From an uncultured Anaerolineaceae bacterium (lineage in GTDB: Bacteria; Chloroflexota; Dehalococcoidia; Tepidiformales; Tepidiformaceae), in NCBI GenBank assembly GCA_964475735.1, contig CAYYYI010000003.1, positions 10,923 through 54,098 of the forward strand: a stretch of DNA of 43,176 nt, in the 5' to 3' direction. Numbering within the stretch: the first letter of the stretch is position 1; each line of letters begins with the position of its first letter. Below, one piece after another: positions 1-43,176 of the stretch. The translations under genes and the position numbers were made by a program. The notes under the pieces were generated by a model. That model was not told the DNA's origin and made no database searches. It saw nothing but the letters and a program-made list of their open reading frames with translations.

Positions 1-489
1 GTGTTCCTGCTGGCGGTAGGTGCACGCCTCCTCCTCTTCCACGACGCGGACCCGCTGCTTTCCGCGTCCGGGGCCACGGAGCATGCGCTGGGCGCGGCCA
101 TTGGCCTTGCGGGCGGGCTCTCCGCGGGGGCGCTGGGCGTCGGGGGCGGAGCGATCTTCGTGCCGGGCCTCGTGATTCTCCTTGGCGTCGGGCAGCACGA
201 TGCCCAGGCAGCCTCGCTCAACGTGATCGTGGTGACCGCCATGGTGGGCGGCTTCACCCACTACCGCCACGGCACGGCCGACCTGAAGGCGGCGGCCTGG
301 ATTACGCCCGCAGCCGTTCCGGCAGGCATCGCCGGGGCGATGATCGCGGACCGGCTCGACGGGGCGATGCTTCAGCGCATCTTCGCGCTCGTCCTTGTCG
401 GAGTGGGGACACAGATGCTGGTGACTGCGACCCGTGTCCTGCGGCGGCCACCCATCCTGCAGCCCGGATTGGCCGAGGCACGCCAATGA
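1..489 (+). CDS. TSUP/TauE-SafE family anion exporter membrane protein, 3' part (gene begins upstream of window)
   Basis: The frame is open from base 1. The product is all hydrophobic helices and carries the GVGGGAIFVPGL motif typical of TSUP repeats. The stop TGA at 487-489 overlaps the next ATG (ATGA). Confidence 0.7.
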   Translation: MFLLAVGARLLLFHDADPLLSASGATEHALGAAIGLAGGLSAGALGVGGGAIFVPGLVILLGVGQHDAQAASLNVIVVTAMVGGFTHYRHGTADLKAAAWITPAAVPAGIAGAMIADRLDGAMLQRIFALVLVGVGTQMLVTATRVLRRPPILQPGLAEARQ

Positions 490-1145
490 GCGGCCGCGAA
501 GCTACTGCGGCCGCACTCTACGCGCGCATTCGCGAGTGCGACCTTTGTCCGCTGGCGCGGACGCGCGCCCACGCCGTGCCCGGGGAAGGGCCGCTTGACT
601 CCGAGGTGATGTTCATCGGCGAGGCGCCGGGCATGAACGAAGACCGCCAGGGGCGCCCCTTCGTGGGGCAGGCGGGGCAGTTCCTGGAGGAATTGCTGGC
701 TGCCGCCGGGCTGCAGCGCAGCGGGGTCTACATCTGCAATGTGCTGAAGTGCCGCCCGCCCAACAACCGCGATCCGCTCCCCGGCGAGATTGAAGCGTGC
801 CGCGACTACCTCGACGAGCAGATAGCGCTGATTGACCCCTTGCTGATAGTCACCCTGGGGCGGTTTTCGATGGCGCGCTGGTTCCCAGGGCAGTCCATAT
901 CCCGCATTCATGGCAAGGTAGTGGAGAGAGATGGGAGGCTGGTGGCGCCCATGTACCACCCGGCCGCCGCGCTTCACCAGCAGGCGCTCCGCGCGACCAT
1001 CATCCATGACTTCGAATTGCTCCCCGCGGTGCTGGACCGCGCAAGGCAACACCCCGCCACAATGGCTACACAATCTGACGCGCCCGCGAGCGGGCAAACA
1101 ACGACACAGGAAGCCACCGCCGCACAGATGCGGCTGTTTGAATAG
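486..1145 (+). CDS. Uracil-DNA glycosylase, family 4
   Basis: It has an N-terminal CDLCPL cysteine pair, the GEAPG motif (FIGEAPGMNED), the RPFVGQAG segment, CNVLKCRPPNNRDP and the HPAAAL motif B. It is translationally coupled to the upstream gene. Confidence 0.9.
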   Translation: MSGREATAAALYARIRECDLCPLARTRAHAVPGEGPLDSEVMFIGEAPGMNEDRQGRPFVGQAGQFLEELLAAAGLQRSGVYICNVLKCRPPNNRDPLPGEIEACRDYLDEQIALIDPLLIVTLGRFSMARWFPGQSISRIHGKVVERDGRLVAPMYHPAAALHQQALRATIIHDFELLPAVLDRARQHPATMATQSDAPASGQTTTQEATAAQMRLFE

Positions 1146-1156
1146 AGGACCTGCTC

Positions 1157-2812
1157 ATGACTCGGACCCCTTTGCGGGTGATCCCGCTCGGCGGACTCGG
1201 CGAAATCGGCCGCAACATGATGCTGCTGGAATTCGGCGACGACATCATCGCCATCGATGTCGGACTTATGTTCCCCGAGGAGGAGATGCTCGGCGTCGAC
1301 CTCGTCATCCCGGACTTCACGTACCTGAGAGAAAACCCCGGCAAGCTGCGCGCAATCTTCCTCACGCACGGTCACGAAGACCACGTCGGTGCGCTTCCCT
1401 ACTTCATGCGCGAATTCAATGCGCCCATCTACAGCACCCGGCTCACGGACGGCCTGGTGAAGGTGAAGCTCAACGAGCACCGGCTTCTGCAGAACGCCGA
1501 ACTGAACGTCATCCAGCCGGGCGAGCTCATCCAGGCGGGCGTGTTCGAAGTTGAGTTCTTCACCGTCGCCCACTCCATCCCCGATGCCTGCGGCCTGATC
1601 ATCCGTACGCCGTTGGGGCTCGTGGTGCATACCGGCGACTTCAAGCTCGACCACACGCCGGTGATGGACCAGCACACCGACCTCATTCGCCTCGGGCAGG
1701 TAGGCGCAGAGGGGTGCCTGCTGCTGCTGGCCGACTCCACCTATGCGGAGATCGACGGCTACACACCGAGCGAGCAGCTCGTCGGCGAATCGCTCCGGAA
1801 CATCCTTGTCAACGCGCCCGGCCGGGTCATCGTGGCGACCTTCGCTTCGTTGATCTCGCGGGTGCAGCAGGTCATCGACGGGGCGGTGTTCACGGGCCGG
1901 AAGGTCTTTGTCACCGGCCGTTCTATGATCGACAACGTCGCCATGGCCCGGCAGCTTGGCTACCTCGATGCGCCTGATGGGGTGATCGTCGGCGTCGAAG
2001 AGATGCGCAACACACCACCATCGAAACTGGTGGTCATCACCACCGGCAGCCAGGGCGAGCCCACCAGCGCCCTCACGCGCATGGCCAACGGCGACCACCG
2101 CTACATCACCATCTCCGAAGGGGACACGGTCGTTCTTTCGGCCACGCCGATCCCGGGGAACGAGCAGGCAGTCTACCGCAACGTGGATAACCTTTTCCGG
2201 CTGGGAGCGGAAGTGCTCTACAACCGCATCTCCAACATCCATGTGCGGGGGCACGCCAGCCGCGAGGAGCTGAAGATCGTGCAGGGGCTGCTGCAGCCGG
2301 AGTACTTCGTGCCCATCCATGGGGAATACCGGCACCTGGTGGTGCACGCCCGCCTCGCAGAATCGGTCGGCGTCCCCAGAGGGAACGCATTCGTGATGAC
2401 CGACGGGGACGTGCTGGAGATCGACGAAGAGGCGGCCCAATTGGCGGGCCGCGTTTCGGCGAGCTACGTCTACGTCGACGGGTTGGGCATCGGCGACGTC
2501 GATCAGCACATCCTGCGCGACCGCGCTCATCTCTCGACGGACGGCGTGGTGGTCGTGATCGTCGCTGTGGACAAGCAAACCGGGCGCCTGACGCGCCCTG
2601 CCGAGCTGCTCTCGCGCGGGTTCGTGGACGTGGAGGAAGGCGGAGACGTCCTGGAACGAGGCAAGCAGATAGTGGCGCGCTCACTCGAAGGCGCGGCACA
2701 TTACGCCGAGTTCGGCGATATAAACGCCCGGATCAAAGACTCATTGAGCAAGTTCCTGTACGATGAGACTCGCCGCCGGCCGATGGTGCTGACGGTGACC
2801 GTGGAGGTCTAG
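1157..2812 (+). CDS. rnj: Ribonuclease J (beta-CASP metallo-beta-lactamase RNase)
   Basis: The N-terminus reads RVIPLGGLGEIGRNM, followed by HGHEDHVGALPY (HxHxDH). The length of 551 aa and the beta-CASP-type C-terminal region fit RNase J. Confidence 0.92.
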   Translation: MTRTPLRVIPLGGLGEIGRNMMLLEFGDDIIAIDVGLMFPEEEMLGVDLVIPDFTYLRENPGKLRAIFLTHGHEDHVGALPYFMREFNAPIYSTRLTDGLVKVKLNEHRLLQNAELNVIQPGELIQAGVFEVEFFTVAHSIPDACGLIIRTPLGLVVHTGDFKLDHTPVMDQHTDLIRLGQVGAEGCLLLLADSTYAEIDGYTPSEQLVGESLRNILVNAPGRVIVATFASLISRVQQVIDGAVFTGRKVFVTGRSMIDNVAMARQLGYLDAPDGVIVGVEEMRNTPPSKLVVITTGSQGEPTSALTRMANGDHRYITISEGDTVVLSATPIPGNEQAVYRNVDNLFRLGAEVLYNRISNIHVRGHASREELKIVQGLLQPEYFVPIHGEYRHLVVHARLAESVGVPRGNAFVMTDGDVLEIDEEAAQLAGRVSASYVYVDGLGIGDVDQHILRDRAHLSTDGVVVVIVAVDKQTGRLTRPAELLSRGFVDVEEGGDVLERGKQIVARSLEGAAHYAEFGDINARIKDSLSKFLYDETRRRPMVLTVTVEV

Positions 2813-2883
2813 TCGAGAGGCCACGGAACGTGCCGGCCCGGCAAGCGGGGTGATCGGGCCGCGGAAGCAAGGAGTGGTGCGCC

Positions 2884-5328
2884 ATGACGGCACACACACG
2901 GAGTCGCCCCCGCGCGTCCCGCTCGCCCCGGACACGGCGGCGTAAAGGCGGATGGAAATTTACCTCGTTCCTGCGCCCCGAGTTCATCGGGCTGGCCATC
3001 GCCGCGCTCACGCTGGCGGCTATCCCGTTCGTGGTCGACGTCGCCGCTATCGCCGCGGAGACGCGCGACTGGCTGATGCAGACGTTTGGGTTCGGGGTGT
3101 TCGTTCTCGCGGCCCTCTCTGTATTCGGCGGCCTGGCCATTTCGCGGCGCGCTTACGATGACCCGAAGCGGTTTGCCCGGCTTGGGGCAGGTTCGGTCTG
3201 TTTGGGTCTTTTCACGTGGGGAGCTCTTGGCTTGAACAGGGCGGAGTGGACGCTGGGTGGGGTGGACTTCCGCGAAGTCACCCTGGGCGGAGATATCGGC
3301 CGGTACATGGTTGCCGGGCTCCTGGGGAAGCTGGCGTGGCTCAGCACACTCGTTCTTGCCGCAGCACTGCTCGCGCCCGGCGCTACGCGCGCGTTCGCGC
3401 GGAACGCCCCGGGTTGGGTGGAACTGGTCTGGGAGCGCCGCTGGCCGCACCGCGCGGCCCACGGTATCGGGCGCTTCTTCGCCTTCGTCTTCAGGCGGCC
3501 CCGTAGCCGCGGTCGCGACGAAGCCGAACTGGTGATCGGCGGGACCCTGCGCGAGAGGCTTCAGCCGCGCCCCGTGCCCACGTTCGAAGAGAACCCGGTC
3601 CAGATTCGCCCCTCGATCGATCCCGGCGGCCCGATGTCGCCCATCGGCAGCGGGGCGGCCGCGCACTTCCGGCCGCAGACAGCCCCCGTCCCCCTGGAGG
3701 ACGAGGAGGATGACCCGGCTGCGGCAAGCGACACGGACGACGATAACCTGGCCGGCGAGCCCCAACAGCTCGCGCTGGGCATCGGCCAGCAGAGCGGATG
3801 GCACCTGCCGGCGCTCGAGCTGCTCAATGCGCCCCAGATCAGCACCAACCGCAAGCACGACAACGCCGCCCGGGCGCAGCTAATCGTTGACACCCTCGCC
3901 AGCTTCGGGGTCGACGCGACGGTAGTGGAGATAAACGAAGGTCCCACGGTCACCCAATTCGGCGTGGAGCCGGGCTGGGAGGTTCGCTTCAAGGACGTCC
4001 CGCTAAAGGACGAGACCGGGCGCGCGCTGCTCGGGCCCGACGGGCGGAACCGGACGGAGCGCGTGGAAGTGGGCCGGACTCGTGTGCGGGTCAACAAGAT
4101 CACTGCCCTGCAAAACGACCTGGCGCTCGCTCTCGCCGCCCCGAGCCTCCGCATCGAGGCGCCCGTCCCCGGCCGGGCGATAGTGGGCATCGAGGTGCCG
4201 AACGACAGCGCCACCGTCGTCACCCTGCGCAACGTGATGGAATCGAAGGAGTTCCGCGACCTTGCGAAGAAGACGAAGCTCGCCCTGGCGCTCGGAAAGG
4301 GTGTCTCGGGAGTGCCCATCGTTGCAGACCTGGCGAAGATGCCTCACCTGCTCATCGCGGGGGCCACGGGCAGCGGCAAGAGCGTCTGCATGAACTCGAT
4401 CATCGCGGGCATCATGATGGAGGCTTCGCCGGCCGACGTCCGTTTCGTGATGGTGGACCCGAAGCGAGTTGAGCTGACCGCATACAAGGGCATCCCACAC
4501 CTCGCCTTCAGCGAAGTGATCGTCGATGTCGACAAGGTGGTGGGGGCACTGCAGGCGGTCGTCTCCGAGATGGAGTCCCGCTACAAGAAGTTCGCCGCCG
4601 TAGCCGTGCGGAACATTGAGACGTACAACCGTCACCCGCGCGTGCTCAACAAGCTGCCCTACTGGGTCGTGATCATCGACGAACTGGCCGACCTGATGAT
4701 GGCGGCCCCGTTTGAGGTGGAGAAGCTGATCTGCCGGCTGGCCCAGCTCGCACGGGCGACGGGGATTCACCTTGTCGTCGCCACCCAGCGCCCTTCGGTC
4801 GATGTGGTAACGGGCCTGATCAAGGCGAACTTCCCCACGCGCATCGCGTTCGCGGTAACGTCGATGACCGATTCACGCACCATCCTCGACATGGGCGGCG
4901 CCGAGAAGCTTCTCGGACGCGGCGACATGCTCTACATGCCCACTGACGCCGCCAAGCCGATCCGGCTCCAGGGCGTCTATGTTTCCGATGCTGAGGTCGA
5001 ACGGATCGTGCAGTTTTGGACTGACGACCGCTTCCGCGGCCTTACTCCCGAGACGGCCGACAGCCTGCTCGAAGAGGCGCTTACGGAGCTCAACGGCGAT
5101 GGCGACTTCGCGGTGGACGAAGGCGACCCCATTGTCGAGCGGGCGAGGGGGCTTGCCCTGCAGCACCGGCACGTTTCGCCTTCGCTCTTCCAGCGCCGTC
5201 TGCGCGTTGGCTACGTGAAGGCGACGAAGCTGATCGACATCCTTGAGGAGGAGGGGATCGTCGGCCCGCGGGAGGAAGGCGAATCGCGCAAAGTTATCGC
5301 CTCAGCCGCGGAGGACGGCCTCTATTGA
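2884..5328 (+). CDS. ftsK: DNA translocase FtsK/SpoIIIE
   Basis: N-terminal TM helices are followed by an acidic/Pro-rich linker. The motor shows Walker A (GATGSGKS), VVIIDELADLMM and HLVVATQRPSVDV, and ends in a gamma winged-helix (FQRRLRVGYVKATKLIDILEEEGIVGP). An AAGGAG SD lies 10 nt upstream of the ATG. Confidence 0.93.
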   Translation: MTAHTRSRPRASRSPRTRRRKGGWKFTSFLRPEFIGLAIAALTLAAIPFVVDVAAIAAETRDWLMQTFGFGVFVLAALSVFGGLAISRRAYDDPKRFARLGAGSVCLGLFTWGALGLNRAEWTLGGVDFREVTLGGDIGRYMVAGLLGKLAWLSTLVLAAALLAPGATRAFARNAPGWVELVWERRWPHRAAHGIGRFFAFVFRRPRSRGRDEAELVIGGTLRERLQPRPVPTFEENPVQIRPSIDPGGPMSPIGSGAAAHFRPQTAPVPLEDEEDDPAAASDTDDDNLAGEPQQLALGIGQQSGWHLPALELLNAPQISTNRKHDNAARAQLIVDTLASFGVDATVVEINEGPTVTQFGVEPGWEVRFKDVPLKDETGRALLGPDGRNRTERVEVGRTRVRVNKITALQNDLALALAAPSLRIEAPVPGRAIVGIEVPNDSATVVTLRNVMESKEFRDLAKKTKLALALGKGVSGVPIVADLAKMPHLLIAGATGSGKSVCMNSIIAGIMMEASPADVRFVMVDPKRVELTAYKGIPHLAFSEVIVDVDKVVGALQAVVSEMESRYKKFAAVAVRNIETYNRHPRVLNKLPYWVVIIDELADLMMAAPFEVEKLICRLAQLARATGIHLVVATQRPSVDVVTGLIKANFPTRIAFAVTSMTDSRTILDMGGAEKLLGRGDMLYMPTDAAKPIRLQGVYVSDAEVERIVQFWTDDRFRGLTPETADSLLEEALTELNGDGDFAVDEGDPIVERARGLALQHRHVSPSLFQRRLRVGYVKATKLIDILEEEGIVGPREEGESRKVIASAAEDGLY

Positions 5329-5341
5329 TACACTACGAGCC

Positions 5342-7150
5342 GTGAAGACCATCCGAGACCTGCTGCGAAGAGCGGAGTCCGCTGAGGGGCCCGAGCTCCC
5401 CGCTGAGCACGAGCGTTGCCTCTCCTGCCAGGCCGACCTGGAGGGCTCCCGTTCGTACCAGCAGCTGCGCGTTTGCCATTCCTGCGGCTTCCACTTCCAC
5501 CTGAGCGCTCGCGAACGCCTGGCGACGCTGCTCGACGCGGGAAGCTTCCACGAGGACGACCGGGGCGTCACCGCCCTTGATCCGCTGTCGTTTCAGAGCA
5601 AGCAGTCGTACCGGTCCCGGGTCATCAGCGCCCAACGGCGGACGGGCCTTGCCGAAGCTGCCCTGACCGGCACTGGCGCAATCCTCGGGCGCGAAGTGGT
5701 GTTAGCCGTCCTCGACTTCTCGTTCCTCGGGGGCTCCATCGGCGTGGCCGCAGGGGAGCGCCTGGCGAGAGCATTCGAGAAGGCGGCGGACCGGCGGGCG
5801 CCCTTGATCTCCATCTGCTCCACATCCGGGACGCGGATGCAGGAAGGGCTGCTCGCGCTAATGCAGCTTCCGCGCGTGGTGGCTGCCGCCCGCAGGCACC
5901 ACCGGGCCGGGCTGGCGCACATCGCCGTGCTCACGGACCCCACGACAGGGTCCGCCTACACGGGGTTCGTGAACCTGGCCGACTTTGTCGTCGCCGAGCC
6001 GAATGCGCTGCTGGGATACGCCGCGATGCGCGTGCTCCAGGAGCATGCGGGGGCTGAGATGCCGGGCGATGCGCACACCAGTGAGTGGCACCTCAAGCAC
6101 GGCCTGGTCGATGCCGTGGTCGCGCGGCCGCAGCTCCGGGACTTCGTTGCGAGCGTGCTCGATCTGCTTCTCAACGACTACCACCTCAGCGCCTCGAAGC
6201 CGCAACGGGCGACACCGGCCTCGCACTCGGATCGGGTTGCCTGGCAGCAGGTGCAGCTCTCCCGGCACCGCCTGCGCCCCACAGCGATCGACCTCATCGG
6301 CCACATGACAACGAGCTTCATCGAGATCCGTGGCGACCGCGCCGGCGCCGACGACCCTGCGGTTGTGGCGGGTATCGGCTCGCTTGGCGGGGAGCCGGTG
6401 GTCGTGATCGGGCAGGTGCGCCCCCACGATGGTGACAAGAAGAGCGGCCTCATACGGGCCGCCGGTTTCCGGAAGGCGCGGCGAGCGATGAGCCTGGGCG
6501 GCAAGTTCGGGTTGCCGATCGTGACACTCATCGACACCGCCGGCGCCGACCCTAGCCTTGAAGGTGAGATGGAAGGCCTCGGTCAGGCGGTAGCGGAATG
6601 CATGGCGGCGATGCTCGAAGCGCCTTCGCCGACGATCGCTGTGATTATCGGCGAGGGAAACTCCGAAGGAGCGGTGGCCATGGCTGTGGCCGATCGCGTG
6701 CTCATGCTCGACAACGCCGTGTACGAGGTGATCAGGCCGGAGGACGCCGCCGCCATCCTCTTCCAGGAAGCTGATCGGGCGGGCGAAGCGGCCGAGCGCC
6801 TCAGGATCACCTCCCACGACTGCATGAGGCTCGGGATAGTCGATGCGACCGTGTCCGAGCCCGGCGAAGGCGCACACACAGACCACGCGGAGACTGCCCG
6901 GCTGTTGCGCAGGAGCATCCTGCGCAACCTGGTGCCCCTCCGGCGCCTTCGCACGAAGAAGCTCCTCGACAGGCGCTATTCCCGCTACCGCGAAATCGGA
7001 TCGACGCACTCGTGGATCCGCGGAACGCTGGAACGGCGCATGGCCCACTTCACCGATCGGTTTGCCGGGGCCGTCAGCCGGATCCGCAATCGCTCGTCGC
7101 TCGTGAGGCGCCGGACCGATTACGGGGAGGAGTCGGACATCCCGGTTTAG
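5342..7150 (+). CDS. accDA: Acetyl-CoA carboxylase carboxyltransferase, fused beta (AccD) - alpha (AccA) subunits
   Basis: The N-terminal half has an AccD-type Cys4 ribbon (CLSCQ...CHSCG) and the carboxyltransferase fold (FSFLGGSIG). The C-terminal half is AccA-like (RHRLRPTAIDLI...IRGDRAGADDPAVVAGIG...PVVVIGQ; TLIDTAGA). I placed the start at the in-frame GTG 5342 (VKTIRDLL), which aligns with AccD N-termini. The track's ATG at 5243 would overlap ftsK by 86 nt. Confidence 0.85.
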   Translation: MKTIRDLLRRAESAEGPELPAEHERCLSCQADLEGSRSYQQLRVCHSCGFHFHLSARERLATLLDAGSFHEDDRGVTALDPLSFQSKQSYRSRVISAQRRTGLAEAALTGTGAILGREVVLAVLDFSFLGGSIGVAAGERLARAFEKAADRRAPLISICSTSGTRMQEGLLALMQLPRVVAAARRHHRAGLAHIAVLTDPTTGSAYTGFVNLADFVVAEPNALLGYAAMRVLQEHAGAEMPGDAHTSEWHLKHGLVDAVVARPQLRDFVASVLDLLLNDYHLSASKPQRATPASHSDRVAWQQVQLSRHRLRPTAIDLIGHMTTSFIEIRGDRAGADDPAVVAGIGSLGGEPVVVIGQVRPHDGDKKSGLIRAAGFRKARRAMSLGGKFGLPIVTLIDTAGADPSLEGEMEGLGQAVAECMAAMLEAPSPTIAVIIGEGNSEGAVAMAVADRVLMLDNAVYEVIRPEDAAAILFQEADRAGEAAERLRITSHDCMRLGIVDATVSEPGEGAHTDHAETARLLRRSILRNLVPLRRLRTKKLLDRRYSRYREIGSTHSWIRGTLERRMAHFTDRFAGAVSRIRNRSSLVRRRTDYGEESDIPV

Positions 7151-7234
7151 CAGGCGCCGGCACAACCATGCGCCGGGCGCGGGCCTGGCTCAACTCAACG
7201 CCCGGAGGAGCACCTGGAGCCCATCGACCTGCTG

Positions 7235-8044
7235 TTGCTGCCGCTGGGCGCCGCCATCGGGGCCTTTGGCACCCTGGTGGGAGCCGGCGGCGGCTTCGTC
7301 CTCGTCCCCATCCTGCTCCTCGTCTACCCCGATGCCAGCGCAGAAGATGTGACCGCGACGTCGCTATTCGTGGTCTGCGCAAACGCGGCCTCGGGCACGC
7401 TTGCCTACGCCCGGCAGCGCCGCATTGACTACCGGAGCGGGGCGTGGTTCGCGATGGCCACACTTCCCGGGGCAGTCGCCGGGGCGATCGTCGTAGCTTA
7501 CATTCCGCGGCGGGCATTCGATGGAATCTTTGCCACCGTGCTCGTGGCGCTGGGCCTCTGGCTCACGCTACGCGCGGGCGCGACCGCGATCCGCTCGCCA
7601 GTCAGCGGGCGCGGCGTGGTCCGCAGAATGTTGCGCGACGCGCGCGGCAACACGTTTGTCTACTCATTTCAGCTCTGGAAGGGTGTTGTTCTGAGCACGC
7701 TGATTGGCTTTGTGAGCAGCCTGCTGGGCATTGGCGGCGGGGTCATCCACGTCCCCGTGATGGCGACGATCCTGCACTTCCCAATCCACGTTGCCACGGC
7801 CACGTCGCAATTCGTCCTGATGTTCATGGCGGCAGAAGGCAGCGGCGTGCACTTCCTCACCGGCGCCCTGGGCTGGAACGAATGGCTGGGGCACGGTCTG
7901 CTGCTTTCTGCCGGGGCTGTGCCGGGCGCACAGGCAGGGGCGTGGTTTGCCCAGAGGGTCCACCAGCGAATCATTGTCCGGGCGCTCTCGGCGGCACTTG
8001 TGCTGGTCGGAGCGCGCCTCGCGCTGAAGGCGATCTGGGGCTGA
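7235..8044 (+). CDS. TSUP/TauE-SafE family anion exporter membrane protein
   Basis: The 269-aa protein is polytopic with two GxGGG-containing repeats (GAGGGFVLVP and GIGGGVIHVP). TTG is the first available start after the in-frame accDA stop. Confidence 0.85.
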   Translation: MLPLGAAIGAFGTLVGAGGGFVLVPILLLVYPDASAEDVTATSLFVVCANAASGTLAYARQRRIDYRSGAWFAMATLPGAVAGAIVVAYIPRRAFDGIFATVLVALGLWLTLRAGATAIRSPVSGRGVVRRMLRDARGNTFVYSFQLWKGVVLSTLIGFVSSLLGIGGGVIHVPVMATILHFPIHVATATSQFVLMFMAAEGSGVHFLTGALGWNEWLGHGLLLSAGAVPGAQAGAWFAQRVHQRIIVRALSAALVLVGARLALKAIWG

Positions 8045-8049
8045 GCGGG

Positions 8050-10293
8050 TTAGGGCGTGTTTTCCCAGTCTCGCCAGCGGCTCCTGCCTTCGGGAATGTA
8101 GTGTCCTGATGAAGTGGAGCCTTTGCCTGCGTCGCGGCGCCCCCCCCTATCCACGCGCGCAAGCAGGTAGTAGACGCCAACGCACGCCGCCCCCATGAGG
8201 CCAAAGAAGATGGCCAACCGCTTGAGACCGCGGGCGTCCGCTTCGTTCCAGCCGTCGTAGGCCAACTTCGAGAACTTCAGGGCGGTTGCAGCGTCGCCCG
8301 CCTCGTGGGCAGCCTCAGCTTTGGCAAGGTCCCCGGCGGGGTCTTCAAACAGCATCCCGATGCGCGCGAGCACGCCCGGCTTGAAGGCAGCCTGCTTCTC
8401 CTTCGCCAGGGAGATGAGCTGTTCTGCCGTTCCCTTGTCTGTGAGGGTGGTGATGGCGAGCGAGGCCAGCCGCTTCGCGCCTGTGAAGTCGCCCGCGGCG
8501 TAGGCCACACGGGCCTCTTCGAGCCGTGCGAGCGAGGGGCTATTGGGCGGCTCGTTCGTGAGCTCTTTCGCTGTCCCGCTAATGGCCACAATTGCCTGGC
8601 GCTGGTTTTCGATCATGCTGGCAAGTCCGGCCATGTTACTGGTTTGCCACACCTTGGCGACAGCCCCGGAGGGCGGCAGCCCGGCTTCAGCCGAGAGCGC
8701 GCTCACGGTGGCAAGGGCATCCAGCAGGGCGTGCACCTTTTCGACCTGCCCCGCGATGCCGCCGAATTCCCATGCGTCGAGGTTGGCGTGCAGGTCGGTG
8801 GGGAAGCCGCTCAGCCCGAATCCGGCCTGCCGGGCGGCCAGGGCGCTCACCAGGTTGTGCGCGGCGCGACGCTCCTTGACAGTGGCCTGGGCCGTCTCGG
8901 CATTGAACACCCACGTAAGGAACAGCTCATCGAGGTTTGAGCCGCTTGCATATTCGCCCGCGTCCATGAACCAGCGAGCATCGAGCGGCAGCCGGGACGG
9001 TTCATCGTCCATCCGCTGAAGCACGGCTTTCATGCCTTCGCGCCCCCCGATGACCTTCTCATATTCGAACCAGAAGGCGCCTGCCTTGCCGTACCAGTAC
9101 ATCGGATCGTAGACGTTGGAGCCGCTGTACCAGGTTGCGAGCGGATCGGTGTAGCCGGATGACTTCCAGGGGCGCTCGATGGGGACAAACCCCACCTGAA
9201 AGGCGACGACGCGCGTCGCATATTCGGCGAGCCCCTCCCAGAGCCATTTCACGGCCAGGTTGTCGCCTGCCCATTGATGGGCGAGCTCGTGCACGGTGAC
9301 CTCACGGTCAAACCCGGTATCCGTCGCAAGCAGGACTTGGCCCTCGGAGGGGAAGGCCACGCCAGCAGCGCCCACAAGCTCGATGTGGTGCGACTGCCGC
9401 ATGAGGATCTCATCTTTGGGGTAGTCGAAACCGAAGAGATCTCGCAGGAGCGGAAGCGCGGCCAGCGCAGTGGCAAACTGCTCCTCAGCCCACTTCTCAT
9501 CGCGCCGGAAGTACCGGAAAGTGAGCTTGACGGTGCGGTCCCCCATGGCGACATCGGCCACTTGCGAGCCACGCAGAGAGGAGTCGGAGATCGACTGCAC
9601 GTAGGCCGAATAGGGGCTCACGTTGAATCGCTGCCGGCAGCTGTTGTCGGCGTTCGCGCAGCGCTTGAGCACGGTTGGGTCGCCGGCGCTGAGCGCGATG
9701 AGCGTGGCTTCGCCGCAGATCCACCGTTCGTACCCGGAGCTCTTGACCTCGCCGGGTTGGTGCGAAGCGCGCAGGCAACCGGGATCGAAGTAGTTCTCCG
9801 CACTGAGCGGCACGTCGACCCACACGAAGGAGCCTTCGCCCTGGCCGAGGAACGGCAACTCGATGGAGCCAGGCTCCATGGCCATGACGCTGTTCTTGAG
9901 GGCGGGCATGTCGTAGGTCATGACGAAGTCGAACTTCGCGCCGGGCTTCATCGGCTTCGGCAGGGTCACCGTGACAACGGAGAGCGCGCCGAAGAACTCG
10001 GCCACATCGCTGGACTTCACTTCGACGGGCAGATCGCCTCGCATGACAACGAGGTTCTGTGCGCCCGGCATGGCCCACAGGTAGACGATCGGAAGGTCCT
10101 TCGCAGTCGCGTTCTGGATGGTCGCTTCAACGCGGACGGTGAGCGTGCCGGTGGGAGGGTCGAGGCGGTAGTAGGAATCAGAAGCGACGTTCTGGGTGCT
10201 GCCGTCGGCAGCAATCGCCGGGCCGGACAGTGAGACGGACGTGAGCGCGCCCGCCATGAGCACGCACAGGAGCAGCAGGCGCCAGACCCTCAT
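8050..10293 (-). CDS. Secreted/membrane-anchored MA-clan (gluzincin, M1 / peptidase_MA_2-like) zinc metallopeptidase
   Basis: It has a signal peptide (MRVWRLLLLCVLMAGALTSVSLSGPAIA) and the zinc site HELAHQW...WLWEGLAEY. The C-terminal part is helical and repeat-like, and ends in a single TM helix (LAIFFGLMGAACVGVYYLLA). Confidence 0.8.
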   Translation of the reverse strand: MRVWRLLLLCVLMAGALTSVSLSGPAIAADGSTQNVASDSYYRLDPPTGTLTVRVEATIQNATAKDLPIVYLWAMPGAQNLVVMRGDLPVEVKSSDVAEFFGALSVVTVTLPKPMKPGAKFDFVMTYDMPALKNSVMAMEPGSIELPFLGQGEGSFVWVDVPLSAENYFDPGCLRASHQPGEVKSSGYERWICGEATLIALSAGDPTVLKRCANADNSCRQRFNVSPYSAYVQSISDSSLRGSQVADVAMGDRTVKLTFRYFRRDEKWAEEQFATALAALPLLRDLFGFDYPKDEILMRQSHHIELVGAAGVAFPSEGQVLLATDTGFDREVTVHELAHQWAGDNLAVKWLWEGLAEYATRVVAFQVGFVPIERPWKSSGYTDPLATWYSGSNVYDPMYWYGKAGAFWFEYEKVIGGREGMKAVLQRMDDEPSRLPLDARWFMDAGEYASGSNLDELFLTWVFNAETAQATVKERRAAHNLVSALAARQAGFGLSGFPTDLHANLDAWEFGGIAGQVEKVHALLDALATVSALSAEAGLPPSGAVAKVWQTSNMAGLASMIENQRQAIVAISGTAKELTNEPPNSPSLARLEEARVAYAAGDFTGAKRLASLAITTLTDKGTAEQLISLAKEKQAAFKPGVLARIGMLFEDPAGDLAKAEAAHEAGDAATALKFSKLAYDGWNEADARGLKRLAIFFGLMGAACVGVYYLLARVDRGGRRDAGKGSTSSGHYIPEGRSRWRDWENTP

Positions 10294-10432
10294 ACAAGAG
10301 AATTCGGCGCGATGGGCGTGGACCAGCAGGGGCCATTCGGTGAAGGCGGCTTGCCCGCGAAGATGACGGTACGGGCGGCTCGCTTAGCATGAGCGGGAAC
10401 AGACCGGCGGCGCCCCCACCGCGGAGATCGGG

Positions 10433-11764
10433 ATGAGAACCCTGGCGCTTTCGATGGTGCGCGTAGCCGTCGCGGGTCTCGCGCTGCGCCGTTCGGGTGG
10501 CGACCATTCGGGCGCCAGGATCGCCGAAAGCCAGGTACCGCGGGCGCTGCGCTCCTTTTGGGCCGATGGGTTCTTCGCGGCAGGCCAGGACGCTTTCATC
10601 CTCGCGTACCTGCCGCTGCTCGTGACGGCGCTCGGGGGCGGGCCGTTCGAAGTGGGGCTGCTCTCGGCCAGCACAAGCCTCGGGGCGCTGCTGGCGCTCT
10701 ACCCGGGAGCCATCATCTCGCGACGGGCGCGCAGCCGCCGGTGGGTGGTGGTGTTCTACGCCGGCATCCTGGGGAGGCTGGCGCTGCTTGCAGCGGCATT
10801 TGCAGTGGCCGCCTTCGATGGCAACAGCGCGCTCTACGCCGTCATCGGGCTCTTCACTCTCCGCGCGTTCCTGGGCAACTTCACGCTACCGGCCTGGACG
10901 GCGTTGGCCGCGGACGTAATCCCGGAGCACTTCCGGTCGCGCTATTTCGCCTCGCGCAACTTCGCCATGAGCATCGCCACGATGACCATCACGCCGCTTG
11001 GGGGGCTTCTGCTCGACTACATGGGCTTCCCCGGCGGTTATGTGGCGGCCCTCTGCGTTTCCTTCGCGCTCGGGATGATGGCGACGCTCGCCTACGCGCG
11101 CATCCCGGAACCGGAAAAACTGGCGGAGGCAGAGACGCGCCCCCGGATTGGGCCGACGGCCACGATGCGGAATGGCGCGTTCCGGCGCTTCGTTTCAGCC
11201 ACCTTTGCCCTCCACTTCGCGACGATGATCGCGGGGCCCTTCTTCACTGTTCACCTGAAGAACAACCTCGGCGCCACCAACTTCGAGGTGGGGTGGCTCA
11301 CGACTGTCTCGCCGTTGGCGGGGCTCCTGGCCCTGCTGGTTGGGGGCGAGCTGCAGCACAGCCGCGGCGCGCTCTGGATGACCAGGCTCTCGCTTCTCGT
11401 CCTCCCCACCCTTCCTCTCATGTGGGCCTTCATCGATGCGCCCTGGATGGTGCTGGCGCCGAACATAGTGGGAGGATTCATCTGGGCCGCCTTCAACCTG
11501 GCCAACTTCCAACTGCTGCTCGAAGTGACGCCTGAGGAACACCGCGAGGAGTACGTGGCGGTCTTCCACATGACCGTGTTCGCGGCCCTGTTCGTGGCGC
11601 CGTTCCTGGGGAGCGCCATCGTAGACACGTGGGGTTACCGGACGGCCTTCGCGGTCTCGGGACTGGGAAGGCTTGTCTCGACGGCGCTGTTCTTCTTCAC
11701 AGTCCGGCCCGCTGGCAGGGAGGGCGCGAGCCGCGAGCGGGCAGAGGAGGCGCTCGCTTCTTAG
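10433..11764 (+). CDS. MFS transporter
   Basis: The 443-aa protein has about 12 predicted hydrophobic helices and a central basic loop. A GGAG lies 6 nt upstream of the ATG. The exact start is uncertain. Confidence 0.82.
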   Translation: MRTLALSMVRVAVAGLALRRSGGDHSGARIAESQVPRALRSFWADGFFAAGQDAFILAYLPLLVTALGGGPFEVGLLSASTSLGALLALYPGAIISRRARSRRWVVVFYAGILGRLALLAAAFAVAAFDGNSALYAVIGLFTLRAFLGNFTLPAWTALAADVIPEHFRSRYFASRNFAMSIATMTITPLGGLLLDYMGFPGGYVAALCVSFALGMMATLAYARIPEPEKLAEAETRPRIGPTATMRNGAFRRFVSATFALHFATMIAGPFFTVHLKNNLGATNFEVGWLTTVSPLAGLLALLVGGELQHSRGALWMTRLSLLVLPTLPLMWAFIDAPWMVLAPNIVGGFIWAAFNLANFQLLLEVTPEEHREEYVAVFHMTVFAALFVAPFLGSAIVDTWGYRTAFAVSGLGRLVSTALFFFTVRPAGREGASRERAEEALAS

Positions 11765-12243
11765 GTGGCTACCTCTGACTCCGCGCGAAGGGCCGCGGCG
11801 CGCTGCCCACGGCCAAACTCGATGAAACGAGTAAGCGCCGCGGTCACCTCTTCGAGTTCGTCATCGCTCATGCCGCCGAGGAGCTCCCGGCCGAACTCTG
11901 CAGCCTCAGAAAGGCTTGTCTCGACCGCCTGGCGGCCGCGCTCCTCAAGCCAGATGCGGATTCCGCGACGGTCGTGCGGGGCGACCTCGCGACGAATGAA
12001 CCCACCGCGTTCAAGACGCTCGAGAAGCGCCGAGACCGATGGGCGCGTGACGAGCAGGCGGTCGGCGAGCTCGGCGTTGCTGAGGCCACCCTCCTCGGCC
12101 AGGAAGACAAGCAGCCGGAGTTGTGTGACCGTCAGCCCTTCCCGGTCCCAGATGCTGAGACGCACGGGGTCCAGCAGGCCGCTGGCCAGGAAGATGGAAC
12201 GGATGGCGGCTTCGAGGGCCGGTCGGGTGCGGTCGTTATCCAT
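11761..12243 (-). CDS. MarR family transcriptional regulator
   Basis: It has a winged-HTH (LTVTQLRLLVFLAEEGGLSNAELADRLLVTRPSVSALLERLERGGFIRREVAPHDRRGIRIWLEERG). I placed the start at ATG 12243 (MDNDRT). The track's TTG at 12294 adds an implausible 17-aa extension. Confidence 0.9.
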   Translation of the reverse strand: MDNDRTRPALEAAIRSIFLASGLLDPVRLSIWDREGLTVTQLRLLVFLAEEGGLSNAELADRLLVTRPSVSALLERLERGGFIRREVAPHDRRGIRIWLEERGRQAVETSLSEAAEFGRELLGGMSDDELEEVTAALTRFIEFGRGQRAAALRAESEVAT

Positions 12244-12249
12244 AAGCCA

Positions 12250-12255
12250 ATTATA
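12250..12255 (-). promoter_or_regulatory. Candidate -10 hexamer (TATAAT) placed 6 nt upstream of the marR ATG (leaderless-type geometry)
   Basis: The minus strand reads TATAAT-tggctt-ATG in the only AT-rich patch of this intergenic region. No Shine-Dalgarno sequence is present. Confidence 0.35.
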
Positions 12256-12585
12256 AGTCCTCAACCGGGAGATAAAGAAATCCCCACTTGTCAAACTTCT
12301 TCTGCCACCAACGGAATAGGCATGAGGAGGCCTGACAAGCGCGAGGAGCGGCGAATGCCTGGCGCCCTGGCGGGAAACCTCGAAATGGTGAGCAGTCGCG
12401 AGCGCGCGAAGGCTGGCGGCGTCCTGGTGGCAACGTTCTGGATTAGGGGGCGCACAGGGCCCCCATTAGGGAACAGCCCGTAGGTGCATAGGGAAGTCGC
12501 CGCCCTGCACGGAAGCCGCAACCCGCCGATGATCAGATTGCAGGGGAAAGGGCCGGCGAGGTAGCCGCCCGGGAGGACCAGCACG

Positions 12586-12780
12586 ATGGAAACGCCGCAC
12601 ATCAGGATCTGTAAGCATTGCGAAGCGCCCTACGACTGGCGCCGGTCCCCCAGCTCAAGCCTGAAGATGACTTACTGCGGCTCGCTTTGCGAGCGCGCCG
12701 ACCTCGGTTTCACGATCGAGGCGCTGCTGGCCGACGCCCAGGTTGTGCGGTCGGCCTGGCGCGAGCTGCTGGCCGCCTGA
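12586..12780 (+). CDS. Small Cys4 zinc-ribbon protein (YacG / DUF2256-like pattern), copy 1
   Basis: The 64-aa product has C-x2-C-x18-C-x3-C (ICKHCEAPYDWRRSPSSSLKMTYCGSLCERADLGF). A GGGAGGA SD lies 9-11 nt upstream of the ATG. Its conservation with the downstream paralog at protein level argues that it is truly coding. Confidence 0.65.
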   Translation: METPHIRICKHCEAPYDWRRSPSSSLKMTYCGSLCERADLGFTIEALLADAQVVRSAWRELLAA

Positions 12781-13019
12781 CGGCCGGGCGCACGCTGCGG
12801 TGCCTCCACTACAGGTGTGTTCCGCACGCAATGTAGGCTGCATGCGTTGCGCAGCCGGTGAGCTCGATGCCACGGCAATGCCCTTTACCAAACCGCGCTG
12901 GCGCTTCAGCGGGGGAACAACCTACGCTAGATCTGCGTAGTAATGGATGAGGGCCTTATCAAACCGGCCCTCGATTGGAGAAACGCGTGGTAACGCTCAT
13001 CGGCCCCGGCGGCGCCGGG

Positions 13020-13217
13020 ATGAACCCGGACAATATCAAGATTTGCGCCCGCTGCGGGCTGCGCTATGACTGGCGCAAGTCGGCCAGCTCTGCCCTCAAG
13101 ATGACTTACTGCAGCTCCCTCTGCGAGCGTGCAGACCTTGGGTTCACCCTTGAGGCCCTGCTGAGGGTCGAGCGCGTGCAGCGTGAAACGCCCGAACCGG
13201 CCACCCCGGCTGTCTAG
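13020..13217 (+). CDS. Small Cys4 zinc-ribbon protein (YacG / DUF2256-like pattern), copy 2
   Basis: The 65-aa product has ICARCGLRYDWRKSASSALKMTYCSSLCERADLGF. I set the start at ATG 13020 by alignment with copy 1 (MNPDNIKIC versus METPHIRIC). The track's TTG at 12975 is an alternative start. Confidence 0.62.
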   Translation: MNPDNIKICARCGLRYDWRKSASSALKMTYCSSLCERADLGFTLEALLRVERVQRETPEPATPAV

Positions 13218-13239
13218 CCACAAACCCTGACCAGTAGTT

Positions 13240-13263
13240 GAGGGGCTCCTTGCGGAGCCCCTC
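13240..13263 (+). terminator. Intrinsic terminator hairpin (possibly bidirectional) between zinc-ribbon gene 2 and the convergent rhodanese gene
   Basis: GAGGGGCTCC-ttgc-GGAGCCCCTC forms a perfect 10-bp stem and is followed by TTTCGTT. Confidence 0.65.
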
Positions 13264-13283
13264 TTTCGTTCCGGCGCTCATGC

Positions 13284-14120
13284 TCATTCGATGGTGAGCG
13301 GCGTGTCGTCGCGGTTGGCCCACTCCTTCATCGAGCCGTCGTAGACGCGCACGTTGTCGTAGCCCAGCAGGGCCAGCGCAAAGGCGGCGTGAGCAGCGCG
13401 AATGCCCCCCTGGCAGTAGGTGACCGTCTCCTTGCCACGGACGATGCCTGCCTCGTCCAGGAGCGACTGCAACGCCCCGGCAGGGAGGAACCGGCGGAAG
13501 CTATCGCTGGCCACGAAGCGCACCCATTCCAGGTGTTTCGCCCCGGGCACGTGGCCCACGCGACGGTTGCCGCGGTCCTCGCGGCCAAGCCACTCCCCGT
13601 CGCTGCGGGCATCGAGCACCTGGCACGTGGGGTTCGAAAGGCGCCCCAGCAGGTACTCGCACGAGGCGTGGATTTCAGGGACGGTCCGTGCGCGGAACGT
13701 GGCCGGGGGCGGAGCGCTGGCCTCGAAGGTCACCGGGCGCCCCTCGCTGAGCCAGCTGTGCCAGCCGCCGTTGAGCACCTTCACATTGCTGTGGCCGTAG
13801 TAGTTCAGCACCCACCACAGGCGGGTAGCCACCCTTGCATTGTCGTCGTCATAGGCGACGACGGCGGTGTCATTGCCGATCCCAAGACCGCCCATGAGCG
13901 CTTCGAAGTCCGGCGGGGACATGACAAGAACGCCGAACTCCCCGCCAGCGGGGTCCGCCTCCTTGATGTAGTGATGCACTGGCAACCCCACCGCCCCGGA
14001 GATGTGGGCCCGCTTGAAGGCGTCGGGGAAGCCGCAATCCACGACCCTGACCGAGGGGTCGTCAAGCCGCTCAGCGAGCCAGCCGGTTTCGGCCAGCAGT
14101 TCGGGGCGGGAGTAGTCCAT
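13284..14120 (-). CDS. Tandem-rhodanese sulfurtransferase (thiosulfate/3-mercaptopyruvate sulfurtransferase family)
   Basis: It has two rhodanese domains and the active-site loop YCQGGIRAAH. I placed the start at ATG 14120 (MDYSRPELL), which is preceded by AAGGAG 8 nt upstream. Confidence 0.88.
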   Translation of the reverse strand: MDYSRPELLAETGWLAERLDDPSVRVVDCGFPDAFKRAHISGAVGLPVHHYIKEADPAGGEFGVLVMSPPDFEALMGGLGIGNDTAVVAYDDDNARVATRLWWVLNYYGHSNVKVLNGGWHSWLSEGRPVTFEASAPPPATFRARTVPEIHASCEYLLGRLSNPTCQVLDARSDGEWLGREDRGNRRVGHVPGAKHLEWVRFVASDSFRRFLPAGALQSLLDEAGIVRGKETVTYCQGGIRAAHAAFALALLGYDNVRVYDGSMKEWANRDDTPLTIE

Positions 14121-14164
14121 GGCGAGTGCTCCTTCGTTTCGCGGGGCGCCCTTCGAAACCAGCC

Positions 14165-16306
14165 TCACAGGTGTGCGCGGAAGTACTCGATGAGTCGCCG
14201 CTCCTGGTATTCGAGCCCTTTGGCGTCGCGCGGCATGTGGCGTTCCTCGGGGAACACGAGCAGGTCATATTCCTTCTGCGCCGCCGAAAGCGCCACGATC
14301 AGGCGCGCCGTGTGCCGGAAGTGGACGTTCTCGTCGATCATGCCGTGGATGAGCAGCAGCTTCCCATTGAGGCGGGAGACGTGGGCCATGACCGAGCTCT
14401 CATCATAGCCGCCGGGATTTAGTTCGGGAGTGCTCATGTACCTCTCGGTGTAGGCGGTGTCGTAGCCGTCCCAGTGCGTCACCGGCGCGCCGGCCACGCC
14501 AACGCGAAAGATGCCGGGCTCCCTCGCCATTGCCATCAGCGTCATGTAGCCGCCATAGCTCCAGCCATAGATGCCCACCCGCGACGGCTCAGCCACTCCA
14601 AGGGCGGCGAGGTGGCGCACCCCCGCCGCCTGGTCTTCGACCTCAACCCGCCCTGTGCAGAGGTGGATGGGCGCTTCGAAAGCCAGCCCGCGATTGGCGC
14701 TCCCCCGGTTGTCGAGCTTGAAGACGGCGTAGCCCTCGCGGGCAAGGTACTGCGCGCGCAGGTCCACGGTCAGCGACCACTCGTTCGCCACGCGCTGGAC
14801 GTGCGGCCCCCCGTACACAGAGACGATCAGCGGGAACGGGCCGTCGCCCCGCGAACCAGGCGGCCGGTAGAGCGCGCCGTGGAGGGGGGTGCTGCCATCG
14901 GCGGCCGTGAGGGTCAGGATCTCCGGCTCCACGAGCCCGAGGTCAGTTGCTGTGGCGCCCTCGTTCGCGAACAGCACCGTTTCGAGCGACCCGCCGATCG
15001 AGCGCAGGGCAACCCGCGGCCCGTGGCTGAGCGAGCTCCAGGTATCCACGAAGCGGGTGTGACCGGGGTCGAGGACGGCATCGTGCCAGCCGGGCTCGCT
15101 CGTGAGCCTGCGGGCCTCTCCGCCGTCGAGCGAAACGGCGTAGAGGTGGCGTTCGAGGACCGACTCCCGGGTCGCCATGAAGTAGGCGACGCGGCGCTCT
15201 TCGTCAACCGAAACAAGCCGGGTTATCACCCATTCGCCGCCGGTGAGCTGGCGGGATTCGCGCTCGGCCGGGCTATTGAGGTAGAGATGCCGGTAGCCGG
15301 ACTTCTCACTTGTGCGGACCACCTCGCCCGAGGCGAGGAAGCGGGTGTCGTTGTCCAGGTTGATCCACGGCTCGCCTCGGCGTTCGAGCAGCAGCTCGCG
15401 CTTGCCGGTGGCGGCATCGAAGGCAAACAGCTGCAGGGAGCGCTGGTCGCGAGAAAGCAACTGGGCGGTGAGGGTGTTGCCTGGCCTCCAGCAAACGCGG
15501 GCGATATAGATGTCCCGTTCGGGGCCCAGGTCCATCCAGCGCACTTCCCCGGATGCGACGTCCACCACACCGAGGTCAACGTATGCGTTGGCCTCGCCCG
15601 CGAAGGGGTAGCGGTGCTCTTCGACGTCCACATCGTCTCGGCCCTGGTGGACTATGGGGTACTTGGGAATGTGCCTGCTGCCGGACCGGATGAAGGCGAT
15701 CCGGGCGCCATCGGGGCTCCACCAGAAGCCCTCGTCGCGGTCGAGCTCCTCCTGGGCGATGAACTCGGCCAGCCCGTTGGTGACGCCATCCTCCGCGCCG
15801 CTGGTGAGCTGGCGAGGCACTCCCCCGTCAGCGGAGCTCACGTGTAGCTCGCCGTCGCGCACGAAGGCGAGCTGGCTGCCGTCGTCGCTCAGACGGGGGT
15901 CGAGTGCCCCGCCGGTCCCGGGAAGCTCGCGCAGGGCTTCTCCCCCAACGCTCACGAAGAGCGAGCCGCCGCCGGGGACGAGAAGCACGGCCGGATCGGC
16001 CTTCTTCGCGAACTGGTAGTGCGTGACACCGAGCTCGCGCAGCCGGGCGCGCTCGCGCCGGAGCTCCTCTTCGCGGGAGAGCTTGCTTTCGTCGTGCGAT
16101 GCCGCCGGTGGCCCGGCGAGAACCGTCCGCTCCCCGGTAGCGATGTCGTACCGCCAGAGGCTGCGGACGAGCGTGCCCTCTTCGCTGAACAGGTAGGTGA
16201 CGGCGGCCCCATCGGGCGTGAACCGGATGGAGGCAGGCGCAGCCATCCCCGGCCTTGGGAAGCGAGCCACCTGCTCGATGGTGATTGTTTCGAAGGGGCG
16301 CGTCAC
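14165..16306 (-). CDS. S9 family serine peptidase, dipeptidyl-peptidase IV-like (beta-propeller + alpha/beta hydrolase)
   Basis: The 713-aa protein has a long N-terminal propeller region. The catalytic triad context is GWSYGGYM (Ser), [12 protein letters not shown] (Asp) and ERHMP (His). Its GTG start overlaps the pepP stop (GTGA). Confidence 0.9.
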
Positions 16307-17703
16307 CGGGCCAGCCCTTCTGCTCGCAGCGCTTCTATCCCGGCAATCGACTTCGGGATGTCCGCTGTCAGCACATCGGCCCCCTCCCTGGTAACGAGCA
16401 CGTCGTCTTCGATGCGGATCCCGCCCACGTGCAGGAGAGTGTCGACAAGCTCCCAGTTGACGGCATCGGCGTAGGCCTCCCGGCGTGCGGGGTTGGTCAA
16501 CAGGGCGGGGATGAAGTAGATCCCCGGCTCGATCGTGACGACGTAGCCCGGTTGGAGAGGGAGGTCGGCGCGAAGGTACTTCAGTCCGAACCGGTCACTC
16601 GGAGTGCGCCCGGCAAGGCACCCGCCGGCGTCGTGGGTGGATAGGCCCAGCATGTGGCCCAGGCCGTGGGGGAAGAAGAGCGCGTGCGCGTCGCGTTCCA
16701 CAAGGGCAGAAGGCTCCCCACGGAGGATACCCAGCTGAACCAGCCCTTCGGCGAGCTGGTGGCTGGCGGCCATGTGCAGGTCGCGGTACTCGGCTCCCGG
16801 CCGCACCGCGGCGATAGCAGCTTCCTGGACGGCAAGCACGAGCCGGTAGAGGTCCCTGTGCAGCCCTTCGAACCGCGGGCCCACCGGGTAGGTGCGGGTC
16901 ACGTCGCTGGCGTACCCGCCGGCCTCTGCGCCGGCATCGACGAGAACCAGCTCGCCATCTCCCATCACGCGAGAGGTGGGCGCGAAGTGCAGCACGGCAC
17001 CGTTGGGCCCGCTGCCAACGATCGAGCCGTAGGCCGTCCGGTCGCCGCCGGCGCGAAAGAGGGCCGCTTCGATTTCGACCTGGAGGGCGCGCTCCGTCAT
17101 ACCCGGGCGGGCCAGTCGGATACCGGCGAGATGGCCCTCGCGGCTTGCCGCGGCCGCCCGCCGCATGAGCGCAAGCTCACCGTCGTCCTTGCCCCGCCGC
17201 ATCTCGGCGACTGCCGCGGAAAGGCGCGCCGCCAGGGTGCCATCCACCTCCAGTTCGAGCGCCTCCCAGCGCTCAATGCCGTAGCCGCCCGGCCGGTGGC
17301 GGATGTCTCCGTTCCCAACAATCGCCACCGGTTCGCCGCGGCGCCGTTCCAGCCACTCGCCGAGGCGGTCTGACTGCAACACGCGCTCGATCCCCGTGCG
17401 CGACGCCTGCTCCACGACCGTCTCGGAATCGCCCGACCAGACGCGCTCCTCCTCCGAGGCTACGTGGGCGAAGAGCGTCCAGCCTTCGCGCGGGTCGAAG
17501 GTGAGAACGGCCCCCGGATGGGATACACCGGAGAAGTAGTAGTGCTCGGGATGGGCGTGGAACTCGTGATACTGGTCGGTGCCAGCAATGGGCACGGGCA
17601 GGCCTGACGGGATCAGGACCGCCCCGCGCTGAAGCTCCCATCGTCGCGCGGCTTCCCTGCGCCGGGCATCCAGCCTTCGCGGCAAATCGCTGTCCTCTTG
17701 CAT
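16303..17703 (-). CDS. pepP: Xaa-Pro aminopeptidase (M24B)
   Basis: It shows the pita-bread metal-ligand context: VLVDAGAE..YASDVTRT, HGLGHMLGLSTHD, VVTIEPGIY and GGIRIEDDVLV. Confidence 0.88.
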   Translation of the reverse strand: MQEDSDLPRRLDARRREAARRWELQRGAVLIPSGLPVPIAGTDQYHEFHAHPEHYYFSGVSHPGAVLTFDPREGWTLFAHVASEEERVWSGDSETVVEQASRTGIERVLQSDRLGEWLERRRGEPVAIVGNGDIRHRPGGYGIERWEALELEVDGTLAARLSAAVAEMRRGKDDGELALMRRAAAASREGHLAGIRLARPGMTERALQVEIEAALFRAGGDRTAYGSIVGSGPNGAVLHFAPTSRVMGDGELVLVDAGAEAGGYASDVTRTYPVGPRFEGLHRDLYRLVLAVQEAAIAAVRPGAEYRDLHMAASHQLAEGLVQLGILRGEPSALVERDAHALFFPHGLGHMLGLSTHDAGGCLAGRTPSDRFGLKYLRADLPLQPGYVVTIEPGIYFIPALLTNPARREAYADAVNWELVDTLLHVGGIRIEDDVLVTREGADVLTADIPKSIAGIEALRAEGLAR

Positions 17704-17745
17704 CGCAGAGAGACAGTCTATCGAATCTCTTCCTTCGCGGTGGCG

Positions 17746-18729
17746 TCAGCCCGCGGCCGGGTCAACACCGTAGGCGCTGGCGGCGGCCTGGAGGCTGCAC
17801 GCCACCTCGCTCAGCAATTCCGGCGGAGAGACGACCCGGGCATCGGGGCCCCAGCTTCGCACCCAGGGAACGAACTCCATGAGGCTGGGAAGCTGCAGCT
17901 CCATTCGCACGCCTCCGTCCTGGAGCGTAGTAAGCCGCTGCGAGGGATGCCAGTTGGTTTCGCAGATGCGCTGGGATACGGCCGGGCTGAAATCGACCAC
18001 GATGTCGAACTTGTCGTCGCCGTAGACAACCCCCCAGCTGTGGGCGAGCCGCTCGGCAATCTCGGTGGTGTCCGGCGGCTCGAAAGGCGAACCTGTCACC
18101 TCGGCATGCGTGATGCGCTCGATCTTGAAGGTGCGCACCGCATCGTGGGCGTGGCTGAAGCCGATGACGTACGTTGCCGCCCCGGTGGCGCTCGGCTCTA
18201 GCAGGTACGGGTCCAGCTCTGTGCGGCGGACGTGGGAGTCGCGGGCGGAGTGGTACCTGATCGAGACGGTGTGGGACTCGGCCCAGCCCTCGGTGATGCG
18301 GCACAGGATCTCCTGGGCCTTCTTCTGTGCGGGCCGCCCACGGAGCTGCTCAACCGTGACAGCGACCTGGCGCGCGATGGGCTCGGGTAGCGCGTGGGCG
18401 AGCTTGTCGAGCGCGGAAATGCCGTTGGGGTCGCGATCGTCGGCGTGCCTGAGAAAGAGGCGGGTCGCCAGGTAAAGCGCCCTCGCCTCCTGCAGGGTGA
18501 AACGGACGGGCGCGAGAGAGCCCGTATCGGGCATGATGCGGTAGCTCCGCCCGTCGAGCATGAGGGGAACGTTTAGTTCGCTTTCAAGGGCGGCGATATC
18601 TCGTTGAATGGTGCGCTGGCTGTACCCCAGCTCTTCCGCGAGCTCTCGCGCGGACCAGCCCTGCACGCGTTTGCGCAGCAGCCGTTCCATCTCCAGTAGC
18701 CGTGTTGCCCGCCTGACTTGCTCGGTCAT
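17746..18729 (-). CDS. HTH-WYL-WCX transcriptional regulator (YafY/PafBC-like)
   Basis: The N-terminal HTH reads WSARELAEELGYSQRTIQRDIAALE. It is followed by a central WYL-type domain and a C-terminal extension. I placed the start at ATG 18729 (MTEQVRRATRLLEMERLL); GTG 18768 is an alternative. Confidence 0.82.
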   Translation of the reverse strand: MTEQVRRATRLLEMERLLRKRVQGWSARELAEELGYSQRTIQRDIAALESELNVPLMLDGRSYRIMPDTGSLAPVRFTLQEARALYLATRLFLRHADDRDPNGISALDKLAHALPEPIARQVAVTVEQLRGRPAQKKAQEILCRITEGWAESHTVSIRYHSARDSHVRRTELDPYLLEPSATGAATYVIGFSHAHDAVRTFKIERITHAEVTGSPFEPPDTTEIAERLAHSWGVVYGDDKFDIVVDFSPAVSQRICETNWHPSQRLTTLQDGGVRMELQLPSLMEFVPWVRSWGPDARVVSPPELLSEVACSLQAAASAYGVDPAAG

Positions 18730-18827
18730 GTGTCGCTTCACCTGCCCCAGATTTCGTATGGCGACCACCCTGGCAGACCAATGCGACAGCTCATGTCGCT
18801 TTGATAAAGCCCCCAGCCCGCAGGATT

Positions 18828-18850
18828 ATAGTTCAGAACAACCGAACTAT
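18828..18850. promoter_or_regulatory. Inverted repeat ATAGTTC-N9-GAACTAT in divergent WYL-regulator/DUF3090 promoter region (candidate operator)
   Basis: The arms are perfect 7-bp matches in the AT-richest part of the 177-nt divergent spacer. The repeat overlaps a TATAGT/ATTATA -10-like element, with TTGATA 18-20 nt upstream. Confidence 0.35.
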
Positions 18851-18906
18851 GCGATAGGGGAATGACCCGCGACTCGCGGGCCGCAGTGGCGTACCATCAA
18901 CAGTCG

Positions 18907-19416
18907 ATGGCGGAACCTCGCGACTTCGGAGCGCTCAGCCACATCTCAGCAGAGGCGATCGGCGAGCCGGGCCGCCGCCGGTTCCGGCTCACAGCCCTGG
19001 GCCAGTCGGGCAATTCGGCCTCCATGTGGCTCGAAAAGGAGCAACTGGCAGCGCTCGGCGATGCCATCGAGACCGTACTTGCGGGCGAGGGATACCAACA
19101 TTCCGCGGCGCCCCCCGACGATGTCACACCCCCGGTGGAGTCCCCCGCGCGGCCCGGAATCGACTTCCGGATCGTCCAGCTCTCCATGGGCGTCGACCAG
19201 CGGCGGGGGAAGATGATCATCGTCGCCGCTGATGCCGAGGAGGGCGGCGAGGTCTCCGTGTCGATGGAGATCGGCTTTCGCAGCGCCTACGAGCTCAGGC
19301 AGCAGATCACGGCGGTCATCGCCGCAGGGCGCCCTCCGTGCCCGTTATGCGGCGGTCCGCTCGATCCCGAAGGCCATGTCTGCCCACGAACGAACGGCCA
19401 CCACGAGACAGCCTGA
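18907..19416 (+). CDS. DUF3090 family protein
   Basis: It has the AEAIGEPGRRRFRL core near the N-terminus and the C-terminal CPLCGGPLDPEGHVCPRTNGH motif that I recall as characteristic of DUF3090. I set the start at ATG 18907 by typical family length; ATG 18862 is an alternative. Confidence 0.72.
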   Translation: MAEPRDFGALSHISAEAIGEPGRRRFRLTALGQSGNSASMWLEKEQLAALGDAIETVLAGEGYQHSAAPPDDVTPPVESPARPGIDFRIVQLSMGVDQRRGKMIIVAADAEEGGEVSVSMEIGFRSAYELRQQITAVIAAGRPPCPLCGGPLDPEGHVCPRTNGHHETA

Positions 19417-19428
19417 AGGCCCGCGGCT

Positions 19429-20883
19429 TCAGTTCGCCGTGGCGGTCGCCTCTGGCGAACCTGTGGGTGGTGGTGCTGGAGAGGGGCTTGCCGGCGGGGT
19501 TGTTGTGCCTGGCGTTCCCGAAGCCGAAGGGCTGGCAGTTCCCGGCGTAGAGCTCCCGGGCGTTCCGGTGGCGGACGGACTTGCAGAAGCCGTACCTGAC
19601 GGCGAGGGCGACGGCGAAGCGCCGCCCGGGGGCGTGGGCGTCTCGGTCGGGGCGACGGTCCCAGTTTCTTCCGGCTCGGGAGTGTATTGCGGGGGAGGCT
19701 CGTAGGATGGAATTGGGGGCAGGCCCGAAACCTCCGCCGCCACCGCGACCAGGCTCTCGGGCCCGACTACCTCGATGAAGACCGGGCCGCGGTTGAAGGC
19801 GATCTCGTTGCCCGCGGCATCGTAGAAGCGGGTGCGGGCAGTGCGGTCAGCCTTCTTCCACTTACCTTCAATCGCCTTGCCATCGAGGAAGACCGTGGCC
19901 GGTCCCTCCCCGATCTGGCCGAGCAGCACGTGTGCGCTCGCGTCAACAACTTCCCAGGTCGTCTGCATCACAACGATGTTCTTGAAGCGGAGTTGCTCCT
20001 TCGACTGCGCATCGGCGTGGGGCCCGCCTGCCTGGAAGCGAAGGTAAGAGTTGGTGGCGGGGTCCCAGTGCCACTGGACGAGTTGCCAGGCAACGCGGCG
20101 CTCGCGGAAGTTGACCTCAATCCCGGCCGCCGCCGACCGCGAAGACGTGCCCTCTCCGTCATCCTTGAAGAGCCACGGTTCCACCCGGGGAGGGTCCTTG
20201 TGACCGAGCGCGGCGGCAATGCCGCGAAGCTTCTGCGTGTCCAGCACAAGATTGTGGGGGGCATAGCGTGAAGCATCGCGGTGGTAAGCGCCCTCGGCCC
20301 CTGAGCCGAACGCCGAGAGCCCCCTTATCCCCCATTCCGCGATCTGCCCGACTGCATTTGCCTCGTTGCTCGTCTCTGCGCCGCCCGCATAGGCGTAGAG
20401 GGCGTCAATCTCGCTCACCCATATCACGAACGGCGTCCTGGCAGACCGGACGGGCTCGATGAAGGGCGCCTCCTGCCGCCAGTAGACGGCCATGAAGCGT
20501 GTGATTGTGCCTTCGACAAAGGCTTCGTACACCAGGTCCGCCCGGTCGAGCCCGCTATGCGGCATGGCCGAGGGACTGTTGTCGATCATGACGGCGATGG
20601 GGAGCAGGTCCTTGCGCGCTTCCCATTCCGCTTCGCTCATCAGCACGCCATCGAGGATGGCGGCATGCCGAACCGGGGTGGACGAAGCTGTGGGGGTTGA
20701 AGTGGAGGTGGCCGTCGACGTGGAGGTAGCCAGTGGCGCGGGGGTCTCCCGCGCAGAGGTCGAGGCGGAACCTCCTCCGGTGAGCGCGATCAGCCCGATC
20801 GTCGCTCCACCCACGACACCCACCGCTGCTGCCAGGCCAAGCGCAATGCGCTTGCGCCCGCTAACCTTCCGCCAGAAGCGCAT
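19429..20883 (-). CDS. DUF3048 (YerB-like) domain protein with N-terminal membrane anchor and C-terminal Pro/Thr/Ser/Gly-rich tail
   Basis: A TM/signal anchor (IALGLAAAVGVVGGATIGLIAL) is followed by the DUF3048 core (MIDNSPSAMPHSGLDRADLVYEAFVEGTITRFMAVY). The last ~98 aa are low-complexity P/T/S/G/A. Confidence 0.8.
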   Translation of the reverse strand: MRFWRKVSGRKRIALGLAAAVGVVGGATIGLIALTGGGSASTSARETPAPLATSTSTATSTSTPTASSTPVRHAAILDGVLMSEAEWEARKDLLPIAVMIDNSPSAMPHSGLDRADLVYEAFVEGTITRFMAVYWRQEAPFIEPVRSARTPFVIWVSEIDALYAYAGGAETSNEANAVGQIAEWGIRGLSAFGSGAEGAYHRDASRYAPHNLVLDTQKLRGIAAALGHKDPPRVEPWLFKDDGEGTSSRSAAAGIEVNFRERRVAWQLVQWHWDPATNSYLRFQAGGPHADAQSKEQLRFKNIVVMQTTWEVVDASAHVLLGQIGEGPATVFLDGKAIEGKWKKADRTARTRFYDAAGNEIAFNRGPVFIEVVGPESLVAVAAEVSGLPPIPSYEPPPQYTPEPEETGTVAPTETPTPPGGASPSPSPSGTASASPSATGTPGSSTPGTASPSASGTPGTTTPPASPSPAPPPTGSPEATATAN

Positions 20884-20972
20884 GCGCTGATGCTACGCAG
20901 GCGCCCGGGTAGGGACCAGCAACGCCTGACGCGGGATTGCATGCGCGCCACTCCGGGGGGCAGAGTTAGGAC

Positions 20973-21944
20973 GTGAAGAAGCTCGGGATCCTGACAAGCG
21001 GGGGAGACGCCCCCGGCATGAACGCCGCAATCCGTGCCGCCGTTCGCACGGCAAGCACCCGGGAGATCGCCATGGTGGGGTACATCGATGGCTTCGCCGG
21101 CTTCGTGGCCGGGGAGTTCCTGGAACTTGATGACCGGGCAGTCGGCAACATCATCCAGCGGGGCGGCACATTCATCGGCACTTCGCGCTGCCCCGAGTTC
21201 CTGGATGCGAGCGTACGTGCCGCGTCCGTCCGCCAGATGCGGGCGGCCGGGGTCGACGGCCTCATCATCGTCGGGGGCGACGGCAGCTTCCGCGGGGCGA
21301 GAGCACTCGAACTGGAACATGGTGTCCCGGTCGCCGGGGTACCGGGGACGATTGACAACGACGTATATGGCACCGAGGAGACGATCGGGTTTGACACGGC
21401 GGTCAACACGGCCGTCCTGGCCATCGACAACGTCCGCGACACCAGCGAATCGACGGGGACGATGTTCTTCGTCGAAGTGATGGGGCGAACGAGCGGCGCA
21501 ATTGCCCTGCACACTGCCCTGGCAGGCGGCGCCGCCGGGGTCCTTGTTCCCGAGGCGCACGAGGACATAGCACAACTACTCGAGCGGCTTCGTACCTCGA
21601 TCGAGCGCGGCAAGCGCAGCCACATTGTGGTTGTGGCCGAAGGCGATCAGGCAGGCGGCGCCTTCGCGGTGGCCGAAATGGTAGGCAAGCACATCGACCA
21701 CCCCCACCGGGTTATCGTGCTTGGGCACATCCAGCGGGGAGGACGCCCGACAGCGCGAGACCGCATCGTAGCTTCGCTCTCCGGGGCGCTGGCGGTGGAG
21801 GGGCTGGCCGCAGGCCGGTCCGGGTTCATGGTCGGAATGCAGGGCGGCCGTGCCGTCGAGGTGCCGCTCGAGGCGGTCGTGGAGCAGGCGCATCCGGAGC
21901 CTGAGTACGGCCTTCTACAGTTGGCGCAGACGCTTTCAGGGTGA
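20973..21944 (+). CDS. pfkA: ATP-dependent 6-phosphofructokinase
   Basis: Motifs seen are [38 protein letters not shown] and VEVMGR. The length is 323 aa and the start is GTG. Confidence 0.93.
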
Positions 21945-22017
21945 CTTGGGCGGGGCCTGCGCTGGCAGCCGGTGGCGGGCAGTTCTCAGAGTGCGCGTCC
22001 GCCATATACTCAGGGTT

Positions 22018-23520
22018 GTGAGCGAGTCCTTCATCCTTGCCATTGACCAGGGGACCACAAGCTCCCGCGCGCTTGTGGTGGACGCACGTGGCGCCGTCCG
22101 CGGAACGGGGCAGGTACCGTTCACACAGCACTTCCCGCAGCCAGGCCGGGTCGAACACGACCCGGAAGAGATCTGGGCATCGACGCAGGCGGCCATTGCC
22201 GCCGCGCTCGAGGATGCAGGCATCACAACGGGCGACCTCGTAGCAGTGGGCATCACGAACCAGCGGGAAACGGTGGTGGCCTGGGACCGCGAGACGGGCG
22301 AGCCGGTTGGCCGCGCCATTGTCTGGCAGGACCGGCGTACCGCGAAAATCTGCGACGACCTCCGCGCCGCAGGCCATGAAGACACCATCACCCGGGCCAC
22401 AGGCCTCACCATCGACCCCTATTTTTCGGGGACGAAGCTCACCTGGCTCCTGCGAGAGTGGCCCGAACTGCGGGAGCGAGCGGAGCGAGGCGAGATTGTC
22501 GCGGGGACGATCGACTCGTGGCTAACCTGGAAGCTGACGGCCGGGCAGCGCCATGTGACCGACTACACGAACGCCAGCCGCACCCTCCTTTTCAACATCA
22601 CGAAGGGACGCTGGGACGAGCGGCTTTGCGAACTGCTCGAAGTGCCGCGAGCGATGCTGCCAAAAGCCCAACCTTCACGCTCGCCCTTCGGCGACACCGA
22701 TGAGGATGTCTTCGGTGCACGGGTACCGATTTGTGGCATCGCTGGCGATCAGCAGTCGGCGCTCTTCGGGCAGGCGTGCCTGTCGCCGGGGCAGGCCAAG
22801 AACACCTACGGCACGGGGTGCTTCCTGCTCGCCAACGCCGGGCCGAGGCCGGCTCTCCCGGCGAACCGCCTGCTGTTATCCATCGGCGCGAACGCCGGGC
22901 TCCAGGGGCCTGAGTACGTCATCGAAGGCTCGGTCTTCGTAGCAGGAGCGCTCATCCAGTGGCTGCGAGACGAGCTTGGCATCATCGAGCGCGCCGCAGA
23001 CGTGGAAGCCCTGGCGGAATCGGTGCGCGATAGCGGCGGGGTCACCATCGTCCCTGCGTTCACGGGGCTGGGTGCTCCCCACTGGGATCCGCGTGCCCGC
23101 GGCGCGATCCTCGGCCTCACACGAGGGGCGGGCAGGGCTCACATCGCCAGGGCTGCGCTCGAAGCGATCGCGCTTTCCAGCGCCGAGCTCGTGGAGGCGA
23201 TGAACGCGAGCCTGCCCACTGCCATTTCGGAACTCCGCGTTGATGGCGGCGCGGCGGCGAACGATCTGCTCATGCAGATGCAGGCCGACTTCGCAGGTGT
23301 CCCAGTGGTGCGGCCCCGGCAGACCGAAACAACCGCGATGGGGGCGGCCTTCCTGGCAGGCATCCAGGCCGGCATCTGGGCAGACGCCACGGAGATCTCA
23401 ACCCTCTGGCAGGCCGAGCGCGTCTTCGAGCCCCGGATGAACGGCGCCCAGCGCGCCGAGCGGATGGGGAATTGGCGGCGCGCGGTCGAGCGCTCCCTCG
23501 ATTGGGCTACGGAGGAGTGA
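22018..23520 (+). CDS. glpK: Glycerol kinase
   Basis: Motifs seen are [48 protein letters not shown], the NTYGTGCF segment and [14 protein letters not shown] placed the start at the in-frame GTG 22018; the track ORF runs upstream into the pfkA 3' end. Confidence 0.95.
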
Positions 23521-25157
23521 GCACGGACTCGAGCGTTCCCCTCCCGGCAGACCCCGACACCAGGCGGCGGCTTGCCACCATCTCCTCGGGGCCGCCCCTT
23601 GACGCCGTCATCATCGGCGGCGGCATCAACGGTTGCGGCATCGCAGAGGACCTGGCGGCCCGGGGCCTCCGCGTGGCGCTCTTCGAAGCCGGCGACTTCG
23701 GCTTCGGCACGACATGGCGATCCACGAAGCTGATCCATGGCGGCCTGCGCTACCTGGAGCACGGCGACGTCCGCCTTGTGTTCGAATCGCTGCGCGAGCG
23801 GGCCTGGCTGCTTCGCGCCCGGCGCCATCTCGTGCGGCCGCAACGGTTCATCTTCCCGCGGCTGCCGTGGACGCGGCGCCCGGTATGGCAGCTAAGGGCG
23901 GGGCTCGCTCTCTACGACTTCCTTGCTCGTGACCGTGCTGTTCCCGGGCATCGCAGCCTCTCGCGGGCCACGACGCTGGAGGCCGCGCCCTGGCTCCCAC
24001 CCGATACCGCGAGCGGCTTCTCGTTCTACGATGCGCGTTGCATCGCCCCCGAACGTCTCACCCTCGAACTGGCGCTCGGCGCCCGCGACCACGGCGCCAT
24101 CATCGCGAACCACACCCCCGTGCGCCGCATCCTCACGCACGATTGGGAGGTTGCAGCGGTCGAAGCCGGGCACGGCGGCGAAACCTTCGAGATCCCCACG
24201 CGCGCCGTGATCAATGCTGCGGGACCGTGGGTCGATGCCGTGAACGCGCTTGCGCAGGCGCCCGCGCCCGCCCTGCTCGATATGACCCGGGGCACGCACA
24301 TCGTCGTGGAGCCCGGGCAGCCAGTCGGGAAGGACGCGGTGTTTTCCACGGCGAGGAGCGACGGCCGGGTCCTGTTCGCAGTGCCGCAGGATGGCCTGCT
24401 GCTGATCGGGACAACGGACCTCCGCTACGAAGGTGACCCGGGCGCCATCCGGCCCACGGCCGAAGAGGTTGACTACCTGCTGGAGGAGGCGCAGGCGCTG
24501 CTCCCTGGCCTCGGCATCGGCAAGAGCCACGTGCGCTACGCCTACGCCGGGCTGCGCCCGCTTCAGAAGCTGAAGGAAGGGCCCGAAGTCGCCATGACCC
24601 GGCGCCACGTGGTCACGGACCACGGCGAGCAGGGGCTTGCTCACGGCCTCTATAGCGTCGCCGGGGGCAAGTTGAGCACGTTCCGGCCAATCGCCCGCGA
24701 ACTGGCCGCGAGGCTGCATTCCGGCCCGCGCGTTGAGCCCGAACCAGACACGGGCCGGGATCGCGCCTGGTTCGAGGAGCTAAGAGCGGCGCCACTCCCG
24801 CTCACATCCAGGGAGCACCTGCGGCGCTACGGCACGGCCATCACGCAGGTGCTCGCGGGCGGGCAAGAGATCCTTTGCAGCCACAGTGGAGCGGTTACGG
24901 GCGAAATCGCCCATGCCGCGCGCGCCGAGGCGGCGGTCACCCTCGCGGACGTGCTCATGCTGAGGACGGGCGTGGCGTGGGCCTCGTGCCGGGGGCTGTG
25001 CTGCCATCGCCAGGCGGCCCGCATCGTCGCCACCGTGCTCGGGTGGGATGCGGACCGTGAAGAGCAGGAAGTGCACGCCTTCGAGGCGGCCCTCGACTAT
25101 CATCTTCCTGACGTGCAGTCCCTCATTTCCACAGGCGCCGGCAGTGCACCAGCGTGA
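23517..25157 (+). CDS. glpD: FAD-dependent glycerol-3-phosphate dehydrogenase
   Basis: It has the dinucleotide fold [22 protein letters not shown], then [18 protein letters not shown] and a C-terminal GlpD-type helical domain. The GTG start overlaps the glpK stop (GTGA). The exact start is uncertain. Confidence 0.88.
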
Positions 25158-25926
25158 CGATCTTGAGCGGGTGATCGAGGCCGCCGCGCGTGAACTGAAG
25201 CGCGCGACGCACGCAGTCGCACTCGTGGGGGCCGGGCTTTCGGCGGAGAGCGGCATCCCCACATTCCGGGGCGATGGCGGGCTCTGGACAAAGCTCGGCG
25301 AGCCCACCTTTGACGGCTGGGAGCTCTTCAACGAAGACCCCGCGGCGTGGTGGCGCCAGGCCATCTCCTTCAAAGAAGAGTACGCCGACTTCAATCGCTC
25401 AATTGACGATGCAAAGCCAAACCCGGGTCACTACGCCATGGCTGACCTGGAGGGAATGGGACATCTCGCGCACATCATCACGCAGAACATTGACAACCTG
25501 CACCAGCGGGCGGGGTCGAGGCAGATCACCGAGATCCACGGCAACCGGTACCTTGTGCGCTGCATGAGCTGTGGTTCGCGGGACCGGCTGGAGAGCGTTC
25601 GGCTCGACCGCCTTCCACCACTGTGCCCGGAGTGCGGCGGCTTCCTGAAGAACGACACGGTCATGTTCGGCGAACCAATCCCCGAAGACGCGCTGCGTGA
25701 GTGCTACCGCCAGGCTGCCCTGTGCGACCTGTTCCTGGCCGTGGGAACCTCTGCGGTGGTCTACCCCGCGGCCGAGTTCCCCGTGATGGCCCGCAGGAGG
25801 GGAGTGACACTGATCGAAATCAACCCCGAAGAGACCCCGCTCAGCGGCATCGCAGACATCATTATCCGCGCTCCTGCGGGGCAGAGTCTGCCTGCGATTG
25901 TCGAACGGTTGAAAGCGGGGGCATAG
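25144..25926 (+). CDS. cobB: NAD-dependent protein deacylase (Sir2/CobB family)
   Basis: Motifs seen are GAGLSAESGIPTFRG, QNIDNLH and HG. The Zn ribbon is CMSCG...CPECGG, followed by VMFGE. I placed the start at GTG 25144, which overlaps the glpD 3' end by 14 nt. Confidence 0.88.
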   Translation: MHQRDDLERVIEAAARELKRATHAVALVGAGLSAESGIPTFRGDGGLWTKLGEPTFDGWELFNEDPAAWWRQAISFKEEYADFNRSIDDAKPNPGHYAMADLEGMGHLAHIITQNIDNLHQRAGSRQITEIHGNRYLVRCMSCGSRDRLESVRLDRLPPLCPECGGFLKNDTVMFGEPIPEDALRECYRQAALCDLFLAVGTSAVVYPAAEFPVMARRRGVTLIEINPEETPLSGIADIIIRAPAGQSLPAIVERLKAGA

Positions 25927-25947
25927 CCTCGCCTACACCTTTCGGGG

Positions 25948-26313
25948 TCACCGCCCGGAAGTGGAATCGGGCGCGAGGAATTCGAGCTGGTTTCCCGGGT
26001 GAGTCACGCTCGCGGCGCCCGGTGGCAGTTCCACCACACCGTGCGCCCCCCTGCCGCCAAAGGCAATGCCGATCCAGGGGCGCACGTTGCGAGCGACCTT
26101 CGTCACTTTGCCGTCGCGGTCGAAGAACACGGCATCTATCGAGAAGAGCATGAACATCATGTGGATGGAGCCACAGGGCGCGATGATGAGACCTTCTTCG
26201 GGCCCCAGGCGGCGCCGCAGCATGAGGCCCCGGAAGCGGGCCCAGACGCTCTTCGCCTCGACGGCCGAGGCGGCAAGGGTGGCTCCGGCGGTGACGTCGC
26301 GCAGCACAACCAC
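25948..26313 (-). CDS. DUF192 (COG1430) domain protein
   Basis: The 121-aa product has FRGLMLRRRL...GLIIAPCGSIHMMFMLFSIDAVFFDRDGKV, typical of DUF192. The GTG start lies 9 nt downstream of the tadC stop. Confidence 0.78.
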   Translation of the reverse strand: MVVLRDVTAGATLAASAVEAKSVWARFRGLMLRRRLGPEEGLIIAPCGSIHMMFMLFSIDAVFFDRDGKVTKVARNVRPWIGIAFGGRGAHGVVELPPGAASVTHPGNQLEFLAPDSTSGR

Positions 26314-26322
26314 GTGCGAAGC

Positions 26323-27222
26323 CTACTCGATGTTCATGAGCTGAAGTACGGCCGGGCCGCCAATCACCACCATGATCGCCGGGAAGATGAAGAACACCAG
26401 CGGGAAGACCATCTTGATGGGCGCCTTGAAGGCTGCTTCTTCGGCCTTCTGCCGCCGCTTGGTGCGCATGACGCCGGTCTGGACCCGGATCACAGTGCCG
26501 ATGGAGATACCCATCTGTTCCGCCTGGACGATGGCGTTGACAAGCGATCGGAGCTCATCGACGCCGGTGCGGCTGGCCATGTCCTGGAATGCCTCGCGGC
26601 GCGAGCGCCCCATGGTGATCTCACGCATGGTTCGGGTGAGCTCGTCTGCGAAGGGACCTTGAACCTTCTCGATGACGCGCGTGAAGGCGGCGTCAATGCC
26701 GAGGCCGGCTTCAACGGAGGCGGTGATGAGATCGAAGGCATCGGGCAGGGCCCGCCAGATTGCCTTCTGGCGCTTCTTGATCCTGGATCCGAGCCAAAGG
26801 CGCGGGCCGTAAAGACCAAGGACGACCAGGACGCCCCAGCCAATGAGGACATTCTGCGCCGGCGTCCCCGTGCTGAGCAGAAAGACTGCCGCCAGGACCG
26901 GGAACAAGCCACCCGCCAGGGCGACGATTACCAGGAACTGTCCCGGCGTAAGCTTGAGGCCCGCCTGAAGAATGGAGAGCTCGAGCCGTTCGGATATTGA
27001 CGATGGCAGCACGGAGTTGGCGCGGCGGCTGATGTTGCGAACCAGCGGCCGCAGAACACGCACGGAGAATGCTGCGTCAGCATCGGGGAGGACTTCGCGG
27101 CGGCGCTGGTAGCGCAGGCCGCCAAGGCGCACGTCCATGGCGCTGGACTCGGAACGGGCGAGCAGGCCGTAGGCGGCGAGCGTCACCGAAACGAAGGTCG
27201 CAAGGGCAATCATCAACGCCAT
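26323..27222 (-). CDS. tadC: Tad pilus inner-membrane platform protein TadC (T2SS F-domain)
   Basis: The 299-aa protein has an N-terminal TM and a T2SSF-type cytoplasmic helical domain (LPDAFDLITASVEAGLGIDAAF...REITMGRSRREAFQDMA). C-terminal TMs follow. Confidence 0.85.
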   Translation of the reverse strand: MALMIALATFVSVTLAAYGLLARSESSAMDVRLGGLRYQRRREVLPDADAAFSVRVLRPLVRNISRRANSVLPSSISERLELSILQAGLKLTPGQFLVIVALAGGLFPVLAAVFLLSTGTPAQNVLIGWGVLVVLGLYGPRLWLGSRIKKRQKAIWRALPDAFDLITASVEAGLGIDAAFTRVIEKVQGPFADELTRTMREITMGRSRREAFQDMASRTGVDELRSLVNAIVQAEQMGISIGTVIRVQTGVMRTKRRQKAEEAAFKAPIKMVFPLVFFIFPAIMVVIGGPAVLQLMNIE

Positions 27223-27226
27223 CTCA

Positions 27227-28192
27227 TCAGACCTCGATGTTCACGATCTTGCGAATGACGAGGAATCCGAAGACTTCCATCGTGCCCGCCGCGCCAAGCA
27301 TCATCCGGCCGGTTGGATCGGTGAAGAGACGGCCGGTGAATTCCGGGCTGATCATCATGAAGATCAGCAGGAGACCAATCGGGATACCGCCAATAACGAA
27401 GCCCGTCATCCGTTGCTGCGATGTGAGGGTGCGGATTTCGCCGCGGATGCGCTCACGTTCGCGCATGGTGTGCGCCACGTTGTCCAGGATCTCGGCAAGG
27501 TTTCCGCCAACTGACCGCTGAATGAGCATCGCGGTGATGACGATGTCGAAGTCCGAGCTGCCGACACGTTCATTGAGGGCCGTAAGTGCCTGTTCCACGC
27601 TGGCGCCGATGGCGATGTCGCGGAGCGTGCGCCTGAGCTCAACGGAGAGGGGGTCGGGCAGTTGCTCGGCCGAGGTCTCAAGCGCCTGGAGGAGGCCGAA
27701 GCCGGCGCGAAGCCCGCTGGCAATCATCTGGAGCATTTCCACGACCTGACTTTCGAGCTTGCGGCGCCGTGACGAGATCCGCCTGTTCAACCAGAACCCG
27801 GCGGAAAGGTAGCCGAACAGCGCCGTGGCAACCGCCAGCGCTGGCCACGGCAGGAGCAGCATTCCCATGGCGCCCGCCGCCAGACCAATGATGAGTCTCA
27901 GGATGAAGTACTCCCGTACGTTGAGGGTGAGACCGGCGCGCTCGAGTTGCACCGACCACTTCTGGGAGATGTTGGCCGAAACCAGGTTCACCCCGGCGAG
28001 GCTGATTCCCCCGCGCTTGCGAAGGTTGACGGACTCGGCTTGCTGAGCAGGCAGGTGGGCTCCCGCATCACGCAGCCTTGTCAGCCGGCCCGTGGCATCG
28101 GCCGAAACCGCGCCGAACCCGGTCAGCCACAGCGTGACAGTGAACGCAAACGCACCGGTTGTCACAGCCGCCAGCAGCAGCATCAGAGTCAT
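27227..28192 (-). CDS. tadB: Tad pilus inner-membrane platform protein TadB (T2SS F-domain)
   Basis: It has a T2SSF domain (VVEMLQMIASGLRAGFGLLQALE...LRDIAIGASVEQAL) and flanking TMs. I placed the start at ATG 28192 (MTLMLLLAAV), 1 nt after the tadA stop. The longer track ORF overlaps tadA. Confidence 0.85.
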   Translation of the reverse strand: MTLMLLLAAVTTGAFAFTVTLWLTGFGAVSADATGRLTRLRDAGAHLPAQQAESVNLRKRGGISLAGVNLVSANISQKWSVQLERAGLTLNVREYFILRLIIGLAAGAMGMLLLPWPALAVATALFGYLSAGFWLNRRISSRRRKLESQVVEMLQMIASGLRAGFGLLQALETSAEQLPDPLSVELRRTLRDIAIGASVEQALTALNERVGSSDFDIVITAMLIQRSVGGNLAEILDNVAHTMRERERIRGEIRTLTSQQRMTGFVIGGIPIGLLLIFMMISPEFTGRLFTDPTGRMMLGAAGTMEVFGFLVIRKIVNIEV

Positions 28193-28193
28193 C

Positions 28194-29861
<1,668 letters not shown>

Positions 29862-29888
29862 GATTGACTATCCTTCCCGGGTGCTCGC

Positions 29889-31115
29889 CTAGGCCGACTT
29901 CCGGAACAGCGGCCGGAGGATCCTTGCGAAACCTCCGCCGCCAGCCTTGTGGCCGTTGGACCGGTTGCGCACGCCGGCGAGAGAGCGCGCTATGTCCCGG
30001 ATCTCGATTGAGACTTTGCTGTTCGGGCGGCTCATGACGATCGGCCGGCCAAGTTGCGCCGACTTCACGACTTCGTTGTCCTGGGGGATACGCCTCCAGA
30101 GTGGCGAATCGAGAGTTCGCTCGACATCGCTTTCCCTGACGCCGGTATCCATCCCGGCGCGGTTGAGCACGACCTTCACGCGCTCCTCATCGTTTCCAAA
30201 GCGCTCGTGAAGCATCTCCAGGGCAAGCACCGTGTCCTTGATGCTGGCCATGTCGAGCGTTGTGATGAGGAGGATCATCGTGCCCACTTCGATTGCCGCA
30301 GCCACGATCTCGTTGAATGTGCCCGGCGTATCGAGGATGACGAAGTCGTGTGTCTGAGCCAGCACGTCGACGACATCGCGGATGTGCTGAGCATGAAGAT
30401 TGCGCCAATCGCTGGGGCGGGTCGGTGCGGGGAGGATGTTCACGCCCGACTCATGCCGCACGAGGTAGTCTTTGAGGGAGTTGCGGTCGACGTTGTCGAG
30501 GTTTCGCGCGAGATCGGCGATGGAACGTTCGACTGGAATGTCCATGGTGATGGCAACATCCCCGAAGCGCGTGTCCATATCGACGAGCGCAACTGTCTGA
30601 TGCGCTTCCATGGAGAGCGCGACGGCGAGGTTGGAGGCGATCGTTGTCTTGCCGATGCCGCCCTTGGCGCCAAAGATGGTGATGATGGTTCCCTGTGGAA
30701 CGGGGGCCTCGAGTTCTCCGCTGCGCCGCAGTTGCTCCCTTTCCTTGCGCTCCAGAACACGCATAATCGAGGACTCAAGCTCCTCTTCGGACAGCGGTTC
30801 CTGGAGGTAGTCGGAAGCTCCCGAGACCATCGACTGGCGCATAAGGCGGATGTTCGCTTCCGAGGAGTAAACGATAATCGGGAGATCGGGCAGGCCATCG
30901 GTAAGGCGTGCGAGCGTTTGCACGGGGCGAACCAGGGGCTCCTCAATCCGCATTAGCACGAGGTCAGGCTTCATCTGGAAGGCCAAAGTGAAGGCCTCCA
31001 CCCCATAGCTGGCGCTCGCAATGACGGCGAGCCCAAGCATGTTGAGCATCTTCTGAACCTCCGCCGCGCTTTCGCGGTCTGGGTCCACCACAATCACCTG
31101 CGGCACCCTCGCCAT
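29889..31115 (-). CDS. tadZ: TadZ/CpaE: atypical receiver domain + MinD/ParA-type ATPase
   Basis: The N-terminal REC-like fold has Arg in place of the phospho-acceptor Asp (DLVLMRIEEP). A deviant Walker A follows (FGAKGGIGKTTIASNLA). I placed the start at ATG 31115, with GGAGGA 7 nt upstream. Confidence 0.88.
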   Translation of the reverse strand: MARVPQVIVVDPDRESAAEVQKMLNMLGLAVIASASYGVEAFTLAFQMKPDLVLMRIEEPLVRPVQTLARLTDGLPDLPIIVYSSEANIRLMRQSMVSGASDYLQEPLSEEELESSIMRVLERKEREQLRRSGELEAPVPQGTIITIFGAKGGIGKTTIASNLAVALSMEAHQTVALVDMDTRFGDVAITMDIPVERSIADLARNLDNVDRNSLKDYLVRHESGVNILPAPTRPSDWRNLHAQHIRDVVDVLAQTHDFVILDTPGTFNEIVAAAIEVGTMILLITTLDMASIKDTVLALEMLHERFGNDEERVKVVLNRAGMDTGVRESDVERTLDSPLWRRIPQDNEVVKSAQLGRPIVMSRPNSKVSIEIRDIARSLAGVRNRSNGHKAGGGGFARILRPLFRKSA

Positions 31116-31229
31116 TGAATGTTCCTCCACCGTCTTTGCCTCCCGGGACCACCGGGGGCCTTCGTGACTCTGCGGGCTTTCGCTCCCTGCACGGGAGCGA
31201 GAACCCGCCCGTTTGCGGTTCTGTCCCGT

Positions 31230-32153
31230 CTACTTCTTCTTCAGCCCTGCCAGCACGTCGTCGAGGCTCCACGAAGTCGCGCCACTCAGCTTCGAGCCAT
31301 CGCCTTTCTGGCGCGGCATCAGGCGGTACTGGGCAACGTCGTCCTTAATGGCGTCCACGATTGCCATCCCCGCGGCAAGCTCCGGGGGCAGGGCGAGCGT
31401 GACGGAAATGGCCTTCTCGTAAGTGTCTGCATCTTTAAGGGGGTCACCGGAAGCGACAGGCGCCGAGGCGCCGGGTGTGCCAGTTGCCGCACCGGTATCA
31501 CCGGCCGTTGCGTCGTCGGCGGGCTTCTTTGCATCAAGATTCGGAATAGTCTTCACGAGCACCTGGGACATCGCCAGGATCTCGACGTCTTCGGCTATGA
31601 CCGCGCCAGTGATCTTCGGCTTCTCTTCGCCGGTGAGCGGGTCGACCTCGGTCAACGTCAGGATTGCGAGGACATCCACGCGGTCTCCGGGCTGGATAAG
31701 GCCAGCTGCGATCCAGGCTTCGTGGGGAACCTGAATGGAAATAGCCCGCATGCCATCGGGGACCTTGTAGGCAATGGCGTTCTGCCCATCGAACGATGTC
31801 ACCTTCGCGAGCAGCACCTGTTCGCCAGCGAAGAGGGGGGTGGTTGCAACCTTCCCGACGAGGTCATCGGCGCTGGCAGAGCCGCCAGCGAGCAGCAGGC
31901 TCCTTGGCAGCGTGCGCGTGGTGAGCATGTCGGCGGTTATCTTCTCGCCCACGTTCACGTTTCGAGTCATCACAACCACGGACTCAGCGCCCTCTGTTGG
32001 GCTGAGCGCTTCATCGGCGCTATCGCCCCCGCCCTGGCCGCTCAAGAACGCGAAGACGAGCACGGCGCTCAGCAGGCCAAACACGGCCGCGAGCATCAAC
32101 ACCGCGCGATTTCGCGATGAATTCCCCGCCACTGCTGCAATAGAACGTGCCAT
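31230..32153 (-). CDS. cpaB: Flp pilus assembly protein CpaB/RcpC (SAF domain)
   Basis: An N-terminal TM (AVLMLAAVFGLLSAVLVFAFL) is followed by a SAF-like segment (VVVMTRNVNVGEKITADML) and beta-rich repeats. I placed the start at ATG 32153, with GGGGAGGA 8 nt upstream. Confidence 0.82.
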   Translation of the reverse strand: MARSIAAVAGNSSRNRAVLMLAAVFGLLSAVLVFAFLSGQGGGDSADEALSPTEGAESVVVMTRNVNVGEKITADMLTTRTLPRSLLLAGGSASADDLVGKVATTPLFAGEQVLLAKVTSFDGQNAIAYKVPDGMRAISIQVPHEAWIAAGLIQPGDRVDVLAILTLTEVDPLTGEEKPKITGAVIAEDVEILAMSQVLVKTIPNLDAKKPADDATAGDTGAATGTPGASAPVASGDPLKDADTYEKAISVTLALPPELAAGMAIVDAIKDDVAQYRLMPRQKGDGSKLSGATSWSLDDVLAGLKKK

Positions 32154-32244
32154 AGTTCTGGTCCTCCCCTTGGAATATCGGCGCGGGAATGGCCCCGCCA
32201 CAGGTCGCAGTTGGAACTGATTCCGGGGCGCCTGCGCAGACGGC

Positions 32245-32269
32245 GAAGGGGGCCAAATCGGCCCCCTTC
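32245..32269 (-). other. Intercistronic GC hairpin between tadG-like gene and cpaB
   Basis: GAAGGGGGCC-aaatc-GGCCCCCTTC forms a perfect 10-bp stem. There is no U-tract on either strand. Confidence 0.5.
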
Positions 32270-32296
32270 CGGATACGGCGGCGCCGGGCCCTCCGG

Positions 32297-33826
32297 TTAC
32301 CTGACCAGGGCGATGTGCGTTTGGGCCGCAATCGCCTCGAAGGCCTCATCCAGGTCAGCAGTGCTGGGCGCTTTGTAATATGCGCCCCCGCCGGCCTGGG
32401 CTATGTCTTCCAAAATGCAGTCGAGTACACCGTCGCCAAGGCCGATGGTGTACACCGTGATGTCAGATGCCTTCGCCACTGCCGCCTGACTTATCGCATC
32501 GGTGATCGCAGGCGACGAAGCCGGGCAGGATGACGGAGACGAGTGGCTCACGGTGGAGCAACTGGACGAGTTGTAGCCGTTACTGCAGGTGACGTTTGGG
32601 ATACCGTCGGTGAGGATGACCAGGACGCGCACCGCGTTCGCGCGCTTGCCTGATCCATCGAGAATTTGCCGTCCCATCCCGATCCCGTGGGCGATGTTCG
32701 TGGAACCCGTGGGGTAGAGGATGCTATCCATGGATGAGCGCACGGTGGTGAAGCCATTCGTGAGCGACTGCCGGTTGGTGGCCCGCGTCGAATAGGAAGC
32801 CACACCGATCTTGTCGTAGGCCGGATCGAACAGCGTGGTGAAGTACTGGGCGTTTGAAATGGCGGAGTCGAACGGCTGGTGGGGGCCGTTCTGGGTCGTA
32901 GTGGCCTGGTAGTAGCTGGCCTGGTTGCAGTAGTCGCTCGTGCTGCTGTAGCCCGTGCGGTTGGCCCAAACCTCGGCATTCACAGAGTGCGCCTGCTGTG
33001 GCGATGCCACTCCCGTGGAGTTGTTCGTGCGCGCCCGGCTGACCGTTAGCTCGTTCTGAGCGGCATTCACCCCCGTGATCTGGAAAATCTCCTGATCGAT
33101 CATGATGATCCCCGCTCGCAAGCCGGACCGCGAGCGCTGCCAGTACGGAGTCGACGAATTCCACGACGTGCCGAAGTTGCTGCGATTGGTGGATGAGCTG
33201 GTGCTGGTGAAGATGCGCACGTCGTTGAGCGTGATGACGACGCCTGTCACGGGGCCACCGGAAGGGATGGCCTGCGCGAGCTTCGGGAAGGCGAATCCTC
33301 CCGCCGGCGTCAGACGCCCGGGGCTCATGCGGTACGATGAGCCGCTTTCCGTCTGCGGATACGAGTCAAAGCACATCGAGCCGGAGGTGTCGAGGACGAC
33401 GGCAATATCGAGCACCTGAGACTCGGCATCGCCTTCGGCCCAGACGTGCCAGTGGTCGAGCCCGAAGATACGGGCGAACCAGGTAGGGATGTCGGCATCG
33501 GCCCGGACCCGGATGGTCTTGTTGCCGGGCGGGTAGCTCACCGCGAGCTGGACGTTATCTCCCTGGCTGCGAATGAAACCGCTGTTGGCGGTCCAGTACT
33601 CGGTCGCCTTCGAGGCGGCATCGGTCTCGCTGGGCATGCTTTGCGCAGCGGCAAGCGCGGCGGCATCGACGGCGGCCTGCATCTGTGTCCGTGCCCAGAC
33701 ATAGCGGCCAACGTCGACACTGATAGCCACAAGGCCCAGGAAAAAAATGAGCCCGGCAGCGAAAAGCACCAGGGTGGCGCCGGACTCAGAGTCGCCCGCA
33801 GGGCGAATGCGCAGCATTCCAGACAT
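32297..33826 (-). CDS. TadG-like pseudopilin/adhesin with von Willebrand factor A domain
   Basis: The N-terminus is TadE/G-like (GATLVLFAAGLIFFLGLVAISVDVGRY). The vWA MIDAS elements are VLDTSGSM, GSTNI and ILTDG. An AAGGAG SD is present. Confidence 0.8.
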   Translation of the reverse strand: MSGMLRIRPAGDSESGATLVLFAAGLIFFLGLVAISVDVGRYVWARTQMQAAVDAAALAAAQSMPSETDAASKATEYWTANSGFIRSQGDNVQLAVSYPPGNKTIRVRADADIPTWFARIFGLDHWHVWAEGDAESQVLDIAVVLDTSGSMCFDSYPQTESGSSYRMSPGRLTPAGGFAFPKLAQAIPSGGPVTGVVITLNDVRIFTSTSSSTNRSNFGTSWNSSTPYWQRSRSGLRAGIIMIDQEIFQITGVNAAQNELTVSRARTNNSTGVASPQQAHSVNAEVWANRTGYSSTSDYCNQASYYQATTTQNGPHQPFDSAISNAQYFTTLFDPAYDKIGVASYSTRATNRQSLTNGFTTVRSSMDSILYPTGSTNIAHGIGMGRQILDGSGKRANAVRVLVILTDGIPNVTCSNGYNSSSCSTVSHSSPSSCPASSPAITDAISQAAVAKASDITVYTIGLGDGVLDCILEDIAQAGGGAYYKAPSTADLDEAFEAIAAQTHIALVR

Positions 33827-33865
33827 CGCTGCATCTCCTTGCTGTTGCCGCGGTCGTGCGCGCTC

Positions 33866-34330
33866 TTATTCGAGGCGCATCGATGCGGTGCTGGTTATCG
33901 TCGGCGCGTTGAGTGTCCCCCCACTGACCAGGTTGAGGATGTCCCCGATGGGCGTGACGAAGCCAAAGTCGTAGCTAAGGTCCACTACGATCGGTTGTCC
34001 CCGTGGCCCCTGCACGTTGGTTACGGTGATCGTCAGGTCTGCCGTGTCGAGGCCCGAGGCGCTATCGAGGATTCTCTGCTGGATATCGGTCAGCGGCTTC
34101 TGGGTTGCGCCGACGCGAGCCCCTTCGCGCGCGGCATTCGTGACCACCAGCCACGTGTAAAAGCCCCTGCCAAAGTCGACCAGCGCAAACAGCATGAGGA
34201 GCATGACTGGCAGCACAAGCGCGAACTCAACCAGCGCCTGGCCGGTATCGGTCCTGCGGAGGCGCTGAAGCAGCCCGCGGTGGCCGCGCCGGCGGTCAAC
34301 TTCACTGCTTTCGGACTGGTTCGTGCTCAT
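33866..34330 (-). CDS. tadE: TadE-like pseudopilin
   Basis: It has a prepilin-like GQALVEFALVLPVMLLMLFALVDFGR motif (TadE family, Glu at +5). The length is 154 aa. Confidence 0.82.
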   Translation of the reverse strand: MSTNQSESSEVDRRRGHRGLLQRLRRTDTGQALVEFALVLPVMLLMLFALVDFGRGFYTWLVVTNAAREGARVGATQKPLTDIQQRILDSASGLDTADLTITVTNVQGPRGQPIVVDLSYDFGFVTPIGDILNLVSGGTLNAPTITSTASMRLE

Positions 34331-34378
34331 TCCGTTTTTCCACGTCCGCCCCGGGTGCTCTCATGATCCGGAAACGAT

Positions 34379-34418
34379 GAGCGGGGTGGGGCCGATGGTG
34401 ATCGTCCCCACCCCGCTC
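34379..34418 (-). terminator. Strong stem-loop immediately downstream of flp (attenuator/partial terminator or mRNA stabiliser)
   Basis: GAGCGGGGTGGGG ... CCCCACCCCGCTC forms a perfect 13-bp stem, plus an inner 4-bp CGAT/ATCG extension. On the transcript it is followed by AUCGUUUCC. It lies in the 105-nt flp-tadE spacer. Confidence 0.6.
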
Positions 34419-34435
34419 GGTCTGTGTTGGCTGCC

Positions 34436-34621
34436 TTAGAGGGCGGCGTTGATCGCATCGAGCTTGGCGTCGATGCTCGTGCCCAGCAGGGTGAGAGCGG
34501 CGATGCAGACGACGGCGATGAGCGCGAGGATCAGGCCGTACTCGGCGAGACCCTGGCCCTCTTCGTCGCGGTGGGTGAGCTGGATGTACTTCTTCGCAGC
34601 CCAGTTCTGAAGCTTCGACAT
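34436..34621 (-). CDS. flp: Flp family type IVb pilin (major Tad pilin)
   Basis: The 61-aa prepilin has the Flp motif G/QGLAEYGLILALIAVV (Glu +5, Tyr +6) after a 22-aa charged leader, then a hydrophobic helix. Confidence 0.88.
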   Translation of the reverse strand: MSKLQNWAAKKYIQLTHRDEEGQGLAEYGLILALIAVVCIAALTLLGTSIDAKLDAINAAL

Positions 34622-35048
34622 GGTTGGTTCCTACCTCTTCCTTTTTTCGGGTTGTTCCCGTGGTGTTGCTACCGCCGGCGTTGCGTTCGGGCCTCCCCGG
34701 CCAGCGTTCCTGCCATGGCCCCTTCCGCTTGCAGGAGCCCGGCCTGGCTATGCTGGCCATTACCCCGCGTCCCTTCCCCTCGAACCCCTTGGGCAGGGGT
34801 GGCCTTCGAAGGTTCGGACCGCCCGGGTCCGGCCGCTCCACCGACTGGAGCTACTAGCAGAGTCGTCCGCGCCAAAGCACCCTAAAGGCCTATCACCCGC
34901 TGTTCACGGAATTTCTCCCGCGGAAGGCGGACTGAGCCAGTGGGCGTTCCTGCCGAATCTAACTGTGAGTGGACATGGCATTCACCTGGAACCGCCCGCG
35001 AGGAGCAAAGTGCAGTTAGCACAACCGGACACAGCAACCAGCTTCGGG

Positions 35049-35663
35049 ATGAAGAGACGCCTGGGCAGCTACGGCTCATTCGCACAGGACGCCGTGCTGA
35101 TCCTGGTCGCGTCCTTCTTCTTCTATATCCACATCGAACGCATGCTGGCCCATGGCGTCTTCACCAGCGCGCCGTTTGCCATCGAACAGGGACTTCTGGT
35201 TGGCCTCTTCCTGACGCGGCGGCGTGCCAGGGCGACTTCGAAGCGCCTGATCGACTGGGTGGCTGCTGTGGGAGGATGGCTGCCCTTCGCCTTCATGCCG
35301 GCCGATAACATTGCCCGATGGCTGGCGACTTCGGGAACGGCGGTGCAGATGGTTGGCTTGTCCCTGACAATCGTGTGCTTCATGGCGCTTGGCAGGAGCT
35401 TCGGAATTGTCGCGGCGAACCGCGGCCTCAAGGTGAATGGACCGTACCGGATCGTCCGGCATCCCATCTACTTCGCCCACGTAGTGACAATGACGGGCTT
35501 TGTCATCGCCAACCTTCACGCCTACAACGTCGCACTCTTCGCGATCATCATGGCGTTCCAGGTGTACCGCATGAATGCCGAGGAGCGCGTCCTTACAGAG
35601 ACAGGCGACTACGCGCAGTACGCCAGCCGGGTGCGCTGGCGGCTCATCCCCGGCGTGTACTAG
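35049..35663 (+). CDS. Isoprenylcysteine carboxyl methyltransferase (ICMT)/phospholipid methyltransferase family membrane protein
   Basis: Several TMs are followed by the C-terminal signature GPYRIVRHPIYFAHVV...YRMNAEERVL. I placed the start at ATG 35049. The 143 codons upstream in the track ORF look non-coding (Pro/Gly/Ala/Leu junk, antisense to the flp leader). Confidence 0.78.
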   Translation: MKRRLGSYGSFAQDAVLILVASFFFYIHIERMLAHGVFTSAPFAIEQGLLVGLFLTRRRARATSKRLIDWVAAVGGWLPFAFMPADNIARWLATSGTAVQMVGLSLTIVCFMALGRSFGIVAANRGLKVNGPYRIVRHPIYFAHVVTMTGFVIANLHAYNVALFAIIMAFQVYRMNAEERVLTETGDYAQYASRVRWRLIPGVY

Positions 35664-36424
35664 ACGAATCTCTCGGGCCAGAGCAGGACAACCGCTCCCC
35701 CCAGGGCCAGGTAGGGGCCATAGCTGAAGACGCGCTTCGCGCCGCCCATGACAAGCATGACGATGCTGGGAACGCCCGCGGCAATCACCCCCAGGAAGAG
35801 CGCAGGCATTATCGCCGGCCACCCGGCGAGCAACCCGGTGAGCAGGATAAGCTTCACGTCGCCAAGGCCGAACGGCGTCGCCTTCACTCCCAGCAGAGCG
35901 CCGGCGAGCAGGCCGGCCACGAACAGCACACCCCCGGCCGCGAGCGCAGTTGCAGCGCCCAGCCAGATGCCGGCCACCGAGCGGTCGGGCCAGGCCCAGC
36001 AGAGCCCCGCTGCAGCCAGCAGAGAAGGGTAGAGCAGCCTGTTCGGGATGATGCGCCGTTCGAAGTCAGCGCTCGAAAGAACCGCCAGGACCAGCACGAA
36101 ACCGGCGGTGAGAACGGCGGGACCGGCGTCGTAGTGGTCCGGGCGCAGGGCGAGCGCTGCCCCGGCCGCGCAGGCCCCCGCCAGCAGGGCGCGGTAGCGG
36201 AGGAGCTTGGCGCCGCGCAGGGGATCCTCGCGGTACTCCTGCTGACGGTAGAGCAGGTGCTGCCACCCGGCGGCGAACCAGCCGAAAGCGAGCCCGGCCG
36301 CGCCTGCCGCCACGGTCAGAGCGATTTCCACGCTCGCAACTATCGGTTGAAGGCCCGCTGTCCACAACCTTGCCCGGCGCGAGTCCTGTGCGCCGTTCCC
36401 GGGAGCCGGGGTACACTCCGCCAA
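35660..36424 (-). CDS. tadV: A24 family prepilin peptidase (CpaA/TadV)
   Basis: It is polytopic, with two catalytic Asp contexts (SSADFERRIIPN and PFGLGDVKLIL). The start is uncertain: TTG 36424 or GTG 36331. Confidence 0.83.
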   Translation of the reverse strand: MAECTPAPGNGAQDSRRARLWTAGLQPIVASVEIALTVAAGAAGLAFGWFAAGWQHLLYRQQEYREDPLRGAKLLRYRALLAGACAAGAALALRPDHYDAGPAVLTAGFVLVLAVLSSADFERRIIPNRLLYPSLLAAAGLCWAWPDRSVAGIWLGAATALAAGGVLFVAGLLAGALLGVKATPFGLGDVKLILLTGLLAGWPAIMPALFLGVIAAGVPSIVMLVMGGAKRVFSYGPYLALGGAVVLLWPERFV

Positions 36425-36447
36425 ACCCCGCCCGGAATCGAGCCGCC

Positions 36448-37746
36448 ATGACCACTGAGATCGACTGGAACGCCGCGACCAACGAAGCCGTCCGCATCCT
36501 CCGTGAGTACCTGCGCATCGACACCTCTAACCCGCCGGGAAACGAGGAGCGCGCGGTCCGCTTCCTGGGCGAGATATTGGCTGCTGAGGGCATTCCCTTT
36601 GAGACGGCCGAGTCAGCGCCCGGGCGCTCGAACCTCATCGCCCGCGTGGGGCCAGGCAAGGGCGGCATCTGCCTGCTCAACCACACCGACGTCGTGCCCG
36701 TTGAGCGCCAGTTCTGGGACGTGGACCCGTTCGGTGGCGAGCTGCGCGACGGGATGATCTGGGGGCGCGGCGCCCTCGACATGAAGGCGATGGGGGTGAT
36801 GGAGCTGATGACCGTCATCCTGCTGAAGCGGCAGGGAGTCCCGCTCCGGCGCGCGGTCACGTTCCTGGCCGTTGCCGATGAGGAGGCCGGGAGCGAGTTC
36901 GGCGCCGCCTGGATCGAGCGGCATCGCCCCACCTGGCTCGGCGCTGACCTGGTCATCAACGAGGGGGCGTATGGCCTGAGCGAAATCGCGGGCAGCGGGA
37001 CGCCCGTGTTCACCTTCGCGCCGAGCGAGAAGGTCCCCTTCTGGCTGCGGCTTGTCACGCGAGGCAGACCGGGGCACGGCTCCGTGCCCCACGGCGACAA
37101 CTGCGCCGAACGGCTCGTTCAGGCCCTCGACCGGGTCGGCCGCTGGCAGCAGGGGGTGCGCGTGACCCCGGTGATGCAGGCCCACTTCGACGCCCTCGCA
37201 GAGGCCGGGCTGGGCCCGGGCTCAGGCGAGGCCGCGATCCGCGCCACGGCGGGCGAGAACCCCGCCGCCAGGGCACGGCTGGCGAACACCATCTCCCTCA
37301 CGACCATCGCCACGGGGGTCAAGGTGAACGTCATCCCCGCGGAGGCGAGCGCCACGCTCGACTGCCGCCTTCTCCCCGATGTTGACCCGGACGAGTTCCT
37401 CGCCGCCCTGCGGGCTGTGATCGGCGACGAACGGGTGGAGATCGAGGTCATCAACCGGTACCAGGGCGCGGCCTCGCCGCTTGATTCCGAATTCACCCGC
37501 GTGGTGAGCGAGGTGGTCTCGGAGATGGTTGAAGGCGCAAGGCTCATCCCGGAGCTAACCCCCGGCTTCACCGACTCGCGCATCTATCGCATGCGCGGGG
37601 TGCCCGCCTACGGGTTCGTCCCCTGCGTGCTCCCACCGGGCGACCTCGCCACCATCCACGGCCACAACGAACGCATCAGCGTGGAGAACATCCGCCTGGG
37701 GTTGCAGGTGATGTACGAGGTGGTGCGAAGGCTCTGCGCCTCCTGA
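36448..37746 (+). CDS. M20 family metallopeptidase (ArgE/DapE/CPG2-like)
   Basis: Motifs seen are LREYLRIDTSNPPGNE, LLNHTDVVP, GRGALDMKA, ADEEAGS and HGHNERI. I placed the start at ATG 36448. Confidence 0.88.
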   Translation: MTTEIDWNAATNEAVRILREYLRIDTSNPPGNEERAVRFLGEILAAEGIPFETAESAPGRSNLIARVGPGKGGICLLNHTDVVPVERQFWDVDPFGGELRDGMIWGRGALDMKAMGVMELMTVILLKRQGVPLRRAVTFLAVADEEAGSEFGAAWIERHRPTWLGADLVINEGAYGLSEIAGSGTPVFTFAPSEKVPFWLRLVTRGRPGHGSVPHGDNCAERLVQALDRVGRWQQGVRVTPVMQAHFDALAEAGLGPGSGEAAIRATAGENPAARARLANTISLTTIATGVKVNVIPAEASATLDCRLLPDVDPDEFLAALRAVIGDERVEIEVINRYQGAASPLDSEFTRVVSEVVSEMVEGARLIPELTPGFTDSRIYRMRGVPAYGFVPCVLPPGDLATIHGHNERISVENIRLGLQVMYEVVRRLCAS

Positions 37747-37758
37747 TGCGGCCTGGTC

Positions 37759-40215
37759 TCAGGCGTCGCGGACGGCCGCTTCGAGGCGCTCGGTAGCCTC
37801 GGCGTAGCTGGTGCCCGGCTCGAACGTGATGGGCTCGCCAATGTTGACGCGCACGCGTGCACGCGGATGGGGCAGCCACTTGCCCTCGTAGAACCCCGGG
37901 CGGAGCACGTCGATGCGCATCGGGAGGACGGGCACGCCCGTCTCAACGGCCAGCAGCCCGGTGCCGCTCTTGAACGGCTGCATCGGACCGAGAACCGTCA
38001 GCATCCCTTCCGGGAAGATGAGCACGTTCCAGCCCTCTTCGAGCATCTTCGCCACATGCTCAAGGCTCTCGCGAACGCCGCTCCCTTCTTTGGCGAAGGG
38101 GAAGGCATTGCCCAGCAGGCTTGCGCTGAAGCCGCGCAGCCGGTTCCCAAAGATGTCGCTCGCAGCCGCCGCCACCGCCACCCGCTGCCGGAACGAAGCC
38201 GGCATGCTGCGCAGCAAGAGCGAGTGGTCGACGTGCATGTTGTGGTTGCTGACGATGAGGCAGGGCTCGCGCAGGTCGCGGAAGCGTCCGCGGCCGCGCA
38301 CCTCAACGCTATAGCCCAGCCGCAGGAGCGGGAACACAATGCCCGACATGAGCACGCGCCGCAGCCAGCGCACCGGCCGCCTGCGGGGCCAGCCAGGGAA
38401 GCGGTGAGCCTTTGGACGGCGTTCTCCCTGCTCTGTCATTGTCCGCAGTTCCGAAACCGTGGTCTGCGGGCCAATTTCCGTGTCATCAACGAATACACCA
38501 ATCTCTTCCTCGATCGCTGAAAGCAACTCGACTCTCCCCAGGGAGTCAAGGCCCAGGTCGGGTCCCAGCGCATGGTCCTCGCGGATGGTCCCTTCAAACT
38601 TGCTGCACGAGGCTATCACGCGGCGGAGCTCATCGCTGTCGGCGACGCCCGCGGCGGACACGGGCGCAGATACTTCAAGCCCCTTCAGGAAATCGGTAAC
38701 GAGGTTCTTCCGCACCTTCAGCGTGTGGGTCCGCGGGAAGTCCTCTTCGGGCCACACGGTGAAGCCCATTATCTGCTGGCGGTCGTCGAGCTTCGTGTTT
38801 GCGGCACGCACGGCCTGCTCGGCGGCGCCCGGCTGGTCCTCGATCAGTACAGCGTGGATTCGTACGTCTCCGTCGCGCTCGAGGCCCACGACAACCGCGT
38901 CGATCACCCCGGGCTCGCGCGACAACACCCCCTCGATGTCCTCGGGATAGACGTTCTGACCATCGGCGAGGACGATGAGGTCCTTCTTCCGCCCCTTCAG
39001 GAAGAGGTAGCCGTCCTCGATGTAGCCGAGGTCGCCGGTGCGGTACCAGTCGCCGTCGAAGGCCGCGGCGGTCGCCGCTTCGTTCTTCCAGTAGCCTCTG
39101 AACACATTGGGGCCGCGCGTCTGCACCTCGCCGTCTTCGGTCACGCGCACCTGCTGCCCCGGGAGCGGGCGCCCGACGCTCTTCAATCGCCGATCGTTTC
39201 GAGGATTGATGCTGACGACGGGAGCGGCCTCGGTGGCCCCGTACCCTTCGACGATGGGGACGCCCATGGCCTCCCACTTGAGCTGCACTTCAGAATCGAG
39301 GGCGGCGCCGCCGCTGGCGATAAAGTCGATCTTCGCTCCGAAGCGGCTCAGCACTGACCGGAACAGCAGCCTCCGGGCGCGCGACGGAAGGGGGGCGGCG
39401 ATGCGCCGCAGCCGCTTCAACATCGCCATCCGGCCCTGGTTCGTGGCCTCGCGCTCGATGCCGTTCATGAACAGCGAAAGCACCTGCGGCACGGCGATGA
39501 TGATCGTCGGTTTCCAATCCTGCATGACGCGGGCGAGCGCCGCGGGCTGGCGGCTTGCCGGGTAGTAGATGGCCGCGCCGGCCGCAATGGCAGCGTGGCA
39601 TCCGCCAGTCTGCTCAAACATGTGGCTGAGAGGCAGCAGCGAGAGCAGCCGGCTCTCGCGCGAGAAGTGAATGACTGTCAGGGCCGCCTCGACGTTCGCG
39701 GCGATGTTGCGGTGTGAGAGCATGACACCTTTGGGATCGCCGGTGGTGCCGGACGTGAAGATGATCTCCGCGATGTCATCGCCGCTGATGGGCGCCGGGG
39801 TCACCTTGCCGTCGGCCGGGAGGTGGAGCGACTCCATTTCGAGCACGGGGACTTCGAGCTCGCGCAGCACGGCTGCCTGGTCGCGCCCGGCGAAGGCGAG
39901 GGCCGGCTCGGTTTGGGACACTACACGTTCGACGAATTCTCGCGAACTGCGCACGTCGAGAGGCACCAGGATTCCGCCCGCCAGGAAGGTCCCGTACATG
40001 GCGGCGACCCAGTCGGGCTGGTTCGGCGCCCAGATCAGCACCCGATCGCCCACCTTCATGTGGCGCTGCTCCATTAGCCGTGCGTAGGCATGGGCCCGTT
40101 GTTCGAGCTCGCCGTAGGTGTAGCGGATGGAGCGCACCCCAAGGCGCATGAGCAGAGCCGTCCGGTCACGGTTCTCGTTGGCAGCCTGTTCCAGGAGGTC
40201 GGCGAGCGTGTTCAT
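37759..40215 (-). CDS. Tri-domain fusion: AMP-dependent acyl synthetase/ligase + phosphopantetheine carrier domain + PlsC/LPLAT-type acyltransferase
   Basis: The ANL motifs are IIFTSGTTGDPKG, GYGATE and YRTGDLG...LKGRKKDLI. The carrier motif is DLGLDSLGRVELL. The acyltransferase motifs are NHNMHVD (H-x4-D) and IFPEG. It is a single uninterrupted 818-aa frame. Confidence 0.9.
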   Translation of the reverse strand: MNTLADLLEQAANENRDRTALLMRLGVRSIRYTYGELEQRAHAYARLMEQRHMKVGDRVLIWAPNQPDWVAAMYGTFLAGGILVPLDVRSSREFVERVVSQTEPALAFAGRDQAAVLRELEVPVLEMESLHLPADGKVTPAPISGDDIAEIIFTSGTTGDPKGVMLSHRNIAANVEAALTVIHFSRESRLLSLLPLSHMFEQTGGCHAAIAAGAAIYYPASRQPAALARVMQDWKPTIIIAVPQVLSLFMNGIEREATNQGRMAMLKRLRRIAAPLPSRARRLLFRSVLSRFGAKIDFIASGGAALDSEVQLKWEAMGVPIVEGYGATEAAPVVSINPRNDRRLKSVGRPLPGQQVRVTEDGEVQTRGPNVFRGYWKNEAATAAAFDGDWYRTGDLGYIEDGYLFLKGRKKDLIVLADGQNVYPEDIEGVLSREPGVIDAVVVGLERDGDVRIHAVLIEDQPGAAEQAVRAANTKLDDRQQIMGFTVWPEEDFPRTHTLKVRKNLVTDFLKGLEVSAPVSAAGVADSDELRRVIASCSKFEGTIREDHALGPDLGLDSLGRVELLSAIEEEIGVFVDDTEIGPQTTVSELRTMTEQGERRPKAHRFPGWPRRRPVRWLRRVLMSGIVFPLLRLGYSVEVRGRGRFRDLREPCLIVSNHNMHVDHSLLLRSMPASFRQRVAVAAAASDIFGNRLRGFSASLLGNAFPFAKEGSGVRESLEHVAKMLEEGWNVLIFPEGMLTVLGPMQPFKSGTGLLAVETGVPVLPMRIDVLRPGFYEGKWLPHPRARVRVNIGEPITFEPGTSYAEATERLEAAVRDA

Positions 40216-40219
40216 CGGA

Positions 40220-40987
40220 TCATCCGGTCAGCGTGGCTACGAACTGGCGGACCTGCGCGTCGGCGCCCGTGAGAATCGGGCGGAAGTGGCTGAAACAGAG
40301 GGTGTCGAAGTCAAGAGCTGCCAGCTTCCTGACTGATTCGGCGGCCTCGGCCATGTCCTGGGTGAACAGCCGGTTCGGCAGCATGAGCCGCCCAAACTTG
40401 AACTGCATGGCATCGCCGATGAGGAGCAGGCCCCGGTTCGGGAAATGGATGGAGATGCTGCCCGCGGTATGGCCGGGCGCGTGGACAATGCGCATCCCGC
40501 CGAAGGCTGGGAGCTCGTCGCCATCCTTCAGGTGAACGTCGACGCGAGCCGAGCCCGGGTCCTGCCGCAGCAGGTACGGTTCGCAGATCTTCGCCAGGAG
40601 AGGATGCATGAACGGGTTGGGGAGCGGCTCGTCGCTCTCCACGTGGGGCGCCTCGGCCAGATGAACACCCGTCCGGGCATCGACGTACTTCTGGATCTCG
40701 GGCAGCCCGCCCACGTGGTCTATGTGGTAGTGGGTGATGACGATGTTCTTGATGTCCTCGGGCGAACGGCCGATCTCCTGCAGGGCCTTCAGTATGCGAA
40801 TACCTGAACCCGGGTTGCCGGTATCGATGAGCGTTATGTCGTCTTCGACAATGAGGTAGGCGCGGGAGCCACGGGTGCGTACCTGGTAGAGGCCAGGCAG
40901 CACTTCGCGCGCGAGGCGAAAGGGGGCCGGCTTCATCTCGTCCCAGCGTTCCTGCCATGGCCGTACGGCCGTCTGACGCGTAGGCAT
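40220..40987 (-). CDS. MBL-fold metallo-hydrolase
   Basis: Motifs seen are ITHYHIDHVGG (HxHxDH), HAPGHTAGS and a C-terminal CFSHF. Its stop lies 4 nt before the start of the fusion gene. ATG 40936 is an alternative start. Confidence 0.85.
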   Translation of the reverse strand: MPTRQTAVRPWQERWDEMKPAPFRLAREVLPGLYQVRTRGSRAYLIVEDDITLIDTGNPGSGIRILKALQEIGRSPEDIKNIVITHYHIDHVGGLPEIQKYVDARTGVHLAEAPHVESDEPLPNPFMHPLLAKICEPYLLRQDPGSARVDVHLKDGDELPAFGGMRIVHAPGHTAGSISIHFPNRGLLLIGDAMQFKFGRLMLPNRLFTQDMAEAAESVRKLAALDFDTLCFSHFRPILTGADAQVRQFVATLTG

Positions 40988-41348
40988 GGCCTAAGCATAT
41001 CAGGAACGCGAGCGCGCGAAGCCCGGGCGGGGTCAACTTCGAAGCGAAAAGTCTCCGCAGGCGCGCAACAGGCGGGCAAGTCTCGCGTAAGGATGCACCC
41101 TGGCCGGAAGGCGCGCATCGCCGTACCGTGCGCAGCTTCGAGTGCATGCGATCGTGTCCGGCAATTCTGGAGGCTCAGCGACGCCCGGGCTTCTCGCATC
41201 GAGCGCCAGAAGCTATCCCTGGAGGCATCGATAACTTGCGGGCAAGGCTCCAATAACCAGCAGGAACCGGGCGCAATCGGGGACTGCATCTGAGTTGCGT
41301 GGGCAGCGGGACGTCGAGTATCGTGCTGTGACGAGCAAGGAGAATTCG

Positions 41349-42257
41349 ATGCAGGTTGAGCAAGTACGGTTCCGTAGTGGTGACGGTGAATGCGGGGCGG
41401 ACCTCTACTTGCCGGGCGACAGGGCATCTGGCGAACGCCGCCCTGCGATTGTTCTCGGAAGCGGCTTTGCAACGCGAAAAGAGAGCATCAGACCACACGC
41501 CGAATATTTCGCCAAAGCTGGATTTATCGCACTGGCGATTGACTACCGCACTTTCGGAGAAAGCAGCGGTGATGTCCGTCACCAGGTGTTTCCGCTTTGG
41601 CAAGTAGAAGATTACCGGTCAGGGATCTCCTATCTTGAGACTCGCAAAGAGGTTGATCCCGATCGGATCGGCATCTGGGGCATGAGTTTCGCGGGCGGTG
41701 TCGTTCTGTATACGGCGGCCTTCGAGCCGCGCATTAAGGCGGTGGTTTCGCAAACACCGGTCGTGAACGGATGGCGATGGGCGCAGGGGTTAAGGACACG
41801 AGGTGAATGGGAGAAGCTGATCAACGTAACGCTCGTTGAGGATCGCCGCCGCCGCGCGTCGGGCGAGTTGAGCCGTCTCATCCCTCACTCAGGCGCCATG
41901 TACGCGGCAATGCCATTCAGCGAACCTGACATCGCCGAGATAGATGTGATGCGCGAGCCCGACGGCTCCCTCCCCATGCATGTGGCGCTCAGGGTCACTC
42001 TTGAGTCACTCGAAAAGGTCATCGAGTTCCTGCCCGACACCGTAATCGACCGCATCGCGCCACGGCCGCTGTGCATCATCACCGTTTCGGGGTATGACGC
42101 CGTCCACCCCCTGGATCACATCCAGGAAGCCTACCAGCGGGCAGGTGAACCGAAGAAGCTGGTCCTGCTCCCCTACCGCCAGTTCGACGTGTACGTCGAG
42201 CCGGGGCGGTCGGTAGCCCTTGACCACGCACGGGACTGGTTTCAGTCACACATGTAG
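41349..42257 (+). CDS. Alpha/beta hydrolase (COG1073/dienelactone-hydrolase-like)
   Basis: The nucleophile elbow is GIWGMSFAGG, followed by ...VHPLDH near the C-terminus. AAGGAG lies 6 nt upstream of ATG 41349. Confidence 0.78.
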   Translation: MQVEQVRFRSGDGECGADLYLPGDRASGERRPAIVLGSGFATRKESIRPHAEYFAKAGFIALAIDYRTFGESSGDVRHQVFPLWQVEDYRSGISYLETRKEVDPDRIGIWGMSFAGGVVLYTAAFEPRIKAVVSQTPVVNGWRWAQGLRTRGEWEKLINVTLVEDRRRRASGELSRLIPHSGAMYAAMPFSEPDIAEIDVMREPDGSLPMHVALRVTLESLEKVIEFLPDTVIDRIAPRPLCIITVSGYDAVHPLDHIQEAYQRAGEPKKLVLLPYRQFDVYVEPGRSVALDHARDWFQSHM

Positions 42258-42337
42258 GCGCTCCTGGCGCCCGGGGCCGGGTTCGTGGCGGAAGCGCCGG
42301 TTTGCGTTTCGCGCCGGGAGCGGTACCTTAAGCCGCC

Positions 42338-43138
42338 ATGACAACAGCACTCTCGGGTGAATGGTCCCTGGTCCTCGGTTCATCAAGCGGCTTTGGAGCG
42401 GCAGTTGCCGTCGAGCTTGCCCGGCACGGATCGAACGTTTTCGGCGTGCACCTGGACCGGCGGCAGACGATGCCAGCGGTCGAGGCCATTGTCAGCGAGA
42501 TCGATGCGTCGGGTGTCCGCGCCCGGTTCTTCAACATCAATGTGGCCGACGAAGAGAAGCGCCAGGCCGCTGTCGCTGAGATGGCCACATTGACGAGCCG
42601 CCCCCTGCGTGTGGTGCTTCACTCCATCGCCTTCGGCACCACGGGCCTCGGCTTGCTGCCCGGCGCCTCAGGCGCCGCCCTCAACCAGAAGCAGATCGAA
42701 ATGACCCTCGACACGATGGCGAACAGCCTCGTCTACTGGGTCCAGGACCTGTTCAATGCTGGGCTCGTCGGCATGGGGACGCGCGTCTACGGGATGACGA
42801 GCGCGGGCAACCAGCGGGTCATCCCGGGATACGGTGCGGTATCAGCCGCGAAGTCGGTTCTTGAGTCGCACCTCCGCCAGCTTGCAGTGGAGCTGGCGCC
42901 GCATGGCGCAACCGCGAACGCCATCCAGGCGGGCGTCACCGATACGCCCGCACTCAGCAAGATCCCCGGCGCGGAGCGGCTTCGCGAATTCGCCCGCGCC
43001 GCCAACCCGTCCGGCCGGATGACGACGCCCGGGGACGTGGCCCGCGCCATCGTGGCGCTTTCAAGCGATGGAACGGAATGGATGACGGGAAATGTCATCC
43101 GCGTCGACGGCGGCGAGGATTTGGTCATCACGCCCTGA
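42338..43138 (+). CDS. SDR family oxidoreductase, enoyl-[ACP] reductase (FabL/FabI)-like
   Basis: It has the Rossmann motif GSSSGFGAA and a Tyr-x6-Lys catalytic spacing (YGAVSAAK) as in FabI/FabL, rather than the classical Y-x3-K. TDTPAL follows. Confidence 0.75.
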   Translation: MTTALSGEWSLVLGSSSGFGAAVAVELARHGSNVFGVHLDRRQTMPAVEAIVSEIDASGVRARFFNINVADEEKRQAAVAEMATLTSRPLRVVLHSIAFGTTGLGLLPGASGAALNQKQIEMTLDTMANSLVYWVQDLFNAGLVGMGTRVYGMTSAGNQRVIPGYGAVSAAKSVLESHLRQLAVELAPHGATANAIQAGVTDTPALSKIPGAERLREFARAANPSGRMTTPGDVARAIVALSSDGTEWMTGNVIRVDGGEDLVITP

Positions 43139-43176
43139 AGTCCATCGTGAAGAGCGCTTCCAAGAAGAAAGGCCCC

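Follow-up and report, generated by a model that had tools for sequence, protein, structure and literature searches.

To our knowledge, YacG is the only protein with a known function in the YacG/DUF2256 group of zinc fingers. In Pfam, the TRASH clan comprises DUF2256, DUF329 (YacG) and zf-FCS (PMC4047054). In the structure of YacG bound to gyrase, GyrB is contacted mainly through the finger linker and a lone helix; the contact residues include Trp18 and Asp36, and the invariant Trp40 inserts into a hydrophobic pocket of GyrB, the W40V substitution abolishing both binding and inhibition (PMC4083091). Treble-clef and FCS fingers can also bind nucleic acids (PMC4083091). The family described here adds a third branch to this group of bacterial zinc-finger miniproteins. 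The locus lies in a stretch of 43,176 nucleotides, referred to below as the window, from a metagenome-assembled genome (MAG) of the Tepidiformaceae.

In the gap between a divergent marR gene and a convergent tandem-rhodanese gene, the list of open reading frames contains two small ORFs on the plus strand, here called copy 1 and copy 2. The features of this region are as follows:

11761-12243, minus strand: gene for a MarR-family regulator (Pfam MarR_2, 2e-17), divergent; a neighbour in the window's genus only
12491-12533, plus strand: promoter-like block of copy 1 (putative function), with a GGG-N-CCC inverted repeat, CTGCAC at 12505-12510, a 16-nt spacer and CGATGAT at 12527-12533
12571-12577, plus strand: Shine-Dalgarno sequence GGGAGGA of copy 1, 8 nt before the ATG; its GGAG column is conserved in the leader alignment
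12586-12780, plus strand: copy 1, a 64-aa miniprotein of the first-copy type with an ATG start and the C-terminus -WRELLAA
12899-12939, plus strand: promoter-like block of copy 2, with TGGCGC at 12899-12904 and TACGCT at 12923-12928, or alternatively an ECF-type GGAAC (12914-12918)-N17-CGTA (12936-12939)
12977-12980, plus strand: Shine-Dalgarno sequence GGAG of copy 2, 6 nt before GTG 12987; conserved in the alignment of last-copy leaders
12987-13217, plus strand: copy 2, of the last-copy type, 76 aa from the most likely start at GTG 12987 (65 aa from ATG 13020), with the C-terminus -PAV
13240-13270, plus strand: intrinsic terminator closing the array, GAGGGGCTCC-TTGC-GGAGCCCCTC, a GC-rich 10-bp stem (13240-13263) followed by TTTCGTT
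13284-14168, minus strand: gene for a tandem-rhodanese sulfurtransferase (Pfam Rhodanese, 7.6e-35), convergent; the array's only conserved neighbour

A first-pass annotation of this DNA had described two ORFs of 64-65 aa with about 65% identity, an identical Cys4 layout and a shared core, and had attributed their divergence to purifying selection on a real protein. Both ORFs exist; by BLASTP the two copies share 35/55 identities (64%, E 7e-25), and both carry C-x2-C-x18-C-x3-C and the core S-x-LKMTYC-x-SLCERADLGFT-x-EALL. Their DNA identity at codon positions 1/2/3 is 0.76/0.75/0.53, with NG86 estimates of dN 0.28, dS 1.24 (near saturation) and omega 0.23, and comparisons of orthologues within the genus give dN/dS values of 0.03-0.09. 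Because of these ratios, both between the copies and between orthologues, we conclude that copies 1 and 2 are real protein-coding genes under strong purifying selection. The annotation was to be given up if there were no homologues outside this genome and dN/dS was close to 1; we found the opposite, an omega well under 1 and 605 homologues. GC-rich DNA gives rise to many long chance ORFs, and the two frames might on that ground be chance ORFs or decaying pseudogenes, a reading with next to no probability in our judgement. It is ruled out by omega and by the presence of the family across the whole order, and a confident fold prediction and RNA coverage, given below, also speak against it.

The 605 homologues were retrieved with copy 1 from a collection of 5.8 billion proteins; all are short, 'hypothetical' where named, and derived from Tepidiformaceae, Tepidiforma or Dehalococcoidia MAGs. 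A family profile run against 1.84 billion cluster representatives gave only 228 matches at E <= 0.001, all of them small proteins. The same profile found the family in 81/81 genomes of an order-level sample (all Tepidiformaceae, 26 genera), with 1-6 paralogues each, and a class-level search found it in 0/115 genomes of other Dehalococcoidia families. The family is thus a lineage marker, present in every sampled Tepidiformaceae genome, typically in several copies, and in none of those 115. The window's genome, whose sequence also occurs in sludge and bioreactor metagenomes, has five paralogues, two of them in the array and three on contigs other than that of the window. NCBIfam has no model for the family, and none of the 103 members scanned reaches a Pfam cut-off. 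Searches of NCBIfam, PADLOC and PHROGs yielded nothing meaningful, the best match being a phage HNH model that overlaps weakly at a zinc ribbon. In longer members, the only fused domains are additional zinc ribbons and an amidase fragment that was probably mis-joined. We found no paper describing the family, and DUF2256 was merely mentioned in passing in the literature that we searched. The earlier remark that this is not a described module is borne out for Pfam, NCBIfam and the literature searched. Despite its strong conservation and its transcription in communities of activated sludge and bioreactors, the family lacks a name and a model in every library searched.

We surveyed 80 array loci from GTDB species representatives. 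In most of them, 2-4 copies follow one another in the same orientation, ~130-250 nt apart. The sequences fall into three types according to array position. The C-terminus is W-[RK]-x-L-L-A-A in first copies and -AA in middle copies, and last copies, which carry an N-terminal ETPIGPG extension, terminate in -PAV or -PVV. Of these types, the window's genus has the first and the last but no middle copy. When array position is mapped on a maximum-likelihood tree built from 184 sequences, 7-11 changes per class are required, compared with 35-54 when labels are shuffled, and 0/500 shuffles were as low as the observed value. Because array position clusters on the tree, the duplications predate the radiation of the Tepidiformaceae; the tandem array is ancestral, and its positions correspond to old paralogue types. 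The annotation's picture of a locally duplicated pair peculiar to one genome thus gives way to an ancient array found across the whole family.

The tandem arrangement and the MarR neighbour had both been proposed as features to look for in relatives. The array is widespread, but MarR is directly adjacent in just 6 of ~80 loci and is otherwise 1.2-3.8 kb away or absent. The divergent MarR gene upstream of copy 1 is present as described, and a functional link between it and the pair is unsupported; the MarR neighbourhood is incidental. In some loci, a luciferase-like oxidoreductase sits between MarR and the array.

The leader DNA 5' of the last array gene was aligned in 11 and later in 40 related loci. 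In the 40 last-copy loci, the 33 nt 5' of ATG 13020 show codon-like conservation with wobble at third positions, and they encode an in-frame N-terminal extension with the consensus M-V-E-T-P-I-G-P-G-x3-G-M-N, which is kept in the last-copy orthologues and preceded in each of the 40 loci by a GGAG-type Shine-Dalgarno sequence. Because both the extension and the Shine-Dalgarno sequence are conserved in these loci, the most likely start of copy 2 is GTG 12987, giving a predicted product of 76 aa, rather than ATG 13020. The spacer between the copies would therefore be 206 nt instead of 240; the separation of 240 nt given in the annotation applies to the ATG-based ORFs, which do exist. In a few genera, ATC or ATA stands at the aligned start position.

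Upstream of the genes, the annotation had noted a strong Shine-Dalgarno sequence for copy 1 and a clean terminator at the end of the pair, both of which are present in the sequence, and a long non-coding leader before each copy; our comparison does not bear out a reading of the long leader as a regulatory RNA. In 52 aligned copy-1 leaders spanning the genera, conservation is limited to the last ~110 nt. Both boxes of the promoter-like block are conserved there, CTGCAC in the window's genus being (A)GTGAAC in most genera and the downstream box being CGA-W-GAT, and the 16-17-nt spacer is variable in sequence and nearly free of indels. Because the spacer varies yet keeps its length, the block reads as a promoter, not as an RNA helix. 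Folding of the 297-nt copy-1 leader is no more stable than that of its shuffles (MFE z -0.46), RNAalifold found no consensus structure in the 52 leaders, and the copy-1 and copy-2 leaders share no repeats; a riboswitch or structured leader for copy 1 was rejected on these grounds. An Rfam scan of 11500-14000 at E <= 1 returned only the terminator, weakly similar to BjrC68 (18 bits, with a gathering threshold of 39). The 9-mer CCGATGATC has 77 sites in the genome and is too common to be a stand-alone signal.

In 40 last-copy leaders, TCTACGCTGGA is nearly invariant, with a T-x-x-CGC box 17-18 nt upstream. GGAAC-N17-CGTT occurs in 24/66 last-copy leaders, and in the window's clade the DNA of the copy-2 block also reads as an ECF-type GGAAC-N17-CGT(A/T). 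The sigma-A-like reading, TTgCGC-N17-TACGCT, fits more loci than the ECF-type one. Genome scans for GGAAC-N16-18-CGT (210 matches) and GAAC-N16-17-CGAWGAT (82 matches) were non-specific and gave no link to a sigma-factor gene.

The RNA evidence comes from public metatranscriptome assemblies, whose contigs are unstranded, low in depth and may include DNA. In six runs drawn from separate studies, contigs of copy 2 begin at 12945-12995 and end at 13199-13234. In three runs they begin at 12945-12954, just 3' of the conserved block; an end at 12992-12995 may mark a second start or a processing site. Within the examined 2-kb stretch, copy 2 has the highest coverage in several assemblies and is the only covered piece in three runs, and its depth in run X32 is 17.7x, compared with 2x for the neighbouring rhodanese gene. 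Copy 1 lies on contigs covering 12292-12777, 12233-12643 and 12615-12781; run X11, labelled 'transcriptomic' and giving full coverage, has a flat 4.4-kb contig. These data support transcription of both genes, with copy-2 RNA that is separate and abundant, starts just 3' of the block and ends at the terminator. Since contigs of copy 1 also cover DNA upstream of its proposed promoter, the copy-1 start site may lie elsewhere than 3' of that promoter. The annotation's suggestion that the copies are separately regulated is plausible, given a conserved promoter-like block for each and separate RNA contigs.

The C-termini also differ by array position. Of 66 first copies, 63 have an -AA ending, typically -LLAA, as have 36 of 38 middle copies; in last copies the final residues are -AV, -VV or -AI. 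The tmRNA tag in two genomes of the window's genus is GNRQLALAA, so that the -LLAA/-AA ends of first and middle copies are similar to an ssrA-type degron (...ALAA). However, the ssrA tag is added by tmRNA, whereas the family's ending is encoded in the gene. An RseA fragment ending in -VAA is another example of an ssrA-type C-terminal degron. Because this gene-encoded end resembles the cell's own degradation tag, it suggests by analogy that first and middle copies may be constitutively unstable substrates of a ClpXP-type protease.

An AlphaFold2 model built on a 103-sequence alignment reached a pLDDT of 86.4; an initial model from a shallow alignment (pLDDT 62) was set aside. The model consists of a beta-hairpin (residues 6-8 and 15-17) bearing the first cysteine pair, a short helix (33-40) with the C31/C35 pair, and a long helix (44-63), in keeping with the Cys4 treble-clef ribbon that had been recognized in the sequence. 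Searching the PDB with Foldseek gave the FCS finger of L3MBTL2 (2W0T) as the top match, followed at ranks 2-5 by four YacG chains of the gyrase complex 4TMA (27% identity, rmsd 2.3 A, 37 columns). YacG was absent from the results of a profile search against PDB sequences, which gave one chance match (E 1.7). We then compared alignments with hhalign, using seven DUF2256 genes from Chloroflexota genomes and YacG homologues found with the E. coli protein as query. The family matched DUF2256 at 94.5% (E 8e-8; 31% identity over 35 columns) and YacG at 78% (E 2e-5), with a YacG-DUF2256 control at 88% (E 3e-6), all of these being single comparisons helped by the cysteine pattern.

Against PF03884 (YacG), copy 2 scored 12.8 bits (E 0.1) and copy 1 gave no match, below the gathering cut-off of 25.5 bits; 7/103 family members matched at E <= 0.1, the best at 0.005 and also below the cut-off, and the best genome-wide match in the window's genome was copy 2 itself (12.5 bits). 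Against PF10013 (DUF2256), the two copies scored 15.2 and 18.7 bits with a cut-off of 25 bits, and 18/103 members matched at E <= 0.1 (best E 7.5e-4), 0 of them above the cut-off. The window proteins and the 103 members had no direct Pfam match to zf-FCS, YHS or Arc_trans_TRASH, and the window's genome encodes no canonical YacG or DUF2256. Cys4 spacing, the hairpin-and-helix model and profile similarity to two clan members, comparable to that of YacG and DUF2256 to each other, place the family in the TRASH/FCS clan (CL0175). Because its motifs are split between DUF2256 and YacG and its profile similarity stops short of any Pfam cut-off, the family is a third one in the YacG/DUF2256 group and a member of neither. 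The likeness to YacG and DUF2256 that the annotation had noted is therefore real at the level of the superfamily but does not extend to membership.

Our best explanation, which we hold as a whole with moderate confidence, is that the family, confined as far as sampled to the Tepidiformaceae, consists of proteins of 60-80 aa that join a TRASH/FCS-clan treble-clef finger, whose four cysteines presumably bind zinc, to one long amphipathic helix, and that these form an ancestral Tepidiformaceae array of small protein-binding regulators under transcriptional and proteolytic control. Docking on a conserved cellular partner would involve the finger linker (YDWRRSPSSSLKMTY) and the finger helix (CxSLCERADLGF), which are the surfaces that YacG uses on GyrB and also the most conserved parts of the family. 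Dosage would be set at two levels, by a promoter of its own for each copy and by turnover, with the first and middle copies (-LLAA/-AA) probably being short-lived ClpXP-type substrates unless protected and the last copy (copy 2, -PAV) apparently being the abundantly transcribed one. We infer zinc binding, proteolysis and promoter use in the family. Domain fusions of note and operon partners, which might have pointed to the partner, were not found.

Whether these proteins are functional equivalents of YacG, binding the TOPRIM domain of GyrB and blocking DNA binding by gyrase, with the paralogues providing differently timed inhibition, can be weighed residue by residue, and we regard it as unlikely. 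Superfamily homology, the YacG-specific C-x3-C-x3-DLG, the place of YacG among the top fold matches and a genome without canonical YacG or DUF2256 all argue for it, as does the conservation in the family of W18 and D39, which correspond to the contact residues Trp18 and Asp36. The GyrB of the window's genome keeps all pocket residues (M461, H505, L509, F513, R516, F777 and L780). This pocket is conserved in most bacteria, and its presence is therefore only permissive. However, the essential Trp40 falls on Thr/Ser43, in an hhalign register extended by eye beyond the last aligned column (DLG), with Phe42, invariant in the family alignment, one position before it. Furthermore, the acidic tail of YacG with Ile47 and Trp59 is replaced in the family by the amphipathic helix, PF03884 gives 12.8 bits against its cut-off of 25.5, and the family profile is nearer to DUF2256 than to YacG. 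For the protein-binding regulators that we propose, GyrB would still be the leading single candidate partner, with low confidence. A more elaborate version seems to us improbable. In it, gyrase, another TOPRIM enzyme or a comparable core machine would be inhibited by a graded series of YacG-like paralogues that share one docking surface and are expressed from different promoters, all but one with an ssrA-like degron, so that inhibition could set in rapidly and then be erased by ClpXP; if true, it would be a proteolysis-timed topoisomerase control system without a described counterpart.

Two other functions suggested by the fold are each, in our view, very unlikely. Handling of metal or sulfur in the original TRASH sense, by zinc or copper buffering or by a persulfide relay with the neighbouring rhodanese, would suit the TRASH-clan Cys4 motif, the multiple copies and high transcript levels expected of a buffer, and the rhodanese gene that lies convergently within 600 nt downstream of the array in 46 loci from many genera. 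Nevertheless, the rhodanese gene is on the opposite strand and within a peptidase operon, the three off-array paralogues in the window's genome have no rhodanese alongside, and conservation is highest not at the cysteines but along a surface stretch (YDWRRSPSSSLKMTY, ERADLGFTIE) that a simple metal buffer would not need. The proteins might instead be nucleic-acid-binding zinc fingers acting as small regulators of transcription or RNA, as the capacity of treble-clef and FCS fingers for such binding and the basic loop between the cysteine pairs (WRRS...LK) would allow. Counted from the sequences, however, the net charge is ~0 for copy 1 and +2 for copy 2, and this near-neutral charge favours protein binding over DNA binding. 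Pfam scans showed no helix-turn-helix or second DNA-binding element, and the closest characterized relative binds a protein.

The family combines three traits that are unusual for such proteins, namely ancient tandem paralogues, putative promoters for the individual copies and an ssrA-like end encoded in the gene. Should the partner be gyrase or another core enzyme, the family would provide a compact example of small proteins that tune essential machines. As Tepidiforma flava has been cultured, the question of the partner is directly testable.

Among known systems, DUF2256 (PF10013) resembles the family in size and in the arrangement C-x2-C ... Y-C-[SG]-x2-C, with a spacing of x19 in DUF2256 and x18 in the family. 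Both have C-x2-C-x2-P-[FY]-x-W-R-[RK], and the family (C-x2-C-x2-P-Y-D-W-R-R) matches the first half of the DUF2256 signature C-x2-C-G-R-P-F-x-W-R-K-K-W...Y-C-S-x2-C-R. In contrast, DUF2256 has a basic tail (CRRAARR) right after the fourth cysteine, where the family has E-x-A-D-L-G-F and a 20-residue helix, and it occurs as a single copy in 8/151 Chloroflexota genomes, 0 of them Tepidiformaceae. YacG (PF03884, formerly DUF329), the E. coli gyrase inhibitor (PDB 1LV3, 4TMA), is likewise a short treble-clef finger of the FCS type and has C-x5-W, [FY]-C and C-x3-C-x3-D-L-G in common with the family, but the family's loop is 3 residues longer, and where YacG is a single gene, genomes carry 1-6 members of this family, in tandem arrays. 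Additionally, zf-FCS/TRASH fingers (CL0175) agree with the family in C-x2-C-x17-22-C-x3-C and in an aromatic residue before the third cysteine; they are usually domains of larger proteins, whereas the members of this family are stand-alone miniproteins.

Assembled metatranscriptome contigs covering copy 2 start at 12992-12995 in three runs from three different studies (X32, X35 and X37), which places their 5' ends just 3' of the GTG at 12987. Three other metatranscriptome contigs start at 12945-12954. The ends at 12992-12995 could arise from transcript processing or from an additional start of transcription, and an mRNA beginning there could encode only the 65-aa form from the ATG at 13020. 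At last-copy loci from several genera (L022, L025, L031 and L088), ATC or ATA occupies the alignment column of the GTG/ATG/TTG start of the conserved N-terminal extension. The DNA upstream of this codon contains no NTG in the same frame, and on this sequence comparison non-canonical initiation is suggested for these loci.

The last-copy 5' leader carries a long hairpin in genera with three-copy arrays (L024, L027-L029, L034-L046 and others), located approximately 60-100 nt upstream of the start and taking the form GGC-ACCCG-A-CCCUUC-loop-GAAGGG-CGGGG-AA-GCC. Compensatory changes occur in its inner stem (CCCUUC/GAAGGG, CCCUCC/GGAGGG, CCCCC/GGGGG and CCUCG/CGAGG), and the mean MFE z-score of the hairpin-bearing leaders is only -1.1. 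The window has a different hairpin at the same site, with a 7-bp stem (GAGGGCC/GGCCCUC, 12950-12973).

Besides copies 1 and 2, the window's genome encodes three more paralogues on other contigs:

G000:C192:1679-1849, paralogue L003
G000:C149:205-366, paralogue L004
G000:C55:6251-6367, paralogue L005

One of the three adjoins genes for a Sir2-type deacetylase and a TrkA-like channel, one adjoins a biotin carboxylase-like gene and has the C-terminus -PLAA, and one has a thioredoxin-reductase-like flavoprotein gene in divergent orientation. Most family genomes searched contain a weakly matching paralogue whose score is similar to that of the flavoprotein-adjoining one. A few longer members from other metagenomes (P0179, P0183) carry a second CxxC...CxxC zinc ribbon C-terminal to the family domain.

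ARAGORN returned no tmRNA match in the window's MAG because the gene is interrupted by a contig end (G000:C151:1-314). In the genus to which this MAG belongs, complete copies of the gene specify GNRQLALAA as the tag.

On the marR side, an RNA-derived contig from metatranscriptome run X28 (12081-12265) covers marR and extends 22 nt beyond its ATG (12243), so that marR may not be leaderless, or may start at the upstream TTG at 12294. In the same run, this contig and the copy-1 contig lie 26 nt apart (gap 12266-12291). Between marR and the array, many genera have a gene for a luciferase-like flavin oxidoreductase of the LLM class (for example, L055:2393-3847), which lies on the same strand as the array and has its 3' end 150-250 nt upstream of the first copy.

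Follow-up and report, generated by a model that had tools for sequence, protein, structure and literature searches.

How might a bacterium install a free fatty acid on a lipid without recourse to CoA, and could a single polypeptide perform all the chemistry that this requires? The question is raised by two adjacent genes in the 43,176-nucleotide stretch of DNA from a Tepidiformaceae-like Chloroflexota genome analysed here (the window), one encoding an 818-residue protein in which a ligase, a carrier and an acyltransferase are joined end to end, and the other an MBL-fold hydrolase. As the best explanation, and a probable if far from certain one, we propose that the two genes constitute a unit in which the 818-residue protein is a self-contained, CoA-independent acyl-activation and transfer enzyme working together with the MBL hydrolase.

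A probable two-gene unit

The locus comprises the following features.

40988..41294, no strand assigned: intergenic region from which the MBL gene and an alpha/beta-hydrolase gene diverge; presumed promoter of the two-gene unit (gene layout)
40220..40987, minus strand: gene for the MBL-fold binuclear metallo-hydrolase, 255 aa, first of the two-gene unit (PF00753, E 5e-33)
40216..40219, minus strand: 4-nt spacer from the MBL stop codon to the fusion start codon, suggestive of translational coupling (sequence)
37759..40215, minus strand: gene for the tri-domain enzyme, 818 aa (ORF, Pfam, homologs of about 820 aa with like architecture, AlphaFold2 model)
38680..40215, minus strand: ANL adenylation (acyl-AMP-forming) domain, residues 1-512 (PF00501, invariant motifs)
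38425..38640, minus strand: ACP-like carrier, residues 526-597 (PF00550; Ser558 codon at 38542-38544)
38308..38424, minus strand: linker plus long amphipathic helix rich in Arg and Trp, residues 598-636, helix 613-634 (secondary structure of the model)
37762..38307, minus strand: PlsC/LPLAT acyltransferase, residues 637-818 (PF01553)

An earlier reading of this DNA, made from the sequence only, had described one uninterrupted 818-aa frame with three domains. The frame is indeed without interruption across its whole length, ORF and Pfam analyses agree on the three domains, and the domain borders then proposed are consistent with both the Pfam scan and the secondary structure of the AlphaFold2 model. 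The possibility of a frameshift or an assembly join, which that reading had singled out for checking, is excluded because hundreds of assemblies, obtained independently from many samples, show the same ligase-carrier-acyltransferase architecture. The claim that the MBL gene ends 4 nt upstream is likewise borne out: its stop codon (TGA, 40222-40220) is followed by 'tccg' and then by the ATG of the fusion gene at 40215. At the corresponding junctions of relatives the stop and start codons overlap or almost abut. As no sigma-70-like consensus was found in the intergenic region 40988..41294, the promoter of the unit is placed there by presumption only.

The pairing is widely conserved, as the synteny check put forward by the sequence-only reading required. 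Down to about 40% identity, 53 of the 74 assessable loci have the MBL gene directly upstream of the fusion gene in the same orientation, and six more have it divergent; the MBL-linked loci span Tepidiformaceae, other Dehalococcoidia, SAR202 and Limnocylindria. The MBL gene is absent from the remaining 15 of 74, and hence not obligatory. The MBL gene is also the sole conserved neighbour of the fusion gene, which in the window is accompanied by genes for the MBL, an M20 peptidase, an alpha/beta hydrolase and a FabL-like SDR. The window as a whole is a housekeeping region with genes for RNase J, FtsK, an ACC carboxyltransferase, glpK/glpD and a Tad pilus.

Proposed activation of a free acid

The N-terminal domain is an ANL domain by its fold and by Pfam (AMP-binding, residues 8-376, E 6.7e-77; the match to the C-terminal subdomain, at 412-473, is weak) and possesses the core motifs A3 (T/S-S-G-T-T-G-x-P-K-G), A5 (YGxTE), A7 (TGD) and A8 (GRxKD) as well as the A10 catalytic lysine, K500 (38716-38718). 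Its recognizable motifs are IIFTSGTTGDPKG at residues 151-163, with the P-loop TSGTTGDPKG at 39727-39756, GYGATE at 324-329, YRTGDLG at 391-397 and KGRKKD at 407-412; these, like all other motifs quoted in the sequence-only reading, are where it had located them. In an alignment of 61 sequences of 48-100% identity, T154-G159, P161-G163, Y325, G326, T328, E329, T393-D395, R409, D412 and K500 are invariant.

Which acid would such a ligase activate? Among NCBIfam models, long-chain fatty-acid--CoA ligases match best, FadD11 continuously, and the domain resembles the long-chain fatty-acid ligases PRK06187, FadD and FadD11. As the first step of the proposed mechanism, the domain would thus adenylate a free carboxylic acid, to judge from these matches most likely a long-chain fatty acid. 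This assignment expresses family resemblance only; malonyl-, oxalyl- and feruloyl-CoA synthetases are also among the nearest solved ligases.

The presence of these non-fatty-acid enzymes also lends something to a different reading, namely that the protein is a tailoring enzyme of the NRPS-like kind whose acceptor is no lipid but, for example, a secondary metabolite, a sugar or a cell-wall polymer, with the MBL as the hydrolase for release or editing. The combination of an A-T didomain with a dedicated hydrolase is typical of natural-product pathways, and the PlsC superfamily includes non-phospholipid acyltransferases. However, the surroundings are of the housekeeping kind, with no biosynthetic cluster in the window and the MBL gene as the only neighbour conserved, the family is conserved across whole Chloroflexota classes, the carrier is like FAS ACPs and not PCPs, and relatives are found among phospholipid genes. 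We therefore consider this reading distinctly unlikely.

A carrier in the same polypeptide

In the second step, the ANL domain would load the acyl group, as a thioester, on the phosphopantetheine arm at Ser558 of the protein's own ACP-like domain. This serine, the codon of which the sequence-only reading had placed correctly, lies in the motif DLGLDSLGRVELL (residues 553-565), and its conservation, another of the checks proposed at the time, is complete: none of the 61 sequences, down to 48% identity, departs from D557-S558-L559 or from the helix around it. The Pfam PP-binding match (residues 544-590) scores 24.7 bits, above the gathering cut-off of 20.8, and the carrier profile matches FAS-type ACPs (AcpP, AcpM and mitochondrial ACP) with E about 1e-7. 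The modelled carrier helices span residues 529-537, 558-572 and 587-596, the second beginning at the serine, so that Pfam, the profile matches to solved ACPs and the model concur in a four-helix carrier fold with a D-S-L serine opening helix 2.

Could this carrier nevertheless be vestigial, with the ligase making acyl-CoA or loading a free ACP and the PlsC domain using a diffusible thioester? The PP-binding score is modest, the carriers of several homologs fall under the precomputed Pfam threshold, and E. coli PlsC takes acyl-CoA or acyl-ACP in trans (PMC4882568). The invariance just described tells against this, and so does the gene order in distant relatives (L087-L090, L076), where the gene for an AcpS PPTase overlaps that of the fusion protein or lies beside it, an argument for a functional carrier in the holo form. 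The predicted structure (mean pLDDT 86.4, pTM 0.83 for the 818-aa protein) speaks against it as well, as its A-T part superposes on holo-EntF (5t3d; 647 columns, RMSD 4.7 Å) and on PltF-PigG (7thq; 4.3 Å), both of them carrier-docked, thioester-forming states that the predicted A-T arrangement matches. A vestigial carrier thus seems highly improbable to us, and loading in cis the favoured route.

Proposed transfer to a lipid acceptor

The acyltransferase is preceded by the linker and helix region, in which W609, R619 and Y635 are invariant in the 61 sequences. The N-terminal helices of Thermotoga maritima PlsC suggest, by analogy, that the predicted amphipathic helix 613-634 may act as an interfacial membrane anchor ahead of the acyltransferase core. 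The core itself (PF01553 match at residues 637-768, E 8e-16) displays the HX4D and PEG blocks found in PlsC (T. maritima 5KYM, E. coli b3018): block I reads NHNMHVD (H658..D663 at 38227-38244; HNMHVD being residues 658-663) and block III FPEGMLT (37996-38016; FPEG being residues 734-737), with N657-H658, D663 and P735-E736-G737, and hence the H-x4-D dyad and the PEG, invariant in the 61 sequences. Its profile aligns end to end with 5KYM (E 3e-10). The third step would accordingly be carried out by this domain, through H658/D663, which would take the carrier-bound acyl group and attach it to a hydroxyl on an acceptor lipid of the membrane; unlike in PlsC, the acyl donor would be provided in cis by the fused carrier.

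What might the acceptor be? The EGTRS of block III and the block II arginine are tied to binding of the glycerol-phosphate acceptor by mutagenesis of GPAT and LPAAT enzymes. In E. coli PlsC, block III is FPEGTRS and block II contains Arg, whereas the protein studied here has FPEGMLT, lacking the Thr-Arg-Ser of lysophosphatidic acid (LPA) acyltransferases, and NAFPFAK, with Lys where PlsC has Arg; the Arg-less x[LI]T form of block III occurs in 110 of 118 close homologs. Since the PEGx(L/I)T of this Chloroflexota subfamily resembles the PEGRIT of E. coli Aas and not PEGTRS, a lyso-lipid whose head group is substituted is weakly favoured over plain LPA. MBL presence correlates with the block III motif (Fisher p 2e-4), a correlation confounded by phylogeny because the likewise Arg-less variants PEGK[LM]S are also common in phyla without the MBL.

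These motifs bear directly on a further alternative, in which the enzyme would form phosphatidic acid de novo, its PlsC domain using scavenged fatty acid to acylate LPA (or glycerol-3-phosphate) and feeding CdsA, with the MBL as an accessory; the chemistry would not differ from that proposed above, only the acceptor would be canonical LPA. Distant members of the family in CPR, TM6 and other phyla are without the MBL; their neighbours are genes for AcpS and for CdsA/CDP-alcohol phosphatidyltransferase, a link between the family and (glycero)phospholipid assembly. Three relatives (L083, L087 and L090) directly adjoin genes for CdsA and for a CDP-alcohol phosphatidyltransferase, and L087 has a DAG kinase nearby as well; the end-to-end alignment with the T. 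maritima LPA acyltransferase and the glpK and glpD genes of the window point in the same direction. Yet precisely these CdsA-linked relatives carry the classical PEGTRS of E. coli PlsC, in contrast to the PEGx(L/I)T of the window and of nearly all close homologs, and the fusion gene of the window, like those of the MBL-linked loci, adjoins neither CdsA nor any other phospholipid gene. For the protein of the window we regard this alternative as rather unlikely and prefer acylation of a substituted lyso-lipid.

Relation to Aas, ElbD and Pfa3

The closest functional parallel may be E. coli Aas (b2836, 2-acylglycerophosphoethanolamine acyltransferase/acyl-ACP synthetase), where a single chain likewise houses a fatty-acid-activating ANL domain together with an acyltransferase of the PlsC type. 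Homology extends to both halves (30% identity and E 4e-32 for the ligase, 29% and E 3e-10 for the acyltransferase), and both proteins have an Arg-less block III, PEGx(I/L)T. We propose that they share the same logic, from free fatty acid via acyl-ACP to lyso-lipid without CoA, and that the protein of the window would be, in function, a circularly permuted Aas with its ACP built in. As the sequence-only reading had pointed out, the order is reversed (acyltransferase at 9-138 and ligase at about 352-630 in Aas), and the ACP, a built-in domain here, acts in trans in Aas. The partners differ too, Aas having the lysophospholipid transporter LplT in place of a cytosolic MBL hydrolase, and the NCBIfam models of Aas are not reached (PRK08633, 183 vs 1221 bits; PRK06814, 171.5 vs 1349).

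In architecture, by contrast, the parallel would be Myxococcus xanthus ElbD without its reductase. Going by the published description, the three C-terminal domains of ElbD are ligase-ACP-acyltransferase, in the order seen here. The sequence-only reading had made this comparison, and was right that the reductase is missing from our protein, but it had given the ElbD order as ligase-ACP-reductase-acyltransferase. The reductase (FAR) is in fact N-terminal, giving FAR-ligase-ACP-acyltransferase (PMC9131029; 10.64898/2026.06.23.733905), so that the protein of the window, with AMP-binding starting at residue 8, corresponds to ElbD minus its N-terminal domain. Nor is the architecture new, since FAR-less 'ElbD-like homologues' from other phyla were noted, though left uncharacterised, in 2014 (PMC9131029). 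The ligase and the ACP of ElbD are active in vitro, while acyltransferase activity was not detected (PMC9131029).

Should the protein then be assigned, like ElbD, to the biosynthesis of alkyl-ether or plasmalogen lipids? The shared domain order suggests so, and BLAST surveys list Chloroflexota 'ElbD homologues' among potential ether-lipid genes (PMC11868695; 10.64898/2026.06.23.733905). However, Pfam detects neither a reductase nor an NAD-binding domain among the 818 residues, and hence no fatty aldehyde or alcohol would be formed, and the neighbours (MBL, M20 peptidase, alpha/beta hydrolase) are not like elbB or elbE, the HAD-like ElbB and the NAD-dependent epimerase-like ElbE having no counterpart beside the fusion gene. 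A reductase-fused ElbD is expected to have roughly 1,400-1,500 aa, and no protein of that length occurs among the best 150 representatives of the T-PlsC module. An ether-lipid role therefore has very little probability in our view, and the Aas-like reading given above is to be preferred.

Direct off-loading from a carrier into a lipid has a precedent in the PUFA synthases of myxobacteria, the AGPAT domain of which is thought to take its acyl group straight from ACP (PMC4882568). The C-terminal AGPAT of Pfa3 is also fused to a carrier-based system, with acyl-ACP off-loading into phospholipid proposed (PMC4882568); its acyl chain is made de novo on tandem ACPs, whereas the source proposed here is a free acid entering via the ligase.

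The MBL partner

The metal ligands H86-x-H88-x-D90-H91, H173, D192 and H234 of the MBL protein are invariant in 36 orthologs, so that HxHxDH and the distal His, Asp and His are all in place, Asp192 being a ligand of the bridging type; the match to the alpha-beta/beta-alpha fold has a probability of 1.0 (pLDDT of the model, 80.8). It would thus be an intact binuclear metallo-hydrolase, co-translated and acting together with the fusion protein. Fold and metal site (HxHxDH...H...D...H) are shared with glyoxalase II, PqsE and the fungal MBL-type ACP thioesterases; models and structures of glyoxalase II rank with the best matches, and the TM-score of PqsE is close to the top ones. MBL-type thioesterases are known to release ACP-bound polyketides (PMC4591646). 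B3 lactamases, LACTB2 and TTHA1429, however, match as well as the MBL-fold thioesterases do; sequence and fold searches lead only to the general glyoxalase II/B3/LACTB2/PqsE neighbourhood, in which a thioesterase is not told apart from a lactonase, a phosphodiesterase or a beta-lactamase-like enzyme, and the NCBIfam scores stay well under their cut-offs (GSH_gloB, 53.5 vs 200.8 bits; bla_subclass_B3, 67.8 vs 240). The sequence-only reading had considered an editing thioesterase or a head-group hydrolase; in our proposal, the hydrolase might serve as a thioesterase of the acyl-S-carrier, or make or process the acceptor lipid.

Implications

It is conceivable, although we hold it to be a speculative idea with the odds against it, that the MBL and the tri-domain enzyme form a Chloroflexota-specific, CoA-independent deacylation/re-acylation cycle, the MBL being a lipid esterase or acyl-carrier thioesterase of a new MBL-fold kind, and that the family without the MBL, coupled to AcpS and CdsA, represents a scavenging route. 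If so, the cycle would amount to lipid remodelling or repair, and the MBL-less family of CPR, TM6 and other bacteria would supply a missing ACP-dependent route to phospholipids from scavenged fatty acids, one that would serve bacteria lacking fatty-acid synthesis.

Domain architecture of the fusion protein

The sequence-only reading had joined three domains in one uninterrupted frame and coupled the gene to an MBL-fold hydrolase, and this observation is fully confirmed. The Pfam scan returns the adenylating (ANL), carrier and acyltransferase domains, and every motif and coordinate proposed earlier was found in place, including the Ser558 codon at 38542-38544.

The two-gene unit and the domains of the fusion protein
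37759-40215 (-), fusion gene, 818-aa ORF (ORF calling)
Residues 8-376, AMP-binding (ANL) domain (Pfam E 6.7e-77; match to the C-terminal subdomain weak)
Residues 544-590, PP-binding carrier (Pfam, 24.7 bits vs a gathering score of 20.8)
Residues 637-768, PlsC-type acyltransferase (Pfam E 8e-16)
40220-40987 (-), MBL gene, 255-aa ORF (ORF calling; PF00753, E 5e-33)

Two alignments, one of 16 and one of 61 sequences (48-100% identity), show no variation in the adenylation motifs TSGTTGDPKG, YGATE, TGDLG and GRKKD, in the A10 lysine K500, in the carrier triad D557-S558-L559 with the proposed phosphopantetheine serine, or, within the acyltransferase, in N657-H658...D663 and P735-E736-G737. The carrier profile matches the ACPs of fatty-acid synthases (AcpP, AcpM, mitochondrial ACP; E about 1e-7), and in a profile search the acyltransferase aligned end to end with Thermotoga maritima PlsC (5KYM). 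Since the top NCBIfam matches of the ligase are long-chain fatty-acid--CoA ligases, and since region 249-295, gapped against the Escherichia coli acyltransferase/acyl-ACP synthetase Aas, is nevertheless spanned by one continuous FadD11 match, a long-chain fatty acid is proposed, on this indirect basis, as the substrate. The AlphaFold2 model of the whole protein is confident (mean pLDDT 86.4, pTM 0.83) except in the P-loop and the A-T linker, 516-525. The closest superpositions of its A-T part are with carrier-docked states that form the thioester, namely holo-EntF 5t3d (647 columns, RMSD 4.7 A) and PltF-PigG 7thq (RMSD 4.3 A); the fit to ATP-bound MatB-type structures is poorer (about 11 A).

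Distribution of the family

Homologues of about 820 aa with the same architecture are abundant, the closest of them coming, by their source names, from Tepidiformaceae, Dehalococcoidia and other Chloroflexota, and their functional labels read only 'AMP-binding protein' or 'long-chain acyl-CoA synthetase'. A genome scan with the carrier-acyltransferase half returned at least 390 loci, the best 80 of which are almost all from Chloroflexota (Tepidiformaceae, other Dehalococcoidia, SAR202, Limnocylindria), the non-Chloroflexota among these 80 being two Acidobacteriota and one actinomycete MAG. Wherever DNA was available the ligase is fused upstream of the carrier-acyltransferase half, with one exception (locus L026). 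Searched exhaustively against 1.84 billion representatives, the same half matched 1914 clusters at E <= 1e-10, of which 269 reached E <= 1e-30, full-length matches being mostly of 820-850 aa. Because the architecture recurs across so many loci and representative clusters, a frameshift or chimeric assembly as the origin of the fusion is excluded.

Stand-alone carrier-acyltransferase proteins without a ligase also exist (L086:5001-7401 and L026:4592-6822); the gene for one, of 313 aa, precedes a patatin-like phospholipase gene (L086), and that for another, of 289 aa, comes immediately after one for a 3-hydroxyacyl-CoA dehydrogenase. Matches of about 300 aa are likewise frequent among the carrier-acyltransferase representatives, although some may be fragments.

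Relation to Aas and ElbD

Alignment with the genuine E. coli Aas and PlsC records bears out the contrast drawn earlier with Aas. The Aas ligase half is 30% identical to that of the window protein (E 4e-32) and its acyltransferase half 29% over 140 residues (E 3e-10); yet Aas has its acyltransferase at the N-terminus and its ligase at the C-terminus and lacks a carrier, so that in the window protein the order is reversed and the carrier built in. The other comparison was with ElbD, the ether-lipid enzyme of Myxococcus xanthus, described in the sequence-only reading as having its reductase between ACP and acyltransferase. That order was mistaken: ElbD is described as beginning with a FAR-like reductase, after which come the acyl-CoA-synthetase-like, ACP and AGPAT-like domains (PMC9131029), and a 2026 preprint likewise places the reductase ahead of the A domain. 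The conclusion attached to it, that the fusion is ElbD-like but lacks the reductase, was nonetheless right, judging from the domain descriptions of ElbD in reviews.

The architecture has been noticed earlier in the literature. Of ElbD itself, the ligase and ACP activities were demonstrated in vitro and acyltransferase activity went undetected, while 'ElbD-like homologues' of other phyla, which 'almost all lack a FAR1 domain', were described as unstudied (PMC9131029); a FAAL survey mentions FAAL-like domains fused to lysophospholipid acyltransferases, also as unexplored (PMC8460268). A characterised A-ACP-LPLAT enzyme was not found in the literature that could be searched. The interpretation of the fusion is largely right but not new in kind: the window protein belongs to a Chloroflexota, MBL-coupled subfamily of a widespread but uncharacterised ligase-ACP-acyltransferase family, kin of Aas and ElbD.

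The two-gene unit and its surroundings

The MBL gene ends with TGA at 40222-40220 and the ATG of the fusion gene lies four bases on, at 40215, in keeping with the tight coupling proposed for the pair. The unit comprises two genes only, because neither flanking gene shares its orientation: the gene for an M20 peptidase converges on its 3' end, and an alpha/beta-hydrolase gene diverges from the MBL gene. Consensus scans of 37600-41400 detected nothing resembling a promoter, and no more terminator-like sites than expected by chance. With RNase J, FtsK, an acetyl-CoA carboxylase carboxyltransferase, glpK/glpD and a Tad pilus among the remaining genes, the window is a housekeeping region and no biosynthetic gene cluster.

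Several other genes of the window deserve mention in their own right.

36370-37746 (+), M20 metallopeptidase gene, converging on the fusion gene, 12 nt apart
41295-43138 (+), alpha/beta hydrolase and FabL-like enoyl-ACP reductase/SDR, diverging from the MBL gene
34620-35663 (+), 347-aa ORF with a C-terminal ICMT/PEMT-like membrane methyltransferase domain (residues ~232-327)
8050-10293 (-), 747-aa ORF, third-position GC 0.82, no Pfam match at E <= 1e-5
5243-7150 (+), one ORF with both acetyl-CoA carboxylase carboxyltransferase halves (Carboxyl_trans and ACCA)
21850-25157 (+), glpK-glpD pair (glycerol kinase / glycerol-3-phosphate dehydrogenase)

For the M20 gene, PRK07906 and N-acyl-L-amino-acid amidohydrolase-like models give the best matches, and its position is conserved among the closest relatives (L005, L006, L007, L009, L010 and L019); an aminoacylase could free fatty acid from N-acyl amino acids, a putative link to the fusion. 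The top NCBIfam match of the alpha/beta hydrolase is a UilS-type acyl-homoserine lactonase (104 bits, under the cut-off). In 21 related loci (L001:3784-4944 and 20 other Tepidiformaceae) the divergent position is taken by an acyl-CoA dehydrogenase, 82-97% identical and conserved upstream within Tepidiformaceae only; its counterpart here would fall past the window end at 43176. The 347-aa ORF is flanked by Tad pilus genes and by the gene for a prepilin peptidase; its long N-terminal part matches nothing, and its true start may lie further downstream. The real start of the carboxyltransferase ORF is probably later as well, because, from the predicted one, the ORF shares its first 86 nt with the end of ftsK.

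The MBL partner

The synteny of the MBL gene, a check named in the sequence-only reading, holds in most of the relatives assessed. Of the 74 loci with an assessable upstream region, 53 have, by tblastn, an MBL homologue (33-89% identical) that lies upstream on the same strand and no more than 300 nt away. In another 6 the homologue is divergent, at up to 300 nt in 5 cases, and 15 have none. The two genes remain linked down to relatives whose carrier-acyltransferase half is about 40% identical. When the ORFs of 84 loci were clustered all against all, the MBL alone emerged as a neighbour shared throughout the family, the remaining large clusters being opposite-strand shadow ORFs without Pfam matches or lineage-restricted genes. 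In one Dehalococcoidia genome (L004:5220-5846) the recorded calls place two short genes on the minus strand upstream of the fusion, and tblastn finds there, on the plus strand, a 43%-identical MBL homologue, which may be mis-called or degraded in the assembly.

What could this partner do? Its metal ligands (H86-x-H88-x-D90-H91, H173, D192, H234) are invariant in 36 orthologues, and D192 is preceded by a conserved glycine, as is the bridging Asp of glyoxalase II and the lactonases. It falls under every curated NCBIfam threshold (B3 beta-lactamase, 67.8 vs 240 bits; GloB, 53.5 vs 200.8), its best solved relatives in a PDB sequence search are generic (E about 1e-10), and its model (pLDDT 80.8) retrieves TTHA1429, B3 lactamases and LACTB2 in Foldseek, together with the thioesterase PqsE at a similar TM-score. 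Because these searches yielded generic matches only, glyoxalase II included, no substrate class can be assigned. Two roles appear about equally likely. The MBL might act as a thioesterase on the acyl-S-carrier, in editing or release, for which glyoxalase II, PqsE and the fungal MBL-type ACP thioesterases, which act on carrier thioesters (PMC4591646), are precedents; or it might be a hydrolase that supplies or processes the acceptor lipid, by analogy with the phospholipase neighbour in L086.

Distant relatives and the acceptor

Four full-length representatives, whose carrier-acyltransferase part shares 31-36% identity with that of the window protein, stand in a different setting: the MBL neighbour is absent in all four, and an AcpS-type phosphopantetheinyl transferase adjoins the gene, overlapping its start or stop in L087-L089 and lying about 1.8 kb off in L090.

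AcpS- or CdsA-linked loci
L087:5001-9442, distant representative; CdsA and CDP-alcohol phosphatidyltransferase alongside, also DAG kinase
L088:3960-6778, distant representative
L089:4666-7526, distant representative
L090:2881-7466, distant representative; CdsA and CDP-alcohol phosphatidyltransferase alongside
L083:2959-5315, MBL-less Chloroflexota; fusion, then CDP-alcohol phosphatidyltransferase and CdsA
L076:8150-8488, MBL-less Chloroflexota; AcpS 1.3 kb away

CdsA and CDP-alcohol phosphatidyltransferase are thus adjacent in three lineages, and homologues of the L087 protein carry the names of Patescibacteria/CPR (Ca. Harrisonbacteria), TM6, Gammaproteobacteria, Desulfobacterales and Verrucomicrobiota MAGs. 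These neighbours provide independent support for a working holo-carrier and for a family that acts in glycerophospholipid assembly.

Which lipid is acylated was approached through block III, the PEG-containing motif of the acyltransferase, in a census of all proteins fetched, aligned with E. coli PlsC and Aas. The classical PEGTRS of PlsC occurs in the CdsA-linked proteins of L083, L087 and L090; PEGx(L/I)T, which resembles the PEGRIT of Aas, in the window protein and in 110 of its 118 close homologues; and PEGK(L/M)S often in other phyla. The MBL accompanies none of the five PEGTR[ST] loci vs 51 of the 60 x[LI]T loci (Fisher p = 2e-4), but each group is also a clade of its own and the correlation is confounded by phylogeny. 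Initially read as an acceptor-side role of the MBL, it was downgraded to a clade signature in view of Arg-less variants in MBL-less phyla. As such a signature, block III would weakly favour a non-LPA, Aas-like lyso-lipid acceptor.

Proposed mechanism and significance

In the likeliest scheme, a free fatty acid, probably of long chain, would be adenylated by the ligase domain, which would itself load the acyl group onto the phosphopantetheine on Ser558 of the built-in ACP; from there the PlsC-type domain, anchored to the membrane surface by a putative amphipathic helix (613-634), would transfer it to a lyso-lipid. The analysis establishes the domains, their residues and conservation, the synteny and the homologies, and from these the substrate, the loading in cis, the acceptor and the membrane association are inferred. 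Three routes are established by which exogenous fatty acids enter bacterial membranes: via FadD and acyl-CoA, via soluble acyl-ACP synthetases and Aas, or via the fatty-acid kinase system. If the proposal is true, activating, carrying and installing the acyl group with one polypeptide would represent a fourth, self-contained route.

With 269 carrier-acyltransferase clusters at E <= 1e-30 this is a large family, which has been overlooked or mistaken for a marker of ether lipids. In metagenomic surveys, 'ElbD homologues' that BLAST finds in Chloroflexota and other phyla are taken to indicate a potential for making ether lipids (PMC11868695). The reductase that such lipids need is missing from the Chloroflexota proteins examined here, which should therefore not be interpreted in this way. 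A study of CPR lipids reported no ACP-producing or ACP-requiring enzymes in CPR genomes (PMC7242380), and CPR relatives of the fusion with their own phosphopantetheinyl transferase and CdsA may bear on how such bacteria make fatty-acid-based lipids. The conserved MBL partner offers a concrete target for enzymology, and the family as a whole may matter for fatty-acid scavenging in bacteria lacking fatty-acid synthesis and may bear on phospholipid assembly in CPR-type bacteria.
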